The notes beneath the pieces were generated by a model. It was not told the DNA's origin. It worked only from the letters and a program-made list of their open reading frames with translations, and made no database searches. This document shows positions 1 to 64,000 of a stretch of 64,000 nucleotides of DNA, one piece after another. The stretch comes from Thermoplasmata archaeon (GTDB lineage: Archaea; Thermoplasmatota; Thermoplasmata; Lutacidiplasmatales; UBA184): positions 5,986 through 69,985 of the forward strand of contig JAGWLG010000012.1 of the NCBI GenBank assembly GCA_028864975.1, in the 5' to 3' direction. The position numbers and the translations under genes are program-made. Position 1 is the first letter of the stretch; every line of letters begins with the position of its first letter.

Positions 1-910
1 GAAGGTAGGCCATCATGATGGTCCCCAGGCCGACGACCTCACCGTGCAGCGCACGGCCGGGGGCGATGCGCTCGAGAGCGTGGGCGAACAGATGCTCCGA
101 GCCCGATGAAGGCCGGGAAGAGCCTGCCATGCTCATCGCGATCCCGCTCATGATGATCGGACGGATCGCGATCCAGACGCTCTCCTCTTTGCCGGGGCGG
201 ATGTCGCGGGCATGGTCGAGGATCCCGTGGGCAGCGTACTCTGCCAGGGCGGCCGAGCTCGAAGCGAAGTCCTCGTTGCGCAGACGGTGCGCAAGCTGCC
301 AGTCGAGGACCGCGGTCACGTTCGAGATCACGTCCGCGCATCCGGCCGCAAGGTAGCGGTAGGGTGCCCGTACGAGTACCGAGGTGTCGGCGACGATGGC
401 CTCGGGGACCGCGGCTTCGATGGAGAAGGCCTCACGCGACCCCTTGAGCGATGCGCGCGGAGAGGAGATCCCATCGTGGGCCGCCGAAGTGGGAACCGAG
501 ATGAACGGGATCCGCTGACGAGCAGCAACGGTCTTCGCGAGGTCGATCTTGCTACCTCCACCGACCCCCACCAAGAACCGTATCCCCTGCTGTTCGACCT
601 CGGAAGCGATCCGAGCGACCTCGTCCAGGGTGGCGTCCCCTGCGGGGATGATCCGGACCTTGAGCCCGGAGCTCTCCAAGAGGTGCCCTACGCGGTCGCC
701 CGCGATGGCCTGCGTCGTCGGGCCTGTGATGACGGCCCCAGGACCCACGAACCCTAGTGTCTGGCAAATCTTGGGAAGTTCTTCGAGCACCCCGTGACCC
801 GCGAGGACGGTGCGGGGGAAGTTCATCGTCCGGACCTTGTGGAAGTCCTCCAGAGGACCGCCTGCGGCGGTCGCCGCGGCCCGGAGCGGACTTGCTCCGC
901 CAGTAACCAT
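1..910 (-). CDS. egsA: sn-glycerol-1-phosphate dehydrogenase (archaeal lipid backbone enzyme); the 3' end runs off the window
   Basis: Absent from the ORF track because there is no stop in the window. My reverse-strand translation from the ATG at 910 gives MVTGGASPLRAAA..MNFPRTVLAGHGVLEELP..GVGGGSKIDLAKTVA..FISVPTSAAHDGISSPRASL..SGSEHLFAHALERIAPGRALHGEVVGLGTIMMAYL. These are the Fe-ADH-fold G1PDH motifs. An alternative start is the ATG at 826 (MNFPRTV). Confidence 0.85.
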   Translation of the reverse strand, partial: MVTGGASPLRAAATAAGGPLEDFHKVRTMNFPRTVLAGHGVLEELPKICQTLGFVGPGAVITGPTTQAIAGDRVGHLLESSGLKVRIIPAGDATLDEVARIASEVEQQGIRFLVGVGGGSKIDLAKTVAARQRIPFISVPTSAAHDGISSPRASLKGSREAFSIEAAVPEAIVADTSVLVRAPYRYLAAGCADVISNVTAVLDWQLAHRLRNEDFASSSAALAEYAAHGILDHARDIRPGKEESVWIAIRPIIMSGIAMSMAGSSRPSSGSEHLFAHALERIAPGRALHGEVVGLGTIMMAYL

Positions 911-1024
911 TAGACTCGAGGCAGGACGGCCCTCTAAAGAAGGTGACGGGGGCTGCCCGTGAAATGCGGGCTGCTCCGAAGGGGTCCCCGCGCTCTGTGC
1001 AGGGAAGCCGACCGGAGATAGTGG

Positions 1025-4000
1025 TTACCTTCTACCACCGAACGGGTCAGGAGCCCGCTCGTCCTGCCCCGGACCCATAGGCTGGAGCGGGGCGACCGGG
1101 GCGGGAGCTGGACCGGGTGGTCCTGCCATCGGAGCGGGCTCGTAGGTCATCGCGGGGCCCGGCGTTGAAGCGGCCGCGTCCTCCTCATGGTGGTGGCGCG
1201 GCCCACGCTTGACCGCGAGCGCGATCAACAGAGCGGCCACCAGTACCACGACGATGAGGAGCAGGAAGGTGTCGGTCCACGAAAGCCCGAAGGGTCCCAC
1301 ATTGGGAGAGGGGGGCGGGGGAGGCGCACCGGTGACGGTGATCGTGATGCCCGCGGAGGCGGTGTGCCCCGGGCTCGCGCTGTCCGTTGCGGTCACGGTC
1401 ACCGTGAAGCTCCCGGCAGACTGATACGTGTGGGAGACCGCGAGGCCGGACCCCGCCGCCGAGCCGTCCCCAAAGTTCCAGGAGTAGGTGTAGGGGGCGG
1501 TGCCTCCTGAGGCCGCCGCGGCAAAGTTGACCGACAACGGCGCGGCTCCAGACTGCGGCGCTGAGGTGATGGCCACCGACATCCCCGCGGAGGTCTGAGG
1601 GCTCACGTCGACCCCGAACTGCTTGCTGTAGTGCCCGCTCGCGGAGTCGTTCACGAATAGGGTGATCGTGTACTGTCCCAGAGCGGAGTAGATGTGCGAC
1701 GGAGGGTTTCCCCCCGAAGTCGAGGCAGAGCCATCGCCCCACGTCCAAGCGATCGCGTAGGGGGAGGTCCCACCCGTCCCGGCACCTTGGCAAGCGACGT
1801 TCAGTGGGAGGTAGCCCGTCAGGGGGGTGCACGACCCTTGCCCTGAGAGCGGAGTGCCCGTCGTCCCTGTGACGTTGATCCCATGTCCCCTGATCAAGAG
1901 TGTGTGCTGGGGGGAGGCGCTGTCGGTAACATACAACGTTGGGAAGTATGGGCCCCCGGCGGTCGAGTAGGTGTAGGTGAAGCTCGGGTTCGCCCCGGAC
2001 GTCGTCTGAGAAGCGCTGCCGTCCCCGAAGTTCCACACGTCGGTGTAGGGGCCGGTCCCGCCATTAACCGAGCCCGTGAACGACACTGAGAGGGGTGATG
2101 CCCCTGAGTTTGCTGACTGAACGAAGGACGCCTGCAGCGGGACTGGTCCTGTGGTGACGCTGATAGCCGCGGTCTTGGTCTGGACCGTCGCCGGCCCGTT
2201 GGTCACCGTGACCGTCAGGGTCTCCGCTCCGGCCGCTGTCCCCCCGGTGAACCACGTGTCGGTGCTGTAGCCTGAGGCTGAGGTCACGTTGACCGACCCT
2301 TCCGTGCTCGAAGAGAGGGACCAAGTGTAATGGGTGTTGGTATAGAGCGGATTGCCGTACTGGTCGAGCCCCGTCGCGATGAAGGGCGAGGTGTCCAGGG
2401 TCCCCGTCGCAACGGTCGCCGTGGGAGGCGTCAGGGTCGCGCTTGTGAGGACCGGTGGCGGGAGCGAGCCCTTAACCACCTGCAGCCACGTGCACGAGGT
2501 GACCGTGTTCGGGGTGGGGCTCCCGTAGGTTACATTGAGGCAAACCGTAACGTTCCCTGGCTGCGGCCCGTTCGAATAAGCGACCGCAGTTCCCGAGGTC
2601 TTGTTCAGATTCCCCACCAGGTTGAGAGCGTTCCATGCGAACGTGGCGGACGGTGGCCAGACCAAGCTCCCAGTGGAGGAGGTCGCCGTCGCGTTGAAGT
2701 AGACCACTTTGTTCACGAGGGCTGTCGCCGTGGGGCTGGGTGTAACCGAGACGGTCGAGAGGGTGACCGTCGAGGTCACGGTGATGGCCGCGCAGGCCAG
2801 TAAGGTCACAGAGTTGTAGGTCGCGTTCTCACAGATGTGGCCGCCCCCAGCTGAGGACGGGGCGGTGTAAGTGACGCTCGAGCCGGTGCTCGGCGAGACG
2901 GAGCCAATAGAAGGGTTGGACCAGGCCCACGTGGCTCCCGTGATCGGGTTGCCGGAGGCATCGAGGGCGTTCGCCGTCAGGGAAACGGTACCACTAGTTT
3001 GGGAGGTGATCGGACTGGGCGAGATCGCGGTCGACGTGAGCGTTTGTGCGCCCGTTCCCGTGTTGCACGGGACGCGGGGGTCATGGCACCGCCAGACCGG
3101 CTCCAAGGGGTTCCCCTCGGCCAGCTGGTCGTTCTGCTGCATCGGGAAGGTGGTGATCGCACCGATCGAGCTGCTGAAGCTCGTCGGGTTGACGTTCATT
3201 TCGACACGTTCCATGACCGCCAAAACGTTGGAGGTGTTGAACGTCTGATGGACGATGTTCCCGCAGGTCCCGCTCGTGAGCCCACAGGAGGAGGGGTTGG
3301 GGTTGCCCGTCTTCATCACGCTCGGGTCGGCGATCAGGACGAAGGGGAACCGGCGCCCGTTGTTGATGTGGTCGCCGCCGTTCTGACCGTTCTGCGTGTC
3401 ATCCTGCGCCACGGCAATGACCGTGCTCTTCGCCCAGGCCGAGTTGTTCTCGATCGCGTTCACGACCAAGTTCATCGATTGGTCGTTCCACTGGATGCAC
3501 TGGGCATCCGTGAACGCGGAGCCGCAGGACGAACCGGGGTGGTCATCGAATAGCTCGACGAAGGAGTAGGTGGGGAGCCCGTAGTCGCTTAGGAAGCTGA
3601 TGTACGAGTAGGCGGACCACTGGTCCAAGAGAGGGGACTGAGCGTTGCAGGTATACTGACAGTCCCAGAGCATCTCGGGGATGCCAGTAGCAGGGTTGGT
3701 GGTGGGGGGGATGGCGCTCACGGACGAACCGTTGGTCCAGAATCCGTTCGAACCTGTACAGGAGGTGTATTCCACGGCCTTGCTGTTGCCGGGGAGGCTG
3801 CCCGGGATGCCGCCCGTCCGAGCGACGGAGCAAGAGGCCCCGCTCAACATCCACATCCAGTCCTCCTCCGAGAGGAAGGGGATCGGTCCGCCAGACTGCT
3901 TCACATTAGCACCAGTGAATCGGTCGAAGATGGTCCCGTCGGGCGGGTAGGTCTGGGACCCACTGTTAGGGGAGAACGAGCACGATCCTTTGACGACGTT

Positions 4001-4546
4001 CGAGGAGTTGTAGACCCCCCACTCTGTCCCGGACCCGGTCCCTTGGACACTGCTCGCGCAGCTGTCGCTGCCTCCGTTCACATCTGCGGAAATGAGGTAG
4101 GCGTGGGCCTGGGTGGAGTAGGGATCAATGGAGGAATACATGTTGTCGAAGACCGTCCCCTTTTGCCCCCAAGAGTGGAGGAACGGGGTGTCAGTTACGT
4201 GGGACCCGCTGGCCCCTCCGTTGTACCCTCCGGCGGTGTAGTCCGCGCCATAGTTGCAGGTTTTGTTGATCGTGGAGTGACAGTCGCCGAGGTAATCGTC
4301 GAAGACGTGGTTCTCGCGCACGATGTAGACGAAGTGGGTGAGGTTGCTCGGGAAGAGCGGGAGCCCGCTGACCAGGGGTGTCAGGTCGGCGGGTGCGGTT
4401 CCCCTTCCGGGTGCAGCGGCCAATGCGACGTCAGGAGCAGAAGTCCCCTGGGCCGACCCCGCGAACGCGGAGGTCAGCATCACGAAGGCGACGATTACCG
4501 CAAGGCCAGCCCAGAGTCGCAGGGGAATCCTCATGAAGGACCTCAC
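1025..4546 (-). CDS. Membrane-anchored extracellular phosphoesterase (PLC/AcpA-type) fused to Big_2-like and PKD domains
   Basis: 1173-aa ORF with an N-terminal signal/anchor (LWAGLAVIVAFVMLTSAFAGSAQG). FVYIVRENHVFDDYLGD and the following ~400 aa look like the phosphoesterase family. About four Big_2-like Ig domains follow, then three PKD domains carrying W-x-(F/W)-GDGS (VWNFGDGSA, WTWGDGSA, SWNFGDGSA). The C terminus has a TM helix (FLLLIVVVLVAALLIALAV) and a Pro-rich tail ending in GGRR. Confidence 0.85.
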   Translation of the reverse strand: MRSFMRIPLRLWAGLAVIVAFVMLTSAFAGSAQGTSAPDVALAAAPGRGTAPADLTPLVSGLPLFPSNLTHFVYIVRENHVFDDYLGDCHSTINKTCNYGADYTAGGYNGGASGSHVTDTPFLHSWGQKGTVFDNMYSSIDPYSTQAHAYLISADVNGGSDSCASSVQGTGSGTEWGVYNSSNVVKGSCSFSPNSGSQTYPPDGTIFDRFTGANVKQSGGPIPFLSEEDWMWMLSGASCSVARTGGIPGSLPGNSKAVEYTSCTGSNGFWTNGSSVSAIPPTTNPATGIPEMLWDCQYTCNAQSPLLDQWSAYSYISFLSDYGLPTYSFVELFDDHPGSSCGSAFTDAQCIQWNDQSMNLVVNAIENNSAWAKSTVIAVAQDDTQNGQNGGDHINNGRRFPFVLIADPSVMKTGNPNPSSCGLTSGTCGNIVHQTFNTSNVLAVMERVEMNVNPTSFSSSIGAITTFPMQQNDQLAEGNPLEPVWRCHDPRVPCNTGTGAQTLTSTAISPSPITSQTSGTVSLTANALDASGNPITGATWAWSNPSIGSVSPSTGSSVTYTAPSSAGGGHICENATYNSVTLLACAAITVTSTVTLSTVSVTPSPTATALVNKVVYFNATATSSTGSLVWPPSATFAWNALNLVGNLNKTSGTAVAYSNGPQPGNVTVCLNVTYGSPTPNTVTSCTWLQVVKGSLPPPVLTSATLTPPTATVATGTLDTSPFIATGLDQYGNPLYTNTHYTWSLSSSTEGSVNVTSASGYSTDTWFTGGTAAGAETLTVTVTNGPATVQTKTAAISVTTGPVPLQASFVQSANSGASPLSVSFTGSVNGGTGPYTDVWNFGDGSASQTTSGANPSFTYTYSTAGGPYFPTLYVTDSASPQHTLLIRGHGINVTGTTGTPLSGQGSCTPLTGYLPLNVACQGAGTGGTSPYAIAWTWGDGSASTSGGNPPSHIYSALGQYTITLFVNDSASGHYSKQFGVDVSPQTSAGMSVAITSAPQSGAAPLSVNFAAAASGGTAPYTYSWNFGDGSAAGSGLAVSHTYQSAGSFTVTVTATDSASPGHTASAGITITVTGAPPPPPSPNVGPFGLSWTDTFLLLIVVVLVAALLIALAVKRGPRHHHEEDAAASTPGPAMTYEPAPMAGPPGPAPAPVAPLQPMGPGQDERAPDPFGGRR

Positions 4547-4572
4547 CAGACAGTGCGCCGATTTTTCCCGTC

Positions 4573-4580
4573 ATATATAA
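4573..4580 (-). promoter_or_regulatory. TATA-like box upstream of the phosphoesterase gene
   Basis: The plus strand reads atatataa, so the minus strand reads TTATATAT. It is centred about 30 bp upstream of the ATG at 4546. This is one of the few A/T-only octamers in a very GC-rich region. Confidence 0.45.
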
Positions 4581-4724
4581 CTGAGGTCTGAGGCGAGACA
4601 ACACCGGTGCCGGTTTATGATAGGCCCGGGCGATTTTCGGTCCGAAGACCGTCAGGAGGACCCGGGGAATCAAGGCAAGGGCGGGTCCCGGGCGGTGGTT
4701 CGCTCCCTGAAAGCCCTCTTAGGA

Positions 4725-6086
4725 TCATCTCGCGTTAACGAACCGCTTTCGCGAACGATAGCGCCCGCGTCCTTTCATCGCGCGATGCTCGCGATGCTCC
4801 GGCTCGGTCCGTTCCCCGTCAGGCTTTCGGCGGCGGGGGGACAGCAGGACGAAGAAGGCCGACGCGGCCAAGAGCCCCGCGACGGCCGAGAGCGCGATCA
4901 CGCTCACCAGCGCCCAGTTCGTCCCCGTGGCGCCACAGAGGCCCTGACCGTCGACCCCCGGAACGTCCGCGGACGACAGGCCCGCGTCGGTGGTGTACCA
5001 CATGACCCCATCGCCCGACGCCACTCCCCAGGTGGTGTTGTAGAAGGAGAACGAGTAGATCTCTGGTATCTGGGGGACACCTTCCTCCACCCAACAGCTG
5101 CCCGCATCCGAAGTGTAGAACAGGTTGGCGTCCTCCGCTCCGACCCAGCCGTATCTTCCCTGCTCGACGAACAGAGCATGCGACCGCTGACCCGAGGTCA
5201 GTTGGGTGCCCGACCAGTTCGTCCCGTCGGAGCTCTCGAACAGCATGTCCTTCACCCCGAGCATCCAAGCGCTCGTGGGCCCGAGGGCGGCGATCGCGCT
5301 CGAGACGGTCCCCTGGCCTCCAGTGACGCCCGCCTCCCACGTCGCGCCCCCGTCCGAGGTGTAATACACCTGCCCGGGCGAAGGTCCGCCCTCGATCCAC
5401 CCATGATCGGGGTCGAAGAACGCCACGCTCCGGAGCTGGTCCCCCACCGGCGACGCGACCCCGGACCAGGTGTTGCCGCGATCTCGGCTGGTGAAGAGAC
5501 CCTGAGAGGTCCCCGCGTAGGCGAACCATGAATCGGCGAGATCCGGGAAGGCAAGTGTGGTGATGTTGCCGCTGAGTCCGGCCACTTGGAGGATCGACCA
5601 TGAGAGTCCCTGGTCGAGGGAGCGCAGCACCACGCCCGAGTTGCCGGCCGCCCAGAGGGTTCCCGAGGGGTCTCGGGCGAGGGTCAGGAGGCTGGTGGAA
5701 GCGACAGGGTCGGGGACCGACCCCCAGCTACGTCCTCCGTCGGTCGACCGGAGGATCGTGGCCTGGTAACCCACCGCCACAAGGACCTTTGCAGAGACAT
5801 AGGTCACGGAAGAGAGTACGGTCTGCGCAGAGCTGACGTTCGTCGGGACCTGCGCGAAGGTCCAACCACAGCTCGAGCTGTTGCAGAAAGGCACGGCCGC
5901 ATCGGCGGTGGCGGGAGCCGGCGAAAGAACGAAGATCACCGCGAGGAGCATCGCGAGGGCCAGGGACCTCCGGGCTCCCCTCGGCTCCGCGGGCCGAGAG
6001 CTGGCAGGGCGCCACAGGTGCGGGGACCCATGGACCCGACAGGAAGGAAGAGGTAGGATCGGCTGATCCCTTGTCTTCCCCACCAT
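4725..6086 (-). CDS. BNR/Asp-box repeat beta-propeller protein (Ycf48/sialidase-like fold), secreted and C-terminally membrane anchored
   Basis: This is the C-terminal 453 aa of ORF 4725..6776. It contains six S-x-D-x-G-x-x-W type boxes (STDGGRSW, SLDQGLSW, SRDRGNTW, TSDGGATW, SSDGTNW, TSDAGSCW). There is a signal-like segment (LALAMLLAVIFVLSPAPATADA) and a C-terminal TM helix (ALVSVIALSAVAGLLAASAFFVLL). I chose the ATG at 6086 (MVGKTRDQ) as the start because upstream of it the ORF overlaps queE. Confidence 0.8.
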   Translation of the reverse strand: MVGKTRDQPILPLPSCRVHGSPHLWRPASSRPAEPRGARRSLALAMLLAVIFVLSPAPATADAAVPFCNSSSCGWTFAQVPTNVSSAQTVLSSVTYVSAKVLVAVGYQATILRSTDGGRSWGSVPDPVASTSLLTLARDPSGTLWAAGNSGVVLRSLDQGLSWSILQVAGLSGNITTLAFPDLADSWFAYAGTSQGLFTSRDRGNTWSGVASPVGDQLRSVAFFDPDHGWIEGGPSPGQVYYTSDGGATWEAGVTGGQGTVSSAIAALGPTSAWMLGVKDMLFESSDGTNWSGTQLTSGQRSHALFVEQGRYGWVGAEDANLFYTSDAGSCWVEEGVPQIPEIYSFSFYNTTWGVASGDGVMWYTTDAGLSSADVPGVDGQGLCGATGTNWALVSVIALSAVAGLLAASAFFVLLSPRRRKPDGERTEPEHREHRAMKGRGRYRSRKRFVNAR

Positions 6087-6094
6087 ATTGACTC

Positions 6095-6724
6095 CTATCG
6101 GCCGGGGACGTCTCCCCAGAGCACCTTGTGTGTCTGGAGCATGAGCCTCACCTTCAAGCGGTCCTGGAGGACCCAGTCCGCGATTGCTCCGGCCGGCGAT
6201 CCCCAGACGGGCTGAATGACGGCCTGGGCCTTGCTCTGGTGCCGCTGCAGCACCGCCTTCGCATAGTCGTAGTCCGCCCGGTCGGCTACGACGAACTTCA
6301 GCACATCTCGGCGGCGAAGACGAGGGAGGTTCTCCCAGTGCATGCGTCGTTCCATTTTCGAGGATGGGCACTTCACATCGACACTGAGATGGGTCCGGGG
6401 GAACGGCAGGTAGGGGCCAACGTCGAGCGAACCTCCTGTCTCGATCGTTGTATCGTACCCTCGCCGGGCGAGCTCCCGCACCAACTTCACGCTCTCTCGC
6501 TGGAGGAGGGGCTCGCCGCCGGTGAGACATGCGTGGCGGGTGCCATGGCCCTCGACCTCCTCGAGGATCGAGGAGAGCGTCCGCTCCTCTCCTGGACCGA
6601 AAGAGTACGGCGTGTCGCACCACGTGCAACGAAGATTGCACCGTGCCGTCCGGATGAAGCTCGTGCGGACCCCGGTCAGGGGGCCCTCCCCCTGAAGCGA
6701 GTGGAAGATCTCGATGATGCGCAT
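6095..6724 (-). CDS. queE: 7-carboxy-7-deazaguanine synthase (radical SAM, archaeosine/queuosine precursor pathway)
   Basis: This is the last 209 aa of ORF 6095..9154: MRIIEIFHSLQGEGPLTGVRTSFIRTARCNLRCTWCDTPYS..CLTGGEPLLQ. It carries the QueE-type CxxxCxxC variant (C-x14-C-x2-C) and a GGEPL motif. The start is the ATG at 6724. Confidence 0.9.
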   Translation of the reverse strand: MRIIEIFHSLQGEGPLTGVRTSFIRTARCNLRCTWCDTPYSFGPGEERTLSSILEEVEGHGTRHACLTGGEPLLQRESVKLVRELARRGYDTTIETGGSLDVGPYLPFPRTHLSVDVKCPSSKMERRMHWENLPRLRRRDVLKFVVADRADYDYAKAVLQRHQSKAQAVIQPVWGSPAGAIADWVLQDRLKVRLMLQTHKVLWGDVPGR

Positions 6725-6776
6725 GGTGGAGCGAGCGGGAAGCCGGGGGCTTTCCCCTCGAATCCATCGGGAGCAA

Positions 6777-6784
6777 CTTATAGT
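6777..6784 (+). promoter_or_regulatory. TATA-like box in the queE/leuS divergent intergenic region
   Basis: cttatagt is centred about 32 bp upstream of the leuS ATG at 6812. It is the only A/T-rich element in the 87-bp spacer. Confidence 0.4.
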
Positions 6785-6811
6785 CGCGGGGTCCCCGGAG
6801 CCCCGCCGACC

Positions 6812-9748
6812 ATGACGGGGGAGATCGAATCCCGAGAGCGGGCGTGGCAGGCCCGATGGAAGGAGGTCGGTCTCGGGAAGGCCCGAGCGCAGCCCGGTCA
6901 CCCGAAGTTCTCCCTGGTCTTCGCCTACCCCGGTACCTCCGGGTTCATGCACGTCGGGCACATGCGCGGCTACACCTTCGCCGACATGATCGCCCGGTTC
7001 CACCGGATGAAGGGCGAGGAGGTCTTCTTCCCCGCCGGGATCCACGCGAGCGGACTGCCGGCCGTCATTTTTGCGGGGAAGGTGGCGCGACGCGACCCCG
7101 ACACGATCGAAGGTCTCAAGCACTGGGGGGCGCGCGACGAAGACCTTCCGGGGCTCGAGGACCCCGCAACCGCCTCCCGCTTCCTCGCTCGCACCTACTG
7201 GAAGGTCTGGGAGCGCTTCGGACTGATCCTGGACGAGAGCGCCAACGTCTCCACGATCGACTCGGACTACCAGCAGTTCATCCGATGGCAGTTCCTGCGG
7301 CTGGAGCGGCTCGGGCGCCTCGTTCAGAAGCCCTACTTCGCGGCCTTCTGTCCGCGCTCGGGCCCGGTGAGCGTCGACCCCTCCGAGACCGACCTCGAGC
7401 GGGGCGGGAACGCGGAGATCGTGGCGTATACGGCCCTTCCCTTCCGACTTCCTGACGGACGGTTCCTCCTGTGCGCCACGTTGCGACCCGAGACGGTGTA
7501 CGGGGCCACCAACGTCTGGGTCCCGACGGAAGGCTCGCTCTTCGAATGGAGTCACGACGGTCGCACGTACCTTGTCAGCGAGACCGGGCGAGAGAAGCTC
7601 CTCGAACAGGTGGGAGGGGAACGGGGCGCGGACGTCGCCGTGGACGCTCTCATCACTCAGGAAGTGGAGGCACCGCTCACCGGAGAGAAGATGCGCTTGC
7701 TGAAGAGCCCGCTCGTGGACCCCCACGTCGGGTCGGGGGCGGTGATGTCGGTCCCCGCCCACGCCCCCGCGGACTGGGTCGCGGTGCAGGAGCTTGAGGA
7801 ACCGACGCGAAGTCTCCTGGCCTCCCACGCCAAGGTGCTGCTGACACTCCCCGAAGAGAGTCTCGCCCCCTCCGAACGAGAGCTCTTTCGAGGCGACGGG
7901 CCCCCCGCAGCCCAGGCGGTGCGCTCTCTCGGGGTCAAGGGGCTCTCCGACACCGAGAGGCTCCAGGAGGCCACGGAGCGGGTGTATCGCGCCGAGCACG
8001 CCCACGGCGTCATGACCGTCCTCGGCCATGAAGGGGAGAGCGTGCAGCGTGCCCGCGAACGGGTCGCGGAGGCGGCGCTCGCTCGCGTCGGGGCGGTGGA
8101 GATCCGGGAGTTCTCCGAACCGGTCGTCTGCCGATGCGGAGAGACCGTGATCATCCGAAAGGTTCCGGACCAATGGTTCCTCGCCTATGGCAACGGCGGG
8201 TGGAAGGACCAGGTCCGAGCCCACCTGCGAGGGATGTCGGTCTACCCGGCAGAGTACCGGGACGAGCTTCCCCGCATCCTGGACTGGTTCGAGGACCGCC
8301 CCGCGGTCCGTCGAGGGAAGTGGTTGGGCACCCCCTTCCCCAAGGACCCGCGCTGGATCATCGAACCGATCGCCGACTCGACCTTCTACCCCGCGTACTA
8401 CGTGGTCCGACGCTTCGTCTCCGCCGGGAAGCTCAAGGTAGAGGAGCTTACCCCCGAGTTCTTCGACTACGTCTTCCGAGGCGAGGGGGATGGAGGGGGC
8501 CACGTAGGCTCGGACCTTCTGGAGGAGGTACGCCGGGAGTTCCTGTACTTCTACCCCCTGGACCTCAACCTCGGCGGCAAGGAACACAAGCGGGTCCACT
8601 TCCCTCCTTTCCTCTACAACCACGTGGCCCTCCTCCCCCCCGAGCTCTGTCCCCGCGGGATCTTTGTGAACTGGTGGATCACCCGCGACCAGGCCAAGGT
8701 CTCGAAGAAGGACATCAAGGGCGGGGCGCTCCCGACGGTGGACCGGGCCCTTTCCGACCTTGGGGCCGACGGGCTCCGCCTCTACTACGCGATCGCTTCC
8801 ACGTCCTCCCAGGACATCGAGTGGGACCTTCCTTCGGCGGAACGGTACGCCGAGCGCGCCCAGGAGGCGCTCAGGTCCGTTCGGCCCCTCCTGGAAGGGC
8901 TGAGCTCGTGGACCCTCCCTTCGCTCGAGCTCTCGACCCACGTGGACCGATGGTTCTCGAGCGCCCTCGCGGGGGCCACGCGGCGCGCACGGGAAGCGTT
9001 CGAGGAGAACGACCTGCGTAGCGCGGCGGAAGTGGTCTACGTCGAGATCCCAGGCCTGATACGGAGGTACCGCGCCAAGGGCGGCAAGGAGGCGACGTTG
9101 CTGCGGGGGGCGGGGAGCCTCTGGGTCCGACTCCTCTCCCCCATCACCCCCCATCTGGCCGAGGAGGCGGCGAGCAGCTCGGGGCTGGGCCTCGTGGCGA
9201 CAGCCCCCTTCCCCGGACCTGACGTCCTCCCGATCTTCCCGGAAGCGATGGCCCGGGAGGCGATGGTCGACCTGCTGGAGGACGATGTGCAGTCCTTGCT
9301 CAAGGCCTGGAAGAGCCCGGTGGCCGAGCTACGGGTCTTTGTGGCCTCGGGATGGAAGACCGAGGCGGAACGCGCCTTGTTGGACGCTTTCCGAGGGGGG
9401 ACGGCGCACGACCTTGGGAGCGTGATGAAGGTCCTGCGGACGCATGAGACCCTGAAGTCCCACCTTCCTGACCTGCCTGCGTGGCTCAAGCTCTACGACC
9501 TTCGTGAGCTCGCCGTGGCATCGTCGAAGCGTGGCCCTCCTCTTGCTCCCGCGGAGGAACAGGCCCTGTGGAACGAGTCTGTGCCTTACCTTCGAGAGCG
9601 CTTCGGTCTGGCGACGGTCTCGGTCCTGAAAGAGGAGGACGCTGCTTCGGCGGATCCTAAGGGGCGACGGCTAAGGGCTCGCCCAGGTCGTCCGGCGCTC
9701 TTCTTGGTCGAGCCTGCGACCAAAGGGCTGCTCCCGGGCCCCCGGTGA
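6812..9748 (+). CDS. leuS: Leucyl-tRNA synthetase, archaeal/eukaryal type
   Basis: This is the 978-aa in-frame tail of ORF 6128..9748, starting MTGEIESRERAWQARWKE. It has the HIGH motif (FMHVGHMRGY), a KMSKS-like motif (AKVSKKD), an editing domain and an archaeal C-terminal extension. Confidence 0.95.
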   Translation: MTGEIESRERAWQARWKEVGLGKARAQPGHPKFSLVFAYPGTSGFMHVGHMRGYTFADMIARFHRMKGEEVFFPAGIHASGLPAVIFAGKVARRDPDTIEGLKHWGARDEDLPGLEDPATASRFLARTYWKVWERFGLILDESANVSTIDSDYQQFIRWQFLRLERLGRLVQKPYFAAFCPRSGPVSVDPSETDLERGGNAEIVAYTALPFRLPDGRFLLCATLRPETVYGATNVWVPTEGSLFEWSHDGRTYLVSETGREKLLEQVGGERGADVAVDALITQEVEAPLTGEKMRLLKSPLVDPHVGSGAVMSVPAHAPADWVAVQELEEPTRSLLASHAKVLLTLPEESLAPSERELFRGDGPPAAQAVRSLGVKGLSDTERLQEATERVYRAEHAHGVMTVLGHEGESVQRARERVAEAALARVGAVEIREFSEPVVCRCGETVIIRKVPDQWFLAYGNGGWKDQVRAHLRGMSVYPAEYRDELPRILDWFEDRPAVRRGKWLGTPFPKDPRWIIEPIADSTFYPAYYVVRRFVSAGKLKVEELTPEFFDYVFRGEGDGGGHVGSDLLEEVRREFLYFYPLDLNLGGKEHKRVHFPPFLYNHVALLPPELCPRGIFVNWWITRDQAKVSKKDIKGGALPTVDRALSDLGADGLRLYYAIASTSSQDIEWDLPSAERYAERAQEALRSVRPLLEGLSSWTLPSLELSTHVDRWFSSALAGATRRAREAFEENDLRSAAEVVYVEIPGLIRRYRAKGGKEATLLRGAGSLWVRLLSPITPHLAEEAASSSGLGLVATAPFPGPDVLPIFPEAMAREAMVDLLEDDVQSLLKAWKSPVAELRVFVASGWKTEAERALLDAFRGGTAHDLGSVMKVLRTHETLKSHLPDLPAWLKLYDLRELAVASSKRGPPLAPAEEQALWNESVPYLRERFGLATVSVLKEEDAASADPKGRRLRARPGRPALFLVEPATKGLLPGPR

Positions 9749-9758
9749 GCGCCCGACC

Positions 9759-10028
9759 CTAGCTTCCCTCAGATCCCTTCGCAGCCGAGGCCGTTCCGGA
9801 CCCGCCCTGGCTCACGCAGGGCGGGGGTTGGTGCGGGGGGCATGTGGGCCTGTAGCCATTCCCCGTTGGCGGTGAGCCGGTGCCGTTAGGTCCGGGGGGT
9901 GGGGGAGGCGGGGGACAGAAAGGGGGAGAAAGTCCTGTACCGTTGCCATGGATGGATTGTGCCGATGTGCCGTTCCCCTCAGGGGGTGGCAAGGGAGGTG
10001 GACGGCATGGCGGCGGACTCGGCGACAC
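9759..10028 (-). CDS. Questionable Pro-rich, NGT-sequon-rich ORF (GTG start); the frame is open up to 10136 and may be a frameshifted tail of the upstream membrane protein
   Basis: The translation is ..PPPCRPPPLPPPEGNGTSAQSIHGNGTGLSPPFCPPPPPPPGPNGTGSPPTGNGY.. There is no ATG and no signal peptide. My hand-counted GC3 is about 66%, which is lower than in bona fide genes but similar to other Pro-rich tails here. Confidence 0.25.
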   Translation of the reverse strand: MSPSPPPCRPPPLPPPEGNGTSAQSIHGNGTGLSPPFCPPPPPPPGPNGTGSPPTGNGYRPTCPPHQPPPCVSQGGSGTASAAKGSEGS

Positions 10029-10107
10029 GTTTTGCGGGCCGCTCGTCCCATTGGAGGGTGGCGGGGGGGGCGGAGGACAACAAGGAGGAGGAGGAGGCTG
10101 GACGGCA

Positions 10108-10638
10108 TCAGGCTCGCAACCCGGGCAGATGCTCGGCTACGACTTGCTCGAGCCTTCCCTTGCGGTGCAGAACGAGGACGATCGCCAGGACATAGACCCC
10201 AAGGACCCCCGCAGCGATCGCGGCGTACAGCCAGTGCGCCGTGAGGAGTAGGGCGGCCGCGTCCGCATACGCGAGCCCGAGCAGGGTCCCGCTAGCCACT
10301 CGAACGGAGTTCCGCGACTCGTAGTTGCCCAGGGACTGCCGAGTCCAGTCCCCTGCCGCCCACAGCGGAGCCAAGGCCGCGAAGACCTGGACCCGCGGTG
10401 CGAGGGATGGAAAGCCCTGGGAGGACGCGAGGAACCACAGCCCCGCGAACAACAGCAGGCCTAGGGCCGCGCCGAAGCATCGTGCGCAGAGACGTACCGA
10501 ACACGAGGTCCCTGGTACGCAGAGGGTCCGCGGGTATCGTTCAGGGCGGTGATGGGAGAGGATGAAGCCGATCCCCGCAGGGCGTGGGGCAAGGTCGTTC
10601 GCGGTGGAGGGGGAGGACCTGCGAGCGCCCACGATCAT
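10108..10638 (-). CDS. Small polytopic membrane protein, unknown function
   Basis: 176-aa ORF with about four hydrophobic helices (FGAALGLLLFAGLWFLA, VFAALAPLWAA, GTLLGLAYADAAALLLTAHWLYAAI, GVLGVYVLAIVLVL). The true start may lie internal to the ORF. Confidence 0.6.
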   Translation of the reverse strand: MIVGARRSSPSTANDLAPRPAGIGFILSHHRPERYPRTLCVPGTSCSVRLCARCFGAALGLLLFAGLWFLASSQGFPSLAPRVQVFAALAPLWAAGDWTRQSLGNYESRNSVRVASGTLLGLAYADAAALLLTAHWLYAAIAAGVLGVYVLAIVLVLHRKGRLEQVVAEHLPGLRA

Positions 10639-10670
10639 GCGTACCCCGCGGGGAAGACCGAGCTGCGCCC

Positions 10671-10679
10671 TTGAAATAG
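10671..10679 (+). promoter_or_regulatory. TATA-like box upstream of the DUF835 gene
   Basis: ttgaaatag is centred about 27 bp upstream of the GTG start at 10702. A near-identical ttgaatag sits at the same distance before the giant gene (19751). Confidence 0.4.
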
Positions 10680-10701
10680 GCCTTCGGGGCTACGCGACCC
10701 C

Positions 10702-11628
10702 GTGGGCTACGGTGCGCCGCCATCCCCTCCACCGACGGTGGCCGCGCTCCCGGTCGTCCCTGTCGAGTACAAACGGAAGTACTCGCTCGCGCTCTTGATC
10801 ATCCTCATCATCCTCTGCTTGCCTGTCGCCCTCATCTACTACTTCACTCGGGAGAAGGTACCGGTCCAAACCCTCGGCGCCGCGCCCGTCGCGGTCTACG
10901 TGGGGCCCCCGCAGGCAGCTCCGCCCCCGGCCTATGGCGCCCCCCTAGTCCCTCCTCCGACGGCCCCCACTCCCCTACCCCCCACAACGCCACCCGCGAC
11001 GACGCTCCCACCGGCACCTCCGCCGCCCGTCCCGCCTCCTCCAGGATCGCCCTTGCCCTCCTCTCCTCCTCCCCCTCCTCCGGGACCTGCACCGGGGTTT
11101 GGTTCACGGCCGAATGTCGCGGCGACCGCGCGACCCGTGCCCCCGTCAGGGACCTCAGGGCTGCCTCCGTGGCCGCTGACTCCCCTCACCACCGTGGAGA
11201 CCTCGGACCCCTCCAAGGTGTACGCCATGGCGAGCTCGTCGGGACTCGAGCGCGAACGGATGCTGGTCATCGCCCCCGACGCCGGCGGCGCGCTCGCGGG
11301 GACCTACGCGCTCGTCGGCGCGACGATGTGGCGCCTCACCCGGAGCGAGGGGGAGAGCTACATCTCTCCCGCGGACCCGGATCGATTGGGCGACCTCATG
11401 GTCCGCCACCTCGAGAAGACGAGCGGCCGCGCGGTCGTCCTGGTGGGGCTCGAGAAGGTCGTGGACGCCTGCGGACTGAAGGTCGCCATGCGGCTCCTCG
11501 AGGTCGCCCGCGAGACCGCCGAGACGAACAAGGGGACGGTACTGGTCGCCCTCAACACCGGGATCCTGAAGGAGGGCGATGTCCGTCAGCTCGAAGAGTT
11601 CTCTACCGTGGTGAAGGTCAAGGGGTAG
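10702..11628 (+). CDS. Membrane-anchored DUF835-domain protein with a Pro-rich linker
   Basis: 308 aa. It has an N-terminal TM helix (LALLIILIILCLPVALIYYF) and a ~110-aa Pro-rich spacer. The C-terminal ~130 aa (MWRLTRSEGESYISPADPDRLGDLMVRHLEKTSGRAVVLVGLEKVVDACGLKVAMRLLEVARETAETNKGTVLVALNTGIL) follows the DUF835 pattern (W-LT..ISP..L..L....vvL-GLE-L......l..l.....). Confidence 0.7.
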   Translation: MGYGAPPSPPPTVAALPVVPVEYKRKYSLALLIILIILCLPVALIYYFTREKVPVQTLGAAPVAVYVGPPQAAPPPAYGAPLVPPPTAPTPLPPTTPPATTLPPAPPPPVPPPPGSPLPSSPPPPPPGPAPGFGSRPNVAATARPVPPSGTSGLPPWPLTPLTTVETSDPSKVYAMASSSGLERERMLVIAPDAGGALAGTYALVGATMWRLTRSEGESYISPADPDRLGDLMVRHLEKTSGRAVVLVGLEKVVDACGLKVAMRLLEVARETAETNKGTVLVALNTGILKEGDVRQLEEFSTVVKVKG

Positions 11629-11654
11629 TCGGCGCGTCCCCTTGGACTCGTCCT

Positions 11655-12824
11655 TCAGAACTTTCGTCCTAGTTCGGTCCCGAGCACGTTGAGGAGCTTC
11701 TCCCCGTGCTCCGGCTTCCACGATGAGCGATAGACCGGCGGAAGCTCTCCCCAACTTCTGGGGGGTTCGTCGCCCGTCGTCCTCTCGAACTCTTCTTGCC
11801 AGGGGATGGGCGTCGCTTCGGCGGGGTTGGTCCCGACCTTGCGGCCGGAGAGGATGCCGGCGGCACGGGCGAGGGTTCGTGAGACGCTCGAAGCGAGATA
11901 CCCCCCACCTCCCGTCTCCAAGAGCCGACCCTGGCAAAGCTCGTGGGCGAGCTCGTGCAGAGTGCCCACCGCGTGGTCGTACGTGCGCGGAGTATACTGC
12001 AGATGGGCGAGCGGGTCGCCCGCATGGGCATCCACCCCGGTCTGGAGGACGACGAGCTCGGGCTTGAAGTCGCGGAGGAGCGGAGGGACGATCTTGTCGA
12101 AGATCGGCAGTACCGCGTCGTCGCCGGCGGTGGGGGGGAGCGGAACGTTGACCTTGAGCCCCTTGCCGTCCCCCTTCCCGGTCTCGTTCGTGAACCCCGT
12201 GCCGGGGAAGAGCGTGCGGCCGTCCTGATGGAAGTCGATGTCGAGGACCCTACCATCCTCGTAGAACCCGTACATCACGCCATCGCCGTGGTGCGCGTCG
12301 ATGTCCACGTACGCCACGCGTCGGAGAGGATGTGGACCCTCCAAGGCCGTGGCGATCGCGAGGGCCACATCATCGTAGATGCAGAACCCGCTGGCGCGGC
12401 CGGGACGTGCGTGGTGGAGCCCGCCCGCCGGGTTCAGCGCGTGGCTCCCCGGATGTGCGAGGACATCTTCCAGTCCGACCAGGGTACCCCGAGCGATCCG
12501 GGCCGCGGCCTCGTGGCAACCCGGGAAGCCTGGAGTGTCGCCCGCGTCCAGGGCGGAGGGATGCCGGCTGCGTCCGACGTTCCGCACGAGCTCCAAGTAC
12601 GAAGGTTCGTGAAAGCGGAGCAGCTCGGGGTCGCTCGCCACTTGGACCTTCTCCACCCGCCCTGGAGTGAGGGGAGGTGGAGAGCGGAAGAATCCACTCT
12701 CCTCCAACAACCGGACGCTGAGGTAGCGGCTCTTCTCCGTGAACGGGTGGGAGGGTCCAAAGTCGTACTCCAGGAACCGAGGGTCCCAGATGACGGAGAG
12801 CGGACATCGGTCGGGGAGCGGCAT
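11655..12824 (-). CDS. Histone deacetylase / acetoin-utilisation (AcuC) family deacetylase
   Basis: This is the 389-aa C-terminal part of ORF 11655..13076, starting MPLPDRCPLSVIWDP. It contains GGLHHARPGRASGFCIYDDVALA and VDIDAHHGDGV, the Zn/active-site motifs of the family. Upstream of 12824 the ORF overlaps dcd. Confidence 0.9.
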   Translation of the reverse strand: MPLPDRCPLSVIWDPRFLEYDFGPSHPFTEKSRYLSVRLLEESGFFRSPPPLTPGRVEKVQVASDPELLRFHEPSYLELVRNVGRSRHPSALDAGDTPGFPGCHEAAARIARGTLVGLEDVLAHPGSHALNPAGGLHHARPGRASGFCIYDDVALAIATALEGPHPLRRVAYVDIDAHHGDGVMYGFYEDGRVLDIDFHQDGRTLFPGTGFTNETGKGDGKGLKVNVPLPPTAGDDAVLPIFDKIVPPLLRDFKPELVVLQTGVDAHAGDPLAHLQYTPRTYDHAVGTLHELAHELCQGRLLETGGGGYLASSVSRTLARAAGILSGRKVGTNPAEATPIPWQEEFERTTGDEPPRSWGELPPVYRSSWKPEHGEKLLNVLGTELGRKF

Positions 12825-12880
12825 CCGAACGGAAAGCCCAAGGGGCGAGTTGAGGCTTTGCTGGAGGGCCTCGAGGAAGT

Positions 12881-13429
12881 CTATCGGCCCCTCTTGCGGA
12901 AGTTGAGGTACATCCTCGACGGCACGGGGCGGTTCGAGATCTTCCGGTACTTCGCGCTCTTCTTGCGTGCGTAGTCCACGTCGACCTTGCCGCTGACCTC
13001 GAAGTAGATGAGCTGGCCGATGGGCATCCCGGAGTAGATCCGCACCGGGACCTTGGCGGAGATCTCCAGCGTCCAATAGTTGCAGTAGCCGACGTCGCCC
13101 TTGCCCGCCGTGGAATGGATATCGATCCCCAGCCTCCCGACGCTCGACTTCCCTTCCAGGAAGGGCACGTGACGATGGGTCTCCGTGTACTCCCGTGTGA
13201 CCGCGAGGTAGAGCTGGTTCGGCATGAGAACGAACCCGGTCTTAGGGATGCGGAAGGTGTGGATGGGCGTCGGTTTCTTGACGTCGAGCTCGGGACGACT
13301 GTACGTCGCAAGCCACGGTCCGAGATGGACGTCGTACGAGTTCGTCCCCAGGCAATCTTCTCGGTAGGGGCGGATGACGATCGACCCCTTGCGCATCTCC
13401 TCGCGGATCTGCGCGTCGGTCAGGATCAC
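12881..13429 (-). CDS. dcd: dCTP deaminase (dUTPase superfamily)
   Basis: 182 aa: MILTDAQIREEM..IVIRPY..NSYDVHLG..EGKSSVGRLGIDIH..AGKGDVGYCNYWTLEI. This is the typical Dcd pattern. Confidence 0.9.
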   Translation of the reverse strand: MILTDAQIREEMRKGSIVIRPYREDCLGTNSYDVHLGPWLATYSRPELDVKKPTPIHTFRIPKTGFVLMPNQLYLAVTREYTETHRHVPFLEGKSSVGRLGIDIHSTAGKGDVGYCNYWTLEISAKVPVRIYSGMPIGQLIYFEVSGKVDVDYARKKSAKYRKISNRPVPSRMYLNFRKRGR

Positions 13430-14022
13430 GGTGCGTCCTCGCGCGCGCGCACAGAGGCGTGGTATTTAGGTTCCTTTGTTCGCGCGGACCGGGCCGACCG
13501 CACAGGTCCGTGGAGGAGCGCCATGATGCGAGCCGGGGGGAGCGCGGCGTCAAGGACGGTGAACCCCGCCCTCCGCGCTTGGAGCTCCCAGGGGCGCAGG
13601 GTGCGGAACACCTGCCGGCGTTGAGGCTCGCTCTTCCCGAAGTCGTTGCCCTTTCGAGCATTCAGGCGGCGCCGGATCAAGGAGGGGCTCGCTCTCAGGT
13701 AGTAGCACCTGGCGAAGAGCGGAAGGAAGGAGTACATGTTGTCCGCGTGGCCAAAGAGGTAGACCCCCTCTTTCCCCGAGAGCAGCTTGCGCAGACGGGG
13801 AGCGTCCCACACCCACTGCAACCCCTCCCATCGGTGCCATTCGTCCTTGGTGAGGGTCCGCCGCCGACCAGAGAGGTCCACGACGTGCGAGAGGTCGGGG
13901 ACATCGTCGGCGTCGAAGGCGTTGAGCCCGCATTCTCGAAAGTACCGGGCGAGGTGACTCTTCCCCGCCCCGGCAGGACCGGAGATGAGGACAGAAGCCC
14001 CGCGGCCCGGACCTCGGCGCAT
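13426..14022 (-). CDS. P-loop NTPase, nucleoside/nucleotide-kinase-like, function unknown
   Basis: 198 aa with a Walker A motif (ISGPAGAGKSHLA). Its stop overlaps the dcd start by 4 nt (ATGA), which implies co-translation with dcd. Confidence 0.7.
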   Translation of the reverse strand: MRRGPGRGASVLISGPAGAGKSHLARYFRECGLNAFDADDVPDLSHVVDLSGRRRTLTKDEWHRWEGLQWVWDAPRLRKLLSGKEGVYLFGHADNMYSFLPLFARCYYLRASPSLIRRRLNARKGNDFGKSEPQRRQVFRTLRPWELQARRAGFTVLDAALPPARIMALLHGPVRSARSARTKEPKYHASVRAREDAP

Positions 14023-14050
14023 CGAAGGGCCGAGGGGCCGCGCGGCATTA

Positions 14051-14060
14051 CCTTAAAGAG
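14051..14060. promoter_or_regulatory. A/T-rich box in the divergent 74-bp spacer (possible bidirectional TATA element)
   Basis: ccttaaagag lies about 30 bp from the minus-strand start at 14022 and about 40 bp from the plus-strand ATG at 14097. Confidence 0.3.
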
Positions 14061-14096
14061 CCCTGCGACGCTCCGCCATGCGAAGGGCTCTCTTAG

Positions 14097-15293
14097 ATGC
14101 AGGGCGCGGCCGGTCCAGGTGGTGGGCCCTCCGGCGACAAGCCTCAGCTCTTCAAGCCTGAGCATAAGGAAGAGATCGAGGAGAAGGAAGGGCCCTACGT
14201 CCATCTCCCGCGGCACGGTGCCGCGTGGATGCTCGTGATCGGGGCGCTCATGATGTTCATCTCCCTGGTCGCCCCCTGGTGGTCGTGGAGCATGAGCTCC
14301 ACCTCGCAGAGCTCAGGGCTGTACCTGTTCGTCTGGGGGGTCGCCTGCTTCGGCTATTCCTGCGCCGGGTACTCCTCGACTCCCCTCAACGCCCCCACCA
14401 ACCCCACGATGCAGGCGGGGAACTTCCTGCCAAACCTCGGGGTCCTCTACGGTACCGTGGCGACGATGGCCATCATTGCTGCCATCTTCGCCCTGGTCGC
14501 CGCGGCAATGATCTTCCGTGTCGCGCGCGGCTACTCCACCTACCCGAAGGCGATCGACCGTGCGGTCCTGCTCTCCTATCTGGCCGTCGCGATCTCGCTA
14601 TCCACCCCCGTGATGCTCGCGGTCGCGCAAACCTCCTCGTTCCACGCCGATTACTCGTTCCCCAACGCCATGAACCCGAACCCGGGGAACTCGTTCTACG
14701 GAAGCTCAGGACCTGCGACCTACGGCGGCATCCAGTACACGACGATGCAGTGGGGTCCCTCCTGGGGCTGGTTCCTCTCGATCTTCGGCGGGGTCTTCTT
14801 CTTCTCAGGAGGGTTCGTTCCTCACCTGACGCGGCACGAGGCCGTGACCCGGGTGGACCTCATCCGGCAAGGGCTTCTCAAGATCCGCGCGCCGCTCCGC
14901 CGCGTCCTCCCTCCCCCCATGCGGACCCCCGGTCTCCCCGCCCCGATGGCCGTCGGGGCCCCTGGCCGTGTCCTGCCGCCCCCGATGCGTCCAGGCATGC
15001 CTTCGGGCTACGGGTACCCGGGCTACCAGTCCCTCTCTCCAGGGGTCGGCTGGGCCCGCGCCCCTCCACCGGCGATGGCCCCGGGGTATCGCCCGGCCGC
15101 GCTTCCCCCTCCCGCACGGCCCGTCCCTCCTCCTGCCCCCGTCTCGACCGCGAACGCTCCGGGCTTTGTAGGGCGAGCTGCGGTCGCTCCTCGCGTCGCG
15201 CCCAGCTCAGGTCCTGCGCGGGTCTGCCCCAAATGCTTGATCCAGGTGCCCCCTCCCGCAGCTCGCTGCACCAAGTGCGGGTCGTGGCTCTGA
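14097..15293 (+). CDS. Polytopic membrane protein with a Pro-rich cytoplasmic tail and a C-terminal zinc ribbon
   Basis: 398 aa with about four TM helices (WMLVIGALMMFISLV, VATMAIIAAIFALVAAAMIF, AVLLSYLAVAISLSTPVMLAV, WGWFLSIFGGVFFFSGGF). A ~130-aa Pro/Gly/Tyr-rich segment follows. The protein ends CPKCLIQVPPPAARCTKCGSWL. Confidence 0.75.
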   Translation: MQGAAGPGGGPSGDKPQLFKPEHKEEIEEKEGPYVHLPRHGAAWMLVIGALMMFISLVAPWWSWSMSSTSQSSGLYLFVWGVACFGYSCAGYSSTPLNAPTNPTMQAGNFLPNLGVLYGTVATMAIIAAIFALVAAAMIFRVARGYSTYPKAIDRAVLLSYLAVAISLSTPVMLAVAQTSSFHADYSFPNAMNPNPGNSFYGSSGPATYGGIQYTTMQWGPSWGWFLSIFGGVFFFSGGFVPHLTRHEAVTRVDLIRQGLLKIRAPLRRVLPPPMRTPGLPAPMAVGAPGRVLPPPMRPGMPSGYGYPGYQSLSPGVGWARAPPPAMAPGYRPAALPPPARPVPPPAPVSTANAPGFVGRAAVAPRVAPSSGPARVCPKCLIQVPPPAARCTKCGSWL

Positions 15294-15318
15294 ACAGCGC
15301 CTCCGAGGGCCGGCGCGT

Positions 15319-16215
15319 TCAGCCGGACCGTGAGATCGCGATCGAAGCGTACCCGACGACCTGGTCCATCGGCTCCGCGTCCCCGCTGTGCCCTTTCGCC
15401 AGAAGCTCGGCCTTGGCATGGGACCCCTGCAAGGCACAGAGAAGCGCGGTGGTCGGAGCGATCCCGCACATCGAGATGTCCTCCTGCACGACGCGATCAT
15501 AGAGTGCCCTAGGGTCCATCCGCAGGATCGGCTCGAGAGCCCGGTCGTCCTGTCGGCGACAGACCTCGGGGGAGACGTAGTGAGAAAAGTCGGTCGACGC
15601 GAGCCACAGGACGTCCCGGTCGCCCACGACCTTCCGCAGGTGCGCGCCCAGCTCGGCGAGGAGGTCGAAGTGGGTGAACGTAACCTGCAAGGCGATCATT
15701 CGGAAACCTCCCGTGGGATAGACCGTCTGCAGGAACGGCAGTTCCACCTCGATCGAGTGCTCTCGCAGGTGGGCATCGGCGTCGAGATCCACGGGACCGC
15801 GGCCGATGGCCCCTGCGAGGTCCCGGTCCGTCGGGACCACACCCAGAGGAGTGCTCCACTCCTCGTCCGAGACCGAGAAGAGCGAGCCCCTCCCATGGTG
15901 GTTCACGCCCAAGAGGAGGACCGTGCTCGGGACCGGCTCCTTGGCGAGCCGAGAGAAGAGATGCGCGGCGATGGGCCCAGAATAGATGTAGCCGGCATGA
16001 GGCACGATGCCCGCGAGGGTACGACGAGGGCCCGTGCTCCCCGGAGCGGGGACAGGGAGCCGACCGGGACCTCGCTTCCCCGAGAAGCACTCCTCCAATG
16101 ACGCGCGGAGCGAGCGTGCGTCGCGCGGGTAGAATCCTCCGGCCACCGCAGGGACACGGACCCGTGAGGGGCGCGTGGGTCGGACGTCGGCGGCGGCGTC
16201 CTTGAGGTCGCTCAT
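15319..16215 (-). CDS. MEMO1-family protein (AmmeMemoRadiSam system protein B)
   Basis: 298 aa: PAVAGGFYP..IVPHAGYIYSG..LLGVNHHG..EHSIEVELPFLQ..STDFSHY. This is the characteristic Memo/UPF0103 motif series. Confidence 0.85.
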   Translation of the reverse strand: MSDLKDAAADVRPTRPSRVRVPAVAGGFYPRDARSLRASLEECFSGKRGPGRLPVPAPGSTGPRRTLAGIVPHAGYIYSGPIAAHLFSRLAKEPVPSTVLLLGVNHHGRGSLFSVSDEEWSTPLGVVPTDRDLAGAIGRGPVDLDADAHLREHSIEVELPFLQTVYPTGGFRMIALQVTFTHFDLLAELGAHLRKVVGDRDVLWLASTDFSHYVSPEVCRRQDDRALEPILRMDPRALYDRVVQEDISMCGIAPTTALLCALQGSHAKAELLAKGHSGDAEPMDQVVGYASIAISRSG

Positions 16216-16227
16216 GTCCCCTAGCTC

Positions 16228-16647
16228 CTACGCTCGAGAGAGCAACCCATGGACCTCTTTCCCTTCCTCGTCCGAAATGCCCCGCCGCTGTCGGGGGAAG
16301 GTCGGCTGGTCCTCGTACCGTGGGATCACATGGAAGTGCAGATGGAAGACGATCTGTCCGGCGAGGGCCCCCTGGTTGACGCCAACATTGTAGTGACGGC
16401 TCAGCCGCTCGACCCGACGGCAGACCTCGGAGAGGGTGCTCAAGAGAGGCGTATACTGCTCGCGCGGGAGCTCCGTCAAGCGGTCGACGTGGCCTTTGGG
16501 GACGACGAGGGTATGCCCCCGGCTCAGCGGGAACTTGTCGAGGAAGGCGATCGTGCCCTCATCCTCGTAAACGATCCGTGCCGGGGCCTCGTGACGTGCG
16601 ATGGAACAGAAGATGCAGGGTCCTGCCGGGGAGGCTTCCGGAGGCAT
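16228..16647 (-). CDS. HIT-family nucleotide hydrolase/transferase
   Basis: This is the 139-aa C-terminal part of ORF 16228..16929 (MPPEASPAGPCIFCSIARHE..). The histidine triad reads VFHLHFHVIPR. It ends 12 bp upstream of the MEMO gene on the same strand. Confidence 0.88.
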   Translation of the reverse strand: MPPEASPAGPCIFCSIARHEAPARIVYEDEGTIAFLDKFPLSRGHTLVVPKGHVDRLTELPREQYTPLLSTLSEVCRRVERLSRHYNVGVNQGALAGQIVFHLHFHVIPRYEDQPTFPRQRRGISDEEGKEVHGLLSRA

Positions 16648-16768
16648 CGGAAGCTCTGGACGCGGCTTTCCTGAAAGAGCCTTCCCTTCTGGCGAGAGGT
16701 CGCGGGTCCAAAGCTCGCCCACGCAAGGGGACGGACACAGCCTTATCTTCGATAGGACGGATGATACG

Positions 16769-19306
16769 ATGAGTTCCATGCTCAACGCACGCGTTCGCTC
16801 GGGACTGCGGATCGGCCTGGTCTTCGCTCTGGCCCTGGTGATGGTCCTCCCGACCGGGGTCCTCCGTGGGGTCCACCTGCCAGGGGCCGGCCCGGTCAGC
16901 GGCACGGGAGCCTCCGTGAGCTCTCCCACGACGCGCTTCGACGCTTCGGCGTCGCCCTCCGACGCCTCCCAGATCGCTGCGCTCTCCTCTGGTCAACCGC
17001 TCGTCTTCGTCATTGGCATGGCCTATCCGGACCCTGGGGCCGTCGAGAGGTTCCTCGCCGATGTCGAGAACCCCTCGTCACCGAACTACCATCACTTCCT
17101 GACGTCGGAGCAGTTCATCCAGCGCTTCTCGCCCCCCTCCACGACCGTGGACGAGGTTCGGGGGTACTTCCTTTCCCGGGGGGCGACCTCGCTCACCGTC
17201 ACTCCCGATCGCCTCAGCATGAACTTCGTGCTGCCGGCGGGCAAGGTCGCGACCACTTTCGGGACCTCTCTGGCATGGTTCCGAGCACCTTCGGGGACGG
17301 AGTTCTACGCCCCCATGGCTCCCCCGCATCTTCCCGCTCCCATCGCTCGCGCGGTCTCGCAGGTCGACGGACTGACGAGCGGTGAGAACACAGGAGTTCA
17401 CACGTTCCTTCACTCCATGGGAAGCTTCTCCGTCGCTCCCAATGGGGGGAAGCTCTCATCCCCCGCCCTCTTCGATACCACGACGGACGGGTCCCAGGTC
17501 TTCTGGGGAACGGACTACCCCGCGGCGTACGGCGCGCAGGGGCTCATCAACAGCGGGATCACTGGAACCGGCTGGGCTGTGGACACGCTGCTTTGGTCGG
17601 GCTTCAACAACAGCGCCCAGAGCAACATGCCTCCCTACGACCCGGGGGCGATCTCCCAGTACCTCTCCGCAACGTTCCCGAGCGGGGCCATCCTACCGAC
17701 GATCACCCCTGAGGCGGTCGCGGTTGGCGGGGCCACCCCGCCGCCGCCTGGGACCTACTCCCTGAACGACGATTCCGGGGCTATCATGGAGAACTCGCTC
17801 GACCTCGAGATGGTGGCGAGCACGGCCCCGGGGGCCCACGTGTACAACTGGTACATCCCCGGGAGCGCCCTGACGGGCCAGTCCGAGGCCCCCTTCTATG
17901 GAAGGTTCGACTTGGGCCTGAGCGCCGCGCTCGACTTCAACTACACGGTGAACGGCTCACCGCACGGCCTCGCCGCCATCTCGAACTCCTACGGGCTCAC
18001 CGATGCGAACGACAGCCTCTGGGACCAGCTGGAGGCGAAGGCCGCCGGTCAGGGGGTGACCCTCCTGGTCTCTTCCGGGGACTCCGGGGATGCCCCCGAT
18101 CTCGCGACGGGCCGGTCGCAGGGGGAGTGGCCCACCTGGCCGGCCACCGCCACGTTCGACACCTATGGTGCGATCGCGGTCGGGGGAACGACCATCACCG
18201 TGGGCGGGGCGCCTTACCGTGCGGGCTACAACCCGGCCTCGGGCTACCTTCCGCCGATGGGCTACGATGCGAATCAGATCACCGGGCTCACGAGCCAGGT
18301 CGTGTGGTACCTGAACCAGACGGACCTCACGACGGGAGGGCGGGCCACCGCGGGTAGCGAGGGGGGCATCAGCTCGGTGTACAACGAGCCGCTCTGGCAG
18401 GCGCAGTCGGCCGCCCAGAGCGCCATCAAGTACGCCGCGCCGCGAGAGAGCGTCTCTTACGCGCGAGGCGTCCCGGACATCTCCTCCATCGCGAACGAGA
18501 CCGTGATCTACACCGACACGACCCCCTCGCTCTCTGGGACGTTCGTCGAAGGGACCTCCATCGCCTGCCCGGTCTTTGCGGGCTTTGTGGTCCTCCTCGA
18601 CCAGATGGACAGCACGAACGGGAAGGGGTTGGGCTTCCTCGACCCCCAGCTCTACGCCATCGGCGGCTACTTCGAGAGCCAGGCCCCGGGGAGCCTCGCG
18701 GACCCCTTCGGCGGACTGGACGACGTGACCTCCGGGCAGAACTGGGTGTTCAATGCCTCCGTGGGTTGGGATCCCACGACCGGCTGGGGGACGCCCAATG
18801 TCGCTCGGCTCGCTTCGGCCCTCCTGAATCCCACCTACACGGGTTTCGTCTACAACCCCAATGCCGTGCCGGGCCAGGCGGGGTCGAACTCGAACCCCGC
18901 GCCGGGTCCCGGGTACGGCGGGCTGCTCTTCCTTCTCGTGGTCATCGTGGCGGTCGTGGTGGTCATCGCGGTCGTGGCGGTCGTCGTCTCCCGGCGCCGA
19001 CACCACCCGGCCCCTGCCGCCGGGCCGCAGGTCGTGTATCATGCGGCCGCACCAGCACCTTACATGGCGGCCCCCCACCCCGCGTACGCCCCCTACCCCA
19101 CCGCGCCCTCGTACGCCGCCCCTGCCCCCTACGCCTATGGTCCGCCCACCTACGGTTACCCCATGCCCGCGCCCGTCCCTCCTCCCGCCCCGCCCCCGCC
19201 GATGCCGCCCCCACCGACGGCGGGTCCGGTCTTCTATTGCGGCTACTGCGGGAACCCGAGGCCCTACACCCGGTCGAATTGCCCCACCTGCGGCTCGCCC
19301 CTCTAG
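16769..19306 (+). CDS. S53 (sedolisin/pro-kumamolisin-like) serine peptidase, membrane anchored, with a Pro-rich tail and C-terminal zinc ribbon
   Basis: This is the 845-aa in-frame part of ORF 16601..19306, from the ATG at 16769 (MSSMLNARVRSGLRIGLVFALALVMVL, a signal peptide). The pro-domain is NYHHFLTSEQFIQRFSPPSTTVDEV. The catalytic-domain motifs are ENSLDLEMVASTAPGA, SSGDSGD and EGTSIACPVFAGF. The TM helix is LLFLLVVIVAVVVVIAVVAVVV. The tail ends YCGYCGNPRPYTRSNCPTCGSPL. Confidence 0.85.
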   Translation: MSSMLNARVRSGLRIGLVFALALVMVLPTGVLRGVHLPGAGPVSGTGASVSSPTTRFDASASPSDASQIAALSSGQPLVFVIGMAYPDPGAVERFLADVENPSSPNYHHFLTSEQFIQRFSPPSTTVDEVRGYFLSRGATSLTVTPDRLSMNFVLPAGKVATTFGTSLAWFRAPSGTEFYAPMAPPHLPAPIARAVSQVDGLTSGENTGVHTFLHSMGSFSVAPNGGKLSSPALFDTTTDGSQVFWGTDYPAAYGAQGLINSGITGTGWAVDTLLWSGFNNSAQSNMPPYDPGAISQYLSATFPSGAILPTITPEAVAVGGATPPPPGTYSLNDDSGAIMENSLDLEMVASTAPGAHVYNWYIPGSALTGQSEAPFYGRFDLGLSAALDFNYTVNGSPHGLAAISNSYGLTDANDSLWDQLEAKAAGQGVTLLVSSGDSGDAPDLATGRSQGEWPTWPATATFDTYGAIAVGGTTITVGGAPYRAGYNPASGYLPPMGYDANQITGLTSQVVWYLNQTDLTTGGRATAGSEGGISSVYNEPLWQAQSAAQSAIKYAAPRESVSYARGVPDISSIANETVIYTDTTPSLSGTFVEGTSIACPVFAGFVVLLDQMDSTNGKGLGFLDPQLYAIGGYFESQAPGSLADPFGGLDDVTSGQNWVFNASVGWDPTTGWGTPNVARLASALLNPTYTGFVYNPNAVPGQAGSNSNPAPGPGYGGLLFLLVVIVAVVVVIAVVAVVVSRRRHHPAPAAGPQVVYHAAAPAPYMAAPHPAYAPYPTAPSYAAPAPYAYGPPTYGYPMPAPVPPPAPPPPMPPPPTAGPVFYCGYCGNPRPYTRSNCPTCGSPL

Positions 19307-19750
19307 CGCTCCCGTGAAATCGGGTGCCGGTTCCAGTCTTGCCAATATCCGCGCACAGGGCGCAAGACGCCCGAGGAAGAGCCCACCTTTCCTGGTCCCA
19401 CCGTCGGGGAGAAGGCACGACGCAATTGCCCCCTTGGCTTGTGTAGCAGTTGAGGAGAACGCCCCCCCTACGACACGCATCATCGACGTATCGACGCGAA
19501 CACCCCCCTGGAACTCGTGGGAGCCCGGGCGCTACGCGTCCGGTACGTGGGGCTTTTTCGTGTCCCACGGGATGGTCCCGACTACCATCCTGGCGGCTGC
19601 TTCCCCGGGGGAGGGAGGGGAGGAGGAAGGAGTGCGGAGAATGGTCGGGAAGAAGGCCTGCCCTTCGGGGGGGCCGGGACCTGGTCGAGGGTCTCTGCTT
19701 CGGAAGGCGCCGAACCGACTCCCGGGAGGTCGATGGGCTCTCCACTAGAC

Positions 19751-19758
19751 TTGAATAG
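19751..19758 (+). promoter_or_regulatory. TATA-like box upstream of the giant surface-protein gene
   Basis: ttgaatag is centred about 25 bp upstream of the ATG at 19779, which is leaderless geometry. Confidence 0.4.
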
Positions 19759-19778
19759 ACGGACCGAAATGGGTTCGC

Positions 19779-22700
19779 ATGTCAAAGACCCCGACACGGC
19801 AGTCTGACCTAGCGAACCCCGTCGTCCACCTAGTCAAGGTTCGAGGAACGAGCTCGCTGTCGCGACGATCGGGTAGCATCGGGGATCGTGCCGGACTCAT
19901 CGGGATATTGCTTCTATTGGGGCTGCTGGTCGCACCGACTACGGCGTTCACGACCACGGGGGCCTTGCTGGCGAAGCTGCCCTCCGCGGAGGCGCCCCCT
20001 CCGGGGACGGTCCAGGGCGTGGCAAGCCTCTCGCTCTCGGCTCTTGGTAACTTCCCGGCCCCGCCCCTTGGCTCCGGGCCTTCGGCCCGGCTCCCCGGCG
20101 TGATTGACGGCCCCGGGGGCGATCTGGGCGCGCCCCTCGGCCTTCCGCCTTCCGCGTCGGTCTCTGCCGGGACTCCCCCAACCACGGCATCCCGGGCCCC
20201 CTCGTCGGGAGCCTCCACTCTGCCTCCGCCCCCCTCTTCCTCAGTCTCTTCCCCCTCCACCTTCTCCTCATCCTCCGCGGCGGGCGCCGCGGAGCTTGCG
20301 CAGGCGAGCGCCTCCCTCGGTCAAGGCGGAGGACCGGCGCAGGGCCATGCCATGTCGTGTGCGGCGTCGGCAGCGGGGTCCTTCGAGTGCGATGCGAAGG
20401 CTGACGCATCTCCGGATCTAGGATTGGGGACCCAGAGCACCACGTGGACCGAAATGGGTACGCCGGGAATGAGGGACGCTGCCTCCATGGTCTATGACCC
20501 GGCGGACGGCACGGTGGTCCTCTTCGGGGGGTACTTCAGCGGTCTCACCCAGGCGGACACCTGGGAGTACCACGGCGGCGTTTGGTATCCGGTGGACTCT
20601 CCAATCTCTCCGCCGGCCCGCTACGCGGCGGCGATGGTCTACGACATCCCCGCCGGCTACGTATTGCTCTTCGGGGGCCAAGGGGCTGGGACTTCAGGGT
20701 CCCTCCAGGACACATGGGAGTTTTCCGGAGGGACCTGGGTGCAACTCACCTCGACCTCATCGCCGGGGACACGGTATGGCGCCACGATGACGTACGACGC
20801 GGCGGACGGATACGTAGTGCTGTTCGGGGGGTTTGGGTGCTCCACGGGCTCGGGCTGCGTGGCGAGCCTCCTCCAAGACACGTGGCAGTTCTCGGGGGGG
20901 GCCTGGACCCAGCTCACTCCGACCACGTCGCCGGGAACCCGGTATGACGCCTCGATGACCTACGACACTGCGGACGGGTACGTGGTGCTGTTCGGGGGGC
21001 TTGGGTGCTCCACGGGCTCGGGCTGCGCGGCGAACGAGATCCAGGACACCTGGAAGTTCACGGGAACCACCTGGACCCAGCTCTCCATCCTCGCACTTCC
21101 GGGAGCCCGGAATGGCGCCTCGATGACCTACGACGGGGCGGACGGGTACGTGGTGCTGTTTGGCGGGTATGGGTGTTTCACGGGGTCAAGCTGCGGGTTG
21201 CATTGGCTCCAGGAAACGTGGAAGCTCATGGGGACCACCTGGACCCTGCTCACTCCCGCGGCCTCGCCGGGAATCCGGGAGGGGGCCACGATGACGTACG
21301 ACGTGACGGACGGGTACGTGGTGCTCTTCGGTGGCCACGGGCCCGGGTCCGCAGGGGGCCTCCAGGACACCTGGAAGTTCTCCGGAGGGACTTGGGCGCA
21401 ACTGGCTCCGACCACGTCGCCGGGAACCCGGACTGGCGCGACGATGACGTTCGACGTGAGGGACGGGTACGTGGTTCTCTTCGGAGGGTTTGGGTGCTCC
21501 ACGGGCTCGGGCTGCACGGTGGACTACCTCCAGGACACGTGGAAGTTCACGGGGACGACCTGGACTCAGCTCTCTCCTACCACGTCGCCCGGAACCCGGC
21601 TTGCGGCCTCGATGGTGTACGACTCGGCGGATAGGTATGTGGCGCTGTTCGGGGGGTATGGGTGCTCCACGGGCTCGGGCTGCGCGGTGGGCTACCTCCA
21701 GGACACGTGGAAGTTCACGGGGACGACTTGGACCCAGCTCACACCGACCACCTCGCCGGGGACCAGGGAATACGCCTCGATGACCTACGACGCGGCTGAC
21801 GGGTATGTGGTGCTGTTCGGCGGATATGGGTGCTACACGGGCTCGAGCTGCACGGTGGACTACCTCCAGGACACGTGGCAGTTCACGGGGACGACCTGGA
21901 GTCAGTTCGCCCCGACCACGTCGCCGGGAACCCGGTATGACGCCTCGATGACCTACGACACTGCGGACGGGTATGTGATGCTGTTCGGGGGGTTCGGGTG
22001 CTCCACGGCCTGCAACTGGCTCCAGGATACCTGGAGCTTTGGGATTCCGCTGACGGACGCTACGCCTTCGGCGTCGCCCAGCTCCCTGGACGTCGGCCAG
22101 GCCTTGCTCCTCACGTCGTCCGCCACCGGCGGGGGCCAGGGCGCCTCTCACGAGTTCGGTTGGTGGGGGCTACCCCCAGGATGCTCGACCGCAGTGCTGA
22201 CCGTGAGCGTTTCCTGCACGCCTTCCAAGGCCGGGACCTACTACGTGGGCACGGTCGTCTCGGAGTCGAACGGTATACCTCTGGCGACGGGACCGACCAC
22301 CACGGTTACGGTCTATCCGGACCCGAGCGCGACCGCGTCCGGGTCGGCCTCCTCGCGCGACGCAGGCCAGACCGTGACCCTGACCGGGCTGACCTCCGGA
22401 GGGCTCGGCCCGTTCTCAGGCATCGTCTGGAACGGCCTTCCCACGGCAAGCAGCTGCGCCGCCGCCGGGAGCCTCACCTGCGCCATCACGCTCTCGTCCT
22501 CAGGGGTGGGACAATGGACGATCACCGTCTCCGCCACGGATGCGAACGGCTTCACGGCCACCTCGATGGGCGTGGCCCTCACGGTCGACCCAGCGTTGTG
22601 CGCCAGCCCTTGCGGGATCTCGGGCGGGACCTCGCTCGATGTGGGGCAAACCGCGACCGTCCAGGCCTCCGTGAACGGAGGGACAGGGACCTACTCGTAC

Positions 22701-25700
22701 GCCTGGTCCGCCCTGTCCGGGGCGGGGTGCCCGACGACCTCGGCGTCGACGGTCGATTGCACGCCCACCGCGACGGGATCGTTCACCGTGGCGTTCGTGG
22801 CGACGGACACGAATGGGGCCACGACCGCCGCCTTAGGGGTCGTTCTGACCGTCTCGGCGGACCCCACCATCACCGCTCCAACCGCTTCGAGGGCGACCCT
22901 GGACGTGGGACAGGCCACGACGCTGACCACCACGGACGCGGGAGGGAGCGGGACCCTGGTGGTCTCGTGGTCCGGGTTGCCGACGGGGTGCCTCAGCTCG
23001 AACACGCTGTCGTTCAGCTGCTCCCCCACGGCGGTCGGGACGTTCACGGTCTACGCCAATGTCCAGGACACGCACCTGTACAACGCCACTTCGGGGCCGC
23101 TGACCGTCGTGGTGTCGCCCAGGCTCAATCCGGGGGGTTCCTTCGCGAGCCCGGCTTCGTTGGACCTTGGCCAGGCTACGACGTTCGTGACCAATGTCAA
23201 TGGCGGTACCGGTAGCTACTCCTACGGTTGGATGGCGCTCCCTCCAGGGTGCGCGGCCGCCGATACCGGCACGCTCGTCTGTACGCCAACCGCGACCGGG
23301 TCCTTCCTCGTCACAGTTTCCGTCGTGGACTCGAACAACAATCTTGTGTCCCCGGCTGCCATCGCGCTCACGGTGGGCCCCGACCCTGTGGCGGGGAGCC
23401 TCGTCGCCTCCTTGCGGGGCCTTCCTCAGCTCGGGTCGGCAAGCGCTCCGCTCACCCTGGGATCGACCCCCTCTTGGGTCCTCTACGACCCCGGGAACGG
23501 TATGGTCTACGTGGGGCAAGGGAACTGCTGCGGCGCGGGGAACACGGTCTGGGTGGTGAACCCCTCGACAGGAACGCTGGTGAAGACCATCACGACGGGC
23601 AACCTCCCCATCTCCTTGGCGTACGACAGCGCTCGGGGCGAGGTCTTCGTCGCCGAGTACGGGAACGCCCAGGTGCAGGTGATCGACGACTCGACCAACG
23701 CGCTCGTGGCCACCATCCCGATGCCGGACGAACCGCTCAGCCTCGGATACGACAGCTGGAACGGCGACGTCTACGTGGCGCTCTATGCGACGAACCGAGT
23801 GGCTGTCATCGATGGCGCCACCGATTCGATCGTCTCGCTCATCGGCGTGGGGTCGGGGCCCAACAGCGCGGCCTTCGACCCAGCGACCGGGGACGTCTGG
23901 GTCGGCGACCAGAACGGTGCCGCCGTGACCATCATCAACGGTGCCACCAACACCGTGGCGGGGACGGTGACCCTGGCGGCCGGTTCGGTCCCGGTGTTCC
24001 TGGTCTACGACCCGGCCAACGGCGACATGTACGTGCCCACCGGGACCACGCAGTCCATCGACGTGATCGATGCGACGTCGGACGCGATCGTCGACACCGT
24101 CGCCACGACGTTCAACCCCGAAGAGAGCGCGCTCGACACGGCGAACGGTTACCTCTACGTGGCGGACATCAGCGCGTCGGCGAACGAACTCCAGGCCCTG
24201 GACACGCGGACCAACACCCTCGTGGGGACCGTGGGGCTGGGGACGACGGCCTACGGGGTCGCCTACGACAGCTCCAACGGAAGATTGTACGGGAGCGGCT
24301 TCGGGAACGGGGACCTCTTCACGGTCCGCACGCTCTCCTCCGTCTCCCTCCCGAGCTCCATGAGCGCCGACGTCGGGCAGTCGGTCCTCCTCTCGGCCTC
24401 CTTGACGGGCCAGGGGAGCGGTGGGGACCGGGTGTCCCTCTCCGTCTCCCCCGCCGCGGGGTTTACCTGCATCGCCGACCCCTACGGGTACGCGAACCTT
24501 AGTGCCGGATGTCTCGCCGAGACCCCTGGCTCGTATCAGCTATACTTCCAGCTGACGGACTCGAACGGATTCACCGTCTCGACAGGGACCCTGACGCTCG
24601 TGGTCGATCCCGCGCTGGGAGGAGCCAGCGTCTCCGTCTCCCGTCTCGCCCTCGACGTGGGACAGACGACGGCCCTTTCGGCCTCCGTGAGCGGGGGCGC
24701 GGGCAGCTACGCGTACGCTTGGTCGACCCTGCCGACCGGATGCTCGGTGGGCGACGTCGGCGCCTTCAGCTGCGTGCCCTCGGGCGCGGGGTCGTTCGCG
24801 GTGGCCCTCATCGTTACGGATGGGAACGGGGCTTCGACCTCCGCTGGGACGACCTTGTCGGTCTCCCTCGACCCCACGATCTCGCCACCCACCGGGACCC
24901 TGACCCGTCTGGATGTGGGGTCCTCGACGGTCCTGGCTGCGACCGCTACGCCCGGTAGCGGTGGGGACGTTTACGCCTGGAGCGGGCTTCCGACCCCGTG
25001 CCTCTCTTCCAACGCGCTCTCCATCGTCTGCGCTCCCAGCGCGTCGGGCGAGGGGACGTTCGACGTGACGGTCAGCGTCGTCGATTCGAACGGCTGGAAC
25101 GTCACCTCCGGCCCCCTGACCATCGAGGTCGACCCCCCACTGGGGATCTCCTCGTTCACAGAATCCCGCCCCGCCCTTGACGTGGGGCAGACCGTGGTCT
25201 TCGCCGTGAGCCCGACCGGCGGCTCCGGGGTCTACACCTACACGTGGGGAGCCATCCCCGCTGGATGCGCGCGGGTCGACGCGGCCACGCTCACTTGTGT
25301 TCCCACCGGGAGCGGTAGCACCACGGTGTCGGTCTCCGTGGGCGACACGAACGGAGCCTCGCTCCCGTCGGCTGGGCTCGCGGTCGTGGTCAGCGCGGAC
25401 CCCGCGGTCTCCTCGCCGGGGGCGAGCACGAGCTCGCTCGACATGGGCCAGTCCACGAGCCTCTCGACCGTGGTCTCGCCGGGGAGCGGCACGGATGTCC
25501 TCTCCTGGGCGGGCCTCCCTGCGGGCTGCCTGAGCTCGAACGCGAACCCGGTCTCGTGCGCGCCTTCGGCCTCCGGGACCTTCACCGTCACAGTCGCTGT
25601 CCGGGACTCGAACGGGATGAACGTGAGCTCGGGCCCCTTGACGCTCGTCGTCTCCCCCGCGCTCTCCGCGGTTGCCTTGACCGCCTCTCCGGGCGCGCTC

Positions 25701-28700
25701 GACGTGGGGCAGAGCTTGACGTTCTCGGCCTCGGTCTCCGGTGGCTCCGGGGTCTACGTCTGGTCCTGGGCGACCCTCCCGACGGGGTGCGCGGGCGCGA
25801 ACGCTGCCACGCTCACCTGCTCGCCAACGGCCGCGGGCTCTTACAGCGCCCAGGCGACGGCGACGGACTCCAATGGGGCGTCCTCGAGCCACAGCGCGGC
25901 CATCGTGGTGTCCGCGGCGGTCACGGTGGGCTCCATCTCCGCGACACGCTGGGACCTGGATGTGAGCCAGAGCTCGACGCTCACGGCCACGGTCGCGGGC
26001 GGAAGCCCCTCCTTCGCCTACGCCTGGGCGGGCCTCCCTGCCGGGTGCCTGAGCTCGAACGCGCTCTCGCTGTCCTGCTCCCCCACCGCGAGCGGGACGT
26101 TCGCCCTCACGTTCTCGGCTCGGGACTCGAACGGGATGAACGTGAGCTCGACCACGATGGCCATGGTGGTGTCCCCAGCGCTGGGGACCCCCTCGATAAC
26201 GGCCTCCACCCCGAACCTGGACGTGGGACAGACCGTTTCGTTCCTCGCCGCCGAGTCGGGAGGGACCGGCAGCTACAGCTACTCGTGGACCTATAATGGG
26301 ATCCGGGCGGACCTGGTTGGTTGCACGGGGCAGGCCACCGCGAGCCTCACCTGCACGCCCACGAGCTCGGGCGTTCCCAATATCGTGGTCACCGTCTCGG
26401 ACAGCAACGCGGCCCCCCCCCAGACCCGGTCGACGACCGTGACGGTCTCGGCGGACCCGACGGTCCAGCCGATCACGGGGAGCCGGACGACGCTCGACCT
26501 CGGACAGTCGACCTTGCTCTCGACCACCTCCGCCCAGGGTAGTGGTGGCCCGACCTACGCCTGGGCCGGCCTCCCCGCTGGGTGCCTGAGCTCGAACGCT
26601 CTCTCGATCACCTGCGCTCCCGCGGGGGCCGGCACGTTTAGCGTGACGGTCTCCGTGCGCGACTCCAATGGGGTGAACGTGAGCTCGATCCCCCTGACGT
26701 TGATCGTCTCTCCGGCGATGGGAAGCGCAGCCCTCGCGGCCGCGCCATCTGCCCTCGACGTAGGCGAGACGACCACGCTGTCTTCCTCGGCCTCGGGCGG
26801 GACAGGGGTCTACGTTTACGCCTACTCGGGCCTGCCCACGGGATGCTCCTCGGCGAACAGCGCGACGCTCGCCTGCTCCCCCTCGGCCGCGGGGACCTTC
26901 CCCTCGGTCGCGCTCACGGTCACCGACGGGAACGGTGCGACGGCCACGGCCATGATTCCGATCGCCGTCTCGGCGGCTCCCGTTGCGGGGACGCCCGCGG
27001 CCTCCAAGCCCTCCCTGGACGTGGGTCAGACCACCTCGATCAGCGCCCTGGCCTCCGGAGGGAGCGGCGGCGACGTCTACTCCTGGAGCGGTCTCCCCAC
27101 CGGGTGCCTGAGCCAGAACCTGCTCTCCTTGACCTGCACCCCCACGGTCGCGGGCACCTTCAGCGTGCGCCTCTCGGTGCTGGACTCGAACCGGATGAAC
27201 GTCACCTCGGGAACGCTCACCCTAGCGATCTCCCCCGCTCTCGCGGGCGCCTTGCTCACCGCGAGCCGTAGCCTCCTCGACGTAGGCCAGACGACCCTCT
27301 TCGCGGCTTCGGCTTCGGGCGGTGCGGGAGGCGACACGTTCGCCTGGTCAGGGCTGCCCAGCGGTTGCTCGGGGGGCAGCTCGTCCTCTGTAACCTGTGT
27401 CCCGGCTGCCAGCGGACCTTTCACCGTGAGCATCGTGGCGACGGACGCGAACGGGGCTACCGCCTCCGCGAACGTGGCCCTCACGGTCTCCAGCGACCCG
27501 TCGGTGAGCGTCCCCTCGTCCTCGAGGAGCTCGCTCGACGTGGGACAGAGCACGAGCCTCTCCTCCGTCGCCACGCCAGGGAGCGGCACGCCGGTGTACG
27601 CCTGGTCGGGGCTGCCCACGGGCTGCCTCAGCGCGAACGCGCTCACGCTCAGCTGCGCCCCGACGGGGGCCGGGACCTTCGTGGTACGGGTCACGGTCCA
27701 GGACTCGAACGGGATGAACGTCAGTTCGGGGACGCTGACCCTCCTGGTCTCCACGGCGCTAGGGACCCCCTCGCTCTCGGCCTCCACCGCGACGTTGGAC
27801 GTGGGGCAGAGCGTCACCTTCACGGCGACCGAGGCGGGCGGCAGTGGGACCTACACCTTCACGTGGACGTGGGCCGGGAACCCGGCCTCGTCCGAAGGGT
27901 GCACGGGGGGGAACGCGGCCACCATCGTCTGCACCCCCACCTTCTCCCAGTCCCCGAGCGTCGTGGTCTCGGTCTCCGACAGCAACGGCATGGGCGGGCT
28001 CGTGGCCTCCACGTCGGTCGTCGTGTCGGCGGACCCCACGGTGACCTCCCCAGGCGCAACCCGCTTGGCCCTCGACATCGGCCAGTCGACGGTCCTCTCC
28101 GCGACCGCCACCACGGGGAGCGGTGGACCCACCTACGCCTGGTCGGGTCTGCCGACGGGCTGCCTGAGCGCGAACGCCCTCACGGTCACCTGCTCCCCGA
28201 CGGCCGTCGGCACCTACAGCGTGTCGATCTCGGTCCGGGACTCGAACGGGATGAACGTGAGCTCGACTACGTTGACCTTGGTGGTCTCCCCCGCACTGGG
28301 AGCCGTCGGGCTCTCCGCCTCGTCCTACAACTTGGACGTGGGGCAGTCCACGACGTTCTCGGTCTCGGTGAGCGGCGGCACGGGCAGCTACACCTACACG
28401 TGGGGATCCCTTCCCTCCGGGTGCGTGGGGTCGTCCACGCCTACGCTCCTCTGCGCTCCGTCGGGCGCCGGCAGTACCACCGTGGTCGTGTCCGTCGCGG
28501 ACACGAACGGGGTGCTCTCTGGCTCGGGGCCCGTGACGGTGATAGTCCAGGCGCCCCCCAGTGTGACCTCGCTCGGTGCGACCCGACTCGACCTTGACGT
28601 AGGCCAGTCGACGACCCTCACCGCCGCGGCCACCGCGGGCAGTGGCGGCCCCGTGTACGCGTGGTCGGGACTTCCGACCGGGTGTCTCAGTTCCAATGCG

Positions 28701-31700
28701 CTCTCGGTGACCTGCTCGCCCACCGCCCCGGGGACCTTCACGGCGGTCTTCTCGGTGCGCGACTCCAATCGCATGAACGTGAGCTCGGGCGCCCTCACCC
28801 TCGTCGTCTCCCCGGCGTTCGGGACGGCGACCCTGAGCGGAAGTCGTCTCGCCCTGGACGCGGGTCAAACGGTGCTCCTCACGACCTCGGTTTCGGGAGG
28901 ATCGGGCGGCGACTCCTATGCCTGGAGCTCGCTCCCGACCGGATGTGGCGGGGCGAACTCGGCGACGCTATCCTGCGTCCCCAGCGGCGCCGGCACCCCC
29001 ACCGTCTCCGTGACGGTCACGGACAGCAATGGGGCCACCGCCTCGGCCACACTCCCGCTGACCGTCTCCTCCGCCCCGACCATCTCCCTCCCGACCGCCT
29101 CGAGGACTGCGCTGGACGTGGGCCAATCCACGACCCTCAGCGCGACCGCGACCTCGGGAAGCGGGAGCCCGGTCTACGCTTGGTCGGGCCTCCCCGCTGG
29201 CTGCTTGAGCTCGAACGCCCTGTCGGTGGCCTGCACGCCCTCGGGGTCAGGGACCTTCAGCGTCGCGGTGTCGGTCGTGGACTCGAACGGGATGAACGTG
29301 AGTTCCGGCCCCCTGACCCTGGCGGTCTCGCCGGCGTTGGGGTCGGCGACCCTCTCGGCGAGCCGGAGCGCGCTGGACGTCGGGCAGTTTACCGCGCTCT
29401 CGGGCGCCGTCAGCGGCGGAACGGGGAGCTACACTTACTCCTGGGGCTCCCTCCCCTCGGGTTGCTCGGGCTCGAACGCGGTCGCGATCGTGTGCTCCCC
29501 CACCGCGGCGGGGACGTTCTCGGTGGCTCTCACGATCACGGACACCAACGGGGCCAGCGCGACCCCCGCGCCGGTGTCGCTCGCGGTCTCCGCAGCCCCC
29601 TCGGTGGGGTCGCTCGGTGCGACCCGCCTCGACCTGGACGTGGGACAGCTGACCACGCTCGCAGGGACGGCGACCGGCGGCAGCGGCGGGGACGCCTATG
29701 CCTGGGTCGGGCTCCCCACGGGGTGCTTGAGTTCCAACTCGCCCTCGGTGGCCTGTTCGCCCACCGCCGCCGGGACCTTCTCCATCGCGCTCTCGGTCAT
29801 CGATTCGAACGGGATGAACGTGAGCTCGCCGTCGCTGCTTCTCTCGGTCTCTCCCGCGCTCGCGGCCGCGGCGCTCAGCGCTGGGCGGAGCGCTCTGGAC
29901 GTGGGACAGGCGACGACCCTCTCCGCTTCCGCCTCGGGCGGGTCGGGCGGCCTCTCCTACTCCTGGTCGGGGCTGCCCACCGGCTGCAGCAGCGGGGGGC
30001 GGGCTTCCTTCGCCTGCGCTCCGACCTCCCCCGGGACGTCCTCGGTGTCCGTCGTGATCACGGACTCGAACGGAGCGAGCGTCTCGGCCTCGACGACGCT
30101 CACGGTCTCGTCCGCGCCCTGGGCCGGGTCGCCTACGGCGAGCCCGAGCGCTCTCGATGTCGGGCAGACGACCGCCCTTGCCGCCACCGCGGGGGCGGGG
30201 AGCGGTTCGCCGACCTACGCCTGGGGGGGCCTCCCCGCGGGGTGCTTGTCGGTGAGCTCGCTCATCCTCACGTGCTCCCCCATGAGTTGGGGGTCGTTCA
30301 CGGTGGTGCTGAGCGTTGTGGACTCGAACGGGATGAACGTCTCCTCCGCGCCACTTCTGCTCCCCATCTCTCCGGCTCTCGCCGGGGCGACCCTCTCGGC
30401 TTCCCCCGGCGCGCTGGACGTGGGGCAGTCGACTGCCCTCTCCTTCTCCGTCTTCGGCGGCTCCGGCGGCTTGACCTACGCGTGGTCCGGTCTTCCCGCG
30501 GGCTGCGCGGGAGGGAACTCGGCCACGCTCCTCTGCTCGCCCACCGCTAGCGGCACCGGCCTTGCGACGGTCCGTGCGACCGACGCCAACGGCGCCTCGG
30601 TCTCGGCGAGCGTCTCGCTCACCGTGTCGGCGGCCCTCTCCGTGGCTGCGCCCTCCGCCTCCCCCTCGGCGGCAGACGCGCAGCAGGCCGTGACGCTCTC
30701 CGCCCTGGCTTCCGGAGGGGCGGGCACCCTGGTCTACGCATGGTGGGGCCTTCCTTCCGGATGCCTCTCCTCGAACCTGGCGACCCTCCCCTGCACGCCC
30801 GCGGCCCCGGGGAGGTTCATGGTGGGCTACAGCGTACTGGACGCGAACGGAGAGAACGTGAGCTCCCCCGCGCTCTCCTTCAGCGTGTCGGCGGCGCTCT
30901 CGACCCCTGTCCTGGCGGCCTCCTTAACGGCGCTGGACCTGGGCGAGGGCACGACGATCGCCGCGACGGTGGCGGGGGGGTCCTCCCCCCTCGCCTATGC
31001 CTGGGCCGGGCTCCCGACCGGGTGCACAGGGTCCGACACGCCCACCTTGGCCTGCGCGCCCTCCCTGACCGGGACCTTCTCGGTGTCGCTCAGGGTCTCT
31101 GACGCGAACGGGGGCACGGCCACCTCGGCAGCTCTGACGCTCACCGTTTCGGCCGCTCCCACGGTGGGGATTCCGATGGCGACGCTGACGTCGCTGGACC
31201 TGGGGCAGACGACCTCGCTCACGGTGCCCTCGACCCCGGGGAGCGGCGGGCTCGTGCTGAACTGGTCGGGACTCCCGACGGGCTGCCCGGCCTCGGGGCT
31301 CCCCTCCTGCACGCCGACCGCGACCGGCACGTTCTCGATTTGGGTCTCGGCCAAGGACTCGAACGGGGTCACCGTCGTGGGCGCCCCTCTCGTCCTCACC
31401 GTTGACGGGGCCCTCGCGGCGGTCACGCTGACCGCGAGCTCAAAGGACGTGGACGCGGGGTCAGAGGTCACGCTGACAGCCGAAGTCTCGGGCGGGAGCG
31501 GGGGTTACGCCTACTCGTGGTCCGCGCTTCCCACGGGCTGCGCGGGGGCGGACGTCGCCACGTTGCTCTGCTCCCCCTCGGCCGCCGGGTCGTTCGCGGC
31601 CGCGGTCCAGGTCTCGGACACGAACGGGGCCACCTCCTCGGCCTCGGTCTCGATCACGGTGAACGCCCCGCTCTCTGTCGCGCTGTCGGATAGCCCCACC

Positions 31701-32267
31701 TCCGCCTCGAACGGGGCGACGCTCACCTTCACGGCGTCCGCGGCGGGCGGGAGTTCGCCGACTGTTTACGCCTGGTCGCTCAACGGGACGGCGCAGGCGG
31801 GCGCGACGGGGTCGACCTTCACCATCGCGGGAGCTCACGCCGGGACCTACTCGGTGTCGGTCGCGGTCTCGGACGCGACCGGCTCGCGCGCGATCGCCCC
31901 CACGGTATCGGTCACGGTGAGCCCGCCGGTCCCCCCAGCGTCTACGCCCCCGGCGCCGACACTCTCCCCCTCGTCCTTCGCGTCGGAGTCCAACCTGCTG
32001 GTGGGGCTCCTCGCAATCCTGGTCGCGCTCGCGGTGGCGATCCTGCTGATGCAGGCCCTCGGCCGGCGCTCTCGGCCCCCGGCCTCCGGGGTCGCGGGGA
32101 AGGCCAGACCGCCGCGGCCGCGCGCCCGTCCTGCGGTGCTCGAGACTCCCCCGGCCTCCCCCGAAGGGGTTGCGACCCCCCCGCCCCCCTCCCCCGTCGC
32201 GGGCGGCGAGGCGGAGCCTGTCTCCGGGACCGGCCCCGAGACCTACTCCGAGGATGGAGAAGCCTAG
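19779..32267 (+). CDS. Giant (4162 aa) membrane-anchored mosaic surface protein: Kelch propeller(s), Ig-like repeat arrays and a YVTN beta-propeller
   Basis: A single uninterrupted 12,489-nt ORF. It has an N-terminal hydrophobic segment (LIGILLLLGLLVAPTTAF) and a Pro/Ser/Ala-rich spacer. These are followed by 10 Kelch motifs, 5 Ig-like domains, about 7 YVTN-type propeller repeats and about 29 further Ig-like domains. It ends with a C-terminal TM helix (LLVGLLAILVALAVAILLM) and a basic/Pro-rich tail. All other-frame and antisense ORFs inside it are short, repeat-echo artefacts. Confidence 0.9.
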   Translation: MSKTPTRQSDLANPVVHLVKVRGTSSLSRRSGSIGDRAGLIGILLLLGLLVAPTTAFTTTGALLAKLPSAEAPPPGTVQGVASLSLSALGNFPAPPLGSGPSARLPGVIDGPGGDLGAPLGLPPSASVSAGTPPTTASRAPSSGASTLPPPPSSSVSSPSTFSSSSAAGAAELAQASASLGQGGGPAQGHAMSCAASAAGSFECDAKADASPDLGLGTQSTTWTEMGTPGMRDAASMVYDPADGTVVLFGGYFSGLTQADTWEYHGGVWYPVDSPISPPARYAAAMVYDIPAGYVLLFGGQGAGTSGSLQDTWEFSGGTWVQLTSTSSPGTRYGATMTYDAADGYVVLFGGFGCSTGSGCVASLLQDTWQFSGGAWTQLTPTTSPGTRYDASMTYDTADGYVVLFGGLGCSTGSGCAANEIQDTWKFTGTTWTQLSILALPGARNGASMTYDGADGYVVLFGGYGCFTGSSCGLHWLQETWKLMGTTWTLLTPAASPGIREGATMTYDVTDGYVVLFGGHGPGSAGGLQDTWKFSGGTWAQLAPTTSPGTRTGATMTFDVRDGYVVLFGGFGCSTGSGCTVDYLQDTWKFTGTTWTQLSPTTSPGTRLAASMVYDSADRYVALFGGYGCSTGSGCAVGYLQDTWKFTGTTWTQLTPTTSPGTREYASMTYDAADGYVVLFGGYGCYTGSSCTVDYLQDTWQFTGTTWSQFAPTTSPGTRYDASMTYDTADGYVMLFGGFGCSTACNWLQDTWSFGIPLTDATPSASPSSLDVGQALLLTSSATGGGQGASHEFGWWGLPPGCSTAVLTVSVSCTPSKAGTYYVGTVVSESNGIPLATGPTTTVTVYPDPSATASGSASSRDAGQTVTLTGLTSGGLGPFSGIVWNGLPTASSCAAAGSLTCAITLSSSGVGQWTITVSATDANGFTATSMGVALTVDPALCASPCGISGGTSLDVGQTATVQASVNGGTGTYSYAWSALSGAGCPTTSASTVDCTPTATGSFTVAFVATDTNGATTAALGVVLTVSADPTITAPTASRATLDVGQATTLTTTDAGGSGTLVVSWSGLPTGCLSSNTLSFSCSPTAVGTFTVYANVQDTHLYNATSGPLTVVVSPRLNPGGSFASPASLDLGQATTFVTNVNGGTGSYSYGWMALPPGCAAADTGTLVCTPTATGSFLVTVSVVDSNNNLVSPAAIALTVGPDPVAGSLVASLRGLPQLGSASAPLTLGSTPSWVLYDPGNGMVYVGQGNCCGAGNTVWVVNPSTGTLVKTITTGNLPISLAYDSARGEVFVAEYGNAQVQVIDDSTNALVATIPMPDEPLSLGYDSWNGDVYVALYATNRVAVIDGATDSIVSLIGVGSGPNSAAFDPATGDVWVGDQNGAAVTIINGATNTVAGTVTLAAGSVPVFLVYDPANGDMYVPTGTTQSIDVIDATSDAIVDTVATTFNPEESALDTANGYLYVADISASANELQALDTRTNTLVGTVGLGTTAYGVAYDSSNGRLYGSGFGNGDLFTVRTLSSVSLPSSMSADVGQSVLLSASLTGQGSGGDRVSLSVSPAAGFTCIADPYGYANLSAGCLAETPGSYQLYFQLTDSNGFTVSTGTLTLVVDPALGGASVSVSRLALDVGQTTALSASVSGGAGSYAYAWSTLPTGCSVGDVGAFSCVPSGAGSFAVALIVTDGNGASTSAGTTLSVSLDPTISPPTGTLTRLDVGSSTVLAATATPGSGGDVYAWSGLPTPCLSSNALSIVCAPSASGEGTFDVTVSVVDSNGWNVTSGPLTIEVDPPLGISSFTESRPALDVGQTVVFAVSPTGGSGVYTYTWGAIPAGCARVDAATLTCVPTGSGSTTVSVSVGDTNGASLPSAGLAVVVSADPAVSSPGASTSSLDMGQSTSLSTVVSPGSGTDVLSWAGLPAGCLSSNANPVSCAPSASGTFTVTVAVRDSNGMNVSSGPLTLVVSPALSAVALTASPGALDVGQSLTFSASVSGGSGVYVWSWATLPTGCAGANAATLTCSPTAAGSYSAQATATDSNGASSSHSAAIVVSAAVTVGSISATRWDLDVSQSSTLTATVAGGSPSFAYAWAGLPAGCLSSNALSLSCSPTASGTFALTFSARDSNGMNVSSTTMAMVVSPALGTPSITASTPNLDVGQTVSFLAAESGGTGSYSYSWTYNGIRADLVGCTGQATASLTCTPTSSGVPNIVVTVSDSNAAPPQTRSTTVTVSADPTVQPITGSRTTLDLGQSTLLSTTSAQGSGGPTYAWAGLPAGCLSSNALSITCAPAGAGTFSVTVSVRDSNGVNVSSIPLTLIVSPAMGSAALAAAPSALDVGETTTLSSSASGGTGVYVYAYSGLPTGCSSANSATLACSPSAAGTFPSVALTVTDGNGATATAMIPIAVSAAPVAGTPAASKPSLDVGQTTSISALASGGSGGDVYSWSGLPTGCLSQNLLSLTCTPTVAGTFSVRLSVLDSNRMNVTSGTLTLAISPALAGALLTASRSLLDVGQTTLFAASASGGAGGDTFAWSGLPSGCSGGSSSSVTCVPAASGPFTVSIVATDANGATASANVALTVSSDPSVSVPSSSRSSLDVGQSTSLSSVATPGSGTPVYAWSGLPTGCLSANALTLSCAPTGAGTFVVRVTVQDSNGMNVSSGTLTLLVSTALGTPSLSASTATLDVGQSVTFTATEAGGSGTYTFTWTWAGNPASSEGCTGGNAATIVCTPTFSQSPSVVVSVSDSNGMGGLVASTSVVVSADPTVTSPGATRLALDIGQSTVLSATATTGSGGPTYAWSGLPTGCLSANALTVTCSPTAVGTYSVSISVRDSNGMNVSSTTLTLVVSPALGAVGLSASSYNLDVGQSTTFSVSVSGGTGSYTYTWGSLPSGCVGSSTPTLLCAPSGAGSTTVVVSVADTNGVLSGSGPVTVIVQAPPSVTSLGATRLDLDVGQSTTLTAAATAGSGGPVYAWSGLPTGCLSSNALSVTCSPTAPGTFTAVFSVRDSNRMNVSSGALTLVVSPAFGTATLSGSRLALDAGQTVLLTTSVSGGSGGDSYAWSSLPTGCGGANSATLSCVPSGAGTPTVSVTVTDSNGATASATLPLTVSSAPTISLPTASRTALDVGQSTTLSATATSGSGSPVYAWSGLPAGCLSSNALSVACTPSGSGTFSVAVSVVDSNGMNVSSGPLTLAVSPALGSATLSASRSALDVGQFTALSGAVSGGTGSYTYSWGSLPSGCSGSNAVAIVCSPTAAGTFSVALTITDTNGASATPAPVSLAVSAAPSVGSLGATRLDLDVGQLTTLAGTATGGSGGDAYAWVGLPTGCLSSNSPSVACSPTAAGTFSIALSVIDSNGMNVSSPSLLLSVSPALAAAALSAGRSALDVGQATTLSASASGGSGGLSYSWSGLPTGCSSGGRASFACAPTSPGTSSVSVVITDSNGASVSASTTLTVSSAPWAGSPTASPSALDVGQTTALAATAGAGSGSPTYAWGGLPAGCLSVSSLILTCSPMSWGSFTVVLSVVDSNGMNVSSAPLLLPISPALAGATLSASPGALDVGQSTALSFSVFGGSGGLTYAWSGLPAGCAGGNSATLLCSPTASGTGLATVRATDANGASVSASVSLTVSAALSVAAPSASPSAADAQQAVTLSALASGGAGTLVYAWWGLPSGCLSSNLATLPCTPAAPGRFMVGYSVLDANGENVSSPALSFSVSAALSTPVLAASLTALDLGEGTTIAATVAGGSSPLAYAWAGLPTGCTGSDTPTLACAPSLTGTFSVSLRVSDANGGTATSAALTLTVSAAPTVGIPMATLTSLDLGQTTSLTVPSTPGSGGLVLNWSGLPTGCPASGLPSCTPTATGTFSIWVSAKDSNGVTVVGAPLVLTVDGALAAVTLTASSKDVDAGSEVTLTAEVSGGSGGYAYSWSALPTGCAGADVATLLCSPSAAGSFAAAVQVSDTNGATSSASVSITVNAPLSVALSDSPTSASNGATLTFTASAAGGSSPTVYAWSLNGTAQAGATGSTFTIAGAHAGTYSVSVAVSDATGSRAIAPTVSVTVSPPVPPASTPPAPTLSPSSFASESNLLVGLLAILVALAVAILLMQALGRRSRPPASGVAGKARPPRPRARPAVLETPPASPEGVATPPPPSPVAGGEAEPVSGTGPETYSEDGEA
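20440..22040 (+). repeat. Ten tandem Kelch-type blades (about 50-57 aa each) within the giant gene
   Basis: The unit R-x-x-A-(S/T)-M-(T/V)-Y-D-x-x-D-G-Y-V-V-L-F-G-G ... L-Q-D-T-W-x-F-x-G-x-x-W-x-Q-L occurs 10 times (approximate boundaries). Confidence 0.8.
22050..23390 (+). repeat. Ig-like (He_PIG/PKD-like) domain array 1 (5 units)
   Basis: Five units of about 90 aa each begin with an LDVGQ-type motif (SSLDVGQALLL, SRDAGQTVTL, TSLDVGQTATV, ATLDVGQATTL, ASLDLGQATTF). Confidence 0.7.
23450..24335 (+). repeat. YVTN-family beta-propeller repeat region (about 7 blades) embedded between the Ig arrays
   Basis: Units of about 40 aa follow the pattern P-x-x-(L/A)-A-(Y/F)-D-x-x-x-G-x-(V/L)-(Y/W)-V-(A/G)..N-x-V-x-V-I-(D/N)-x-(A/S)-T-(N/D)-x-(V/I)-V. 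Examples are VGSGPNSAAFDPATGDVWVGDQNGAAVTIINGATNTV and LPISLAYDSARGEVFVAEYGNAQVQVIDDSTNALV. Confidence 0.75.
24340..31925 (+). repeat. Ig-like domain array 2: about 29 tandem units with a ~261-bp period, mostly alternating between two sequence types
   Basis: LDVGQ-type codon strings (ctcgacgtgggacag and variants) recur at about 24365, 24651, 24909, 25177, 25437, 25700, 25955, 26217, 26496, 26754, 27015, 27276, 27535, 27795, 28072, 28333, 28592, 28853, 29111, 29372, 29633, 29897, 30155, 30413, 30675, 30935, 31196, 31448 and 31700. Confidence 0.85.
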
Positions 32268-32551
32268 AGCTACCCCGAGACTTCCAGGAAAAGGTCCTGT
32301 CGCTCCATCGCCGAGCTCCCAGACCGGCGGCAAGCAGGGCTACCTAACGACGCAGCAGTTCGCCTCCCTCTTGCTTCTGCCATCTGGGCGAACGCGAGTC
32401 CCACCCGGCCGTTACACCATTCCCGCGTCTCTGTGGCGGCGCGGACCTCTGGACCTCCCACAAGAAAGTGGGGGGTTGAGGATAGCTATCGCTCAGCTCT
32501 GGCTTCTCAGAGCGGTCCCATGTCGCGCCGGGCAGGGGGGTGCGAGCCCGC

Positions 32552-33595
32552 TCACTCGGCGGGCAAGGGGAGGGAAGGGTCGGGTCCCTTCGGCGCGCCC
32601 TCGGGGCTCGGAGGGGCACCCTCCGCCCCGTTCCCGTCCGAGGGGTCGGGAGGCGGTGGCGGGATCGCGCTCAAGGAGATGCCGAGGCGCTGAGCGAGCC
32701 GCTCCCGGATCCTGTCCTTGTCGGTGGTCTCGAGACCGAAGTACTCGGCAAAGTGCGAGCTCGTGGTGAGCTCGAGCGTCGAGGCTTTCGGAAGGGCGTG
32801 GATGAAGTTGAGCTCCTTCAGGACTTTCACTTCCGTGTACGCGGCCTCCCCGACCATCCTCGCGAGCACGCTTTGGCGGATGGGCTGGTGGAAAGCGATG
32901 AGCGCGAGGACCCTCAGCGAACGACTGGGGATGTCGACGGGGGTCACCTTGTGGGCGACCTCGAGGTAGTCGGGACGCACCTGGAGCGCCCACGCCTCTC
33001 CCGCACGTCGGACCTCCAGCGAGGTGTTGCGGTTCGCGTAGGCGCGCTGGAGCTTGCGGAGAGCACGCTTGACCGACACGTGGTCGACTTCCCCTCCGAG
33101 CCGTGCGGTGAGGTCATGCACACTCACCGGCTTGCCCGCGGCGAAGAGGACCGACTCTACGCGTAGAGGAAGTTCGGGGGCCACCCCCTTTGGCCGAGGG
33201 GTACGTGCTTCGGCGAGAGCAGGTTCGCCACCGCCTTCGTCGTCCTCGTCGGTGTCCGCTTCGGTGGGGTCGGACTCGGTCTCCTCGTCAGGACTGGGCC
33301 CCGCCCCCGTCGTCTCTTCGGGCCCCGTCGGGGCCTCGGAAGTGGGGAGGGGGGCGGAGCTGGCCGTCGGGGGAGCGACGGCCTCTTGGGGTCCTGGCGA
33401 AGGGGTGGGCGGCGCGAGGGGTTGGGCGGCGGCCTCGGGCGGGGTGGGGGACGCCGGGGCTTCAGGCTCCGGCGCATGGTCGGGGGGAGCTTCTCGAGGG
33501 GGGGAGGAGCGACGAGGGTGGGGCTTCGCGCTCCCGCGCGCGGCCACCGGTCGCTTGCCCTTGGACCGTGTGGGAGATCCCTTCGCCATGGTCAC
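32552..33595 (-). CDS. scpB: Segregation and condensation protein B (kleisin partner) with Pro/Glu-rich N- and C-terminal extensions
   Basis: 347 aa. The core (VESVLFAAGKPVSVHDLTARL..LQRAYANRNTSLEVRRAGEAWALQVRPDY..RSLRVLALIAFHQPIRQSVLARMVG) is the tandem winged-helix ScpB pattern. Its start overlaps the scpA stop (ATGA). Confidence 0.85.
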   Translation of the reverse strand: MTMAKGSPTRSKGKRPVAARGSAKPHPRRSSPPREAPPDHAPEPEAPASPTPPEAAAQPLAPPTPSPGPQEAVAPPTASSAPLPTSEAPTGPEETTGAGPSPDEETESDPTEADTDEDDEGGGEPALAEARTPRPKGVAPELPLRVESVLFAAGKPVSVHDLTARLGGEVDHVSVKRALRKLQRAYANRNTSLEVRRAGEAWALQVRPDYLEVAHKVTPVDIPSRSLRVLALIAFHQPIRQSVLARMVGEAAYTEVKVLKELNFIHALPKASTLELTTSSHFAEYFGLETTDKDRIRERLAQRLGISLSAIPPPPPDPSDGNGAEGAPPSPEGAPKGPDPSLPLPAE

Positions 33596-34593
33596 GCTCC
33601 GGGCGAAGCGAGCGCCGCCTCTTCCGCGGGGGGAGGTGCCTCCTCGCCGTTCGGTCGACGGGAGACCGCCTCGCGCTCGATCATGAATCCGCTCGCGCTA
33701 AGGTCGACTTGGCGGAGGGAGAGCACCCGCTCTTTCGCCAAGAAGAGCAGCGTAAGGAAGAGCGAGACCACCCGCTCGCGGGAAGGGACCCCCTCGAGGA
33801 GCAGTTCGACCGAGAAGGGTTCCCCCACCGGGTGCTCCGCGACCTTCTCCCAGGTCTCGGCCAGGTCGTGTTCTGGGACGTCACCGTGCGCCAGCACTTC
33901 GGGTGCGGTCTTCTGCCAAGCCCGTAGGCGGTCGCGCTCGGCCTGAGTGACCTGGAAGAGGCGAGCCGATTCCTCCGCCTCGTGGAAGGCGTTCGCGAGC
34001 TCCATCAGGCTCACCGGCCGGGTCCCCTCGTGGCGGACCATCGGGTCGATCGGAACATCTTCGCCCCGCAGGAGCGCTTCGGTCACATCGATCTGCTCGG
34101 GGGAGGACATCTCTCCCAGGTAGCCTTGGTCGAGCGCTCCGTCGGGAAGGGCCGCCTCCATCGTCGGAGGGGCGAGCTCGTTCTCTCGCTGGGTGAGCAC
34201 CTCCTGGGATTGGAGCAGGAGGATCCTCCAGGCCATGTGGATCAGCCGTCCGGCGACGGCGAAGTCGACCTCGTGGTCCTGCTTCACTCGGTCCTGGTAG
34301 ACGCTGACGAACCGGGTCAGGTCGATGGACCACGGGTTGAACTGTTCGGAGAGGACGAGCTCGAAGAGCAGGGCCGTCGCCTTCTGGTAGGGGTCGTCGA
34401 TGACGACGTGGACCCCCTCTTTCATCCCGCGCACGAGGTCGAGATAGTGGTCGACCGCGTTCGCGGCCTCCATCGACTCTCCGATGAGGGCCTTGTGGTA
34501 GAGCAGGTAGTCGAGCACCTGCTGGGCCGCCTCGCGTGAGACGGGCGGCGTGGTCAGGGCGAGCTCGTGGGCTTCCTGCGCACTCAGGGTCAT
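33592..34593 (-). CDS. scpA: Segregation and condensation protein A (kleisin)
   Basis: 333 aa with the ScpA-type N-terminal region (LFELVLSEQFNPWSIDLTRFVSVYQDRV). It lies between smc and scpB on the same strand. Confidence 0.8.
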   Translation of the reverse strand: MTLSAQEAHELALTTPPVSREAAQQVLDYLLYHKALIGESMEAANAVDHYLDLVRGMKEGVHVVIDDPYQKATALLFELVLSEQFNPWSIDLTRFVSVYQDRVKQDHEVDFAVAGRLIHMAWRILLLQSQEVLTQRENELAPPTMEAALPDGALDQGYLGEMSSPEQIDVTEALLRGEDVPIDPMVRHEGTRPVSLMELANAFHEAEESARLFQVTQAERDRLRAWQKTAPEVLAHGDVPEHDLAETWEKVAEHPVGEPFSVELLLEGVPSRERVVSLFLTLLFLAKERVLSLRQVDLSASGFMIEREAVSRRPNGEEAPPPAEEAALASPGA

Positions 34594-34629
34594 GTTCTAC
34601 CTCCTTCTCTTGACGTGACTTCGAGGACC

Positions 34630-37600
34630 TCAGGGACCCCCAGGGGGAGGGGTGGCGAGCGGCGGCGCGGCCTCGGTCGCGGGGGCGTGGTCGACCACCG
34701 GGCCTTCGGGGGAAGCGGCTTTGGTACCTCCTCGTCGACGACCCGCCGTGGCACCCGCGGTTGCGCCCTTGGAGGACGGGGCCCCCGGCGAAGGGGAGGA
34801 CGCGGGGCTGGCGGCTGCGAGGCCGCCCGAGACGGACACGCGGGCCGCGGTGGCGGCCCGCAGCTCGGGCGGTCGCATCGCCGCGAGGGCGGAGGGTGAG
34901 GCGGCGATGGCCCTCAGTTCCTTCTCGTCGACGTCCTTGATGTCATCGAGCCGGATGGAGACGAGGCGCGAGCATCCGTCGCCATGCATGGTGACCCCGA
35001 GCAGGTGCTCGGCCCACTTCAGCGTCACTTTCCTCAGCGAGATCACGATGAACTGGGCCCTCGCACTGTTGCGCCGGACCATTCGTCCGATGTTCTCCGC
35101 GTTGACCCCGTCGAGGCTCATGTCGACCTCGTCGAGGACGTAGAGGGGCGACGGGTCGTAGTGCTGCAGCGAGAAGATGAACGCCAGCGAGGCGAGCGAC
35201 TTCTCCCCTCCGGAGAGCTGCTCCAGGCGCTGGACCTTCTTCCCCAGGGGCTTCGCACGGATCAAGAGCCCTCCCGCGAGCGGGTCCTCCGGGTTCTCGA
35301 GAACGACCTCGCCTTCGCCCCCGCCCGAGAGCTCGGTGTAGATCTCGGAGTACCCTTTCGCGACGACCTCCACGACCTCGTGGATCCGGGTCCGCTTCTT
35401 GTCGTTCAGGTCGTCGATGAGGTGGAGCAGGTCCTTCTTCTCCCCGTGGAGCCGGTCGACCTGCCCCTGGAAATCCTCGAGGCGCTGCTTCTCGGCGTCG
35501 TACTGTTCCAGGGCGGCTGCGTTGACCGGGCCGAGCGCGGTGAGCTTCTCCTCGACGTCCTTGAGCCGGCGCGTGAGCTCCGTGGGGGAGAGCTTCTCCA
35601 CCTTTGCGGCGGCCTCGTCCGCCTCCTCCATCGGGAGGTCCGCGGAGGCCGCTTCGAGGTTCGAGAGCTCGACCTGGGCGGTGGAGAGCTTCACGTCGAG
35701 GTCGTGGGCCTGGTCGTTCTTCGAGGTGATGGTCGACGAGTTCGACCCCTGCTTGCCCACCAGCTCGGTGAGGTCGGTCTGGAGGGCGTTCCGCTTCTCG
35801 GTGAGGGCCTTCGAGGCCTTGGACTGCTTCTCCCCGACAGCCCGCAGAGCTTCCAGCTTCTGCAGTCCCTCGACGTGCGCCTTCTTCGCGACCTTGAGCT
35901 CCCTGGTCAGGACCGGGAGACGGTCTTCCAGCCCGGAGACCTCGGCCTCCTTCTCGGCCAGGGTCGCCTTGGCGCTCTTGACCGTGGAGTCGAGCGCGCT
36001 GACCTGGGACTGGAGGTCGACCAGCTTCTGGTTGTAGGCTTCCCCCGACTCGGTCAGTTCCTTGAGGCGTGCCGCGGCGTTCTGGGGGAGCGCCTGGAGG
36101 TAGACCGCCTGGGCCTTCTCCCAGTCCGCCTTCAGGGTCTCGATCTCGCCCTGTAGCTCCGTGAGGAGCGTCTGGGCCTGTTCGACCTTCTTCGCGGTCT
36201 GGGCCCTTCTCTCGCGCGAGCCCTTGAGCTTCTCCTGAGCGGCGTCGAGCGCCTCCTTCGCTTTGGCGAGGTCCTTCTCCAAGGTGGAGAGCGAGGTCTC
36301 GTGGGACTCGGCCTCGGCCGTGTGCTTCCCGAGCTCCTCGGTCAGTTCGCGCAGGTGCTGGATGACCCCGTCGAGCTCCTTGCGGACCTGTTCCTCCTCT
36401 GCCGACTTCTTGCGGAGCTCCTCTCCGCGTCGGCGGAGGTCGACCTGGAGGTTCGTGCCCTTGCCCCGTTCGGCGGCCAGGTAGCCCCCCGTGATCGCCC
36501 CGGCGGACTCGATCAGGTCGCCGTCCATGGTGACGAGACGGACCCCGCCCATCTGGGCGCGCGCCTGGTTCAGGCCGTCGAAGACGAGCGTCTCCCCGAA
36601 GACGTACCAGAAGGCCGGGGCGAGCGCGTCCTCGTACTTGACGAGGTCGATCGCGAAGCCGCGGCAACCCGGGGTCTTCTGCACGAGCAGGCTCTTCCCA
36701 TGCGGGCGACCCGGGACGATCTTGTTGAGCGGGAGGAAGGTCGCGACCCCCTTCTTCTCGTTCCGGAGGATCTGGACGCACTTCGCGGCGACCTCGTCGC
36801 TTTCCACGACCAGGGCCTGGAACCGGGTCCCGGCGGCGACGGTCAATGCCGTTGCGAACTGGTTGTCGAAGGAGGCGAGCTCCTCCACCGTCCCTCGGAT
36901 CCCCTGGACCTTTCCCGTGTCGCGCAGCGAGAGCAGATGGTCCACCGCCGCCAGGCGAGAGGCTGCTCCGGTCCCGCGGTCGCGGACGAGCGCCTCGAGC
37001 GAAGCGTAAGCGCGGTGGAGCTCAACCAGTTCCTCCTGCAGAGAGGATGCGCGGGCGTGTAGGTCCTTCTCCTTCTTCTGGAAGGCCTCCAGCTCCTCGC
37101 TGAGCTCCTGGGAGGAGCGCTCCGTTCCCTTGCGGGCCCCCTGGACCCCCTTGAAACGGAACTGGAGGTCTCGAACCTCCACCTCCTTGAGCTTCGCCTC
37201 CTCCTCCGCGCCGGCCTCGTCGTGCTCGAAGGTCGTGAGCTCACCCTTCAGGGATTCGAGCTTCTGGACGGCCTCCTGCCAGTCCTCTTGCTTCGACTTC
37301 TGGCGGCGCTCGTTCTCCAGGACCGCGCGGCGGTACTGGGCGGCCTTGCCTTGGCTCGCATCGGTCGCCTTGTGGGCCTCGAGCAGGGCCTTGTGATGCA
37401 CGTCGATCTCCTTCTGGAGGTCCTCGAGCCGCCCGTTGAGCTCGGCGAGCTGTTTCTCGTTCGCTTGGAGCTCCTTGCGTCGCCCGGCGAGCTCCTTTTC
37501 GAGCTCCCCCTTCCGTTCGGTGAGCTCGTTCAGGCTCTCCTCGGCCTTCTCGGCCGCGGTCTGTCGGCGGCCGACCTCCACCGAGAGCTCGTCGGTCTCT

Positions 37601-38502
37601 TGCTTGAGCTTCGCGGCCTCCGCCCCTCCCTGATGGGCGACCTCGGCATCGATCCCGTCGATCTCGGCCTGGAGACGGTCGTGCTCCTGGGTGAGTTCGT
37701 TGCCTGAGGCCGTGAGCGCGTCGACCTCTCCCTTCAGGTCGGAGAGCCGCTTCTCGAGAGAGGCCACCTCGCCCCGGGCGCGAGAGATGGTGGCTCGGGC
37801 GAGCTGAGAGGAGTAGCGCCGCTTCTGGGTGTCGAGGTCCTTGAACTTGAGCGCCCCTTCACGCTGCCCCTGGAGCTCGTCCAGGTGCCGCTGCACCTCC
37901 GTGAGGAGCGTTTGGAGCTGGCCCAGGTTCTGCTCGAGCCCTTCCCGCTTGTCGGCCGCGTGGTCGAGCTCTTCGTCGTACTGGGCGATGCCCGCGAGCT
38001 TCTCGACCTCGCCCCGGCGCTCGAGGGGGGACATCGCGACGATGCGGTTCACATCCCCTTGCTGGACGATGTTCGAACCGTCCCCGGAGAGCCGTGCGTG
38101 GGAGAGGAGCGCTTCGATCTCGGTCTGGGTGCTCCGCCGGTCGTTGACGTAGAAGTACGAGCTGTACGGGGGGTCGCCCGGTGTGAGCTTGATGTAACGG
38201 GTGATCTCGACCGAGTCGGACTCGACGGGCAGCGCACGGTCCCGGTTGTCGAAGACGAGGGAGACCTCGCATTCCGTCGCCGCCTTCTTGCTGGCTCCGC
38301 CGTTGAAGAGGAGGTCCGAGAGGCGGTCCGCTCGGAGCACCTTCGAGCTTCGCGGACCCAGGACAAAGAGGATGGCGTCGGCGACGTTAGACTTGCCCAT
38401 CCCGTTGGGGCCGGCGACCCCCGTGAACCCGTTGGTGAAGGGGATCTCGACCGTTCCGGCGAAGGACTTGAAGTTCTTCATGCGGAGATGGGTGAGATGC
38501 AT
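34630..38502 (-). CDS. smc: Chromosome segregation ATPase SMC with an Ala/Pro/Ser-rich C-terminal extension
   Basis: 1290 aa. Walker A is in MHLTHLRMKNFKSFAG..GVAGPNGMGKSNVADAILFVLG. It has long coiled coils and a hinge (GIRGTVEELASFDNQFATALTVAAG). The signature motif is LSGGEKSLASLAF and Walker B is LYVLDEVDMSLD. About 100 aa of low-complexity tail follow the ATPase C-terminal lobe. Confidence 0.95.
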   Translation of the reverse strand: MHLTHLRMKNFKSFAGTVEIPFTNGFTGVAGPNGMGKSNVADAILFVLGPRSSKVLRADRLSDLLFNGGASKKAATECEVSLVFDNRDRALPVESDSVEITRYIKLTPGDPPYSSYFYVNDRRSTQTEIEALLSHARLSGDGSNIVQQGDVNRIVAMSPLERRGEVEKLAGIAQYDEELDHAADKREGLEQNLGQLQTLLTEVQRHLDELQGQREGALKFKDLDTQKRRYSSQLARATISRARGEVASLEKRLSDLKGEVDALTASGNELTQEHDRLQAEIDGIDAEVAHQGGAEAAKLKQETDELSVEVGRRQTAAEKAEESLNELTERKGELEKELAGRRKELQANEKQLAELNGRLEDLQKEIDVHHKALLEAHKATDASQGKAAQYRRAVLENERRQKSKQEDWQEAVQKLESLKGELTTFEHDEAGAEEEAKLKEVEVRDLQFRFKGVQGARKGTERSSQELSEELEAFQKKEKDLHARASSLQEELVELHRAYASLEALVRDRGTGAASRLAAVDHLLSLRDTGKVQGIRGTVEELASFDNQFATALTVAAGTRFQALVVESDEVAAKCVQILRNEKKGVATFLPLNKIVPGRPHGKSLLVQKTPGCRGFAIDLVKYEDALAPAFWYVFGETLVFDGLNQARAQMGGVRLVTMDGDLIESAGAITGGYLAAERGKGTNLQVDLRRRGEELRKKSAEEEQVRKELDGVIQHLRELTEELGKHTAEAESHETSLSTLEKDLAKAKEALDAAQEKLKGSRERRAQTAKKVEQAQTLLTELQGEIETLKADWEKAQAVYLQALPQNAAARLKELTESGEAYNQKLVDLQSQVSALDSTVKSAKATLAEKEAEVSGLEDRLPVLTRELKVAKKAHVEGLQKLEALRAVGEKQSKASKALTEKRNALQTDLTELVGKQGSNSSTITSKNDQAHDLDVKLSTAQVELSNLEAASADLPMEEADEAAAKVEKLSPTELTRRLKDVEEKLTALGPVNAAALEQYDAEKQRLEDFQGQVDRLHGEKKDLLHLIDDLNDKKRTRIHEVVEVVAKGYSEIYTELSGGGEGEVVLENPEDPLAGGLLIRAKPLGKKVQRLEQLSGGEKSLASLAFIFSLQHYDPSPLYVLDEVDMSLDGVNAENIGRMVRRNSARAQFIVISLRKVTLKWAEHLLGVTMHGDGCSRLVSIRLDDIKDVDEKELRAIAASPSALAAMRPPELRAATAARVSVSGGLAAASPASSPSPGAPSSKGATAGATAGRRRGGTKAASPEGPVVDHAPATEAAPPLATPPPGGP

Positions 38503-38701
38503 CGGGTTCCCTCGCTACCTGCCGCCTCTGTCGGGCCTCTGTCGCCGGAACGGACCCCGTTTGTCCGACGCGTGTCAGCCCAAGACACCACACCCCGGTC
38601 CATGTATTTAAGTGCACCTGCCGCAGCGGGCTCTCCGCGATCAAAACTAGTGCCACTCCACGGGAGGGTTGATATTCGGGGGCAGGGCGACTCCTCGGAC
38701 G

Positions 38702-38938
38702 CTATCTCGACCACCCCCCGGCGACGGCGGCGAGTCGCTCAGTCGCCTTCAGCGCCTGCTCCGACCAGCGGAGGAGGTCGGCTTGGCAGTTGTTCCGGGG
38801 AGCGTCGACCTGCGTCCACGACGGGTCCACGCGGCGGAGCAGATCGCTGAGCCGACCGAAGTGGTCCGAGACCCGCGCCAGGCGACGGGCAGCCGGGCGC
38901 CTCCCCTGTCGACCATCTGCTCCACTCGAATGTCGCAC
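38702..38938 (-). CDS. Candidate small ORF (78 aa, GTG start), function unknown
   Basis: There is no ATG. The call rests only on codon bias. In 38702-38900 the minus frame (..RLARVSDHFGRLSDLLRRVDPSWTQVDAPRNNCQADLLRWSEQALKATERLAAVAGGWSR*) has a hand-counted GC3 of about 88%, against about 72% for the co-phased plus frame. The bias drops upstream of about 38900. Confidence 0.3.
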   Translation of the reverse strand: MRHSSGADGRQGRRPAARRLARVSDHFGRLSDLLRRVDPSWTQVDAPRNNCQADLLRWSEQALKATERLAAVAGGWSR

Positions 38939-39021
38939 ACCCGCCTTTGGGGGGAGGGAGCAGCGTTTGATTCCGCCTGTGGACGGGTCGCGTCGGGCCA
39001 GCGGCGCCTCAGCTCGGCCAG

Positions 39022-39029
39022 TTCTAATA
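39022..39029 (+). promoter_or_regulatory. TATA-like box upstream of the 39053 gene
   Basis: ttctaata is centred about 27 bp upstream of the ATG at 39053. Confidence 0.4.
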
Positions 39030-39052
39030 CGGTGACCGCGCTCGTGACGGCG

Positions 39053-39424
39053 ATGGTCGCCGGTCTGTGCCCCGTCTGTCGCACCATGGAGGTCGCCGAG
39101 CGGGAGCGCCGAGCCGCCAGGGACGAGCTCCACGTCCGTGAGGCGGCCGAGAAGGCTTGGCTCGCCGTCGTCCAGGCCACGGACCAGTACCTCCTGGGCC
39201 GCCACGGGGTGCGGGCACCCCAGGACGAGACCGCCCACCTGTTCCGCAAGCGCACTCTCCGCGACCAAGGCGAGGAAGAGCTCAAGGAGGAGTACAACGC
39301 GTTGGAGGGCCTCCTTCACGGCGACGCGTTCTACTTCGGGGATGTGGGCGAGGTCCCCTCCCTGATGGGGCGGGCCCGCCGGTACGTCGAGCGGACGACC
39401 GGCCACAAGGTCGGCGCCCACTGA
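39053..39424 (+). CDS. Small helical protein, tentatively PaREP1/HEPN-like
   Basis: This is the 123-aa tail of ORF 38669..39424, from the ATG at 39053 (MVAGLCPVCRTMEVAE..). Hand-counted GC3 is about 91% from this ATG onward. The pattern AEKAWLAVVQATDQYLL..H....H..R.L......L...Y..LEGLLHGDAFYFG resembles archaeal PaREP1-type helical proteins. The family call is weak. Confidence 0.6.
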   Translation: MVAGLCPVCRTMEVAERERRAARDELHVREAAEKAWLAVVQATDQYLLGRHGVRAPQDETAHLFRKRTLRDQGEEELKEEYNALEGLLHGDAFYFGDVGEVPSLMGRARRYVERTTGHKVGAH

Positions 39425-39940
39425 CGAACGGCCGGGCCGACGGGGCGAGCCGGTGATCCCCCGGCCCTCCTCGCCCAAGCTGCCGGGTCGCGGCCGCGGA
39501 CGCCACGGAGCGGGTCGCCAAGCATGACTACGCCATCAGCCCGCCTTGGGTGAGGTGGGCCTGAGGGGCAGACTCCGCGGTCTTGGGACGCTGAGGCTTG
39601 GGGGCGTGTCTGACAAGTAGGGTTATTCGGGCGACTGGGGGCCCTCCCGGGCACTGGGGGAGAGCCTGCCGCAGCGGCGGTCGATACGCCTAACTCCCGG
39701 ACTCGGGCAGGAGAGGAGCCTTGCGAGGTCGTCGGGTCCCCTCTCCGGGACCCCGCTGCGCGAGCCTGCGCCGCGCTTGGACACGAGGGAAGGCCCTGCC
39801 GAGCGCAGGTCAGAGCATCGGATCGCGCACCCCGGCCACGAGCAGGTCGAGGTCATCGCTTCGGGCAAAACCCCTATCTATCCCCCCTTGGTACGCTTTC
39901 GCAAGCCTCGGCCCCACCCTGGACCGGAGACCCCCTCACG

Positions 39941-42001
39941 ATGGACTCGAACCGCGCGTGGACACTCGTCGGCGCGGTGCTGCTCGTGGCCTTGCTGTCC
40001 GCCCCTAAGGTCCCGGGCCTTCTGCCTGAGAATGTCGGACACGTGGGGATGCCCCGTGCAGGATCCTCCCTTGAGCCACGCTCCGGTGGGGTCCAGAGGC
40101 CCCCCTCCTACCCAGTTGGTCCAGCCCTCGCGGCATCGGTCGCCTCGCCCCAAGCCCCCGAGGTTCCCTCGACGTTGGTCACCGTTCGGTTCCACACCAC
40201 CCCGCAGCACTGCGGTACCATCACCTACAACGGAAGCGGCTACGTCAACGGCGGGGCGATCACGACCTCGACCGGTCCCTGGCCCGTCTCCACGACGCCC
40301 TGCGCAGGATGGAAACAGAAGTACCTGAACGGGACGCAGGGGGTCTCGATCACGGGAGGGACGGCGACGGTCACCGGGAACGGGAACATCAGTGCGACGT
40401 TCATGGGTCCCCTCTACAACGTCCAGGTGGTGACCAACCCCGCGAACTGCGGGACGGTGACGCTGAACGGTACGCTTACGGGAGGCAACGGGGCAACGCT
40501 CCATACTCAGCCGGGGAACAACTTCCCAGTCACCGCGACCCCCTGCACCGGCTACTACACCTCCGCGCTCACGGCGTCGGGAGGCGTGAGCATTGCGGCC
40601 AAGACCGCGACCGTGACGGGCAACGGAACGATCTCCGCGGTCTTCCAGCCCCGAAGCTTCAATCTCACCGTCGACTCCACCCCCCAGTACTGCGGAGGGG
40701 CCACGGTGGGAGGGGTGAGCATCCCCTCCGGCGGGACCAAGCTCGTCATCGCCGGGACCTACACCTACGCCGCCTGGGGCTGCGTGGGTTACAACCTGAG
40801 CGGGGTCTCGACCTCGCCGACGAGCACCGTCACGGCGCAGCCGAACCCGTTCCCGTCGACGGGGAACCTCACGGTCCTCTCGGACGGTTTCTTCAACCTC
40901 ACGTTCATCGCGCAGATCTTCACCTTGACCTTCCTCGACCTCCCGGGGAACGCGGGGACGATCCAATTCGCGGGGACGACCTACCGCAACGGCACCACGA
41001 TCCAGGTCCCGTATGGGACCGTCGGCACGATCAACGCGCTCCCGGCCCCCCACTGGCGGCCCGCGGGGTCGGACCCGTTCAACCTCTCCCGCGGGATCCG
41101 CTGGCAGATCCAGGACCAGAGCATCTTCGTGAACGCGAGCGGGGTGGTGAAGGCGTTCTTCGTCCCGATCTATTACACGGTCACGTTCACGACCCCCCAG
41201 GCTCCCTGCGCCATCACGACGGTGCAGTTCAACACCAGCACGTTCCCTCTCATCGACTCCCACGGCGCCCGTGTGAAGTTCGGGGTCTACTTGGTCACCA
41301 ACCCCAGCTGTCAAGGGTTCACCTTTGACAGCTACACCGGCGACGCGAACGTCGGGGTCTCCCAGTACTCCGGGATCGTCTGGGTCAACGGGAGCGGAAC
41401 GGTCACCGTGAACTTCTCTCCGAACTGGCTCGTGGTCAGTGGGATCGTCGAGCAGTGGGGAGCGAACTCGCCCGTCAAGGGAGCAAACGTCGTGGTCTTC
41501 TATGGCGGGAACCAGGTGAACTTCAGCGGCCCTACCGGCCCAAGCGGCGCGTGGTCCGTGCTGCTCGTTTACGGACAATACACCGTCAACGCGACGGCGG
41601 CCTCGTTCACCTCGGCTCCTCTCGAGACCTTCTTCGTGAACGGCACTCCCACGGGCATCCAGGGGCTGGTCGTCTGGATCAACGCCACGTTAGGTCTGAC
41701 CTCGACCCCCCAGGGGATCGGGGTCCTGGCGACCTACCCGCTGGTCTTGGTCCCCGTCGGCCTCTTCGTCGTGGCCGTCGGAGTGATCGTGGCGTGGCAG
41801 ATGCAGCGGAAGTGGAGCCGTAGGGCTCCAGCTTCCGGCGGGCCCCCAACGCCCCCGGCATCACCTCCGGGGGTACCTCCCCGCCCGATGTACGGCGGAG
41901 CCCCGGTCCAACAGCTTCCTCCCGGTCCCTACGGTCGCCCTCCACCCGTCTACGGGCGCCCGGCGGCCCCACCCTACGGTCTTCCCCCGGGCCGCAGGTA
42001 G
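39941..42001 (+). CDS. Sequon-rich secreted surface protein with InlB-B-repeat-like domains, a CarboxypepD_reg-like domain, a TM anchor and a Pro-rich tail
   Basis: 686 aa with signal WTLVGAVLLVALLSAP. Repeated ~75-aa units follow V-x-V-x-T-x-P-x-x-C-G-T-(I/V)-T-(L/Y)-N-G ... P-C-x-G-(W/Y) ... T-A-T-V-T-G-N-G-(N/T)-I-S-A-x-F. A beta-sandwich-like segment is VSGIVEQWGANSPVKGANVVVFYGG..GAWSVLLVYGQYTVNAT. The TM helix is VLATYPLVLVPVGLFVVAVGVIVAW, and the tail ends LPPGRR. Confidence 0.8.
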   Translation: MDSNRAWTLVGAVLLVALLSAPKVPGLLPENVGHVGMPRAGSSLEPRSGGVQRPPSYPVGPALAASVASPQAPEVPSTLVTVRFHTTPQHCGTITYNGSGYVNGGAITTSTGPWPVSTTPCAGWKQKYLNGTQGVSITGGTATVTGNGNISATFMGPLYNVQVVTNPANCGTVTLNGTLTGGNGATLHTQPGNNFPVTATPCTGYYTSALTASGGVSIAAKTATVTGNGTISAVFQPRSFNLTVDSTPQYCGGATVGGVSIPSGGTKLVIAGTYTYAAWGCVGYNLSGVSTSPTSTVTAQPNPFPSTGNLTVLSDGFFNLTFIAQIFTLTFLDLPGNAGTIQFAGTTYRNGTTIQVPYGTVGTINALPAPHWRPAGSDPFNLSRGIRWQIQDQSIFVNASGVVKAFFVPIYYTVTFTTPQAPCAITTVQFNTSTFPLIDSHGARVKFGVYLVTNPSCQGFTFDSYTGDANVGVSQYSGIVWVNGSGTVTVNFSPNWLVVSGIVEQWGANSPVKGANVVVFYGGNQVNFSGPTGPSGAWSVLLVYGQYTVNATAASFTSAPLETFFVNGTPTGIQGLVVWINATLGLTSTPQGIGVLATYPLVLVPVGLFVVAVGVIVAWQMQRKWSRRAPASGGPPTPPASPPGVPPRPMYGGAPVQQLPPGPYGRPPPVYGRPAAPPYGLPPGRR

Positions 42002-42021
42002 GTGGCGTTCGCGGCCGCGAC

Positions 42022-42663
42022 CTATAGCGGGCGCCGCCAAGCGTCCCCTTGGAGATACCGGCGGTCCTCGTTCCGACCCGCTAAGATCCCTTCCCCGCGA
42101 CTTCGCAGCCCCTGACCGAATCTCAGGAGGTCCTCCGAGGCTCCGGAGTTGAGCTCGCAGAGGTCATCGAGCAGGCCGGCCACCGCGCGAGGGTCGTTAC
42201 GGACCAGCGCGTCGGAAGAGAGCCGCAGGTTCGTGGACCTCTCGCCCATCTCGGAGAGGCGGGTGCGGATCCTTCGGGGCTCTTCGCCGCCCGCGGCGAA
42301 AAGCGGATGGCGGGAGAGGGACTGGAGCCGGGCCCCGAGCTCCCCCTGCCGCTCCAAGAGCGCCCGTAGGGAGGCCCGGACCGAGGTCAGCTCCTCCGAG
42401 GGGGAGCGCGCTTCGCGCGGTTGGGGGGTCGGCGCCCAGGAACGTTTCGGGCGCTGCGGGCGCCCCCGGGAGTGTTCTGGGGCACCTCCCTCTGGCTTCG
42501 GGGGCTTCTCCTGCGCGACCTGAGCGACGCGGAGACGCTCGTAGAGGTTCCGGTAGGATTGTGCGAGGAGCGAGACCTCCTCGGACAAGGCCGCGACCCG
42601 CTGTCCTAGGTCGCGGAGGTCCTCTCCGCTCTGGCGAAGGTCCTCCCGACCCACCGCGGGCAC
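42022..42663 (-). CDS. Hypothetical coiled-coil-like protein
   Basis: 213-aa ORF with a GTG start. Hand-counted GC3 is about 85% in this frame. The helical, charged sequence (LSEEVSLLAQSYRNLYERLRVAQVAQEK .. LRALLERQGELGARLQSL) matches no family I recognise. Confidence 0.6.
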   Translation of the reverse strand: MPAVGREDLRQSGEDLRDLGQRVAALSEEVSLLAQSYRNLYERLRVAQVAQEKPPKPEGGAPEHSRGRPQRPKRSWAPTPQPREARSPSEELTSVRASLRALLERQGELGARLQSLSRHPLFAAGGEEPRRIRTRLSEMGERSTNLRLSSDALVRNDPRAVAGLLDDLCELNSGASEDLLRFGQGLRSRGEGILAGRNEDRRYLQGDAWRRPL

Positions 42664-42759
42664 TCGGCGTCCCCCCTGGTGACGAATACGTGGGATAGTT
42701 TTTAGGACATTTCGGTCCGGGCAACGCCCCCTGCCGGGCGACCTCGGGAGGGCTTCGGG

Positions 42760-43473
42760 TCATCCCGGGGTCCCGAAGAGCTCCTTCCATGCCCCGACGA
42801 CCCTCGGGACGACCTCGGAGCGGGCCACGGGCCGCTTGAGCTCGCGCTCCATCGAGGTCATGATCCTCCCTTCGAACCCGCAGGGATGGAAGCGCTCGAA
42901 GAAGCGAAGGTCGGTCGAGATGTTGAGGGCGAAGCCGTGGAAGGTGACCCACTCCTCGACCGCCACCCCCACGGAGGCGATCTTCCGCTCCCCCGCGACC
43001 CAAACGCCCCGCTTTCCCGCGACGCGGGAGGCCGCGATCCCGTAAGGAAGGATGGCGCGAGCGACCATCTCCTCCAGCTCGTGAACGAACCGTCGCACGT
43101 CCCTCCCCCGAGGGGTCAGGTCGACGATGGGATAGCCGACGAGCTGGCCGGGGCCGTGGAAGGTGGACTTCCCCCCCCGTTCGATATGGTAGACCGGAAG
43201 GTCCTCGGGAAGGACGTCCCCGTCCGACCCCTGGACCCCCACGGTGATGACCGGTTCATGCTCGACCAGCAACAGCGTGTCCCCGATGTTGCCCGCACGC
43301 CGGGATCGTCGAAGCTCCCGCATCAGGTCCCAGACCTCCTGGTAGGGTCGGTGGCCCAGGTCCCTCACTTCGGGTAGGGGGGACGGGGAGGGGAGGGAGT
43401 GGGGAACGCACCGGGAGGGTGATGGAAGGGGTCTGGGGGAGGGGGCGCTCCCCCCTTCGCTATCGGCGACCAT
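42760..43473 (-). CDS. lipB: Octanoyl/lipoyl transferase LipB
   Basis: 237 aa: LLLVEHEPVITVG..VYHIERGGKSTFHGPGQLVGYPIVDL..GERKIASVGVAV..VTFHGFALNI. These are the LipB hallmark motifs, including the catalytic Lys context K-I-A-S-V-G. The N-terminal ~40 aa are Pro/Ser-rich. Its start overlaps the lpdA stop by 14 nt. Confidence 0.85.
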   Translation of the reverse strand: MVADSEGGSAPSPRPLPSPSRCVPHSLPSPSPLPEVRDLGHRPYQEVWDLMRELRRSRRAGNIGDTLLLVEHEPVITVGVQGSDGDVLPEDLPVYHIERGGKSTFHGPGQLVGYPIVDLTPRGRDVRRFVHELEEMVARAILPYGIAASRVAGKRGVWVAGERKIASVGVAVEEWVTFHGFALNISTDLRFFERFHPCGFEGRIMTSMERELKRPVARSEVVPRVVGAWKELFGTPG

Positions 43474-44896
43474 GGGCCGAGGGGGGGAGGGCGACGTGCA
43501 TCGGTTCGCCCAGCCAGAGCATCGCGACCTCCTGCAAGAGCTCCGCGAAGGTGGGATGGGGATGGATGGTGCCCGCGAGGTCCCTCACGGTCGCTCCCAT
43601 CTCGATGGCGAAGGCGACTTCGCTCACGAACTCCCCCGACACGTGTCCCGCCGCGTGGGCTCCGAGCACGAGCCCGGATCCCTCCTCCGCGAGCAGCTTC
43701 ACGAACCCCTGGGTGGCGTGGCTCGCGTGGGCCCTGCCCAGGGCCGCGTACGGGAACTTCACCTCCCGTGCCGTGAGGCCTTGCTCCCGTGCTTGGGGGA
43801 GCGTGAGCCCGACCGTCGCCAGTTCCGGGTCCGTGTAGACGACCGACGGCACGGCCTGGTGGCTCCAACTGGAAGGGGATCCTGCGATCACTTCGGCGGC
43901 CACGCGTCCCTCTCGGTAGGCCTTGTGAGCCACCATCGGGGGGCGGGCCAGGTCCCCGACGGCATAGATCCCCGGGACGTTCGTCGCCATACGGTCGTCG
44001 ACCGCGACGAAACCTCCGCGCTCAGCGAGCTTGACGCCGGCGGTCTCGAGCCCCAGGCCGCGGGTCTCGGGGCGTTTGCCCACCGTAAGGAAGAGGAGGT
44101 CGCCTTCCAAGGACGCCGGGCCTTGAGGGGTCTTGGCGTGGAGCACGATGCCGTTCTCCTTGCGCTCGAGGGACTCGGCGCGGGATTCCGTGTGGACGAC
44201 CACCCCTCTTCGCTCGAGCGATCTCCGCAGCTCCTGGGAGAGGTCGGCGTCCAGACCCGGCACGAGCTGAGGCATCATCTCCACGACGACGACCTGGCTC
44301 CCCAGCCTGGCGTAGTGCTCTCCTAGTTCGACCCCGCTCACACCGCCTCCGAGGACGACCAGCCTCGACGGCACCGCTTGAAGCAGGAGAAGGTCCTTGG
44401 CGGTCAGCACGCGCTTGCCGTCCGGCTCGAACCCGGGGAGGCTCAAGTGGTAGGCCCCGGTGGCGAGGATGCAGGCCTGGAAGGTGACCTCCTCCCGGCC
44501 CCCCGGAAGCTCCTTGCCCTCGAGGAGGGCGCTGTTCGGTCCCGTGAGGCGTCCGGTCGCGCGCACCCAGCTCGCTCCGGCTGCGCGGAGGAGGGTCTCG
44601 ATGCCCTTGCGCTCCTTTTCCAGGATCGACTCGCGCCAACGCTGCGTCGCGGGGAGGTCCAGCGTGGGCGCGGGGGCCGCGAGCCCCATCTCGGCCCCCG
44701 AGCGACGGACCTCGTCGTAGAGCTCGGAGGTGTGGATCAGCGCTTTCGAAGGGATGCAGCCACGGTTGAGGCACTCTCCCCCTAGCTCTTCCTTTTCCAC
44801 GAGGAAGGGCTTCCGCCCGAGCTGCCCTAGTCGGAGCGCGGCGACGTAGCCCCCCGGACCGCCGCCCAAGATCAGAACGTCCACCTCGCGGGTCAC
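43460..44896 (-). CDS. lpdA: Dihydrolipoamide dehydrogenase (E3)
   Basis: This is the 478-aa C-terminal part of ORF 43460..45910, from the GTG at 44896 (VTREVDVLILGGGPGGYVAALRLGQLG). The redox-active disulfide is GGECLNRGCIPSKAL. The second dinucleotide fold is LVVLGGGVSGVELG, and the C-terminal motif is HPHPTFAE. The GTG overlaps the stop of the upstream E1-alpha (GTGA). Confidence 0.9.
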   Translation of the reverse strand: MTREVDVLILGGGPGGYVAALRLGQLGRKPFLVEKEELGGECLNRGCIPSKALIHTSELYDEVRRSGAEMGLAAPAPTLDLPATQRWRESILEKERKGIETLLRAAGASWVRATGRLTGPNSALLEGKELPGGREEVTFQACILATGAYHLSLPGFEPDGKRVLTAKDLLLLQAVPSRLVVLGGGVSGVELGEHYARLGSQVVVVEMMPQLVPGLDADLSQELRRSLERRGVVVHTESRAESLERKENGIVLHAKTPQGPASLEGDLLFLTVGKRPETRGLGLETAGVKLAERGGFVAVDDRMATNVPGIYAVGDLARPPMVAHKAYREGRVAAEVIAGSPSSWSHQAVPSVVYTDPELATVGLTLPQAREQGLTAREVKFPYAALGRAHASHATQGFVKLLAEEGSGLVLGAHAAGHVSGEFVSEVAFAIEMGATVRDLAGTIHPHPTFAELLQEVAMLWLGEPMHVALPPSAHGRR

Positions 44897-46044
44897 GGGA
44901 AGTTCCCTCCTTGCTCCTTGTCGAAGCTGTCCCGTTCCTCGGTCAGCGGCCAGGCGGGAACCTTCAAGGTGTCCTCGAAGAGCGAGTCGGTCCTGGGCGG
45001 AGGCATGACCTCCGCCTCCTGGATGGCCGTGCGGACCTTGGCGTCGAGGTCGGCGCGCAGGGCTTCGCGCTCCGAAGCCGGGAAGACGCCCAGCTTCTCG
45101 AGCATGGCCTCGAAACGCCCGAGGGGATCGTAGGCCTTGGCCTTCTCCATCCATCCCTTCGGCTGGTAGCGGGAGGGGTCGTCGGACGAGGAGTGAGGGG
45201 TGAGCCGGTAGAGGACCGATTCGATCAGCTCCGGACCCGCCCCAGAGAGCACGCGGGCCCTCGCCGCGGAAAGCGTCGTGAACACCTCGACCACGTCGGT
45301 GCCGTCGATGCGGCGGCCCGGGAACCCATACCCGTCCGCCTTGGTCGCGAAGGAGGGCGCGGCGGTCTGCTTCTCGTTCGGGACGCTGATCGCCCACTGG
45401 TTGTTCGTGCAGACGAAGAGGACCGGGAGTTTCCAGACCCCCGCGAAGTTCATCCCGGAGTGGAAGTCGTTGGCCGAGGTCGCGCCGTCGCCGAAGAAGG
45501 CCCAGGAGACGGCCGGCTCCTTCCGAAGCTGGATCCCGTACGCCGTCCCCACGGCATGGATGATCTGCGTGCCGATCGTGCTCGACATGGAAGCGTATCG
45601 GACCTCGCGCGCCGAAGGGTGGCAGGGCATCTGGCGACCGCGTGCCGTGTCGAGGTCGTTCCCGAACAGATGGTGGGCGTAGAGGGTCAGGTCGAGCCCT
45701 CGCAGGAGCGCAATGAGCTGCTCGCGCAATCCAGGGAATACCCAGTCCTGGCCGGACATGCACATCGCGGCCCCGACGCTCGTGGCCTCTTGTCCGGTCG
45801 CGGGACCGTAGAACCCCACGCGCCCCTGACGTTGCAGCCCGAGCATCCGGGTGTCCAGTACGCGGCCCAGGAGCATCCCGCGGTACATCTGGTGCAGCCG
45901 CTCTTCCCACGGAGGTCCAAGGCGGTCGCTGAGCTCCTTCTTCCCATACGGCAGAGGGACGATCTCTAGAGGAGGGACGGCGGGAACCCGCGGTGCTCCG
46001 TCAGCGGGAGACGCGGTGGGGGCGGAGGGCTCGGCCGGGGGCAT
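44893..46044 (-). CDS. 2-oxoacid dehydrogenase E1 alpha subunit, second paralog (located between E2 and E3)
   Basis: 383 aa: MYRGMLLGRVLDTRMLGLQRQGRVGFYGPATGQEATSVGAAM .. FFGDGATSANDFHSGMNFAGVWKLPVLFVCTNNQWAIS (intact TPP GDG..NN motif) .. YRLTPHSSSDDPSRY. Confidence 0.88.
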   Translation of the reverse strand: MPPAEPSAPTASPADGAPRVPAVPPLEIVPLPYGKKELSDRLGPPWEERLHQMYRGMLLGRVLDTRMLGLQRQGRVGFYGPATGQEATSVGAAMCMSGQDWVFPGLREQLIALLRGLDLTLYAHHLFGNDLDTARGRQMPCHPSAREVRYASMSSTIGTQIIHAVGTAYGIQLRKEPAVSWAFFGDGATSANDFHSGMNFAGVWKLPVLFVCTNNQWAISVPNEKQTAAPSFATKADGYGFPGRRIDGTDVVEVFTTLSAARARVLSGAGPELIESVLYRLTPHSSSDDPSRYQPKGWMEKAKAYDPLGRFEAMLEKLGVFPASEREALRADLDAKVRTAIQEAEVMPPPRTDSLFEDTLKVPAWPLTEERDSFDKEQGGNFP

Positions 46045-46056
46045 CGAGCAGGACCC

Positions 46057-47433
46057 CTAGGCCATCTCCAGGAAGAGCTGGTGAGGGTCCTCCAGGTGGC
46101 TTTTCACCACCGCGAGGAACTCCGCGCCCGTGATCCCGTCCAGGACACGGTGGTCCAGCGTGACCGAGAGGTTCATCAGGTGCGCCGGGACGATGGAGCC
46201 GTCCGCGGCGTACACCGGGCGCTTCGAGATCTTGTGGACCCCGAGGATCGCGACCTCGGGATAGTTCAGGATAGGGGTCGCGAGCACGCCCCCCAAGGCC
46301 CCCAGGCTCGTGATCGAGAACGTGCTCCCCGAGAGCTCCTCCCGCAAGAGCTTCCCGGCCTTGCCGCGCTCGGAGAGGTCCTGGATCTCCCGGGCCAGTG
46401 CCGTGATGCTCTTTCGGTCCGCATCGCGGACCACAGGAACGATGAGGCCGTCGGGGGCCGCCGCGGCGATGCCCATGTTGTAGTACTTGCAGAGGACGAT
46501 CTCTTGTTTGGCGTCGTCGACGTAGGCGTTCATCGAGGGGTGCGCCTTGAGCCCCTGGACCACCGCCTTGACGATGAACGGCAGGTAGGAGAGCTGGACG
46601 CCCTTCTCCTCGAGCCGCTTCTTCGACTTCTCGCGGACGCGGACGAGCTCGCTGACGTCCACCTCCTCGACGTAGGTGAAGTTCGCGGCCCGGGCGTGCG
46701 AGATGGCCATGTGCTCGGCGATCACGCGGCGGAGCCCTCGGATCTGCACGCGGGTCTGGAGCGGACCCGGGGCGGCGGGAATGGCGACGGGGGCGGGAGC
46801 CGGAGCCGAGGGGATCGGCACATCGACCCGGGAGGGAGGCGCGTGAGACGATGGGGAGGTCGCGGGGACCGCGACGGCGGAGGCCGAAGCCGAAGCCCCC
46901 ACCGATCCGCCCTTTGCAAACGCGTCAAGGTCCGTGTCGGTGACCCTGCCTTGAGGGCCGGTCCCGCGCACCTGAGAGAGATCGATCCTCAACTGTGCCG
47001 CTCGGTGGCGGACGGCGGGGGATGCCAGGACCCGTCCGCCGGCGGAGGATACGCCCTGCGCTGGGGCCGTAGAAGGCGAGATGGGAGGCGAAGGGGAACT
47101 GGCGGCGGAGGGGGAGGCGGCGACCGCCCCACCGGCCCCGTGACCGTGGGAGGGGGCCGCCACGGGCGGCGCCGATCCTCCGCCGCCCGCCTCTTCGATG
47201 GAGACGAGAAGACCCCCCACCTTCACCACTTCACCCTCCTTAGCGTGGAGCGAGAGGACCCTCCCCGTGCGAGGAGAGGGGATCTCGACGTTCGCCTTGT
47301 CGGTGAGGACGCTGACGAGAGGTTGGTCCTCCTTGACGGAGTCGCCCGCCTTGACGTGCCACGCGACGACCTCCCCTTCGGCGACCCCCTCACCGATGTC
47401 GGGGAGACGGAACTCGAAGACCATCGTGGCCAC
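46057..47433 (-). CDS. Dihydrolipoamide acyltransferase (E2)
   Basis: 458 aa with a GTG start. The lipoyl domain is PDIGEGVAEGEVVAWHVKAGDSVKEDQPLVSVLTDKANVEIPS. An Ala/Pro linker leads to the E3/E1-binding domain ASPAVRHRAAQLRIDLSQVRGTGPQGRVT. The catalytic domain carries SVTLDHRVLDG. Confidence 0.92.
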   Translation of the reverse strand: MATMVFEFRLPDIGEGVAEGEVVAWHVKAGDSVKEDQPLVSVLTDKANVEIPSPRTGRVLSLHAKEGEVVKVGGLLVSIEEAGGGGSAPPVAAPSHGHGAGGAVAASPSAASSPSPPISPSTAPAQGVSSAGGRVLASPAVRHRAAQLRIDLSQVRGTGPQGRVTDTDLDAFAKGGSVGASASASAVAVPATSPSSHAPPSRVDVPIPSAPAPAPVAIPAAPGPLQTRVQIRGLRRVIAEHMAISHARAANFTYVEEVDVSELVRVREKSKKRLEEKGVQLSYLPFIVKAVVQGLKAHPSMNAYVDDAKQEIVLCKYYNMGIAAAAPDGLIVPVVRDADRKSITALAREIQDLSERGKAGKLLREELSGSTFSITSLGALGGVLATPILNYPEVAILGVHKISKRPVYAADGSIVPAHLMNLSVTLDHRVLDGITGAEFLAVVKSHLEDPHQLFLEMA

Positions 47434-47448
47434 CCCTCCGGACCCGTC

Positions 47449-48426
47449 CTACCCCGCCGCCACGGTGCGCTGGATCGCGCGCCCGATGCGGTCCACGCTC
47501 GGCAGGTACAGGTTCTCCAACGTGTAGGGGAACGGGGTGTCGTACCCCGTGACCCGCACGATCGGGGCCTTGAGGGAGTAGAGGGCCTTCTCGGCGAGGA
47601 TCGCGGCGAGCTCCGCACCGAAACCGCAGAACTTGGGCGCTTCGTGAACGATCACGGCCCTTCCGGTCTTCTCGACGGACCGGACCACCGCGTCCACATC
47701 GAGCGGGACGAGCGTCCTAAGGTCGACGAGCTCGGCATGGATACCGGTCTTCTCGAGCACCTGACGGGCCTGGAACGCGGTCGGGACCATCGATCCGTAG
47801 GCGAAGACGCTCACGTCGCTCCCTTCGCGCACGATGCGGGCCTTGCCGAATGGCACGCGGTGGTCCCCTTCGGGGACCTCCCCGGTCGCCGTGCGGTAGA
47901 TCCGTTTCGGTTCCATGAAGAGGACCGGGTCCTCGTCGAAGATGGCGGTGAGCAGAAGCCCTTTCGCGTCCGCAGGGGTGGAAGGGACGACCACCTTGAT
48001 CCCGGGCGTGCTCGCGAAGAGCTGTTCGGTGCTCTGGGAATGGTAGAGTCCCCCCCGGATCCCTCCTCCGTAGGGCGTACGGATGACCACGTGGGCAGGG
48101 AACTGTCCCCCCGACCGGTAGCGGAACTTGGTGAGCTCGCTCACGATCTGATCGAAGGCGGGGTAGATGAAGTCCAGGAACTGGATCTCGGCCACGGGCT
48201 TGAGCCCGTAGAGGGCCATCCCGACGGCCATCCCCACGATGCCGCTCTCGTTGAGCGGAGTGTCGAGGACGCGGGACTCTCCGAACTCCTTTTGAAGGCC
48301 CTCCGTGGCACGGAAGACCCCGCCGTTCACCCCGATGTCCTCGCCCAGGCACAGGACGTCCGGGTCGACCTTCATCGCATGGTGCAGCGCCTTGTTCACG
48401 GCTTGGATCAACGTGGCTTCGGTCAT
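47449..48426 (-). CDS. 2-oxoacid dehydrogenase E1 beta subunit
   Basis: This is the 325-aa C-terminal part of ORF 47449..50163, from the ATG at 48426 (MTEATLIQAVNKALHHAM..CLGEDIGVNGGVFRATEGLQKEFGESRVLDTPLNESGIVG). Its ATG overlaps the E1-alpha stop (ATGA). Confidence 0.92.
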   Translation of the reverse strand: MTEATLIQAVNKALHHAMKVDPDVLCLGEDIGVNGGVFRATEGLQKEFGESRVLDTPLNESGIVGMAVGMALYGLKPVAEIQFLDFIYPAFDQIVSELTKFRYRSGGQFPAHVVIRTPYGGGIRGGLYHSQSTEQLFASTPGIKVVVPSTPADAKGLLLTAIFDEDPVLFMEPKRIYRTATGEVPEGDHRVPFGKARIVREGSDVSVFAYGSMVPTAFQARQVLEKTGIHAELVDLRTLVPLDVDAVVRSVEKTGRAVIVHEAPKFCGFGAELAAILAEKALYSLKAPIVRVTGYDTPFPYTLENLYLPSVDRIGRAIQRTVAAG

Positions 48427-49496
48427 GGTCGGATCACGCCCTCCCGGAGAAGTTCCTCGAACTCCTTGCGTTCTTCCTCGAGGTTCGGGGAAAGGCTTGC
48501 CCAGACATCGTCGAAGAGGGAGGTCGCCGCGGGGGGCCCCATCTTCTCCACCTCCTGGACCTCCTTCTGGACCATCGAACGGAGCTCTTCCTGGAGCGAT
48601 TCGAACTGGGCCTCGCTGAAGACCCCGCGGGCCAGGAGCTCGGACTTGAGCCGCTCGATCGGGTCCCGGGCCTTCCACGTGGCCAGCTCCTGAGGAGTTC
48701 GGTAGCGTCGGGGATCGTCGGAAGTGGAGTGCGGGCCCATGCGGTAGGTGACCGCTTCGATGAGCGTGGGCCCTTCTCCCGCCACGGCCCGAGCTCGGGC
48801 CTCTTTGACTGCGCGGTAGACGGCGTGGAAGTCGTTCCCGTCGACCTGCACGCCCGGGAACCCGTAGGCGTTCGCCTTGATCGCCAGCGTCGAGCTGTGG
48901 GTCTGCTTCTCCCGAGGGAGGGAGATGGCCCACTGGTTGTTCTGGCAGAAGAAGACCACGGGGGCCTTGTAGACCCCGGCGAAGTTCATCCCTGAATGGA
49001 AGTCGTTCGACGAGGTCGCCCCATCGCCGAAGAAGGGGACCGCAACGACCTTCTCGCCCTTGTATCGGGAAGCATACGCAAGCCCGACGGCATGAATGAT
49101 CTGGGTGCCGATCGGGCTCGAGGCGCTGAGGAACCGGTGCTGTCGAAACCCGTAGTGGTTCGGCATCTGGCGTCCCTTCGAGAGGTCTGCGCTGTTCCCA
49201 TAGAGCTGGTTCAAGATGTCGCGCAGCGGGACGCCCCGGGTGAGCGCGACCGCGAGCTCGCGGTAGGCCGGGCAGACCCAGTCCCCAGGTTGCAGGGCCC
49301 AAGCACACCCGACCTGAGCAGCTTCCTGCCCTTCGAGAGGCACGTAGAAGCCGAGCCGGCCTTGGCGCTGCAGGTTCATGCATCGCTCGTCGACCGCACG
49401 GGCGAGGGCCATGGTGCGAAGGACCTTCAGGAGGTCCGGGTCCGGCAGCGAGGGTTCCGGTAGGTCGGTCGTGGTTCGGGAAGCCGCCGCGCTCAC
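48423..49496 (-). CDS. 2-oxoacid dehydrogenase E1 alpha subunit, first paralog (operon-leading)
   Basis: 357 aa with a GTG start: LRTMALARAVDERCMNLQRQGRLGFYVPLEGQEAAQVG .. FFGDGATSSNDFHSGMNFAGVYKAPVVFFCQNNQWAIS .. YRMGPHSTSDDPRRY. Confidence 0.9.
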   Translation of the reverse strand: MSAAASRTTTDLPEPSLPDPDLLKVLRTMALARAVDERCMNLQRQGRLGFYVPLEGQEAAQVGCAWALQPGDWVCPAYRELAVALTRGVPLRDILNQLYGNSADLSKGRQMPNHYGFRQHRFLSASSPIGTQIIHAVGLAYASRYKGEKVVAVPFFGDGATSSNDFHSGMNFAGVYKAPVVFFCQNNQWAISLPREKQTHSSTLAIKANAYGFPGVQVDGNDFHAVYRAVKEARARAVAGEGPTLIEAVTYRMGPHSTSDDPRRYRTPQELATWKARDPIERLKSELLARGVFSEAQFESLQEELRSMVQKEVQEVEKMGPPAATSLFDDVWASLSPNLEEERKEFEELLREGVIRP

Positions 49497-49531
49497 GTGG
49501 GTCGTGCCTCTTCCTTCGGACAGGGGTGCCG

Positions 49532-49538
49532 TTAAAAT
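49532..49538 (-). promoter_or_regulatory. TATA-like box upstream of the 2-oxoacid dehydrogenase operon
   Basis: The plus strand reads ttaaaat, so the minus strand reads ATTTTAA. It lies about 38 bp upstream of the GTG at 49496 and is the only A/T heptamer in the spacer. Confidence 0.35.
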
Positions 49539-49662
49539 GGGTTGCGCGCGGCCGGCGGACTTTGTGTCGGAACAGGGTCGCTTCGGGGGGACAGGGGCCC
49601 CTTCTCGTCGCGAGGGGGCACATCGCGAGGTTCATCCACCCCCGGAACTTGCCGCCGGGAGC

Positions 49663-49848
49663 ATGGAGTCGGTCCCGGCCCATCGGCACTGCAAGGTCTG
49701 CGGCACGCCGACCCCCCCCGAGGATCCCTTCTGCTCTCCCGCCTGCACCGAGAAGCGGGCTTCCCAGGTCCGTCAGCAGCGCCTCTACACGCTGCTCTTC
49801 GCCGCTCTGACCATCTTCATCGTCCTCGCCCTGTTCGCGAGAGTGTAG
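49663..49848 (+). CDS. DUF2116-type zinc-ribbon protein with a C-terminal TM helix
   Basis: 61 aa: MESVPAHRHCKVCGTPTPPEDPFCSPACTEKRASQVRQQRLYTLLFAALTIFIVLALFARV. The pattern H-(R/K)-H-C-x2-C-G-x-P-x5-F-C-S-x2-C followed by a hydrophobic tail is typical of this small archaeal family. Confidence 0.6.
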   Translation: MESVPAHRHCKVCGTPTPPEDPFCSPACTEKRASQVRQQRLYTLLFAALTIFIVLALFARV

Positions 49849-49873
49849 ACCGGAACGGAGGAGGAGCGCGTCG

Positions 49874-50917
49874 GTGGGTCTACTCTCTCGGGCCGTTCTC
49901 GGCGGCACGTTCGACCGCCTGCATGTGGGCCATGAGGCCCTCCTCGCGGCGGCCTTCGACCACGCCAAAGAGGTCGGCATCGGCATCACGACCGAGGAGT
50001 TCTTCCGCGCCCCCGGCCGGCAAGCGAAATCGGGCGGGGTCCGCCCCTTCGACGAACGACGGAAGGAGCTCGAAACGTTCCTCGAACAACGCTTCCCCGG
50101 TCGCACTTGGTACCTCATCCCCTTGGTCGAGCGCTGGGGGGCCGCGCTCGAGCCCCAGACCAAGGCGCTGGTCGTGAGCGACGAGACCCTGCCCGTCGGG
50201 GAGCTCGCGAACCGGCTAAGGAAGCGCCACCGGGTCCCTGCCTTGACGCTGATCGTTCGTCACGCAGTCCTGGGAGAGGACCTGCTCCGAGTCTCCTCCA
50301 CCCGCGTTCGGGTAGGAAGGATCGACCGCACCGGAAGAAGGCTCCTCCCGATCCGGGTCGGCGTGGGCTCGACCAACTCGGTCAAGAAGGCGGGGGTCGA
50401 GGCGGCCTTCCGTGCGCTCTTCGAGCGGACCCCCGTGACCGTGGAAGGCGTCAGCCCTGGAGGCACCAATCCCCAGCCCTGGGGGCTCGAGGAGGGGTTC
50501 CAGGGCGCCCTACGTCGCGCCACGCTCGCCGTGAAAGGAGGACACGACTGGGGCGTGGGGGTCGAGGCGACGATCTTCCAACGTCGCAAGGGCGGACCGA
50601 TGTTCGATCTGCACTGTATCTGCGTTCTCGGCGCCGACGGAGCTCACCTGCAGAGCGCCTCGGCCGCGTACCCCATTCCCTCCAGCGTGGCGCGCGAGAT
50701 GCAGGGAAGGAGGACGCTCGAGGAGGCGGTCCGCAGGACCGGGGGGCCCCCGAAGGTCGGGCATACGACCGGAGGGGCATTGGCGTTCCTGACCGGGAAC
50801 GGGATATCGCGCGAGGAGGTCATCGCGAACGCGGTCCGTCTTGCGTTCGTGCCGCTGCTCGCTCGACGCGCCGAGCGGCTCCCCGACGTGGACGTGCTAC
50901 GCCCGCCGAGGGGCTGA
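49874..50917 (+). CDS. Fusion protein: archaeal-type phosphopantetheine adenylyltransferase (N-terminal half) plus DUF84/YjjX-type non-canonical purine NTP phosphatase (C-terminal half)
   Basis: 347 aa with a GTG start. The N-terminal half is AVLGGTFDRLHVGHEALL..ALVVSDETL..RVSSTRVRVGRIDRTG, the cytidylyltransferase HxGH and ISSTRIR-like motifs of archaeal PPAT. The C-terminal half is IRVGVGSTNSVKKAGVEAAF..PQPWGLEEGFQGALRRA..GVGVEA, the DUF84 pattern VGS-N-VK..AV..AF..QP.G..ET..GA..RA..G.G.E. Confidence 0.8.
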   Translation: MGLLSRAVLGGTFDRLHVGHEALLAAAFDHAKEVGIGITTEEFFRAPGRQAKSGGVRPFDERRKELETFLEQRFPGRTWYLIPLVERWGAALEPQTKALVVSDETLPVGELANRLRKRHRVPALTLIVRHAVLGEDLLRVSSTRVRVGRIDRTGRRLLPIRVGVGSTNSVKKAGVEAAFRALFERTPVTVEGVSPGGTNPQPWGLEEGFQGALRRATLAVKGGHDWGVGVEATIFQRRKGGPMFDLHCICVLGADGAHLQSASAAYPIPSSVAREMQGRRTLEEAVRRTGGPPKVGHTTGGALAFLTGNGISREEVIANAVRLAFVPLLARRAERLPDVDVLRPPRG

Positions 50918-51145
50918 GCGGTCGTAGGCCCACGCGGACCTCGAAAGCCACAGATCGTAGACCGCGACCGCGCTGAGCAGGGCGCCCACCAACAGAAGGA
51001 CCGCGCTCCCTCCGGCGGAGATGACCACCGTGCCATCCAGGAGGTCCACGATGGAGGCGAGGATCAGGATCAGGCCCACGAACAGGACCCACATCGCGGT
51101 CTCGCTCATCCGAACCAGACGCGGGACGACCTCCGTCGCGGTCAT
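50897..51145 (-). CDS. Small two-TM membrane protein
   Basis: This is the 82-aa tail of ORF 50897..51208, from the ATG at 51145: MTATEVVPRLVRMSETAMWVLFVGLILILASIVDLL..SAVLLLVGALLSAVAVYDLW. Its 3' end overlaps the convergent PPAT-fusion gene by 21 nt. Confidence 0.5.
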   Translation of the reverse strand: MTATEVVPRLVRMSETAMWVLFVGLILILASIVDLLDGTVVISAGGSAVLLLVGALLSAVAVYDLWLSRSAWAYDRSAPRRA

Positions 51146-51234
51146 GTTCTGGCCCCCACTTGTTGGAGGGAGCCGGCTGCAATGACGCCGGGGTCGACCT
51201 CCTTTCACGAGGCGTCCCCCGGTTCGGGGGCAAG

Positions 51235-51242
51235 GTATAAAC
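51235..51242 (+). promoter_or_regulatory. TATA box upstream of the 51278 small gene
   Basis: gtataaac sits in the context caaGGTATAAACtac, about 40 bp upstream of the GTG at 51278. It is the best-looking TATA element in the window. Confidence 0.5.
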
Positions 51243-51277
51243 TACGACCGGGGGTGGGGGGCGTAGAGGAGCCTTCC

Positions 51278-51499
51278 GTGGAGAGCTACCTGCGCGTCGC
51301 CTTCTCCAGCGAGGGGTCCAAGCCGTCCGAGATCGCCGACAAGCTGCACGCGCTGGGGTTCCGCCCGACCCAGGGGAACTACGACTTCATCTATGACTGG
51401 AAGGCCGGGGTGAAGCTCGAAGAAGCGATGGACCTCGCCGACGAGGTCAGCCGCACGCTGCGCGGGTTCAAGGTCCTCTTCGAAATGGAGACCGTCTGA
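51278..51499 (+). CDS. Small soluble hypothetical protein (73 aa)
   Basis: This is the in-frame tail of ORF 51182..51499, from the GTG at 51278: VESYLRVAFSSEGSKPSEIADKLHALGFRPTQGNYDFIYDWKAGVKLEEAMDLADEVSRTLRGFKVLFEMETV. The composition looks globular. The upstream part of the ORF covers the TATA box, so I excluded it. Confidence 0.55.
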   Translation: MESYLRVAFSSEGSKPSEIADKLHALGFRPTQGNYDFIYDWKAGVKLEEAMDLADEVSRTLRGFKVLFEMETV

Positions 51500-51582
51500 C
51501 CGGGCCCCGGCTCCCGGTCGACCCGAGGCGACGGGGTCTCTGAGCTCACGGGTGCACGCGGCGAAGGGGGGAGATCGATTCC

Positions 51583-52431
51583 GTGAAGGTGGTCATCCCC
51601 GCCGCAGGTCAGGGGACGCGGTTCCTCCCCGCGACCAAGAGCATGCCCAAGGAGATGCTCCCGGTCATCGACCGACCGGTGATCCAGTACGTGGTCGAGG
51701 AGGCCATCGCCTCGGGCGCGGACGACATCACGATCATCACCGGTCGGGGGAAGAGGGCGCTCGAGGACCATTTCGACCACAACCCGGAGCTGGGGAAGTT
51801 CAACGATCTCCCTTCGATGCGGAGCCTGGAGGAGCTCGCCGACCGGGCCACGATCCACTTCGTACGCCAGAGGACCCCCCGCGGGCTGGCCGACGCGGTC
51901 GCCTGCTCGGCCCGGCACGTGGGGCGGGAGGCCTTCGGGATCCTTCTGGGAGATACGATCAACCTCTGCCGACCCCCCTTGCTCCGCCAGCTCTGGAACC
52001 GCTACGAAGAACTCGGCTCCCGTTCCTCCGTGATTGCCGTCGAGCCCGTGCCCGATGCCAAGGTGTCGGACTACGGCATCGTCGCGGGTCCGGAGGTCCG
52101 CCCGGGAGTGTTCGAGGTCCAGAGGATGGTGGAGAAACCCCCGCTCTCGAAGGCGCCGAGCCGCCTGGGCATCACCGGGGCCTACGTCCTCACCCCCGCC
52201 ATCTTTGACGCGATCCGTTCGACCCCTCCCGGGAGAAATCAGGAGGTCCAACTGACCGACGCGCTCGACCGGCTCCGCCAACGGGAGAAGGTCTACGCCG
52301 TGACCTTCCAGGGGACCCGATACGATATTGGCGACCGCTTCTTGTGGCTGCGGACCAACCTGGAGTTCGCTATGCGGGACCCCGAGCTACGGGACCGATT
52401 GCGACCGTACCTCAAGGAGCTCCTGAAATGA
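51583..52431 (+). CDS. galU: UTP--glucose-1-phosphate uridylyltransferase
   Basis: 282 aa with a GTG start: MKVVIPAAGQGTRFLPATKSMPKEMLPVIDRPVIQYVVEEA..ITGRGKRALEDHFD..VRQRTPRGLADAV. This is the classic GalU N-terminal signature. Confidence 0.9.
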   Translation: MKVVIPAAGQGTRFLPATKSMPKEMLPVIDRPVIQYVVEEAIASGADDITIITGRGKRALEDHFDHNPELGKFNDLPSMRSLEELADRATIHFVRQRTPRGLADAVACSARHVGREAFGILLGDTINLCRPPLLRQLWNRYEELGSRSSVIAVEPVPDAKVSDYGIVAGPEVRPGVFEVQRMVEKPPLSKAPSRLGITGAYVLTPAIFDAIRSTPPGRNQEVQLTDALDRLRQREKVYAVTFQGTRYDIGDRFLWLRTNLEFAMRDPELRDRLRPYLKELLK

Positions 52432-53420
52432 CCGAGAGGACGGCCCTCGTCGCCGGAGCCGCAGGGTTCCTGGGTTCGCATCTCACGGAGAACCTGCTCC
52501 GAGATGGGTGGACCGTCATTGGGATCGACAATCTCTCGACCGGTAGGACCGAGAACCTGAAGACCTTCCGGAAACACCCGAGCTTCCGGTTCCTCCGCCG
52601 CGACCTCTCGCGCCGGGTCAAGCTCCCGCCCGCGGAGGCGGTCTTCCACCTCGCGTCCCCCGCGTCTCCTCCCCACTATCAGCGGGACCCCATCGCCTGC
52701 CTGGCCGTGAACGCCTTCGGCACCGCCCAGCTGGCCGAGCACGCGCATCGCTCGGGGGCGCGTTTCTTCCTGGCCTCCACCTCCGAGGTCTATGGGGACC
52801 CCGAGGTCCATCCGCAGCCCGAGAGCTACTTCGGTCATGTCAACCCCTACGGGCCGCGGTCGTGCTACGACGAAGGGAAGCGCTTCGCCGAAGCGATGAC
52901 CCTCGCGTGGGAACAGAGCAAGGGACTGGACGCGCGGATCGCCCGCATCTTCAACACCTACGGCCCGCGCATGGCCCTGGACGACGGGCGGGTGGTGACC
53001 CAGTTCCTCGTGGAGGGCTGGAGAGGCGAACCGATCACGGTCCACGGGGAGGGGAAGCAGACCCGGTCGTTCTGCTACGTCTCCGACCTTATCGAAGGCT
53101 TCCGCAAGCTCTTCGACTCCTCCGTGAAGGGACCCGTCAACCTGGGCAATCCCGAGACCGAAATGTCCGTCGGGGAGCTCGCCGAGAGGGTTCGGGCCCT
53201 CACCGGTGGGCGGTCGACCATCGTCCACACGGAGCGAGGACGGGACGACCCAGAGCGCCGTCGCCCAGATATCTCACGGGCCAAGGAGCTCCTGGGCTGG
53301 GCGCCGAAGGTCCCCCTCACCGAGGGGCTGGAGAAGACCTCCCTGGATGTTCAGGAACGTCTGCGGCGCGCTTCCCGCGCGGCGGCCCGCGTCCGACGTG
53401 TAAAGGAGGGCTCCCCCTGA
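52428..53420 (+). CDS. uxs: UDP-glucuronate decarboxylase (UDP-xylose synthase), SDR family
   Basis: This is the 330-aa tail of ORF 52344..53420, from the ATG at 52428, which overlaps the galU stop as ATGA. The Rossmann motif is VAGAAGFLGSHL. LASTSEVYGDPEVHPQPESYFGHVNPYGPRSCYDEGKRFAEAM and ARIFNTYGPRMALDDGRVVTQF match the UXS-specific conserved blocks. Confidence 0.85.
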   Translation: MTERTALVAGAAGFLGSHLTENLLRDGWTVIGIDNLSTGRTENLKTFRKHPSFRFLRRDLSRRVKLPPAEAVFHLASPASPPHYQRDPIACLAVNAFGTAQLAEHAHRSGARFFLASTSEVYGDPEVHPQPESYFGHVNPYGPRSCYDEGKRFAEAMTLAWEQSKGLDARIARIFNTYGPRMALDDGRVVTQFLVEGWRGEPITVHGEGKQTRSFCYVSDLIEGFRKLFDSSVKGPVNLGNPETEMSVGELAERVRALTGGRSTIVHTERGRDDPERRRPDISRAKELLGWAPKVPLTEGLEKTSLDVQERLRRASRAAARVRRVKEGSP

Positions 53421-54880
53421 TGACGGCCCGCAATCGCTCTCGTGGCCCTCGTACTCGGAAGGCTCGACGCGGGCCGCGCGCGGACCCACCTGAGAAGGCG
53501 AGGGGGCAGCTCGACGTCGCCCGGGCTGAGGAAGGGCCGCTCACCCTCGGAGTCTCCGGCATGGGGTTCGTCGGGGTCGCGATGGCGGTCGCCTTCGCGC
53601 ACTACGGGCACGACGTGGTCGGATGGGACGTCGTCGACCGCCGACGCGAGGACATTGCCAAGGGGCGTGCTCCCTTCTTCGACCCGGGACTCCAGGAAAC
53701 GCTCTCGAGCGCGGTCCGCACCGGCAGGCTCAAAGTCGCCTCAGACCGCGAGAGCTTCTTTCGTCGTGCGGATGTGATCTTCCTCTGCCTCCCCACGCCA
53801 AGCCGTCCCGATGGAAGCGTTGAGACCTCCTTCCTCGAAGAGGAAGCGCTGCGGCTGGGTAAGCTCCTCCGGAAGGGAAGGTCGTGGAAGCTCTTCGTCG
53901 TGAAGAGCACCTCGCCTCCGGGAACCGCTCGCAAGGTCGAGCGCATCCTGGCGGGGGAGAGCGGCAAGCACCCCGCTCAGGACTTCGCCGTCGCCTGCAA
54001 CCCCGAGTTCCTTGCCGAGGGCTCGCTCGTGAAGGACGCGCTCGAGCCTTCCCGCATCGTGCTCGGGACGACGGACGCCCGAGCCGAGCGTGCCCTTCGC
54101 CAGGCCTATCAGGGGTTCCCAGGGAAGGTCGTGGTCCTGCCCCCCCCGGCCGCCGAGCTCGTCAAGTACTCTTCGAATGCCCTGCTCGCGGTCAAGGTCT
54201 CCTTCGCCAACGAGGTCGCGCGTCTTTCCGAGAAAGTGGGGACGGACGTCTATCCCGTGCTCGAGGCCGTGGGCATGGACCCGCGCCTCGGCCCCCACTT
54301 CCTTCGCGCGGGGCCCGGCTTTGGAGGTAGCTGCTTTCCGAAGGACCTTCGAGGACTCGTCGCCTTCGCGAGGCAGATGGGTGTCGCGATGCCGGTGACC
54401 GAGGGGGCGCTCTCGGTCAACGAGACCCAGGCGCGCCACGTGGTCGACCTGGCCGAAGAAGCCTCGGGCGGGTTGCTCGCGGGCCGGGAGGTCGCGCTGC
54501 TCGGGCTCGCCTTCAAGAGCGGCACCGACGACGTGCGTGAATCCCGGGCCTACCCCATCCTGGGCGAACTGCTCAAGCGAGGCGCGATGGTTCGGCTCCA
54601 TGACCCCCGCTCCCTCGAGAACTTCCGAAAGGGTCTCCCCCAGCTCCTTTCGGCGGACCCCGGACCTCGCGTCAGGTTCTGCGAACGGGCGGAGGAAGCG
54701 CTCACGGGTGCGAACCTCGCGCTGCTCCAGTGCGACTGGCCAGAATACCGGGAGATCCCGCTTCCCCTTTGGAAGCAGCTCAAGGACCGACTGGTCGTCG
54801 ACGCCCGCCGAAGCATCGAGGGGAAGGAACTACGGAAGGTCGGGCTACGCTACGTCGCGATCGGACGGGGAGAACCCTGA
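53420..54880 (+). CDS. ugd: UDP-glucose 6-dehydrogenase with a basic N-terminal extension
   Basis: This is the 486-aa tail of ORF 52862..54880, from the ATG at 53420 (1-nt overlap with the uxs stop). It contains GVSGMGFVGVAMAVAFA, NPEFLAEGS and the catalytic Cys block GPGFGGSCFPKD. The first ~45 aa are Arg-rich and may not be translated (alternative start near MGFVG). Confidence 0.88.
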   Translation: MTARNRSRGPRTRKARRGPRADPPEKARGQLDVARAEEGPLTLGVSGMGFVGVAMAVAFAHYGHDVVGWDVVDRRREDIAKGRAPFFDPGLQETLSSAVRTGRLKVASDRESFFRRADVIFLCLPTPSRPDGSVETSFLEEEALRLGKLLRKGRSWKLFVVKSTSPPGTARKVERILAGESGKHPAQDFAVACNPEFLAEGSLVKDALEPSRIVLGTTDARAERALRQAYQGFPGKVVVLPPPAAELVKYSSNALLAVKVSFANEVARLSEKVGTDVYPVLEAVGMDPRLGPHFLRAGPGFGGSCFPKDLRGLVAFARQMGVAMPVTEGALSVNETQARHVVDLAEEASGGLLAGREVALLGLAFKSGTDDVRESRAYPILGELLKRGAMVRLHDPRSLENFRKGLPQLLSADPGPRVRFCERAEEALTGANLALLQCDWPEYREIPLPLWKQLKDRLVVDARRSIEGKELRKVGLRYVAIGRGEP

Positions 54881-54945
54881 ACCCCCTGAGTCGTCCTTGA
54901 CCCGGACCCGATGAGCTTTCAAGCCGGGTCCGCTGGAACCCCACC

Positions 54946-56286
54946 TTGAGCGCCTTGGTGCGGAGCGGAGCTTTGGCGACGGGAGCTGCTTCGAGGGCTC
55001 CCTCCCGTCCCGAGATCCTCCCTCGAGCGTCATCGGTGGACGCCTTCGTTGGGACCTTCAAGGACAACAAGTCAGCGCCCATCCATCGGTGGTTCCAGTA
55101 CCCCGCGGGATTCAGCTATCGAGCGGTGGAACACGCGCTCGAAACGTTCCCCGTCCCCGAAGGAGGGACCGTGTACGACCCGTTCGCCGGCACGGGTACG
55201 ACCCTCGTCGTCTGCAAAGGGCGGGGGATCTCCAGCGTCGGGGTCGAGGCCCACCCCTTGGTCGCAAGGATCGCGCAGACCAAGGTGACGTGGGACCTGG
55301 ACCTGGACAAGCTCGGCCGCGAAGCGGACGCGCTGCTTCGGTCGCTTCCCAGGCGAGTGAGCTCGTCCCGACTCCCACGGGACCTTCCCGCCCTCCTGCA
55401 GAAGTGCTACAGTCCCAAGAACCTCACGAAGCTCTTCGCGATCCGCGACGCTTTGGACCGGGTGGAGAAGGTCCATCGGGACCTCTTCGAGGTCGCGCTC
55501 ATCGGCACGCTGCGGGCGGCCAGCGCGGCAGCCACAGGGTGGCCCTACATCGCGCCCCGGAAGAGGATCCAGGAGAAGGACGCCCTCGAGACCTTCGCGC
55601 TCCAGCTCTCCCACTGCCTGGAGGACCTGCGCGCGACCCGAGCAGAGCGGAGGACCGTCCCCGCCCGGGCCCTTGAAGCGGACGCGCGAGCCCCACCCCT
55701 AGGGAAGGGCTCGGTCGACCTGGCCTTCACCTCTCCCCCCTATCTCAACAACTACGACTACGCCGACCGGCTTCGTTTGGAAACCTACTTCCTGGGCATG
55801 GCCTCGACCTGGGGAGAGATCACCGAAAGGTTCCGGTCCAAGCTCATCGTGGCCGCCACAACCCAGGTGGACCGCCGGGAGGGTTCCGCCAGGGAACGGG
55901 TGGAAGGCGCGCTCGAGGGCCTCGACCCCCAGGTCGCCAGGGAGCTTGGGGAGAAGGTCGAGAAGCTGTCGGAGGTTCGCAAGCACCGGCGTGGGCAGAA
56001 GAGCTACGACCTGATGGTCGCTCGCTACTTCGAGGACATGGCGCAGGCCATGACCGCCACGCGACGTCTTCTCCGGCCTGAAGGGAGGCTCGTGATGATC
56101 CTGGGCGACTCCGCCCCCTACGGGGTGCCTATCCCCACCGAGGAGTACCTCGGGAAGCTCGGGCTCGGCGTGGGGTTCTCCGACTACCGGACGACACGCC
56201 TCAGGTCCCGGGGTGGGAAGTGGCGGTCCAACCCCCAGCGCCATCACGTTCCGCTCAAGGAGTCTTGGCTCCTTCTCAGGGCCTAG
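54946..56286 (+). CDS. SAM-dependent (probably DNA) methyltransferase; motif I precedes an SPPY motif IV; no partner restriction gene
   Basis: 446-aa ORF with a TTG start at 54946; an alternative GTG at 55036 lies just before the conserved part. Motif I is VYDPFAGTGTTLVVCKGRG, and about 190 aa later motif IV is DLAFTSPPYLNNYDYADRLRLE. The N-terminal IHRWFQYPAGFS block is typical of stand-alone DNA methylases. Confidence 0.7.
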   Translation: MSALVRSGALATGAASRAPSRPEILPRASSVDAFVGTFKDNKSAPIHRWFQYPAGFSYRAVEHALETFPVPEGGTVYDPFAGTGTTLVVCKGRGISSVGVEAHPLVARIAQTKVTWDLDLDKLGREADALLRSLPRRVSSSRLPRDLPALLQKCYSPKNLTKLFAIRDALDRVEKVHRDLFEVALIGTLRAASAAATGWPYIAPRKRIQEKDALETFALQLSHCLEDLRATRAERRTVPARALEADARAPPLGKGSVDLAFTSPPYLNNYDYADRLRLETYFLGMASTWGEITERFRSKLIVAATTQVDRREGSARERVEGALEGLDPQVARELGEKVEKLSEVRKHRRGQKSYDLMVARYFEDMAQAMTATRRLLRPEGRLVMILGDSAPYGVPIPTEEYLGKLGLGVGFSDYRTTRLRSRGGKWRSNPQRHHVPLKESWLLLRA

Positions 56287-56391
56287 GGGACCGGCCGTCG
56301 CCGCGGTTCGGGTTTCGCTCCACGGCGTGTCGTGGACGCCACGTGAGGCAAAGGTCAAATCCGCCCTTTCCTCAGAGAGGACCGGTCCAGG

Positions 56392-56718
56392 ATGCAGAAG
56401 TACCCGGTCAGCCCGAAGGTCGTGAAATCGCTCAGCCTCTCCACGCTGCAGTCGGTCCTCCAGGAGGTCTTCGGGAACGGGAGCACCGAGGAGCCTTTCG
56501 CGCACGCGAGCTTTGGCGCGCTCAAGGACCTGAAGGTCGGTTTCGAGGGGAAGTCCATGCTCGTCGAGACCGTCATGGACCCCACCGTGCCCTCGGAGGT
56601 CCAGCAGGAGACGATCCGACGCTACAACAGCTTCCTCGAGCGCGCCACGGGTTACACCGCGAAAGAACGCGCGAAGAAGCTTCAGCAGGCCGCCAAGAAG
56701 GGCGGCGCCGAGGCGTAG
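56392..56718 (+). CDS. Small conserved-looking hypothetical protein (108 aa) with a Lys-rich C terminus
   Basis: The sequence is MQKYPVSPKVVKSLSLSTLQSVLQEVFG..ETIRRYNSFLERATGYTAKERAKKLQQAAKKGGAEA. Its stop lies 1 nt before the GTG start of the downstream site-2 protease gene. Confidence 0.6.
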   Translation: MQKYPVSPKVVKSLSLSTLQSVLQEVFGNGSTEEPFAHASFGALKDLKVGFEGKSMLVETVMDPTVPSEVQQETIRRYNSFLERATGYTAKERAKKLQQAAKKGGAEA

Positions 56719-56719
56719 G

Positions 56720-58333
56720 GTGGCGTACGTCCTCCCCTCGACGGCCACCACCGGCGAGGCGGGCCGGCTGAAGGCCCTCGTGGCCAAGTACTTCCCGGTC
56801 TACGAGGTCCGCGTCACCCAGAACTCGCTCATCATGGCCGTCCAGACGGACAAGGCCACGATGCCCCAGAAGTTCGACCAGCTCCGCCAGGAGCTCTGGC
56901 CGATGAACTACGTCCCGATGGTCCGGGAGCACTCGGGGGAGACGATCATCGAGGTGCTCCGGCGTCCGATGCGGACGACCTGGAAGCCCCTGACGAACGT
57001 CGTCATGCTCGTCGCGACCATCATCACCAGCCTCTTCGCCGGGGCCTTCCTCTGGGTGGCGTACGTCGGAGGCTCGAGCCTCGACGCTTCGGCCCTCCTC
57101 TGGGGGGCCCTGACCTTCGCGATCCCGCTCTTGGCGATCCTCGGGTTCCACGAGCTTGCCCACTTCGTGGTCGCGCGTCGGCACCATGTCGAGGCCTCGC
57201 TGCCGTTCTTCATCCCGATGCCCCCGCCCTTCGTCATCTTCGGGACCTTCGGGGCGTTCATCTCCCTTCGAGAGCCGATACCGGACCGGAAGGCTCTTGT
57301 CGACATCGGGGCGGCGGGGCCGATCGCGGGGTTCGCGCTCGCGGTACCCATCACGCTCGCCGGGCTCTTCCTCACCCAGCACCATCCGATCGCCCTCCCG
57401 CTCAACAACTGCGGGCCCAGCTTCCTCTCCATCCCGTACGGCAACCTGTCGTTCGGGTCCTCCGCCCTCTTCTACGCCCTGGCGCTCTTCTTCCCCAAGG
57501 CCTGGGTGGTCCAGCTCAACCCGCTCGCGATCGCGGGCTGGGTCGGCCTGCTGGTCACCGCGATCAACCTCCTCCCCGCGGGCCAATTGGATGGAGGGCA
57601 CGTCTTTCGGGCCCTCTTCGGACCGAGAGCCGTCCTCGTGAGCTGGGTCTCGGTTGGGGCGCTCTTCTTCCTGGGCATCTGGTATCCGGGGTGGTGGATC
57701 TTCGGGTTCTTGATCCTCATCCTGGGGCCGCGCCATCCACCCCCTCTCAACGACATCACCCCGCTCGACTGGAAACGGCAGGGCATCGGGATCGCCGCGG
57801 CTGCCATCCTGATCACGGGCTTCGTGGCCGTCCCGCTCTCCACGCCCACCGGAGGCTTCCACGTCACCCAGGACAACCTCGTGGCCGGTGGGAATATCCA
57901 CAACTCCACCTACGCCAATCTGAGCCTTACGATCAACAACGACGACTTCGCCCCCCACGCGTTCTGGCTCTTCGTCGGTCTCGCCAAGAACAACACGACC
58001 TGGGCGCTCTGGAACGCCTGGGTGTCGAACCTGACCTGGACGATCCAACTACCGAACGGGACGACCTGGACGACCTCGGGTGCGACCGTGGGAGCGAACT
58101 ACTCGGTCCCCGGAGAGGCGTTCTTCTGTGTCTCCAGCAACGGAACGGGCAAGGCCAGCTGCCCTTCCCCTTACAGCGTACACCTCGTCATCAGCAACCC
58201 CGCGCCACCACCAGATTCGCCCGCGACCACCCCGCGATTCGTGGCGAACGTCAAGGTCGTCGAGCTCTGCGCGTCGGCCCAGGGGCTTCAGAACGGACAG
58301 CCCTGGACCACCACGTTCACGTACCCCGCCTAG
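56720..58333 (+). CDS. Site-2 protease (M50) family intramembrane metalloprotease with a C-terminal sequon-rich extracytoplasmic domain
   Basis: 537 aa with a GTG start. It has HExxH in a TM helix (LAILGFHELAHFVVARRH) and the second metal-ligand motif NLLPAGQLDGGH. The C-terminal ~170 aa contain multiple N-x-S/T sites (NSTY, NLSL, NNTT, NLTW, NGTT, NYSV, NGTG). Confidence 0.85.
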   Translation: MAYVLPSTATTGEAGRLKALVAKYFPVYEVRVTQNSLIMAVQTDKATMPQKFDQLRQELWPMNYVPMVREHSGETIIEVLRRPMRTTWKPLTNVVMLVATIITSLFAGAFLWVAYVGGSSLDASALLWGALTFAIPLLAILGFHELAHFVVARRHHVEASLPFFIPMPPPFVIFGTFGAFISLREPIPDRKALVDIGAAGPIAGFALAVPITLAGLFLTQHHPIALPLNNCGPSFLSIPYGNLSFGSSALFYALALFFPKAWVVQLNPLAIAGWVGLLVTAINLLPAGQLDGGHVFRALFGPRAVLVSWVSVGALFFLGIWYPGWWIFGFLILILGPRHPPPLNDITPLDWKRQGIGIAAAAILITGFVAVPLSTPTGGFHVTQDNLVAGGNIHNSTYANLSLTINNDDFAPHAFWLFVGLAKNNTTWALWNAWVSNLTWTIQLPNGTTWTTSGATVGANYSVPGEAFFCVSSNGTGKASCPSPYSVHLVISNPAPPPDSPATTPRFVANVKVVELCASAQGLQNGQPWTTTFTYPA

Positions 58334-58528
58334 CTCCGCTTCGAAAACGTCGGTCGTGGTGTCCGACACGGCATCAGGGGCCACCCTGGCCCCACCCGAG
58401 CTGTTGGCCGCCCCACAGCGCATTCCCCGACTGACCTTGGGAGAAGCTCCTCGCCTTCCTCGTGAGGTGGTTACACCTCTCCAAGGGCATAGGGAGAAGA
58501 GAGGACGCCAGCAGTCTGACCTCAAGGT

Positions 58529-59707
58529 GTGCTAGAGTGGGAACTGATCGTTCTTCTCCTGGCAGCGACCCTGGGCACCGCCCTGGTCGCCAAACGAACC
58601 GGGGCGCCCATCACCGCGCTGGAGATCGTGATGGGAGTCGCCCTGGTGTACTTCCTGGGGGTCCACCTACCCTTCGGGGCGGGTGTCCTCGCCACCTTCG
58701 GCAGCTTGCTGATCGTCTTCCTTGCCGGGCTGGAGACCCGGATCGAATTCCTGAAGGAGAACTGGCGTTCCGCATGGACCATCGGCCTCCCGGGGTTCGC
58801 GGTCCCGGCCCTGGTCCTGTTCTTCCTTCTCCGCCAGGGCCTGGGGGCACCCCTGTTCGTCTCTGTCGTGGGGGCCACCGCCCTCGCGGACACCTCGATC
58901 TCCATCGTCTACACCACCCTTCACCAGTACCGGCTCGCCAACCTCCCGTTCGGGAGGATGGTGCTCGCCGCCACCCTGGTCGTCAACCTCTCCGAGGATG
59001 CGACCATCACGTCCGGAACGCTGCTCTACTCGGGGCTCACCTGGACCCTGCTGGCCATTCTGGGCGTCCTTCTGGTGCTGGCGCTCTTCCTGCCGAGGTT
59101 GATCGCGCGGCTCCAGTCGGAAGGAGGGACCTATTTTGCCAACATCCCCGCCCGCGGCATCCTGTTGTCCTTGGCGGCGATCGAACTCTTCACCTCGCTG
59201 GCGACCATACCGGGGATCTTCTTCGTCTTCCTCATGGGACTCGTGGTCTCGCGCAGCCTGGACGAGAAGTCGCTCGAACAGGTGCAGGGGCTCGCCTTTG
59301 CGCTCTTCGTGCCCCTCTACTTCGTGAACGTGGGGTTGAACGTGGACCTCCCCTTTGTCCTGGCGAACCTCCCGATACTCCTGGGTCTGGTGGCTGTGGC
59401 TTCCACGGCCAAGATCTCGGCGTTGCTCCCTGGGCTCCGTCGGGTGTTCGGAACGGCTCGGGCTTCCAAGGTGGCCGTCCTGATGAACACCCGGCTGACG
59501 AGCGCGACCGTGATCCTGTTGCTGATGCTCGAGAACGGCTTCATCTCGGACGCGTGGTACTCGCTCTTCATCTCCGGGGTGGTCGTTCTGGCCCTCGGCT
59601 CGTCGGGGGTCCTGCGGGCCTTCCAGGGCTTCTCGAGCGCGGAAGCCGCCCGGCAGGCCCTCGGGTCGTTCCGTATGGAGCCCGCCCCCTCAGGCGCGAC
59701 CTCCTGA
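58529..59707 (+). CDS. Cation:proton antiporter (CPA1/CPA2, Na+/H+ exchanger family)
   Basis: 392 aa with a GTG start and about 11-12 TM helices. The N-terminal pattern LLLAATLGTALVAKRTGAPITALEIVMGVAL..LLIVFLAGLETRIE is typical of Kef/NapA-type exchangers. Confidence 0.8.
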   Translation: MLEWELIVLLLAATLGTALVAKRTGAPITALEIVMGVALVYFLGVHLPFGAGVLATFGSLLIVFLAGLETRIEFLKENWRSAWTIGLPGFAVPALVLFFLLRQGLGAPLFVSVVGATALADTSISIVYTTLHQYRLANLPFGRMVLAATLVVNLSEDATITSGTLLYSGLTWTLLAILGVLLVLALFLPRLIARLQSEGGTYFANIPARGILLSLAAIELFTSLATIPGIFFVFLMGLVVSRSLDEKSLEQVQGLAFALFVPLYFVNVGLNVDLPFVLANLPILLGLVAVASTAKISALLPGLRRVFGTARASKVAVLMNTRLTSATVILLLMLENGFISDAWYSLFISGVVVLALGSSGVLRAFQGFSSAEAARQALGSFRMEPAPSGATS

Positions 59708-59758
59708 GGCGACGAAGGAAAGGCCCCGGAGTTGGGCGGAGAGGTGTTGCAGGGCCCC

Positions 59759-60829
59759 TCAGGGGCCCCTTTGAAGGACCACCACCCACCGGGTGAGGCT
59801 ACGGTGGACCCGCTCACCGACGAGCAGCTCTTCTCTGCGAAGGGTCGACGGGAGTTCCGGTAGAAGCTCGGGGCCGTGCACCAGGAAGGCCGCACGTCCG
59901 CCCGGAGACAGGAGCTCCGGCAGGCGAGCGAGCGTGTCGCTCAGGACCTTCTCGCTCCCCTCCCCCCCGGTGCCCGAGGCGCGACCGTAGGGAGGGTCGA
60001 AGACCACTCCATCGAACTTCTGGCCCTCGAGAGCTGAGGGCAGGCGCCCGATATCGGACTGCACCATCCGAGCCGGTGCGATCCCCTGCGCGGACAGGTT
60101 CCGAAGGGAGCCGCGGACCATCTCGGCGTCGCGGTCCGCCCCGCTCACGTCGTAGCCGAGGTCGGCGGCCTCGGCAAGGATCGCCCCGGTCCCGCAGAAA
60201 GGGTCGAGGACCGTTCCTCCCAGGGGGACCCTGGCGAGATTGACGAGCGCACGCGCGAGCCGAGGGGGCAAGGTGACGGGCTTTCGGAAAGGACGGTTCT
60301 TCGCGCGGCGGGCTTCCGCCTCACCACGGGGGACCTCCCCGATGACCTCGGCAAGTCCTGCCGGGTTCTCCGCTCGGAGGTCGTCCGAGCCGGTCGGCAG
60401 CAACGCCAGGAAGTCGCGGTCGGGGGACTCCAGGTCGATCCGCCCCCCACCTTGGAGGAACGCATGCCCCAGGACCTGGGGGAGCTTGCGCGAGAGGTTC
60501 GGCGGCCCCCCCGAAGCGACCCGGACCCGGGCCGATGAGCCCCCTCCCCCCTCCAGCACCATCGCGTCGACCAGGGTGTCGAGGTCCCCCTCGGCGACCG
60601 GCCTCAAGACGCGGTGAGCGAAGGCCAGCCGTTGGGCCAGCAGGGCTCCGGGACCCGGCCGCGAGAACCCCACCTCGCAGAACCGCCCGTCGCCCCAGGG
60701 GAGGGCTTGGGGGGGAGGGACCCCGGTCTCCAGGACGGAGGAGCACGCTGAGAGGTCGCGCTCCGCCAGCGGGAGGTTCTCTCCGGAGAGCTCGACCCAC
60801 ACGGCCGTCCCTTGTGGGGAGGGGCTCAT
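59759..60829 (-). CDS. trm11: tRNA (guanine-N2) methyltransferase, THUMP + Trm11/Trm-G10 type
   Basis: This is the 356-aa tail of ORF 59759..60943, from the ATG at 60829. The central block is NRPFRKPVTLPPRLARALVNLARV. Motif I is VLDPFCGTGAILAEAA and motif IV is VVFDPPYG. Confidence 0.8.
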   Translation of the reverse strand: MSPSPQGTAVWVELSGENLPLAERDLSACSSVLETGVPPPQALPWGDGRFCEVGFSRPGPGALLAQRLAFAHRVLRPVAEGDLDTLVDAMVLEGGGGSSARVRVASGGPPNLSRKLPQVLGHAFLQGGGRIDLESPDRDFLALLPTGSDDLRAENPAGLAEVIGEVPRGEAEARRAKNRPFRKPVTLPPRLARALVNLARVPLGGTVLDPFCGTGAILAEAADLGYDVSGADRDAEMVRGSLRNLSAQGIAPARMVQSDIGRLPSALEGQKFDGVVFDPPYGRASGTGGEGSEKVLSDTLARLPELLSPGGRAAFLVHGPELLPELPSTLRREELLVGERVHRSLTRWVVVLQRGP

Positions 60830-61344
60830 CGACGGGGGGCCTCCGAGGATGGGGACCGGTGGGACCGGTCCATGGCGAAGACACGCTCGAGCGTTCGGCG
60901 GATCTCGTCGGTATGGCTCCCTTCCCAGTACGCTTGCCCGCAACGAGGGCAGAGGAAGATGGGGGCGGCCGACATCCAGGGACCCTCCGGGACCCCCTTC
61001 GGCGGTCTGGGCGAGGAGCGGTCCGCCTCCTCAAGCAGAGCGTTGCAGAGCGAGCATCGCAGGAACCGTACCTCCCTACGGAGCGCCGGGAAAGCTTCCC
61101 GCAGCTCGAGGAGCTGGCCTTCGATCTCCAGGGACCTCAGCAGGACGACCCGGGGGGAGCGCTCCGCCATGCCCTGGTCGCGGGTCACCACCCTACGGTC
61201 CTCCTCCTTGGCCTGCTGGAGGATCGAGGAGTCGGTCCGGTTCCGGGCGTACTCCGTGTCGTACCCTAGGAAGCGAAGGTAGCGAGCGAGCCGCCCGAGC
61301 ATCTCGTCGCAGATCCAACGCGGTTCGCCCTCCGCCGGCCGCAC
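60826..61344 (-). CDS. Mut7-C/DUF82 PIN-like RNase-domain protein with a zinc ribbon
   Basis: 172 aa. WICDEMLGRLARYLRFLGYDT is the hallmark DUF82 N terminus. The C-terminal C-x2-C .. C-x2-C reads RCSLCNALL .. LCPRCGQAYWEGSH. Its stop overlaps the trm11 start by 4 nt. Confidence 0.8.
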   Translation of the reverse strand: MRPAEGEPRWICDEMLGRLARYLRFLGYDTEYARNRTDSSILQQAKEEDRRVVTRDQGMAERSPRVVLLRSLEIEGQLLELREAFPALRREVRFLRCSLCNALLEEADRSSPRPPKGVPEGPWMSAAPIFLCPRCGQAYWEGSHTDEIRRTLERVFAMDRSHRSPSSEAPRR

Positions 61345-61388
61345 GGACCCCCGAACCCCGTCCGCTCGTAAGAGCTCGCGCGGCGAAG

Positions 61389-61398
61389 TCTAAATATC
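61389..61398 (+). promoter_or_regulatory. TATA box upstream of the phosphohexomutase gene
   Basis: tctaaatatc is centred about 27 bp upstream of the ATG at 61422, which is leaderless geometry. Confidence 0.5.
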
Positions 61399-61421
61399 GG
61401 CCCAGGGGTCGCCACCGCTCC

Positions 61422-62813
61422 ATGGGCCGATTCTTCGGAACGAACGGGATCCGCGAGGTGGTGGGGGAGAACCTCAACGCCCGTTTCGTAGCCGGCATGG
61501 TCGGCGCGATCGCGGAGGTCGTGGGGGACTCCCGTCCGATGCTCGTCGCATGGGACGGACGGACCTCCTCCCCGGCCTTCGCCCGGATCGCCGCGGGCAC
61601 CCTGTCGGTGGGGGGTCTGGACGTTCTGGAGCTGGCGGCCATGCCCACGCCGTGCGCCCAGTACAGCGTACCGCGCCTGAAGGCCTCCTGCGCGGTGGTC
61701 ATCACCGCGTCGCACAATCCCCCCGAGTTCAACGGCATCAAGGGGATCGCCGACGATGGGCTCGAGTTCACCACCCGGACCGAGGAGGCCGTCGAGAAGG
61801 CCTACCTGGAGGGCCGCTCCCGCACGGTCCGGTTCGACCAGGTGGGATCGATCCGCGCGGAGACCGGGGGCATCGAACGCTACTTGAACGGCATCCGCAG
61901 CCTGGTCGATGTCGAGGCGATCCGCAAGCGGAACCTCCGGGTGGTCGTCGACTGTGGGAACGGGGCGAGTGCGACGACCGCCCCTCTCCAGTTGGGCCAG
62001 ATGGGTCTTCGTTACGTTTCGCTCAACGGGAACCTGGACGGCGTCTTCCCGGGTCGGTCCTCCGAGCCCACCGAGGCGAACCTTCGGGACCTGGTGGCGA
62101 GCGTACCCGCCACGCGAGCGGACCTCGGGGTCGCCCACGACGGCGACGCGGACCGCGCCGTCTTCGTCGACGACCGCGGGCGATTCATCCCCGGGGAACG
62201 CGTGCTGACGCTGCTCGCCCGGGAGGAGGTCCAACATGCCGGTGGGGGCACCATCGTGACCCCCGTGACCTCCTCGCAATCCGTCGAGGATGTGGTCACC
62301 CCGTTCGGGGGGAAGGTCCACTACACGCGGGTCGGCTCCCCCGTGGTCGCCCGGGCCATGGTGGAGACGGGGGCCATCTTCGGCGGGGAGGAGAACGGGG
62401 GCTACCTGTTCCCGAAGCACCAGTGCGCGCGCGACGGGGCGATGACCCTGGCCAAGGTCCTCGAGCTCGTCGCCCGCACGGGGAAGAAGCTCTCGCAGCT
62501 CTTGGACGAGTTGCCGCCGTACTTCCTCGTGAAGAAGAAGGTCGCCTGCCCCATCCCCCTGAGACAGAAGGTCCTCTCCGAAGTGCCCTCGATGCTCGAC
62601 GCGGGGAAGGACGCGGCGACGAGGGTGGTCACCTTGGACGGAGTGAAGGTGATCACGCCCAAGGGGTGGGTCTTGGTCCGCCCCTCCGGCACCGAGCCGA
62701 TCTACCGCGTGTTCGCCGAGGCCCGAGACCCCAAGGCCGCGGAGGAGCTGGCGGCCACCACCCTCTCCAAGGTCGAGGAACTCATCCGTAAGCTCCAGGG
62801 GACCGCCCCCTAG
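61422..62813 (+). CDS. Phosphohexomutase (archaeal phosphoglucosamine/phosphomannomutase type)
   Basis: This is the 463-aa tail of ORF 60849..62813, from the ATG at 61422 (MGRFFGTNGIRE). The active-site Ser loop is ITASHNPPEFNGIK. The metal loop is GVAHDGDADR, the sugar loop is GGEENGG, and the phosphate loop is RPSGTEP. Confidence 0.9.
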   Translation: MGRFFGTNGIREVVGENLNARFVAGMVGAIAEVVGDSRPMLVAWDGRTSSPAFARIAAGTLSVGGLDVLELAAMPTPCAQYSVPRLKASCAVVITASHNPPEFNGIKGIADDGLEFTTRTEEAVEKAYLEGRSRTVRFDQVGSIRAETGGIERYLNGIRSLVDVEAIRKRNLRVVVDCGNGASATTAPLQLGQMGLRYVSLNGNLDGVFPGRSSEPTEANLRDLVASVPATRADLGVAHDGDADRAVFVDDRGRFIPGERVLTLLAREEVQHAGGGTIVTPVTSSQSVEDVVTPFGGKVHYTRVGSPVVARAMVETGAIFGGEENGGYLFPKHQCARDGAMTLAKVLELVARTGKKLSQLLDELPPYFLVKKKVACPIPLRQKVLSEVPSMLDAGKDAATRVVTLDGVKVITPKGWVLVRPSGTEPIYRVFAEARDPKAAEELAATTLSKVEELIRKLQGTAP

Positions 62814-62910
62814 AACGGCCTTTGGAGGGCGGCGCAGGCCTCTCCTAGGCTTCTCGCCGGGAGCGGACAGTTTCAAATCCTGCCTCCCTTGAAGGTGCGA
62901 GACCTCTTCC

Positions 62911-63150
62911 ATGACGCCAAGCTCCAACGAACCCCCTGTGATCGGCGTTTGCGCGGATTGCCACAAGAAGTTCACCGACCGCCTCGAGACCCGCTGGGAC
63001 GTCCACATGCCCGACGGGACCTACATCGTGGTCTGCTCCCCGTGCTTCCAGAAGCGGGACGCCGTTCGGGCACCGTTGGATGACCTTCCCCCTCCGTCCG
63101 GCAAGACCTCGGTCATGAAGACCGAGAAGAAATCCAAGAAGAAGAAGTGA
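62911..63150 (+). CDS. Small zinc-ribbon-like protein with a Lys-rich tail (79 aa)
   Basis: The sequence is MTPSSNEPPVIGVCADCHKKFTD..IVVCSPCFQKRD..KTEKKSKKKK. It has two CxxC pairs, and third codon positions are G/C rich in this frame by eye. Confidence 0.6.
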   Translation: MTPSSNEPPVIGVCADCHKKFTDRLETRWDVHMPDGTYIVVCSPCFQKRDAVRAPLDDLPPPSGKTSVMKTEKKSKKKK

Positions 63151-63173
63151 GGGCGACCTCGCCCCCTCCCCCC

Positions 63174-63962
63174 TCACTGGATAGGGCCGAGGTTCATCGT
63201 CCGGAACCCCCACACCGCAGCCCCGAAGCTTAGGGCCGCGAGGAGCCCCAGGACCCCCAGCCCGAGTGCGACGGTCCCATTGAGGGTGCCCGAGAACGCG
63301 GCCCGGATGGCATCGGCCGCGAAGCTCAAGGGGTTCGCCTGAACGACATCGGCCAGGAGCCACGGGGTCTTCCCCGCCCTCACCGGGTAGTAGACCGTCG
63401 AGAGGAAGATGAGGAAGAGCTGCAAGAAGGACTGGATCGAGAAATAGGCGTTCGCCGACCGCAGTCGCGTGCCCAGGGCGATCAGGAGACCGGCGAAGAA
63501 GATCCCGCCGAGCCCCACGGTGGCCAGAACGGAAGCCAGAGCGAGCGGGGAGAGCGCGGGAAGGCCGATCAGCGGAACCGCGACCAGGATCATCAGCCCC
63601 ACCCCTAGCATGGAGAAGAGCAGCGTCGTCAGGACGAGCCCTGCCAGGTACTCGGAGCGAAGGAAGGGACCGGAGAATATCTGCTCCACCATCGCCCAGC
63701 GACGGTCCAGCCAGAACAGGTTCCCCGAGACCACCCCTCCCGAGACCATCTGGAAAGCGATCATCCCCGGGACGAGGAAGGCGGTGTACGAGCTGGTCCC
63801 GGTCACCTGCCCCGAGATGTAGGCGCTGAACATGGTGCCCAGGACCACGATCGTGACCGCGGGCTGACCGAACCGTACCGCCACGCTGATCGCATCGAAG
63901 TTCGACGCGAAGTTCCGGACGACCAGCCGCAGAACGGGTGGGAGCGTCACTTTCTCCCCCAC
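63174..63962 (-). CDS. ABC-2 type transporter permease
   Basis: 262 aa with a GTG start and six predicted TM helices. The layout is typical of the ABC-2 family (..YTAFLVPGMIAFQM.., ..ANPLSFAADAIRAAF..). The partner ATPase presumably lies upstream, beyond the window end. Confidence 0.7.
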   Translation of the reverse strand: MGEKVTLPPVLRLVVRNFASNFDAISVAVRFGQPAVTIVVLGTMFSAYISGQVTGTSSYTAFLVPGMIAFQMVSGGVVSGNLFWLDRRWAMVEQIFSGPFLRSEYLAGLVLTTLLFSMLGVGLMILVAVPLIGLPALSPLALASVLATVGLGGIFFAGLLIALGTRLRSANAYFSIQSFLQLFLIFLSTVYYPVRAGKTPWLLADVVQANPLSFAADAIRAAFSGTLNGTVALGLGVLGLLAALSFGAAVWGFRTMNLGPIQ

Positions 63963-64000
63963 CCGAAGCCGCCAGGCCGGGCCGAGGGGGGCGCCGCGGA

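Follow-up and report, generated by a model that had tools for sequence, protein, structure and literature searches.

Two genes lying close together in the 64,000-nucleotide window analysed here (the whole stretch taken from contig JAGWLG010000012.1 of an uncultured Thermoplasmata archaeon) encode unrelated membrane proteins, one with four transmembrane (TM) helices and one an S53 peptidase, that end alike. The preliminary description saw in both endings the same module, and in it the sign of a mechanism not described before. Is this one module or two, on which side of the membrane does it lie, and what might it do there?

The first gene (14097–15293, forward strand) is defined by its open reading frame and seven orthologues, and encodes a 398-aa protein with four TM helices in the AF2 model. 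Residues 31–255 are modelled with pLDDT >90, and the top Foldseek matches are all claudin/TARP chains (TM-score 0.6–0.73 relative to the target, sequence identity 9–15%). No Pfam claudin-family match was found for this protein, and the predicted claudin/TARP-like resemblance is one of fold only. A near-invariant WGPxxGW motif precedes the fourth and last helix (14763–14828, forward strand; AF2 helix 223–244), with W219, G220, G224 and W225 at least 90% conserved among 96 members of the family. The cytoplasmic tail of 132 residues that follows (14829–15224, forward strand) comprises a basic membrane-proximal stretch, TRHEAVTRVDLIRQGLLKIRAPLRR, and a disordered Pro/Ala/Gly/Tyr-rich linker (pLDDT 40–60 in AF2). 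The C-terminus reads ...ARVCPKCLIQVPPPAARCTKCGSWL and contains a predicted C4 zinc ribbon, CPKCLIQVPPPAARCTKCGSWL (15225–15290, forward strand), with the spacing CxxC-x10-CxxC. AF2 models the ribbon as a small folded unit with beta bridges (pLDDT 85–89); its DZR and Zn_Ribbon_1 scores of 17–18 bits are sub-threshold (cut-offs 25–27). All seven orthologues found retain it as CPxCxxxxPPPAxRCTKCGxxL, and across the orthologues the tail is 170–265 aa long, with a linker variable in length and sequence.

The second gene (16769–19306, forward strand) encodes a membrane-anchored S53 peptidase of the sedolisin/kumamolisin type (Pro-kuma_activ, E 7e-24; the database gene call starts three codons downstream, giving 842 aa). 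The peptidase has 116 homologues, and SGD and GTS are among the invariant columns of the alignment. An N-terminal signal peptide or signal anchor is predicted at 16805–16864 (forward strand), where a hydrophobic segment lies behind a basic n-region, MSSMLNARVRSGLR (AF2 helix 2–23). The C-terminal TM anchor, GGLLFLLVVIVAVVVVIAVVAVVV (18917–18988, forward strand; Kyte-Doolittle scan and AF2 helix 714–741), leads into 83 residues (18989–19237, forward strand) made up of the basic stop-transfer stretch SRRRHH and a disordered Pro/Tyr/Ala-rich linker, modelled by AF2 with low confidence (pLDDT ~30). The linker DNA contains imperfect short tandem repeats at 19087–19135 and 19166–19200. The protein ends in ...FYCGYCGNPRPYTRSNCPTCGSPL, and its putative C4 zinc ribbon, CGYCGNPRPYTRSNCPTCGSPL (19238–19303, forward strand; spacing CxxC-x10-CxxC, sub-threshold DZR match), is again modelled by AF2 as a small folded unit (pLDDT 53–70). 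The 20 orthologues found are 34–59% identical overall; all of them retain the ribbon, on linkers of 29–174 aa. Among them, mean pairwise identity is highest in the ribbon (0.48), followed by the catalytic domain (0.41), the TM helix (0.20) and the linker (0.15), and one orthologue's ribbon exceeds the cut-off of PF24460 (DUF7575).

Between the two genes lie a Memo-like gene (15319–16215, reverse strand; Pfam Memo, E 1e-60) and a HIT gene (about 16228–16660, reverse strand; Pfam HIT, E 2.5e-26). The four-gene order 4TM(+)-Memo(-)-HIT(-)-S53(+) is conserved in L034, L035 and L036, and both ribbon genes are present at the same spacing in G001–G003. No regulator genes are linked to the two ribbon-bearing genes, and no neighbour gene of the ribbon carriers pointed to a docking partner.

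The distribution of charges agrees with the cytoplasmic location first proposed for the ribbon. The last TM helix of the S53 peptidase has no K/R before it and three after it. The same positive-inside pattern is seen in 12 large type-I ribbon proteins, which have 0–1 K/R among the 15 residues that precede the last TM helix and, in 11 cases, 3–6 after it. In a set of 104 representatives of the 4-TM family, the ribbon is C-terminal in 30 (five of which have an N-terminal one too) and solely N-terminal in ten, and two carry another zinc module (e.g. a C2H2 finger). Because a four-helix protein has both ends on one side, ribbons at either end support the same placement. On these sequence grounds, the terminal ribbon is assigned to the cytoplasm.

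Are the two endings one module? Re-reading both C-termini confirmed the architecture as described, with a last TM helix, a basic stretch, a Pro-rich linker (132 and 83 residues) and a terminal ribbon, and the ribbon tail is more than chance because every S53 (20/20) and 4-TM (7/7) orthologue keeps it. The shared ending C-G-S-(W/P)-L is a coincidence of one genome, as orthologues end in CGAPL, CGAQL, CGAL, CGTLLPR and others. The claim of a single module also fails, since the mutual likeness of the two focal ribbons ranks only 18 and 30 of 45, both are weak generic Zn_Ribbon_1/DZR matches, and each has descended vertically within its own family. Judged by sequence comparison, the two appendages are instances of a recurrent design and not copies of one module.

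This design recurs through the genome and the class Thermoplasmata. A genome census, based on our own crude gene calls (ORFs chosen by GC3) and TM calls (Kyte-Doolittle window), counted 46 proteins with such a ribbon at the C-terminus, so that the motif extends well beyond the focal pair. A TM helix is present in 33 of these 46 (72%), against a background of 754 of 2930 (26%; odds ratio 7.6, p = 6e-11), which speaks against random scatter across protein classes. Ribbons occur in 12 of 119 type-I-like surface proteins compared with 13 of the 2176 proteins that lack a TM helix, and the carriers include proteases, Kelch/PKD adhesin-like giants and the tetraspan. The ribbons always lie 0–10 residues from the stop codon or within residues 1–40, and soluble proteins of the genome carry them as well, at both ends. 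A match to PF13240 or PF12773 at E <= 0.1 was obtained for 29 of 42 C-terminal ribbons of the genome. All 41 class relatives searched have Zn_Ribbon_1 matches (13–60 per genome), and in another order (GC 45–52%) there are proteins of ~1425 aa whose C-terminal part runs from a TM helix through several ribbons and a P/Y/Q-rich linker to a final ribbon.

Three further surface proteins of the window had been singled out for a TM helix and Pro-rich tail without a ribbon. They are present as described, each with a TM helix, basic residues and a predicted cytoplasmic Pro-rich tail of 61–71 aa: a phosphoesterase/PKD protein (tail at 1028–1210, reverse strand, ending ...APDPFGGRR), a 4162-aa giant with an acidic tail (32061–32264, forward strand) and a 686-aa protein with a Pro/Tyr/Gly-rich tail (41798–41998, forward strand, ending PPGRR). 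Two of the three thus end in GRR, and the terminal motif of the phosphoesterase tail recurs in two more of the genome's large surface proteins. Such tails are no special module but rather the default anchor of ~100 surface proteins in this genome: among the 119 type-I-like proteins, a Pro-rich tail occurs with a ribbon in 12 and with no ribbon in 82. Proline makes up 17–21% of the tails versus 11.6% expected from random sequence of 67% GC.

The abundance of both elements raises the possibility that there is no common logic, with the ribbon a generic, easily gained add-on in Thermoplasmata, the focal neighbours coincidental, their roles unrelated or absent, and the Pro-rich tails a product of compositional drift at 67% GC. 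The class-wide ribbon counts, the ribbons at both ends of soluble proteins, the lack of specific likeness between the focal ribbons, the generic nature of the tail and the proline content already expected at this GC all suit such a view. We regard it as unlikely, however, given the strong enrichment in membrane proteins and the tail proline above neutral expectation; moreover, the ribbon is the best-conserved region of S53 orthologues that have diverged widely, relatives of GC 45–52% retain P/Y/Q-rich linkers, and the 4-TM family has acquired ribbons several times, at one cytoplasmic end or the other.

We lean instead, with somewhat better than even confidence, towards the zinc-stabilised ribbon being a protein-docking knob on a flexible tether into the cytoplasm. 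The appendage starts with the basic stop-transfer stretch right behind the last TM helix; a Pro/Ala/Tyr-rich tether of ~80–130 residues, predicted to be intrinsically disordered, would let the knob reach a partner under the membrane; and a C4 ribbon of the generic Zn_Ribbon_1/DZR type, ~22 residues long and predicted to bind zinc, closes the very C-terminus and would be the docking site. Within each family, loop residues other than the cysteines are conserved as well (Y..PRP in S53, PPPAxRCTKCG in the 4-TM protein), which suggests that the ribbon presents a specific surface and does more than clasp a metal. Ribbons of different families have little in common beyond the four cysteines, and thus a single common partner is not indicated. 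By analogy, FtsZ/CetZ-type cytoskeleton proteins are candidate partners; the genome encodes three tubulin-family proteins and SepF. Counted against docking are the 82 of 119 surface proteins without a ribbon and the position of the focal ribbons below Pfam cut-offs.

Membrane proteins with terminal docking elements are familiar from other systems. In ZipA of E. coli, a long, flexible P/Q-rich tether connects a TM helix to a globular domain of ~140 aa that binds FtsZ. ZipA resembles the focal proteins in its TM anchor, Pro-rich unstructured tether and small terminal binding domain facing a cytoplasmic filament, but it is anchored at the N-terminus, lacks an ectodomain, binds through a domain other than a zinc ribbon and is not homologous. 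Claudin/TARP/PMP22 tetraspans dock ZO-1 or PSD-95 through C-terminal PDZ-binding motifs. Claudins and TARPs share with the predicted fold of the 4-TM protein the four helices and a beta-sheet that loops 1 and 2 form on the outside, as well as a disordered cytoplasmic C-tail with a conserved element at its extreme end, which is a PDZ ligand in claudins and TARPs but a zinc ribbon here. The focal ribbons belong to the same CxxC-x(about 10)-CxxC class as Zn_Ribbon_1 (PF13240), DZR (PF12773), Zn_ribbon_3 (PF13248), DUF7575 (PF24460) and DUF7577 (PF24463), although they fall below the curated cut-offs. We know of no tested function for these five families.

The closest archaeal parallel is CdpC (HVO_0399), the membrane anchor of FtsZ1 in Haloferax volcanii, whose C-terminal C4 zinc-ribbon domain binds FtsZ1 and loses binding in Cys-to-Ala mutants; remote homologues with multiple ribbons are reported in all Thermoplasmatota classes (bioRxiv 10.64898/2026.07.16.738847). 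Compared by description and not by sequence, CdpC shares with the focal proteins a membrane-bound end, a very long disordered linker (243 aa in CdpC) and a C-terminal C4 ribbon, but it is cytoplasmic, its anchor is an amphipathic helix within an N-terminal C3H ribbon, and it lacks a TM helix or outside domain. In bacteria, the ZnR-linker switch of GltJ from Myxococcus xanthus binds MglB as well as GltJ's own linker (PMC11135422), and the zinc finger of ZitP from Caulobacter crescentus is stated in the same article to bind PopZ (ZitP papers PMC5182065 and PMC5182063). Both resemble the focal proteins in carrying a small cytoplasmic zinc ribbon on a disordered linker from a bitopic TM protein, where it acts as a docking or switch element; unlike here, the ribbon is N-terminal, of another sequence type and with longer spacing, and GltJ has an additional GYF domain. 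A ribbon profile search of the PDB found neither the ZitP nor the GltJ zinc finger. Firmicute proteins that combine zinc ribbons and a TM helix with an extracellular YARHG domain, published in 2012 (PMC3355149), have the same inside ribbon, TM helix and outside domain, but with an N-terminal ribbon (type II), whereas here type-I surface proteins and a tetraspan carry it at the C-terminus, behind a long Pro-rich linker. The earlier claim of novelty is therefore only partly upheld: the domain belongs to a known Pfam class, the inside-ribbon layout has been published, and CdpC, ZitP and GltJ are precedents, but our literature search found no paper on the C-terminal version in archaeal surface proteins.

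Could the ribbon act without a partner? As a fast-folding zinc knuckle it might hold the C-terminus in the cytoplasm, or shield the disordered tail end from exoproteases and from unfoldases of the AAA+ type that begin at loose ends (PAN/proteasome, Cdc48, membrane LonB). Its very small size, its place at the extreme terminus of disordered tails and the unrelated ribbon types on different protein families, which suit a generic physical role, are consistent with such a terminal cap or topogenic device. This nonetheless seems quite unlikely, as 82 of the 119 surface proteins have long uncapped Pro-rich tails, topology is already set by the positive-inside stretch, and a mere cap would not need family-specific loop residues. 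Nucleic-acid binding or signalling, by a membrane-tethered regulator or a fragment freed by proteolysis, is highly improbable: zinc ribbons often bind nucleic acids, this role was proposed for the N-terminal bacterial layout of the Firmicute YARHG proteins (PMC3355149), and YdjG, a zinc-ribbon TM protein in a PspA operon, is interpreted likewise (PMC9239133), but a lone ribbon of 22 residues, with Pro-rich loops and without a basic or helical DNA-binding domain next to it, would bind specific sequences poorly, the carriers are not of sensor type, and no regulator genes are linked.

If the ribbon is a docking knob, the outside protein (protease, adhesin-like Kelch/PKD protein or tetraspan of predicted claudin fold) would be linked through it to the cell interior, for positioning, clustering or regulation, by a design that this lineage uses in dozens of its membrane and surface proteins.

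Translation of the two open reading frames bore out the preliminary description of both genes and of their C-termini. The 4-TM protein (14097-15293, forward strand, 398 aa) ends in CPKCLIQVPPPAARCTKCGSWL and the S53 peptidase (16769-19306, forward strand, 845 aa) in CGYCGNPRPYTRSNCPTCGSPL. Both ends are putative zinc ribbons of the form CxxC-x10-CxxC (CPKC-x10-CTKC and CGYC-x10-CPTC, respectively), located immediately 5' of the stop codon. The genome that encodes them has 3.6 Mb, 67% GC and 124 contigs, and homologues in the public records are labelled Thermoplasmata archaeon or Thermoplasmatales archaeon. From its N-terminus, the peptidase comprises a signal/anchor segment, an ectodomain, a single C-terminal TM helix (nt 18917-18988, forward strand), the stretch SRRRHH, a linker and the ribbon. 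The linker (83 residues with SRRRHH included) is Pro/Tyr/Ala-rich. In an AF2 model built with 25 aligned homologues, the TM helix spans residues 714-741, the linker has a pLDDT of about 30 and the ribbon is small and beta-bridged (pLDDT 53-70). The model of the 4-TM protein (96 family members) has confident TM helices at residues 37-58, 112-143, 152-185 and 223-244, an outside beta-sheet built by loops 1 and 2, a low-confidence linker, and a confident ribbon (pLDDT 85-89) with short beta bridges at the knuckles. As modelled, both ribbons have the two CxxC knuckles, about 10-12 residues apart, and the beta-hairpin that define the Zn_Ribbon_1/DZR class.

The ribbons had been placed on the cytoplasmic side of the membrane, and this is upheld both by the distribution of charges and by the family of the 4-TM protein. 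Basic residues lie C-terminal to the last helix in both proteins. The genome encodes 12 large type-I-like surface proteins with such a ribbon; in these, the 15 residues N-terminal to the last TM helix include 0-1 K/R, and 3-6 follow the helix in 11 of the 12, which by the positive-inside rule places the tails in the cytoplasm. The 4-TM family was gathered by searching a library of 1.8 billion proteins with a profile of the membrane domain, and was reduced to 104 representatives at 50% identity. A C-terminal ribbon is found in 30 of them (five of which also have an N-terminal one), an N-terminal ribbon alone in 10, another zinc module (a C2H2 finger, for example) in 2, and none in 62. As the two ends of a four-helix protein lie on the same side, ribbons at either end independently support a cytoplasmic location.

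By its sequence, the 845-aa protein is an S53 peptidase (sedolisin/kumamolisin family). The Pro-kumamolisin activation domain PF09286 is matched at residues 66-204 (E 7e-24), and S53 homologues have PF09286 as well as PF00082. The focal protein has the GTSI motif at residue 595 and SGD at 436/439; G592-T593-S594, S433-G434-D435, E338 and D342 are invariant across 25 aligned sequences. The GTS serine, the Glu/Asp pair and the oxyanion Asp of SGD are, we presume, the S53 triad and oxyanion residues. S53 genes are much expanded in this archaeal family: this genome has 14 matching stretches, and relatives (G001-G030) have as many as 17. ORFs of 1000-2800 aa that also contain PKD repeats account for many of the matches, and ribbon tails are present on four in this genome.

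The membrane domain of the 398-aa protein (14097-14888) is predicted to adopt the claudin/PMP22/TARP tetraspan fold, a four-helix bundle with a beta-sheet formed by loops 1 and 2 (pLDDT >90). All of the 50 PDB matches listed by Foldseek are claudin, TARP, GSG1L, GARLH4 or CaV-gamma chains, or complexes containing them; for single-chain targets the TM-score relative to the target is 0.57-0.73, with a probability of 0.99-1.0 and 9-15% identity. No Pfam family, including the claudin families PF00822 and PF13903, matches the protein at E <= 0.1. In the family consensus, a W follows TM1, loop 1 contains C-x-G-x-x-C and TM4 is preceded by a near-invariant WGPxxGW; the likeness of this consensus to the W-GLW-C-C signature of claudin loop 1 is one seen by eye, with no profile match. 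We found nothing specific in the literature on prokaryotic claudin-like proteins. In claudins and TARPs, the extreme end of a disordered C-terminal tail docks cytoplasmic scaffolds, an arrangement that would parallel docking through the ribbon tail of the 4-TM protein.

The two ribbons had been described as one module shared by unrelated proteins, which the comparison of the ribbons refutes. Among the C-terminal ribbons of the genome (BLOSUM62 global score), neither is close to the other, at ranks 18 and 30 of 45, and their common ending CGS(W/P)L is absent from the orthologues. The ribbon of the 4-TM protein scores 16.9 bits against PF13240 (Zn_Ribbon_1) and 18.2 bits against PF12773 (DZR), that of the peptidase 12.4 and 16.8 bits; all are below the curated gathering cut-offs (25 and 27.3 bits, respectively), which many other ribbons in the genome exceed. 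Each of the two is tied to one protein family and has been passed on with it. The S53 orthologue group has 20 members, which are 34-100% identical and come from several genera and from metagenomes; every one has the TM helix, linker and terminal ribbon, and the terminal ribbon is absent from all 52 more distant Thermoplasmata S53 paralogues. Likewise, CPxCxxxxPPPAxRCTKCG is kept in 7 of 7 orthologues of the 4-TM protein, and its paralogues and distant homologues bear other zinc modules (the CxxCGxPTxxxxQYxRYYC type, a generic ribbon or a C2H2-like finger).

Across the 20 S53 orthologues, the ribbon is the best-conserved part, with a mean pairwise identity of 0.48, compared with 0.41 for the propeptide and catalytic region, 0.20 for the TM helix and 0.15 for the linker, which varies from 29 to 174 aa in length. 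Non-cysteine loop residues of the ribbon (Y, PRP) are conserved as well. The linker DNA contains short imperfect tandem repeats, which fit its fast change in length.

The first of the other zinc modules, in full CxxCGxPTxxxxQYxRYYCxxCxxY(V/A), is a terminal type found on small multi-TM proteins and on 4-TM-family paralogues. Its carriers in this genome are encoded on contigs C32 (67235-68324 and 68427-69285), C104 (114327-114942) and C121 (57954-58281 and 69644-70462). These proteins end in -YV or -YA, and the second knuckle has decayed in some paralogues (WYCRRDNQYV).

The motif had been expected to reach beyond the two focal proteins and to be enriched on membrane proteins, and both expectations hold. 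Genes were called crudely by their third-position GC, which gave 2930 of them (83.5% coding); 46 of the encoded proteins have a C-terminal ribbon, defined as CxxC-x6-20-CxxC at most 10 residues from the stop. At least one TM helix is predicted in 33 of the 46, versus 754 of all 2930 proteins (odds ratio 7.6, p = 6e-11). The 12 large type-I-like surface proteins among them include 4 S53 peptidases, 3 proteins with Kelch and PKD matches, 1 with a Kelch match only and 1 with PKD only. In the three proteins of the Kelch beta-propeller plus PKD surface family (L040, L041 and L043; C53:9910-14070, C121:80747-84610 and C54:68390-71998), the ribbon is of a separate short-loop type with Trp after it (CxxCGxPLxxxxCxxCGxxW).

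A tail of 30 aa or more is present on 119 type-I-like proteins; it is Pro-rich without a ribbon in 82, carries a ribbon in 12 and is of another kind in 25. By these counts, a TM helix with a Pro-rich tail is the default anchor in this genome, and the ribbon is an add-on to about one in ten. Three ribbon-less tails on window proteins had been singled out in the preliminary description; the tails are present but not special, being ordinary members of the set of 82. Proline makes up 17-21% of the tails, against 7.5% of the proteome and a neutral expectation of 11.6% for sequence of 67% GC, so a pure GC artefact is rejected in part. It is also countered by the persistence of P/Y/Q-rich linkers in relatives with a GC content of 45-52%.

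Other features of the ribbon-less tails were observed. In the window, the tail of the 4162-aa protein (19779-32267) is Pro-rich and ribbon-less, and the sequence of this protein shows Kelch-like and PKD-like repeats by eye. A terminal motif, (E/D)x(V/R)AP(D/N)PFGG(A)GRR-COOH, is common to three large surface proteins of type I (1173, 1455 and 1555 aa); the 1173-aa carrier is the phosphoesterase/PKD protein of the window (motif at 1028-1060, reverse strand), and the other occurrences are on contigs C98 (from 17121) and C75 (from 49247). Seven proteins end in GRR, where 1.6 are expected from composition, and the PFGG-GRR end may be a further type of handle at the cytoplasmic terminus. PPxY occurs 20 times in the ribbon-less type-I-like tails versus 7.6 +/- 2.5 times in shuffled tails, and PPGY/PxYP-type repeats occur in many cytoplasmic tails genome-wide (for example at 41798-41998 in the window).

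Zn_Ribbon_1 matches were found in all 41 class relatives searched, at 13-60 per genome. Three genomes (GC 45-52%) that belong to the same order but to another family encode ORFs of about 1425 aa with a multi-ribbon tail (L048, L049 and L050; G025:C11, G027:C3 and G029:C1). After its TM helix, this tail has a double ribbon directly beneath the membrane, then a helical segment rich in Trp (FWRWWRTQP) and a third ribbon, from which a P/Y/Q-rich linker leads to the terminal ribbon; it is much more elaborate than the focal tails. Together, the matches in 41 relatives and the tails at 45-52% GC indicate that the design is class-wide and not a by-product of high GC.

Ribbons also occur in soluble proteins at three loci in relatives (L051, L055 and L056; G039:C6, G029:C2 and G030:C1), which combine a ribbon at the N-terminus with a helix-hairpin-helix-like segment and with 3-5 LYICPxCGAxVSxxxxxCPKCG ribbons in tandem, set apart by acidic spacers. 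These may be the multi-ribbon proteins resembling CdpC, the FtsZ1 anchor of Haloferax volcanii, that have been reported for Thermoplasmatota (bioRxiv 10.64898/2026.07.16.738847).

The order 4TM(+)-Memo(-)-HIT(-)-S53(+) (window 14097-19306) is conserved in relatives (L034, L035 and L036; G001:C77, G002:C54 and G003:C47), in which the proteins are merely 45-55% identical. The two ribbon-bearing genes remain neighbours yet do not form one operon, with Memo and HIT between them on the opposite strand, and the conserved order yields no hint of function.

A short fold at a free end, far better conserved than its tether, has the layout of a docking element. The terminal ribbon would then be a zinc-stabilised knob that docks a partner, held on a long disordered cytoplasmic tether. 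This tethered docking knob is the reading that we favour, with moderate confidence, because the layout matches that of three experimentally studied proteins (CdpC, GltJ and ZitP). In haloarchaea, the C-terminal zinc ribbon of CdpC, on a long disordered linker, anchors FtsZ1, and mutating any zinc ligand abolishes binding (bioRxiv 10.64898/2026.07.16.738847). The GltJ ZnR domain binds its own linker and MglB (PMC11135422), and a statement in the same paper has PopZ bound by the ZitP zinc finger. Set against the published description of CdpC, the focal proteins show a linker and a C-terminal C4 ribbon, but they attach to the membrane through a TM helix and have an ectodomain, where CdpC uses an amphipathic helix. 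The ribbons of ZitP and GltJ are N-terminal in bitopic proteins, in contrast to the C-terminal ones here, and their partners (PopZ, MglA/B) belong to bacterial systems. Neither ZitP nor the GltJ ZnR is among the 60 PDB matches listed for a profile of 42 ribbons, which gives no sequence link to them; the best matches are DZANK1, zinc ribbons of ribosomal proteins and rubredoxins.

Since the ribbon families share their cysteines only, the partner may differ between families; that the ribbon tails follow no common logic at all we consider unlikely. Slightly less likely again is a ribbon that serves as a partner-less cap or topogenic device, and if it proves a mere stabilising cap, the finding would be of modest interest. 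Nucleic acid binding, the role put forward for Firmicute proteins that combine a zinc ribbon, a TM helix and a YARHG domain, is highly improbable for these tails. The domain class itself is known from Pfam (PF13240, PF12773, PF24460), without a tested function. A layout of ribbon inside, TM helix and domain outside has been noted for bacteria in its N-terminal form (PMC3355149), and Makarova 2015 makes no mention of zinc ribbons (PMC5898192). For archaeal surface proteases, adhesin-like proteins and tetraspans, our literature searches brought up no account of C-terminal zinc-ribbon tails, only analogues.

If the ribbon is a docking knob, a cytoskeletal partner is a reasonable first guess in view of the CdpC-FtsZ1 finding of 2026. 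The genome encodes three tubulin-family genes and SepF. An ESCRT-III partner, which had been suggested, drew no Snf7-family match in this 89.6%-complete genome, a weak test in which Sulfolobus was matched only below the cut-off. A wider and, in our estimate, quite improbable version would wire dozens of surface proteins of wall-less Thermoplasmata (proteases, Kelch/PKD adhesin-like giants and claudin-fold tetraspans) to one cytoplasmic hub, through a terminal handle on a flexible proline-rich tether. Either a zinc ribbon or a short end motif (APDPFGGRR, for instance) would act as the handle, and the analogy with CdpC, whose ribbon binds FtsZ1, points to the FtsZ/CetZ cytoskeleton as one possible hub. 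Were this true, prokaryotes would have an equivalent of the link between claudin and ZO-1 or between integrin and the cytoskeleton, and the cell surface would be positioned, clustered or moved from within.

Many Thermoplasmata lack a cell wall, so that whatever organises their large surface proteins must act through the membrane. A conserved cytoplasmic knob on proteases, adhesin-like giants and tetraspans is a testable candidate for such a link between inside and outside. A docking role would also give a function to Zn_Ribbon_1/DZR, which are among the most abundant uncharacterised small domains of archaea.

Follow-up and report, generated by a model that had tools for sequence, protein, structure and literature searches.

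About 20% of the 64-kb stretch of DNA analysed here (the window) is occupied by one gene of ~12.5 kb, which we judge, with a probability of roughly 60%, to be a genuine gene of an uncultured euryarchaeon related to Thermoplasmata, encoding an anchored, adhesin-like surface protein that carries propeller heads on an Ig-like stalk and stems from a recombining family of paralogs. The modules of the 4162-aa protein are, in order, a hydrophobic N-terminal segment, a Pro/Ser/Ala spacer, ten Kelch blades (K10), five Ig-like units of PKD type (P5), a YVTN propeller of seven repeats, 29 further Ig-like units (P29), a transmembrane (TM) helix and a tail. The original prediction had counted 10 Kelch motifs, 5 Ig-like units, about 7 YVTN repeats and about 29 further Ig-like units, and these counts were borne out by Pfam scores and by unit and repeat alignments.

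The gene and the integrity of its assembly

The ORF (19779..32267, + strand; 4162 codons plus stop) reads directly in one frame, with neither an N nor an internal stop; by simple arithmetic, the probability of 4162 stop-free codons at ~70% GC is ~1e-35 for an assumed stop frequency of ~0.019 per codon. An in-frame stop is present at 19752 and the earliest start codon after it is the ATG at 19779. Read directly from the sequence, a TATA-like, AT-rich box, TTGAATAG (19751..19758, +), lies 21-28 nt 5' of this ATG and may act as an archaeal promoter, giving an mRNA with a short leader or with none. The public gene calls for this protein are N-terminally truncated, one of them starting at M231, and the true start is placed upstream of that call because a motif typical of the N-terminus of the family is conserved at aa 173-204. 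Exact-sequence look-ups of the protein returned 0 matches, the public calls using other starts. Searches for tRNA and Rfam features within the 64-kb window found none.

The uninterrupted ORF of the original prediction was recovered in two further public MAG assemblies, GCA_028867515.1 and GCA_028867375.1, with an identity of at least 99.96%. The first carries it at 9311..21799 of locus L003 with 5 nt differences and 0 indels, and in the second a 4116-aa gene call occupies the matching locus; locus L024 is 99.995% identical to positions 22552-43589 of the window. The junction between the fifth Ig-like unit and the YVTN propeller (PKD5-YVTN) is also found in these two assemblies, whose contigs differ in length.

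These data bear on the question of whether the layout is an assembly artefact: similar repeats could have fused a Kelch-PKD gene with a YVTN-PKD gene into a chimera, or the array could have lost or gained repeats by collapse or expansion. The layout does resemble a K-P gene followed by a Y-P-TM gene, both of which are common gene types, the PKD5-YVTN junction has no independent ortholog beyond its own population, and the Kelch array contains an exact repeat of 62 bp, the longest of the gene, with copies six blades apart. Against this stand the identical sequence of the two other assemblies, including the junction, the divergence of the Ig-like units (pairwise DNA identity of 70% or less), the continuity of reading frame and GC3 through the gene, and the fact that the two flanks adjoin in relatives, because of which a chimera would require two compensating misjoins. 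A collapsed or chimeric array, which the original prediction had itself raised as a danger, is thus contradicted by the matching assemblies, the diverged repeats and the adjoining flanks; we regard the artefact as largely refuted and of very slight probability, and the ORF is a genuine contiguous gene. The three assemblies that carry it come from one population and probably from one pipeline, and because of this a residual chance is left that a systematic error may affect the 62-bp Kelch repeat.

Insertion between a sedolisin gene and scpB

Upstream, the gene is flanked by that of a sedolisin-type (pro-kumamolisin) protease (16601..19306, +), and downstream by scpB (32552..33589, - strand), which is convergent with the giant gene and followed by scpA and smc. 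In 6 of 6 related contigs, representing ~4 lineages whose ScpB proteins are 60-75% identical, scpB and the sedolisin gene directly adjoin each other, and therefore the giant gene is a lineage-specific insertion and not a chimera of two loci. A search of the insertion flanks for a target-site duplication brought up no direct repeats with a length of at least 9 nt, and the only inverted repeat at the flanks was a 10-nt match, equal to what shuffled sequence gives. A foreign origin based on composition was also considered and ruled out: the GC3 of the gene is 0.88, compared with 0.81-0.90 for its neighbours, and its codon use resembles theirs. The genomic context is archaeal.

Two kinds of propeller heads

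The ten Kelch blades extend over aa 221-762 (20439..22064, +), as defined by Pfam scores, repeat spacing and an AF2 model. They are marked by ten LFGG anchors spaced 49-56 aa apart and share the motif DGYVVLFGG...QDTW...W, and a small Cys-Cys loop of GCSTGSGC type is present in 7 of the 10. Profile-HMM scans, proposed as a check in the original prediction, placed both Kelch and PKD above their cut-offs, and the ~50-aa tandem motifs exceed the curated Pfam thresholds of Kelch_4 (94.9 bits, cut-off 21.6), Kelch_3 (78 bits, cut-off 22) and Beta-prop_ATRN-LZTR1 (80.6 bits, cut-off 50). Structure prediction, a second proposed check, gave a Kelch model with a pLDDT of 84, a pTM of 0.69 and regular 4-stranded blades, and its top fold matches in the PDB were the 6-bladed KLHDC2 and KLHL12, with a TM score of 0.7 on the target. 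In relatives the number of blades clusters at 6, 11-12 and 15-18, and the giant protein has 10 contiguous ones. These may close as 5+5, as 6+4 or as a 10-blade ring; the first, with its pair of 5-bladed rings, and the last would be non-canonical arrangements without precedent among solved Kelch proteins.

The second head (aa 1230-1520; 23466..24338, +) was delineated by repeat alignment, profile matches and the structure PDB 1L0Q, and contains seven aligned repeats of the ~42-aa YVTN type. PDB 1L0Q, a surface layer protein from Methanosarcina mazei, matches the module with E=8e-26 over aa ~1290-1505, and PDB 3VGZ (YncE) with E=5e-7. TIGR02276 reached 23.2 bits, slightly under its cut-off of 27.85, and the NCBIfam models YncE and PQQ_ABC_repeats match the module partially; NF052280 (YncE) scores 64.1 bits against a trusted cut-off of 400, far from that of an equivalog. 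By its repeats and profile matches, the module is classed as a seven-bladed YVTN/YncE-type beta-propeller that is distinct from YncE itself.

The names of some of the matching Pfam models, "Galactose oxidase, central domain" and "Lactonase, 7-bladed beta-propeller", raise the alternative of an extracellular enzyme, whose activity would be that of galactose oxidase in the Kelch module or of a lactonase in the YVTN module, with the Ig array serving as a tether only. We find this scarcely credible: the lactonase match of 18.6 bits lies under the cut-off, what the Kelch models describe is a generic repeat, searches of Pfam and NCBIfam detected no catalytic domain family, and the best structural matches are Kelch domains that bind peptides or proteins.

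The Ig-like stalk

The stalk is composed of 34 Ig-like units of PKD/He_PIG-like type, ~87 aa each, whose alignment is nearly free of indels: units 1-5 precede the YVTN propeller (aa 763-1207; 22065..23399, +; located by unit alignment and Pfam) and units 6-34 follow it (aa 1523-4050; 24345..31928, +; located by unit alignment, an AF2 model of one pair and the pattern of Cys and sequons). Pfam thresholds are exceeded, with 132.1 bits for PKD (PF00801), 87 bits for K319L-like_PKD (PF22352) and 48.5 bits for PKD_4 (PF18911); taken singly, just 5 stretches satisfy the PKD model, and the remaining units are divergent, with a He_PIG-like LPxGC motif. The model of units 21-22 (pLDDT 92) is an all-beta, Ig-like sandwich, and its Foldseek matches include the SraP adhesin, the SbsB S-layer protein, intimin, GhpA and SiiE.

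From unit 7 onward, the units alternate in an A/B super-repeat of two units, or ~174 aa. A conserved Cys pair is present in 28 of the 29 units after the YVTN propeller and in 33 of 34 overall, unit 34 lacking it, and all 86 Cys of the protein can be assigned to 43 local pairs. Sequons are rarer than expected (16 observed vs 27.8 ± 4.7), and 13 of the 16 fall at one conserved position in every second unit: a N[VA][ST]S sequon is found at the identical place in the even-numbered units 8-30 and in unit 4. In the predicted rod, a local Cys pair would hold each domain together, and every two-domain super-repeat would bear a single conserved sequon for an N-glycan. An Ig-like domain is ~4 nm long, and at this value the 29-domain rod would measure ~100 nm and the 5-domain rod ~20 nm.

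Termini and membrane topology

The hydrophobic N-terminal segment, the single TM helix and the charged, Pro-rich tail of the original prediction could all be located. The first, read from the sequence, is GLIGILLLLGLLVAPTTAF (aa 39-57; 19893..19949, +), preceded by RRSGSIGDR, and in homologues a hydrophobic stretch occupies the equivalent position; it would function as a signal peptide or else as a signal anchor. It is followed by a low-complexity Pro/Ser/Ala/Gly spacer (aa 58-170; 19950..20288, +), defined by composition, with an equivalent in P0242, a paralog encoded by the same MAG. The predicted composition of this spacer held, and its predicted length of ~150 aa becomes 113-160 aa, depending on the end boundary chosen. 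The family motif LxxAxxSLxxGxGPA...C-x10-C, a consensus of our alignment A1, comes next (aa 173-204; 20295..20390, +).

At the other end, a 22-aa Ser/Thr/Pro linker directly precedes the C-terminal TM helix (aa 4073-4094; 31995..32060, +), a helix present in other family members too. The predicted cytoplasmic tail of 68 aa (aa 4095-4162; 32061..32264, +), to which the family consensus RRxRxP belongs, is basic near the membrane (GRRSRPP...KARPPRPRARP) and Pro-rich and acidic in its distal part; it terminates in ETYSEDGEA, compared with EEYSEDKE in P0242. As judged from the sequence, the N-terminal segment, the positive-inside residues, the Cys pairs and the periodic sequon support a C-terminally anchored extracellular protein. 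The topology, like the disulfides, the glycosylation, the dimensions and the binding function of the molecule, is a prediction: the protein would be exported through its N-terminal hydrophobic signal and held in the membrane by the lone C-terminal helix, with the basic, Pro-rich tail in the cytoplasm and all residues between signal and TM helix outside the cell.

The same N-terminus could be taken in another way, as an uncleaved segment that anchors the molecule at both ends, so that it would describe an extended loop or arch, and its propellers would sit either around the membrane-distal turn or close to the membrane. The n-region is long, with 38 aa ahead of the hydrophobic segment, an AxA cleavage motif is not clearly seen, and the Ser/Pro spacer of ~110-160 aa, of a type kept in the paralog, could act as a tether. 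Since atypical signal peptides are frequent in archaea and type I surface proteins are mostly cleaved, we hold such a double anchor to be quite unlikely and prefer the single C-terminal one.

A very large and probably recombining family

Homology searches were run by protein segment; they gave an E-value of 0 to the top family members and, for aa 1-1530, 1260 matches at E<=1e-10, many of which carry kelch or PKD names and come from Thermoplasmata archaea. The relatives measure 1000-5400 aa, follow a head-stalk-anchor plan with Kelch and YVTN propellers in varying combinations on stalks of Cys-stapled Ig units, are abundant in Thermoplasmata and bear only generic public annotations ("kelch repeat-containing", "PKD domain-containing", "YVTN family"). 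Their architectures include K6/K12/K18-P4..13-TM, Y-P35-TM, K12-P20-TM and P43-TM, and several multi-propeller relatives (P0247, P0259, P0291, P0342 and P0099) have propellers strung among Ig-like units. All the elements by which we define this unnamed Thermoplasmata Kelch-PKD-TM family from alignment A1 are found in the giant protein, in the conserved order: the hydrophobic N-segment, the S/P spacer, the LxxAxxSLxxGxGPA..C..C motif, Kelch repeats, GLPxGC..C.P units, the TM helix and RRxRxP. It is accordingly classed on its sequence features as a member of a very large Thermoplasmata-like family, itself uncharacterised.

Two groups of relatives are most instructive. The Thermoplasmata kelch/PKD proteins P0012, P0042, P0242 and P0253 share plan and sequence family with the giant protein; they typically combine 6, 12 or 18 blades with 4-21 Ig-like units and lack a YVTN propeller, and the giant protein is set apart by its 10 blades, its 34 units and its inserted YVTN propeller. 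The giant archaeal YVTN-PKD proteins known from metagenomes, P0243 (Y-P35-TM, 3898 aa), P0247 (Y-P6-Y-P12-TM) and P0291 (P13-Y-P), have the same types of Ig-like unit and the same anchor, and the last two also place a YVTN propeller between Ig arrays; in this group, however, the Kelch module is absent and the identity of the YVTN module to that of the giant protein is only ~30-40%.

The original prediction knew of no characterised archaeal protein with this layout. That novelty stands for the exact K10-P5-Y-P29 order, found only in its own population across all the sequence sets searched, and not for the general plan, which is common and generically annotated in public MAGs. Among GTDB representative genomes and in JGI metagenomes, a PKD5+YVTN query found no ortholog, only relatives at 28-41% identity. 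P0241 (3932 aa) had appeared as an independent ortholog with "62% identity"; it comes from a MAG of the same population, in which the YVTN part of the locus matches at 100%, the 62% being an artefact of multi-stretch counting.

The units adjoining the heads suggest how the layout may have arisen. Unit 1 has its best match in the first unit after the Kelch array of a Kelch-type relative, and unit 6 in the first post-YVTN unit of a YVTN-type relative; the final units of P0242 correspond colinearly to units 31-34. As to a derivation of units 1-5 and 6-34 from different types of protein, most units are just as close to Kelch-type as to YVTN-type relatives, and only head-adjacent and terminal units are diagnostic. 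A Kelch-type member would have received a spliced-in YVTN propeller with its cognate first Ig-like unit; the whole gene entered between sedolisin and scpB in its own lineage only. A bolder extension, which we rate as unlikely, is that heads and their cognate first units are combinatorial cassettes, swapped between paralogs by recombination within the Cys-stapled A/B units common to them, with new permutations dropped into housekeeping loci.

Comparison with known surface proteins

The closest solved counterpart of the second head is the M. mazei surface layer protein of PDB 1L0Q (Jing et al. 2002, Structure 10:1453, cited in PMC5498576 and PMC10354927), which represents a classical type of archaeal surface protein, the one that pairs YVTN with PKD. 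As in the giant protein, a seven-bladed YVTN propeller is directly followed by PKD at the archaeal cell surface. The fragment consists of one propeller, in a terminal position, and one PKD domain; in the giant protein, the propeller is internal and is accompanied by a 10-blade Kelch module, 34 Cys-stapled Ig-like units, a TM helix and a cytoplasmic tail. Strain-specific surface proteins with PKD, Kelch and YVTN propellers were also described in the ARMAN archaeon Mia14, with a proposed role in cell-cell interaction (PMC5498576); likened to the giant protein by domain description, they use the same vocabulary but carry CARDB-like fusions.

In bacteria, SraP, SiiE, intimin/invasin and the GhpA grappling hook use tandem Ig-like rods to hold a binding module far out. 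Sequence homology between such giant adhesins and our protein is undetectable, and they appear as structural neighbours of the modelled unit pair; they depend on T1SS, T5SS or sortase, whereas the giant protein would use a Sec signal and a C-terminal TM helix. No Pfam or NCBIfam domain for RTX repeats, a T1SS signal or a beta-barrel translocator was found in it. The likeness is an analogy of mechanism and does not amount to membership.

An adhesin, S-layer-like or cell-contact role, as originally predicted, is a reasonable reading of a sequence with anchored, extracellular features, and among these roles the S-layer deserves separate attention: the protein could be a structural component of the envelope, an S-layer or glycocalyx protein forming a canopy, and not a specific adhesin. 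The best solved YVTN homologue is annotated as a surface layer protein and not as an adhesin, SbsB is one of the structures matched by the Ig pair, these genomes carry a greatly expanded set of family members, and archaeal PKD, Kelch and YVTN proteins are regarded as surface-layer constituents (PMC5498576). On the other side, the gene is missing from the syntenic site in every related lineage examined, the paralogs are many and of different build, and a rod of 4162 aa and ~100 nm is atypical as a lattice protomer. No PGF-CTERM or other known S-layer anchor was detected either: no NCBIfam PGF-CTERM model matched at E<=0.01, no PGF precedes the TM helix, and 68 aa follow it, unlike an archaeosortase anchor. 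Among the general features of archaeal S-layer glycoproteins, which are a 2-D lattice, abundance and N-glycosylation, the one with a related observation here is the last, through the conserved, periodic sequon. Syntenic absence and varied paralogs are more in keeping with variable accessory proteins of the surface than with the core protein of a lattice, and we rate a structural envelope role as unlikely, if worth keeping in mind.

Adhesin-like surface binding is the most likely role. Outward from the membrane, the layout would be a 29-domain Ig rod, the 7-bladed YVTN propeller, a 5-domain rod, the 10-blade Kelch module and the flexible Ser/Pro spacer of the N-terminus; the propellers would be ligand-binding heads and the Ig array their spacer, and the protein would tether or recognise surfaces, polymers or other cells in the manner of a long adhesin. 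The bivalent filament of the original prediction is a plausible reading.

Significance

The giant protein reveals neither a new mechanism nor a new protein class. Uncultured Thermoplasmata-like archaea devote a striking share of their coding capacity to proteins of this kind, none of them characterised, and if head-on-stalk cassettes were indeed exchanged among paralogs, these archaea would possess a fast-evolving repertoire of very long receptors, e.g., for recognition of partner cells or episymbionts, or as virus decoys. Within the family, the giant protein is a clean example, with three assemblies, a defined start and ends, 43 putative disulfide staples and two kinds of propeller heads; given these features and the periodic glycan site, it is a reasonable template for structural and cryo-ET work on how such archaea may contact surfaces or other cells.

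Organization of the giant protein

The gene at 19779..32267 of the forward strand appears in the ORF listing of the window as one single ORF encoding 4162 aa, and the uninterrupted 12.5-kb frame of the original prediction was confirmed: over the whole ORF, the translation has no internal stop and the DNA no N. Since a random stop is expected about every 52 codons at ~70% G+C, 4162 stop-free codons are improbable (~1e-35 by our own arithmetic). The translation, read on the forward strand, presents a hydrophobic segment following RRSGSIGDR (aa 39-57), a Pro/Ser/Ala spacer (aa 58-170), a Cys-containing N-terminal motif conserved in the family (aa 173-204) and ten Kelch blades (aa 221-762), recognized by ten LFGG anchors at a spacing of 49-56 aa and scoring above the Pfam cut-offs (Kelch_4 94.9 bits, Kelch_3 78, Beta-prop_ATRN-LZTR1 80.6). 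Ig-like units 1-5 (aa 763-1207) follow, then seven YVTN repeats of ~42 aa each lying between both Ig arrays (aa 1230-1520), and the 29 Ig-like units 6-34 (aa 1523-4050). The YVTN region matches NCBIfam YncE and PQQ_ABC_repeats in part, scores near the threshold of TIGR02276 and clearly matches the surface layer protein of Methanosarcina mazei (PDB 1L0Q, E=8e-26). The 34 Ig-like units (~87 aa each) can be aligned almost without gaps and match PKD (132 bits), K319L-like_PKD (87) and PKD_4 (48.5) in Pfam. A 22-aa S/T/P linker just precedes the TM helix (aa 4073-4094), after which come GRRSRPP and a Pro-rich C-terminal tail of 68 aa (window 32061-32264). Motif searches, Pfam and unit alignment thus agree with the module counts proposed initially (10 Kelch, 5 + 29 Ig-like, 7 YVTN).

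Downstream of the in-frame stop at 19752, no start codon precedes the ATG at 19779. Public gene calls begin further downstream: the one in GCA_028867515.1 (3932 aa) starts at M231 (window 20469), within Kelch blade 1, and the one in GCA_028867375.1 (4116 aa) uses a TTG at codon 47 (window 19917), within the hydrophobic segment. Judged by the sequence, both calls are N-terminally truncated and the full ORF from ATG 19779 is the correct prediction, as shown by the family N-terminal motif (aa 173-204) and by the like N-terminal layout of P0242, a paralog that lies on a different contig of the MAG GCA_028867515.1. An AT-rich box, TTGAATAG, read directly 21-28 nt upstream of this ATG on the forward strand, is at a distance that would suit an archaeal TATA box and an mRNA with a short leader or none.

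From unit 7 onward the Ig units are of two alternating types, with 53% identity at even offsets versus 41% at odd ones, which defines a super-repeat of 174 aa. All 86 cysteines of the protein (aa 1-4162) fall into 43 local pairs, none being unpaired; partners are 1-14 residues apart and neighboring pairs at least 39. Thirty-three are core pairs of Ig units (one each) and one more ends unit 2; the others are in seven Kelch loops, the N-motif and YVTN blade 1. Most Ig units have the spacing C-x9-C, the Kelch loops C-x5-C and the N-motif C-x10-C, and YVTN blade 1 has a vicinal CC, which suggests one disulfide staple per module. N-x-S/T sequons are fewer than expected (16 versus 27.8±4.7 in shuffled sequence), and 13 of them, reading N[VA][ST]S, occupy one identical position in Ig unit 4 and in the even-numbered units 8-30. 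They span aa 1102-4002 (window 23082-31829); a scan of the whole protein found none before aa 1102, and none in the Kelch region or in the YVTN propeller. The protein is acidic, with a net charge of -122 and only 15 lysines. These regularities are as would be expected of an exported, disulfide-stapled and site-specifically glycosylated ectodomain.

Integrity of the gene and its insertion

So long a repetitive ORF could be an artefact, that is, an assembly chimera or collapse. Codon-aligned Ig units share a mean DNA identity of 54% (maximum 70%), and TRF picks out the Kelch array only (~76% identity); by these values the Ig and Kelch repeats are of old date and have diverged. No exact repeat in the ORF is longer than a direct one of 62 bp (window 20919-20980 and 21912-21973), whose two copies lie 993 nt (six Kelch blades) from each other. 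Only here in the gene could short reads conceivably have given a wrong copy number, and the remaining doubt is limited to this number. An ORF of equal length, different by 5 nt (3 aa) and free of indels, is present in GCA_028867515.1 (JAGWGG010000003.1, 178 kb), and GCA_028867375.1 (JAGWGM010000006.1, 140 kb) shows one mismatch over window 22552-43589. The window being identical to neither, these are three assemblies of one population.

The flanks of the gene complete the case. In the six related contigs compared, which represent about four lineages with a ScpB 60-75% identical, SMC-ScpA-ScpB is always convergent with sedolisin-HIT-Memo; the gap between scpB and the sedolisin gene is 115-270 bp and holds no giant gene in any of the six. 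Adjacency of scpB and sedolisin in the relatives means that the flanks belong to one ancestral locus, which excludes a two-locus chimera and makes the giant gene, by this comparison, a lineage-specific insertion. Diverged repeats, two further MAGs and ancestral flanks together speak against an artefact. The GC3 of the gene (0.88) matches that of its neighbors (0.81-0.90), and a search for repeats flanking the insertion found none beyond chance.

Several neighboring genes deserve mention. ScpB (window 32552-33589, reverse strand) and its closest relatives have 322-377 aa versus ~205-225 aa in most Thermoplasmata matches, which align over roughly half its length only; an N-terminal extension of ~130 aa, specific to the lineage, is indicated. 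DUF835 genes recur beside or near giant Kelch/YVTN-PKD genes in the MAG of the window and in related metagenome contigs (window 10675-11628; L004, JAGWGG010000010.1, 16349-17443; L005 19729-20478; L002 4185-5684), and so does a pro-kumamolisin (sedolisin) gene (window 16601-19306; L005 20856-24134). Two other large predicted secreted proteins are encoded in the window: one of 1181 aa, which has PKD domains and weakly matches a phosphoesterase (1028-4570, reverse strand), and one of 795 aa with a carboxypeptidase-regulatory-like domain (39614-41998, forward strand), whose gene is kept beside smc in relatives. Among the 34 SNPs separating the window from GCA_028867515.1, 13 cluster at 14807-15008 and 15457-15510: nine inside a 200-bp part of an unannotated 398-aa ORF (14097-15293) that has no Pfam match, and four (15457-15510) in the 3'-terminal part of the Memo gene. 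Strain variation thus has a local hot spot here.

Relatives and origin of the architecture

Of 8000 candidate proteins scored in a search with aa 1-1530, 1260 reached E<=1e-10, with 39-54% identity for the best; many, from Thermoplasmata/Euryarchaeota archaea, carry the name 'kelch repeat-containing protein' or 'PKD domain-containing protein'. With aa 480-1620 as HMMER query, 30,905 matches at E<=1e-10 were obtained among 1.84 billion representatives. Using HMMs built from the protein's own blades and units, we mapped the architectures of the relatives (K, Kelch blades; P, Ig-like units; Y, YVTN propeller). The typical Kelch-type relative has a signal, K6/K12/K18, P4-13 and a TM in 1000-2150 aa, and the alignment consensus of this type has the shared N-motif, GLPxGC...C.P units and a TM with RRxRxP tail. 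Giant relatives include P0242 (K12-P20-TM, 2742 aa), P0253 (K12-P21-TM), P0243 (Y-P35-TM, 3898 aa), P0247 (Y-P6-Y-P12-TM), P0291 (P13-Y-P), P0342 (Y-K6-P-Y), P0099 (K5-Y-K6), P0338 (P43-TM, 5446 aa) and P0259, in which N-terminal YVTN blades precede five K5/K6 arrays with P2-3 spacers; YVTN+PKD proteins of 600-1000 aa are also numerous in Thermoplasmata and Nitrososphaerales. Since several relatives carry more than one propeller on Ig stalks, differing propellers split by such stalks are a recurring design of the family. The original prediction knew of no characterised archaeal protein with this layout: the exact order K10-P5-Y-P29-TM was found only in the gene's own population among the top 150 representatives, but the general design recurs. 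For the PKD5-YVTN junction, neither GTDB representative genomes nor contigs of JGI metagenomes yielded a relative above 41% identity.

The tails of the giant protein and of P0242 both end in acidic E[TE]YSED after a Pro-rich stretch, possibly a conserved motif for sorting or for interactions in the cytoplasm. Around P0242, on L004, large surface-type genes at 1-2582, 5081-7612 and 17981-21745 form a cluster encoding a PKD protein (>1040 aa), a GH25-PKD-fn3 protein (843 aa) and a Big_1 protein (1254 aa); this genome seems to be rich in genes for Ig-repeat surface proteins.

Compared unit by unit, most stalk units are equally similar to Kelch-type and YVTN-type relatives, so that the two alternating unit types are a pool common to both. 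Diagnostic similarity is confined to three positions: unit 1 is nearest to the first post-Kelch unit of a Kelch-type protein, unit 6 clearly nearest to the first post-YVTN unit of a YVTN-type protein (76 versus 47 bits), and units 31-34 follow the final units of P0242 in colinear order. The simplest reading would be recombination among paralogs, either by a YVTN-plus-first-unit cassette put into a Kelch-type gene or by fusion of a K-P5 gene to a Y-P29-TM gene.

Predicted structure and proposed function

The AF2 model of the Kelch region (aa 205-775, alignment with 43 homologues) has regular four-stranded blades (pLDDT 84.2, pTM 0.69). Its PDB neighbors are six-bladed Kelch domains (KLHDC2, KLHDC3/10, LZTR1 and KLHL12, the latter with an rmsd of 3.0 over 275 columns). 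Counted with the same HMM, blades in relatives cluster at 6, 11-12 and 15-18, and ten occur in 5 of 120; the ten blades here may be arranged as 5+5, 6+4 or one ring. That the gene reflects a cassette-shuffling receptor repertoire, or its blades a non-canonical Kelch ring, seems to us unlikely. The model of Ig units 21-22, based on an alignment of 14 pairs from the protein itself, is all beta (pLDDT 92); its fold neighbors are SraP adhesin modules, the S-layer protein SbsB, intimin, SiiE, metazoan Ig-CAMs and the Aureispira grappling-hook protein GhpA.

Archaeal PKD, Kelch and YVTN proteins have been given roles in surface layers and in cell-cell interaction (PMC5498576; PMC10354927; both cite Jing et al. 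2002). We propose that the giant protein would be exported via its N-terminal signal and held by the C-terminal helix as anchor, the tail remaining inside the cell; a rival topology, with the hydrophobic segment at aa 39-57 also retained, is a doubly anchored loop. If each Ig-like domain spans ~4 nm, the putatively glycosylated and disulfide-stapled rod of 29 units would keep the YVTN propeller off the membrane by a distance of the order of 100 nm, and the 5-unit rod, of ~20 nm, would separate this propeller from the Kelch module. Propellers would act as ligand binders and the rod as spacer; a structural envelope protein, for which the likeness to SbsB and 1L0Q may also speak, and an enzyme are the rival functions. 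We favor ligand binders on a spacer because of the homology to an archaeal surface protein (1L0Q), the fold likeness to adhesin rods and the extracellular signatures.

The building blocks, the head-stalk-anchor family and the joining of such blocks in surface proteins of archaea are already known or abundant in databases, and we know of no characterised member of the Kelch-type family. Particular to this gene are its size, a unique permutation with both propeller types, an atypical ten-blade Kelch array and its demonstrably recent arrival in a conserved locus by insertion.
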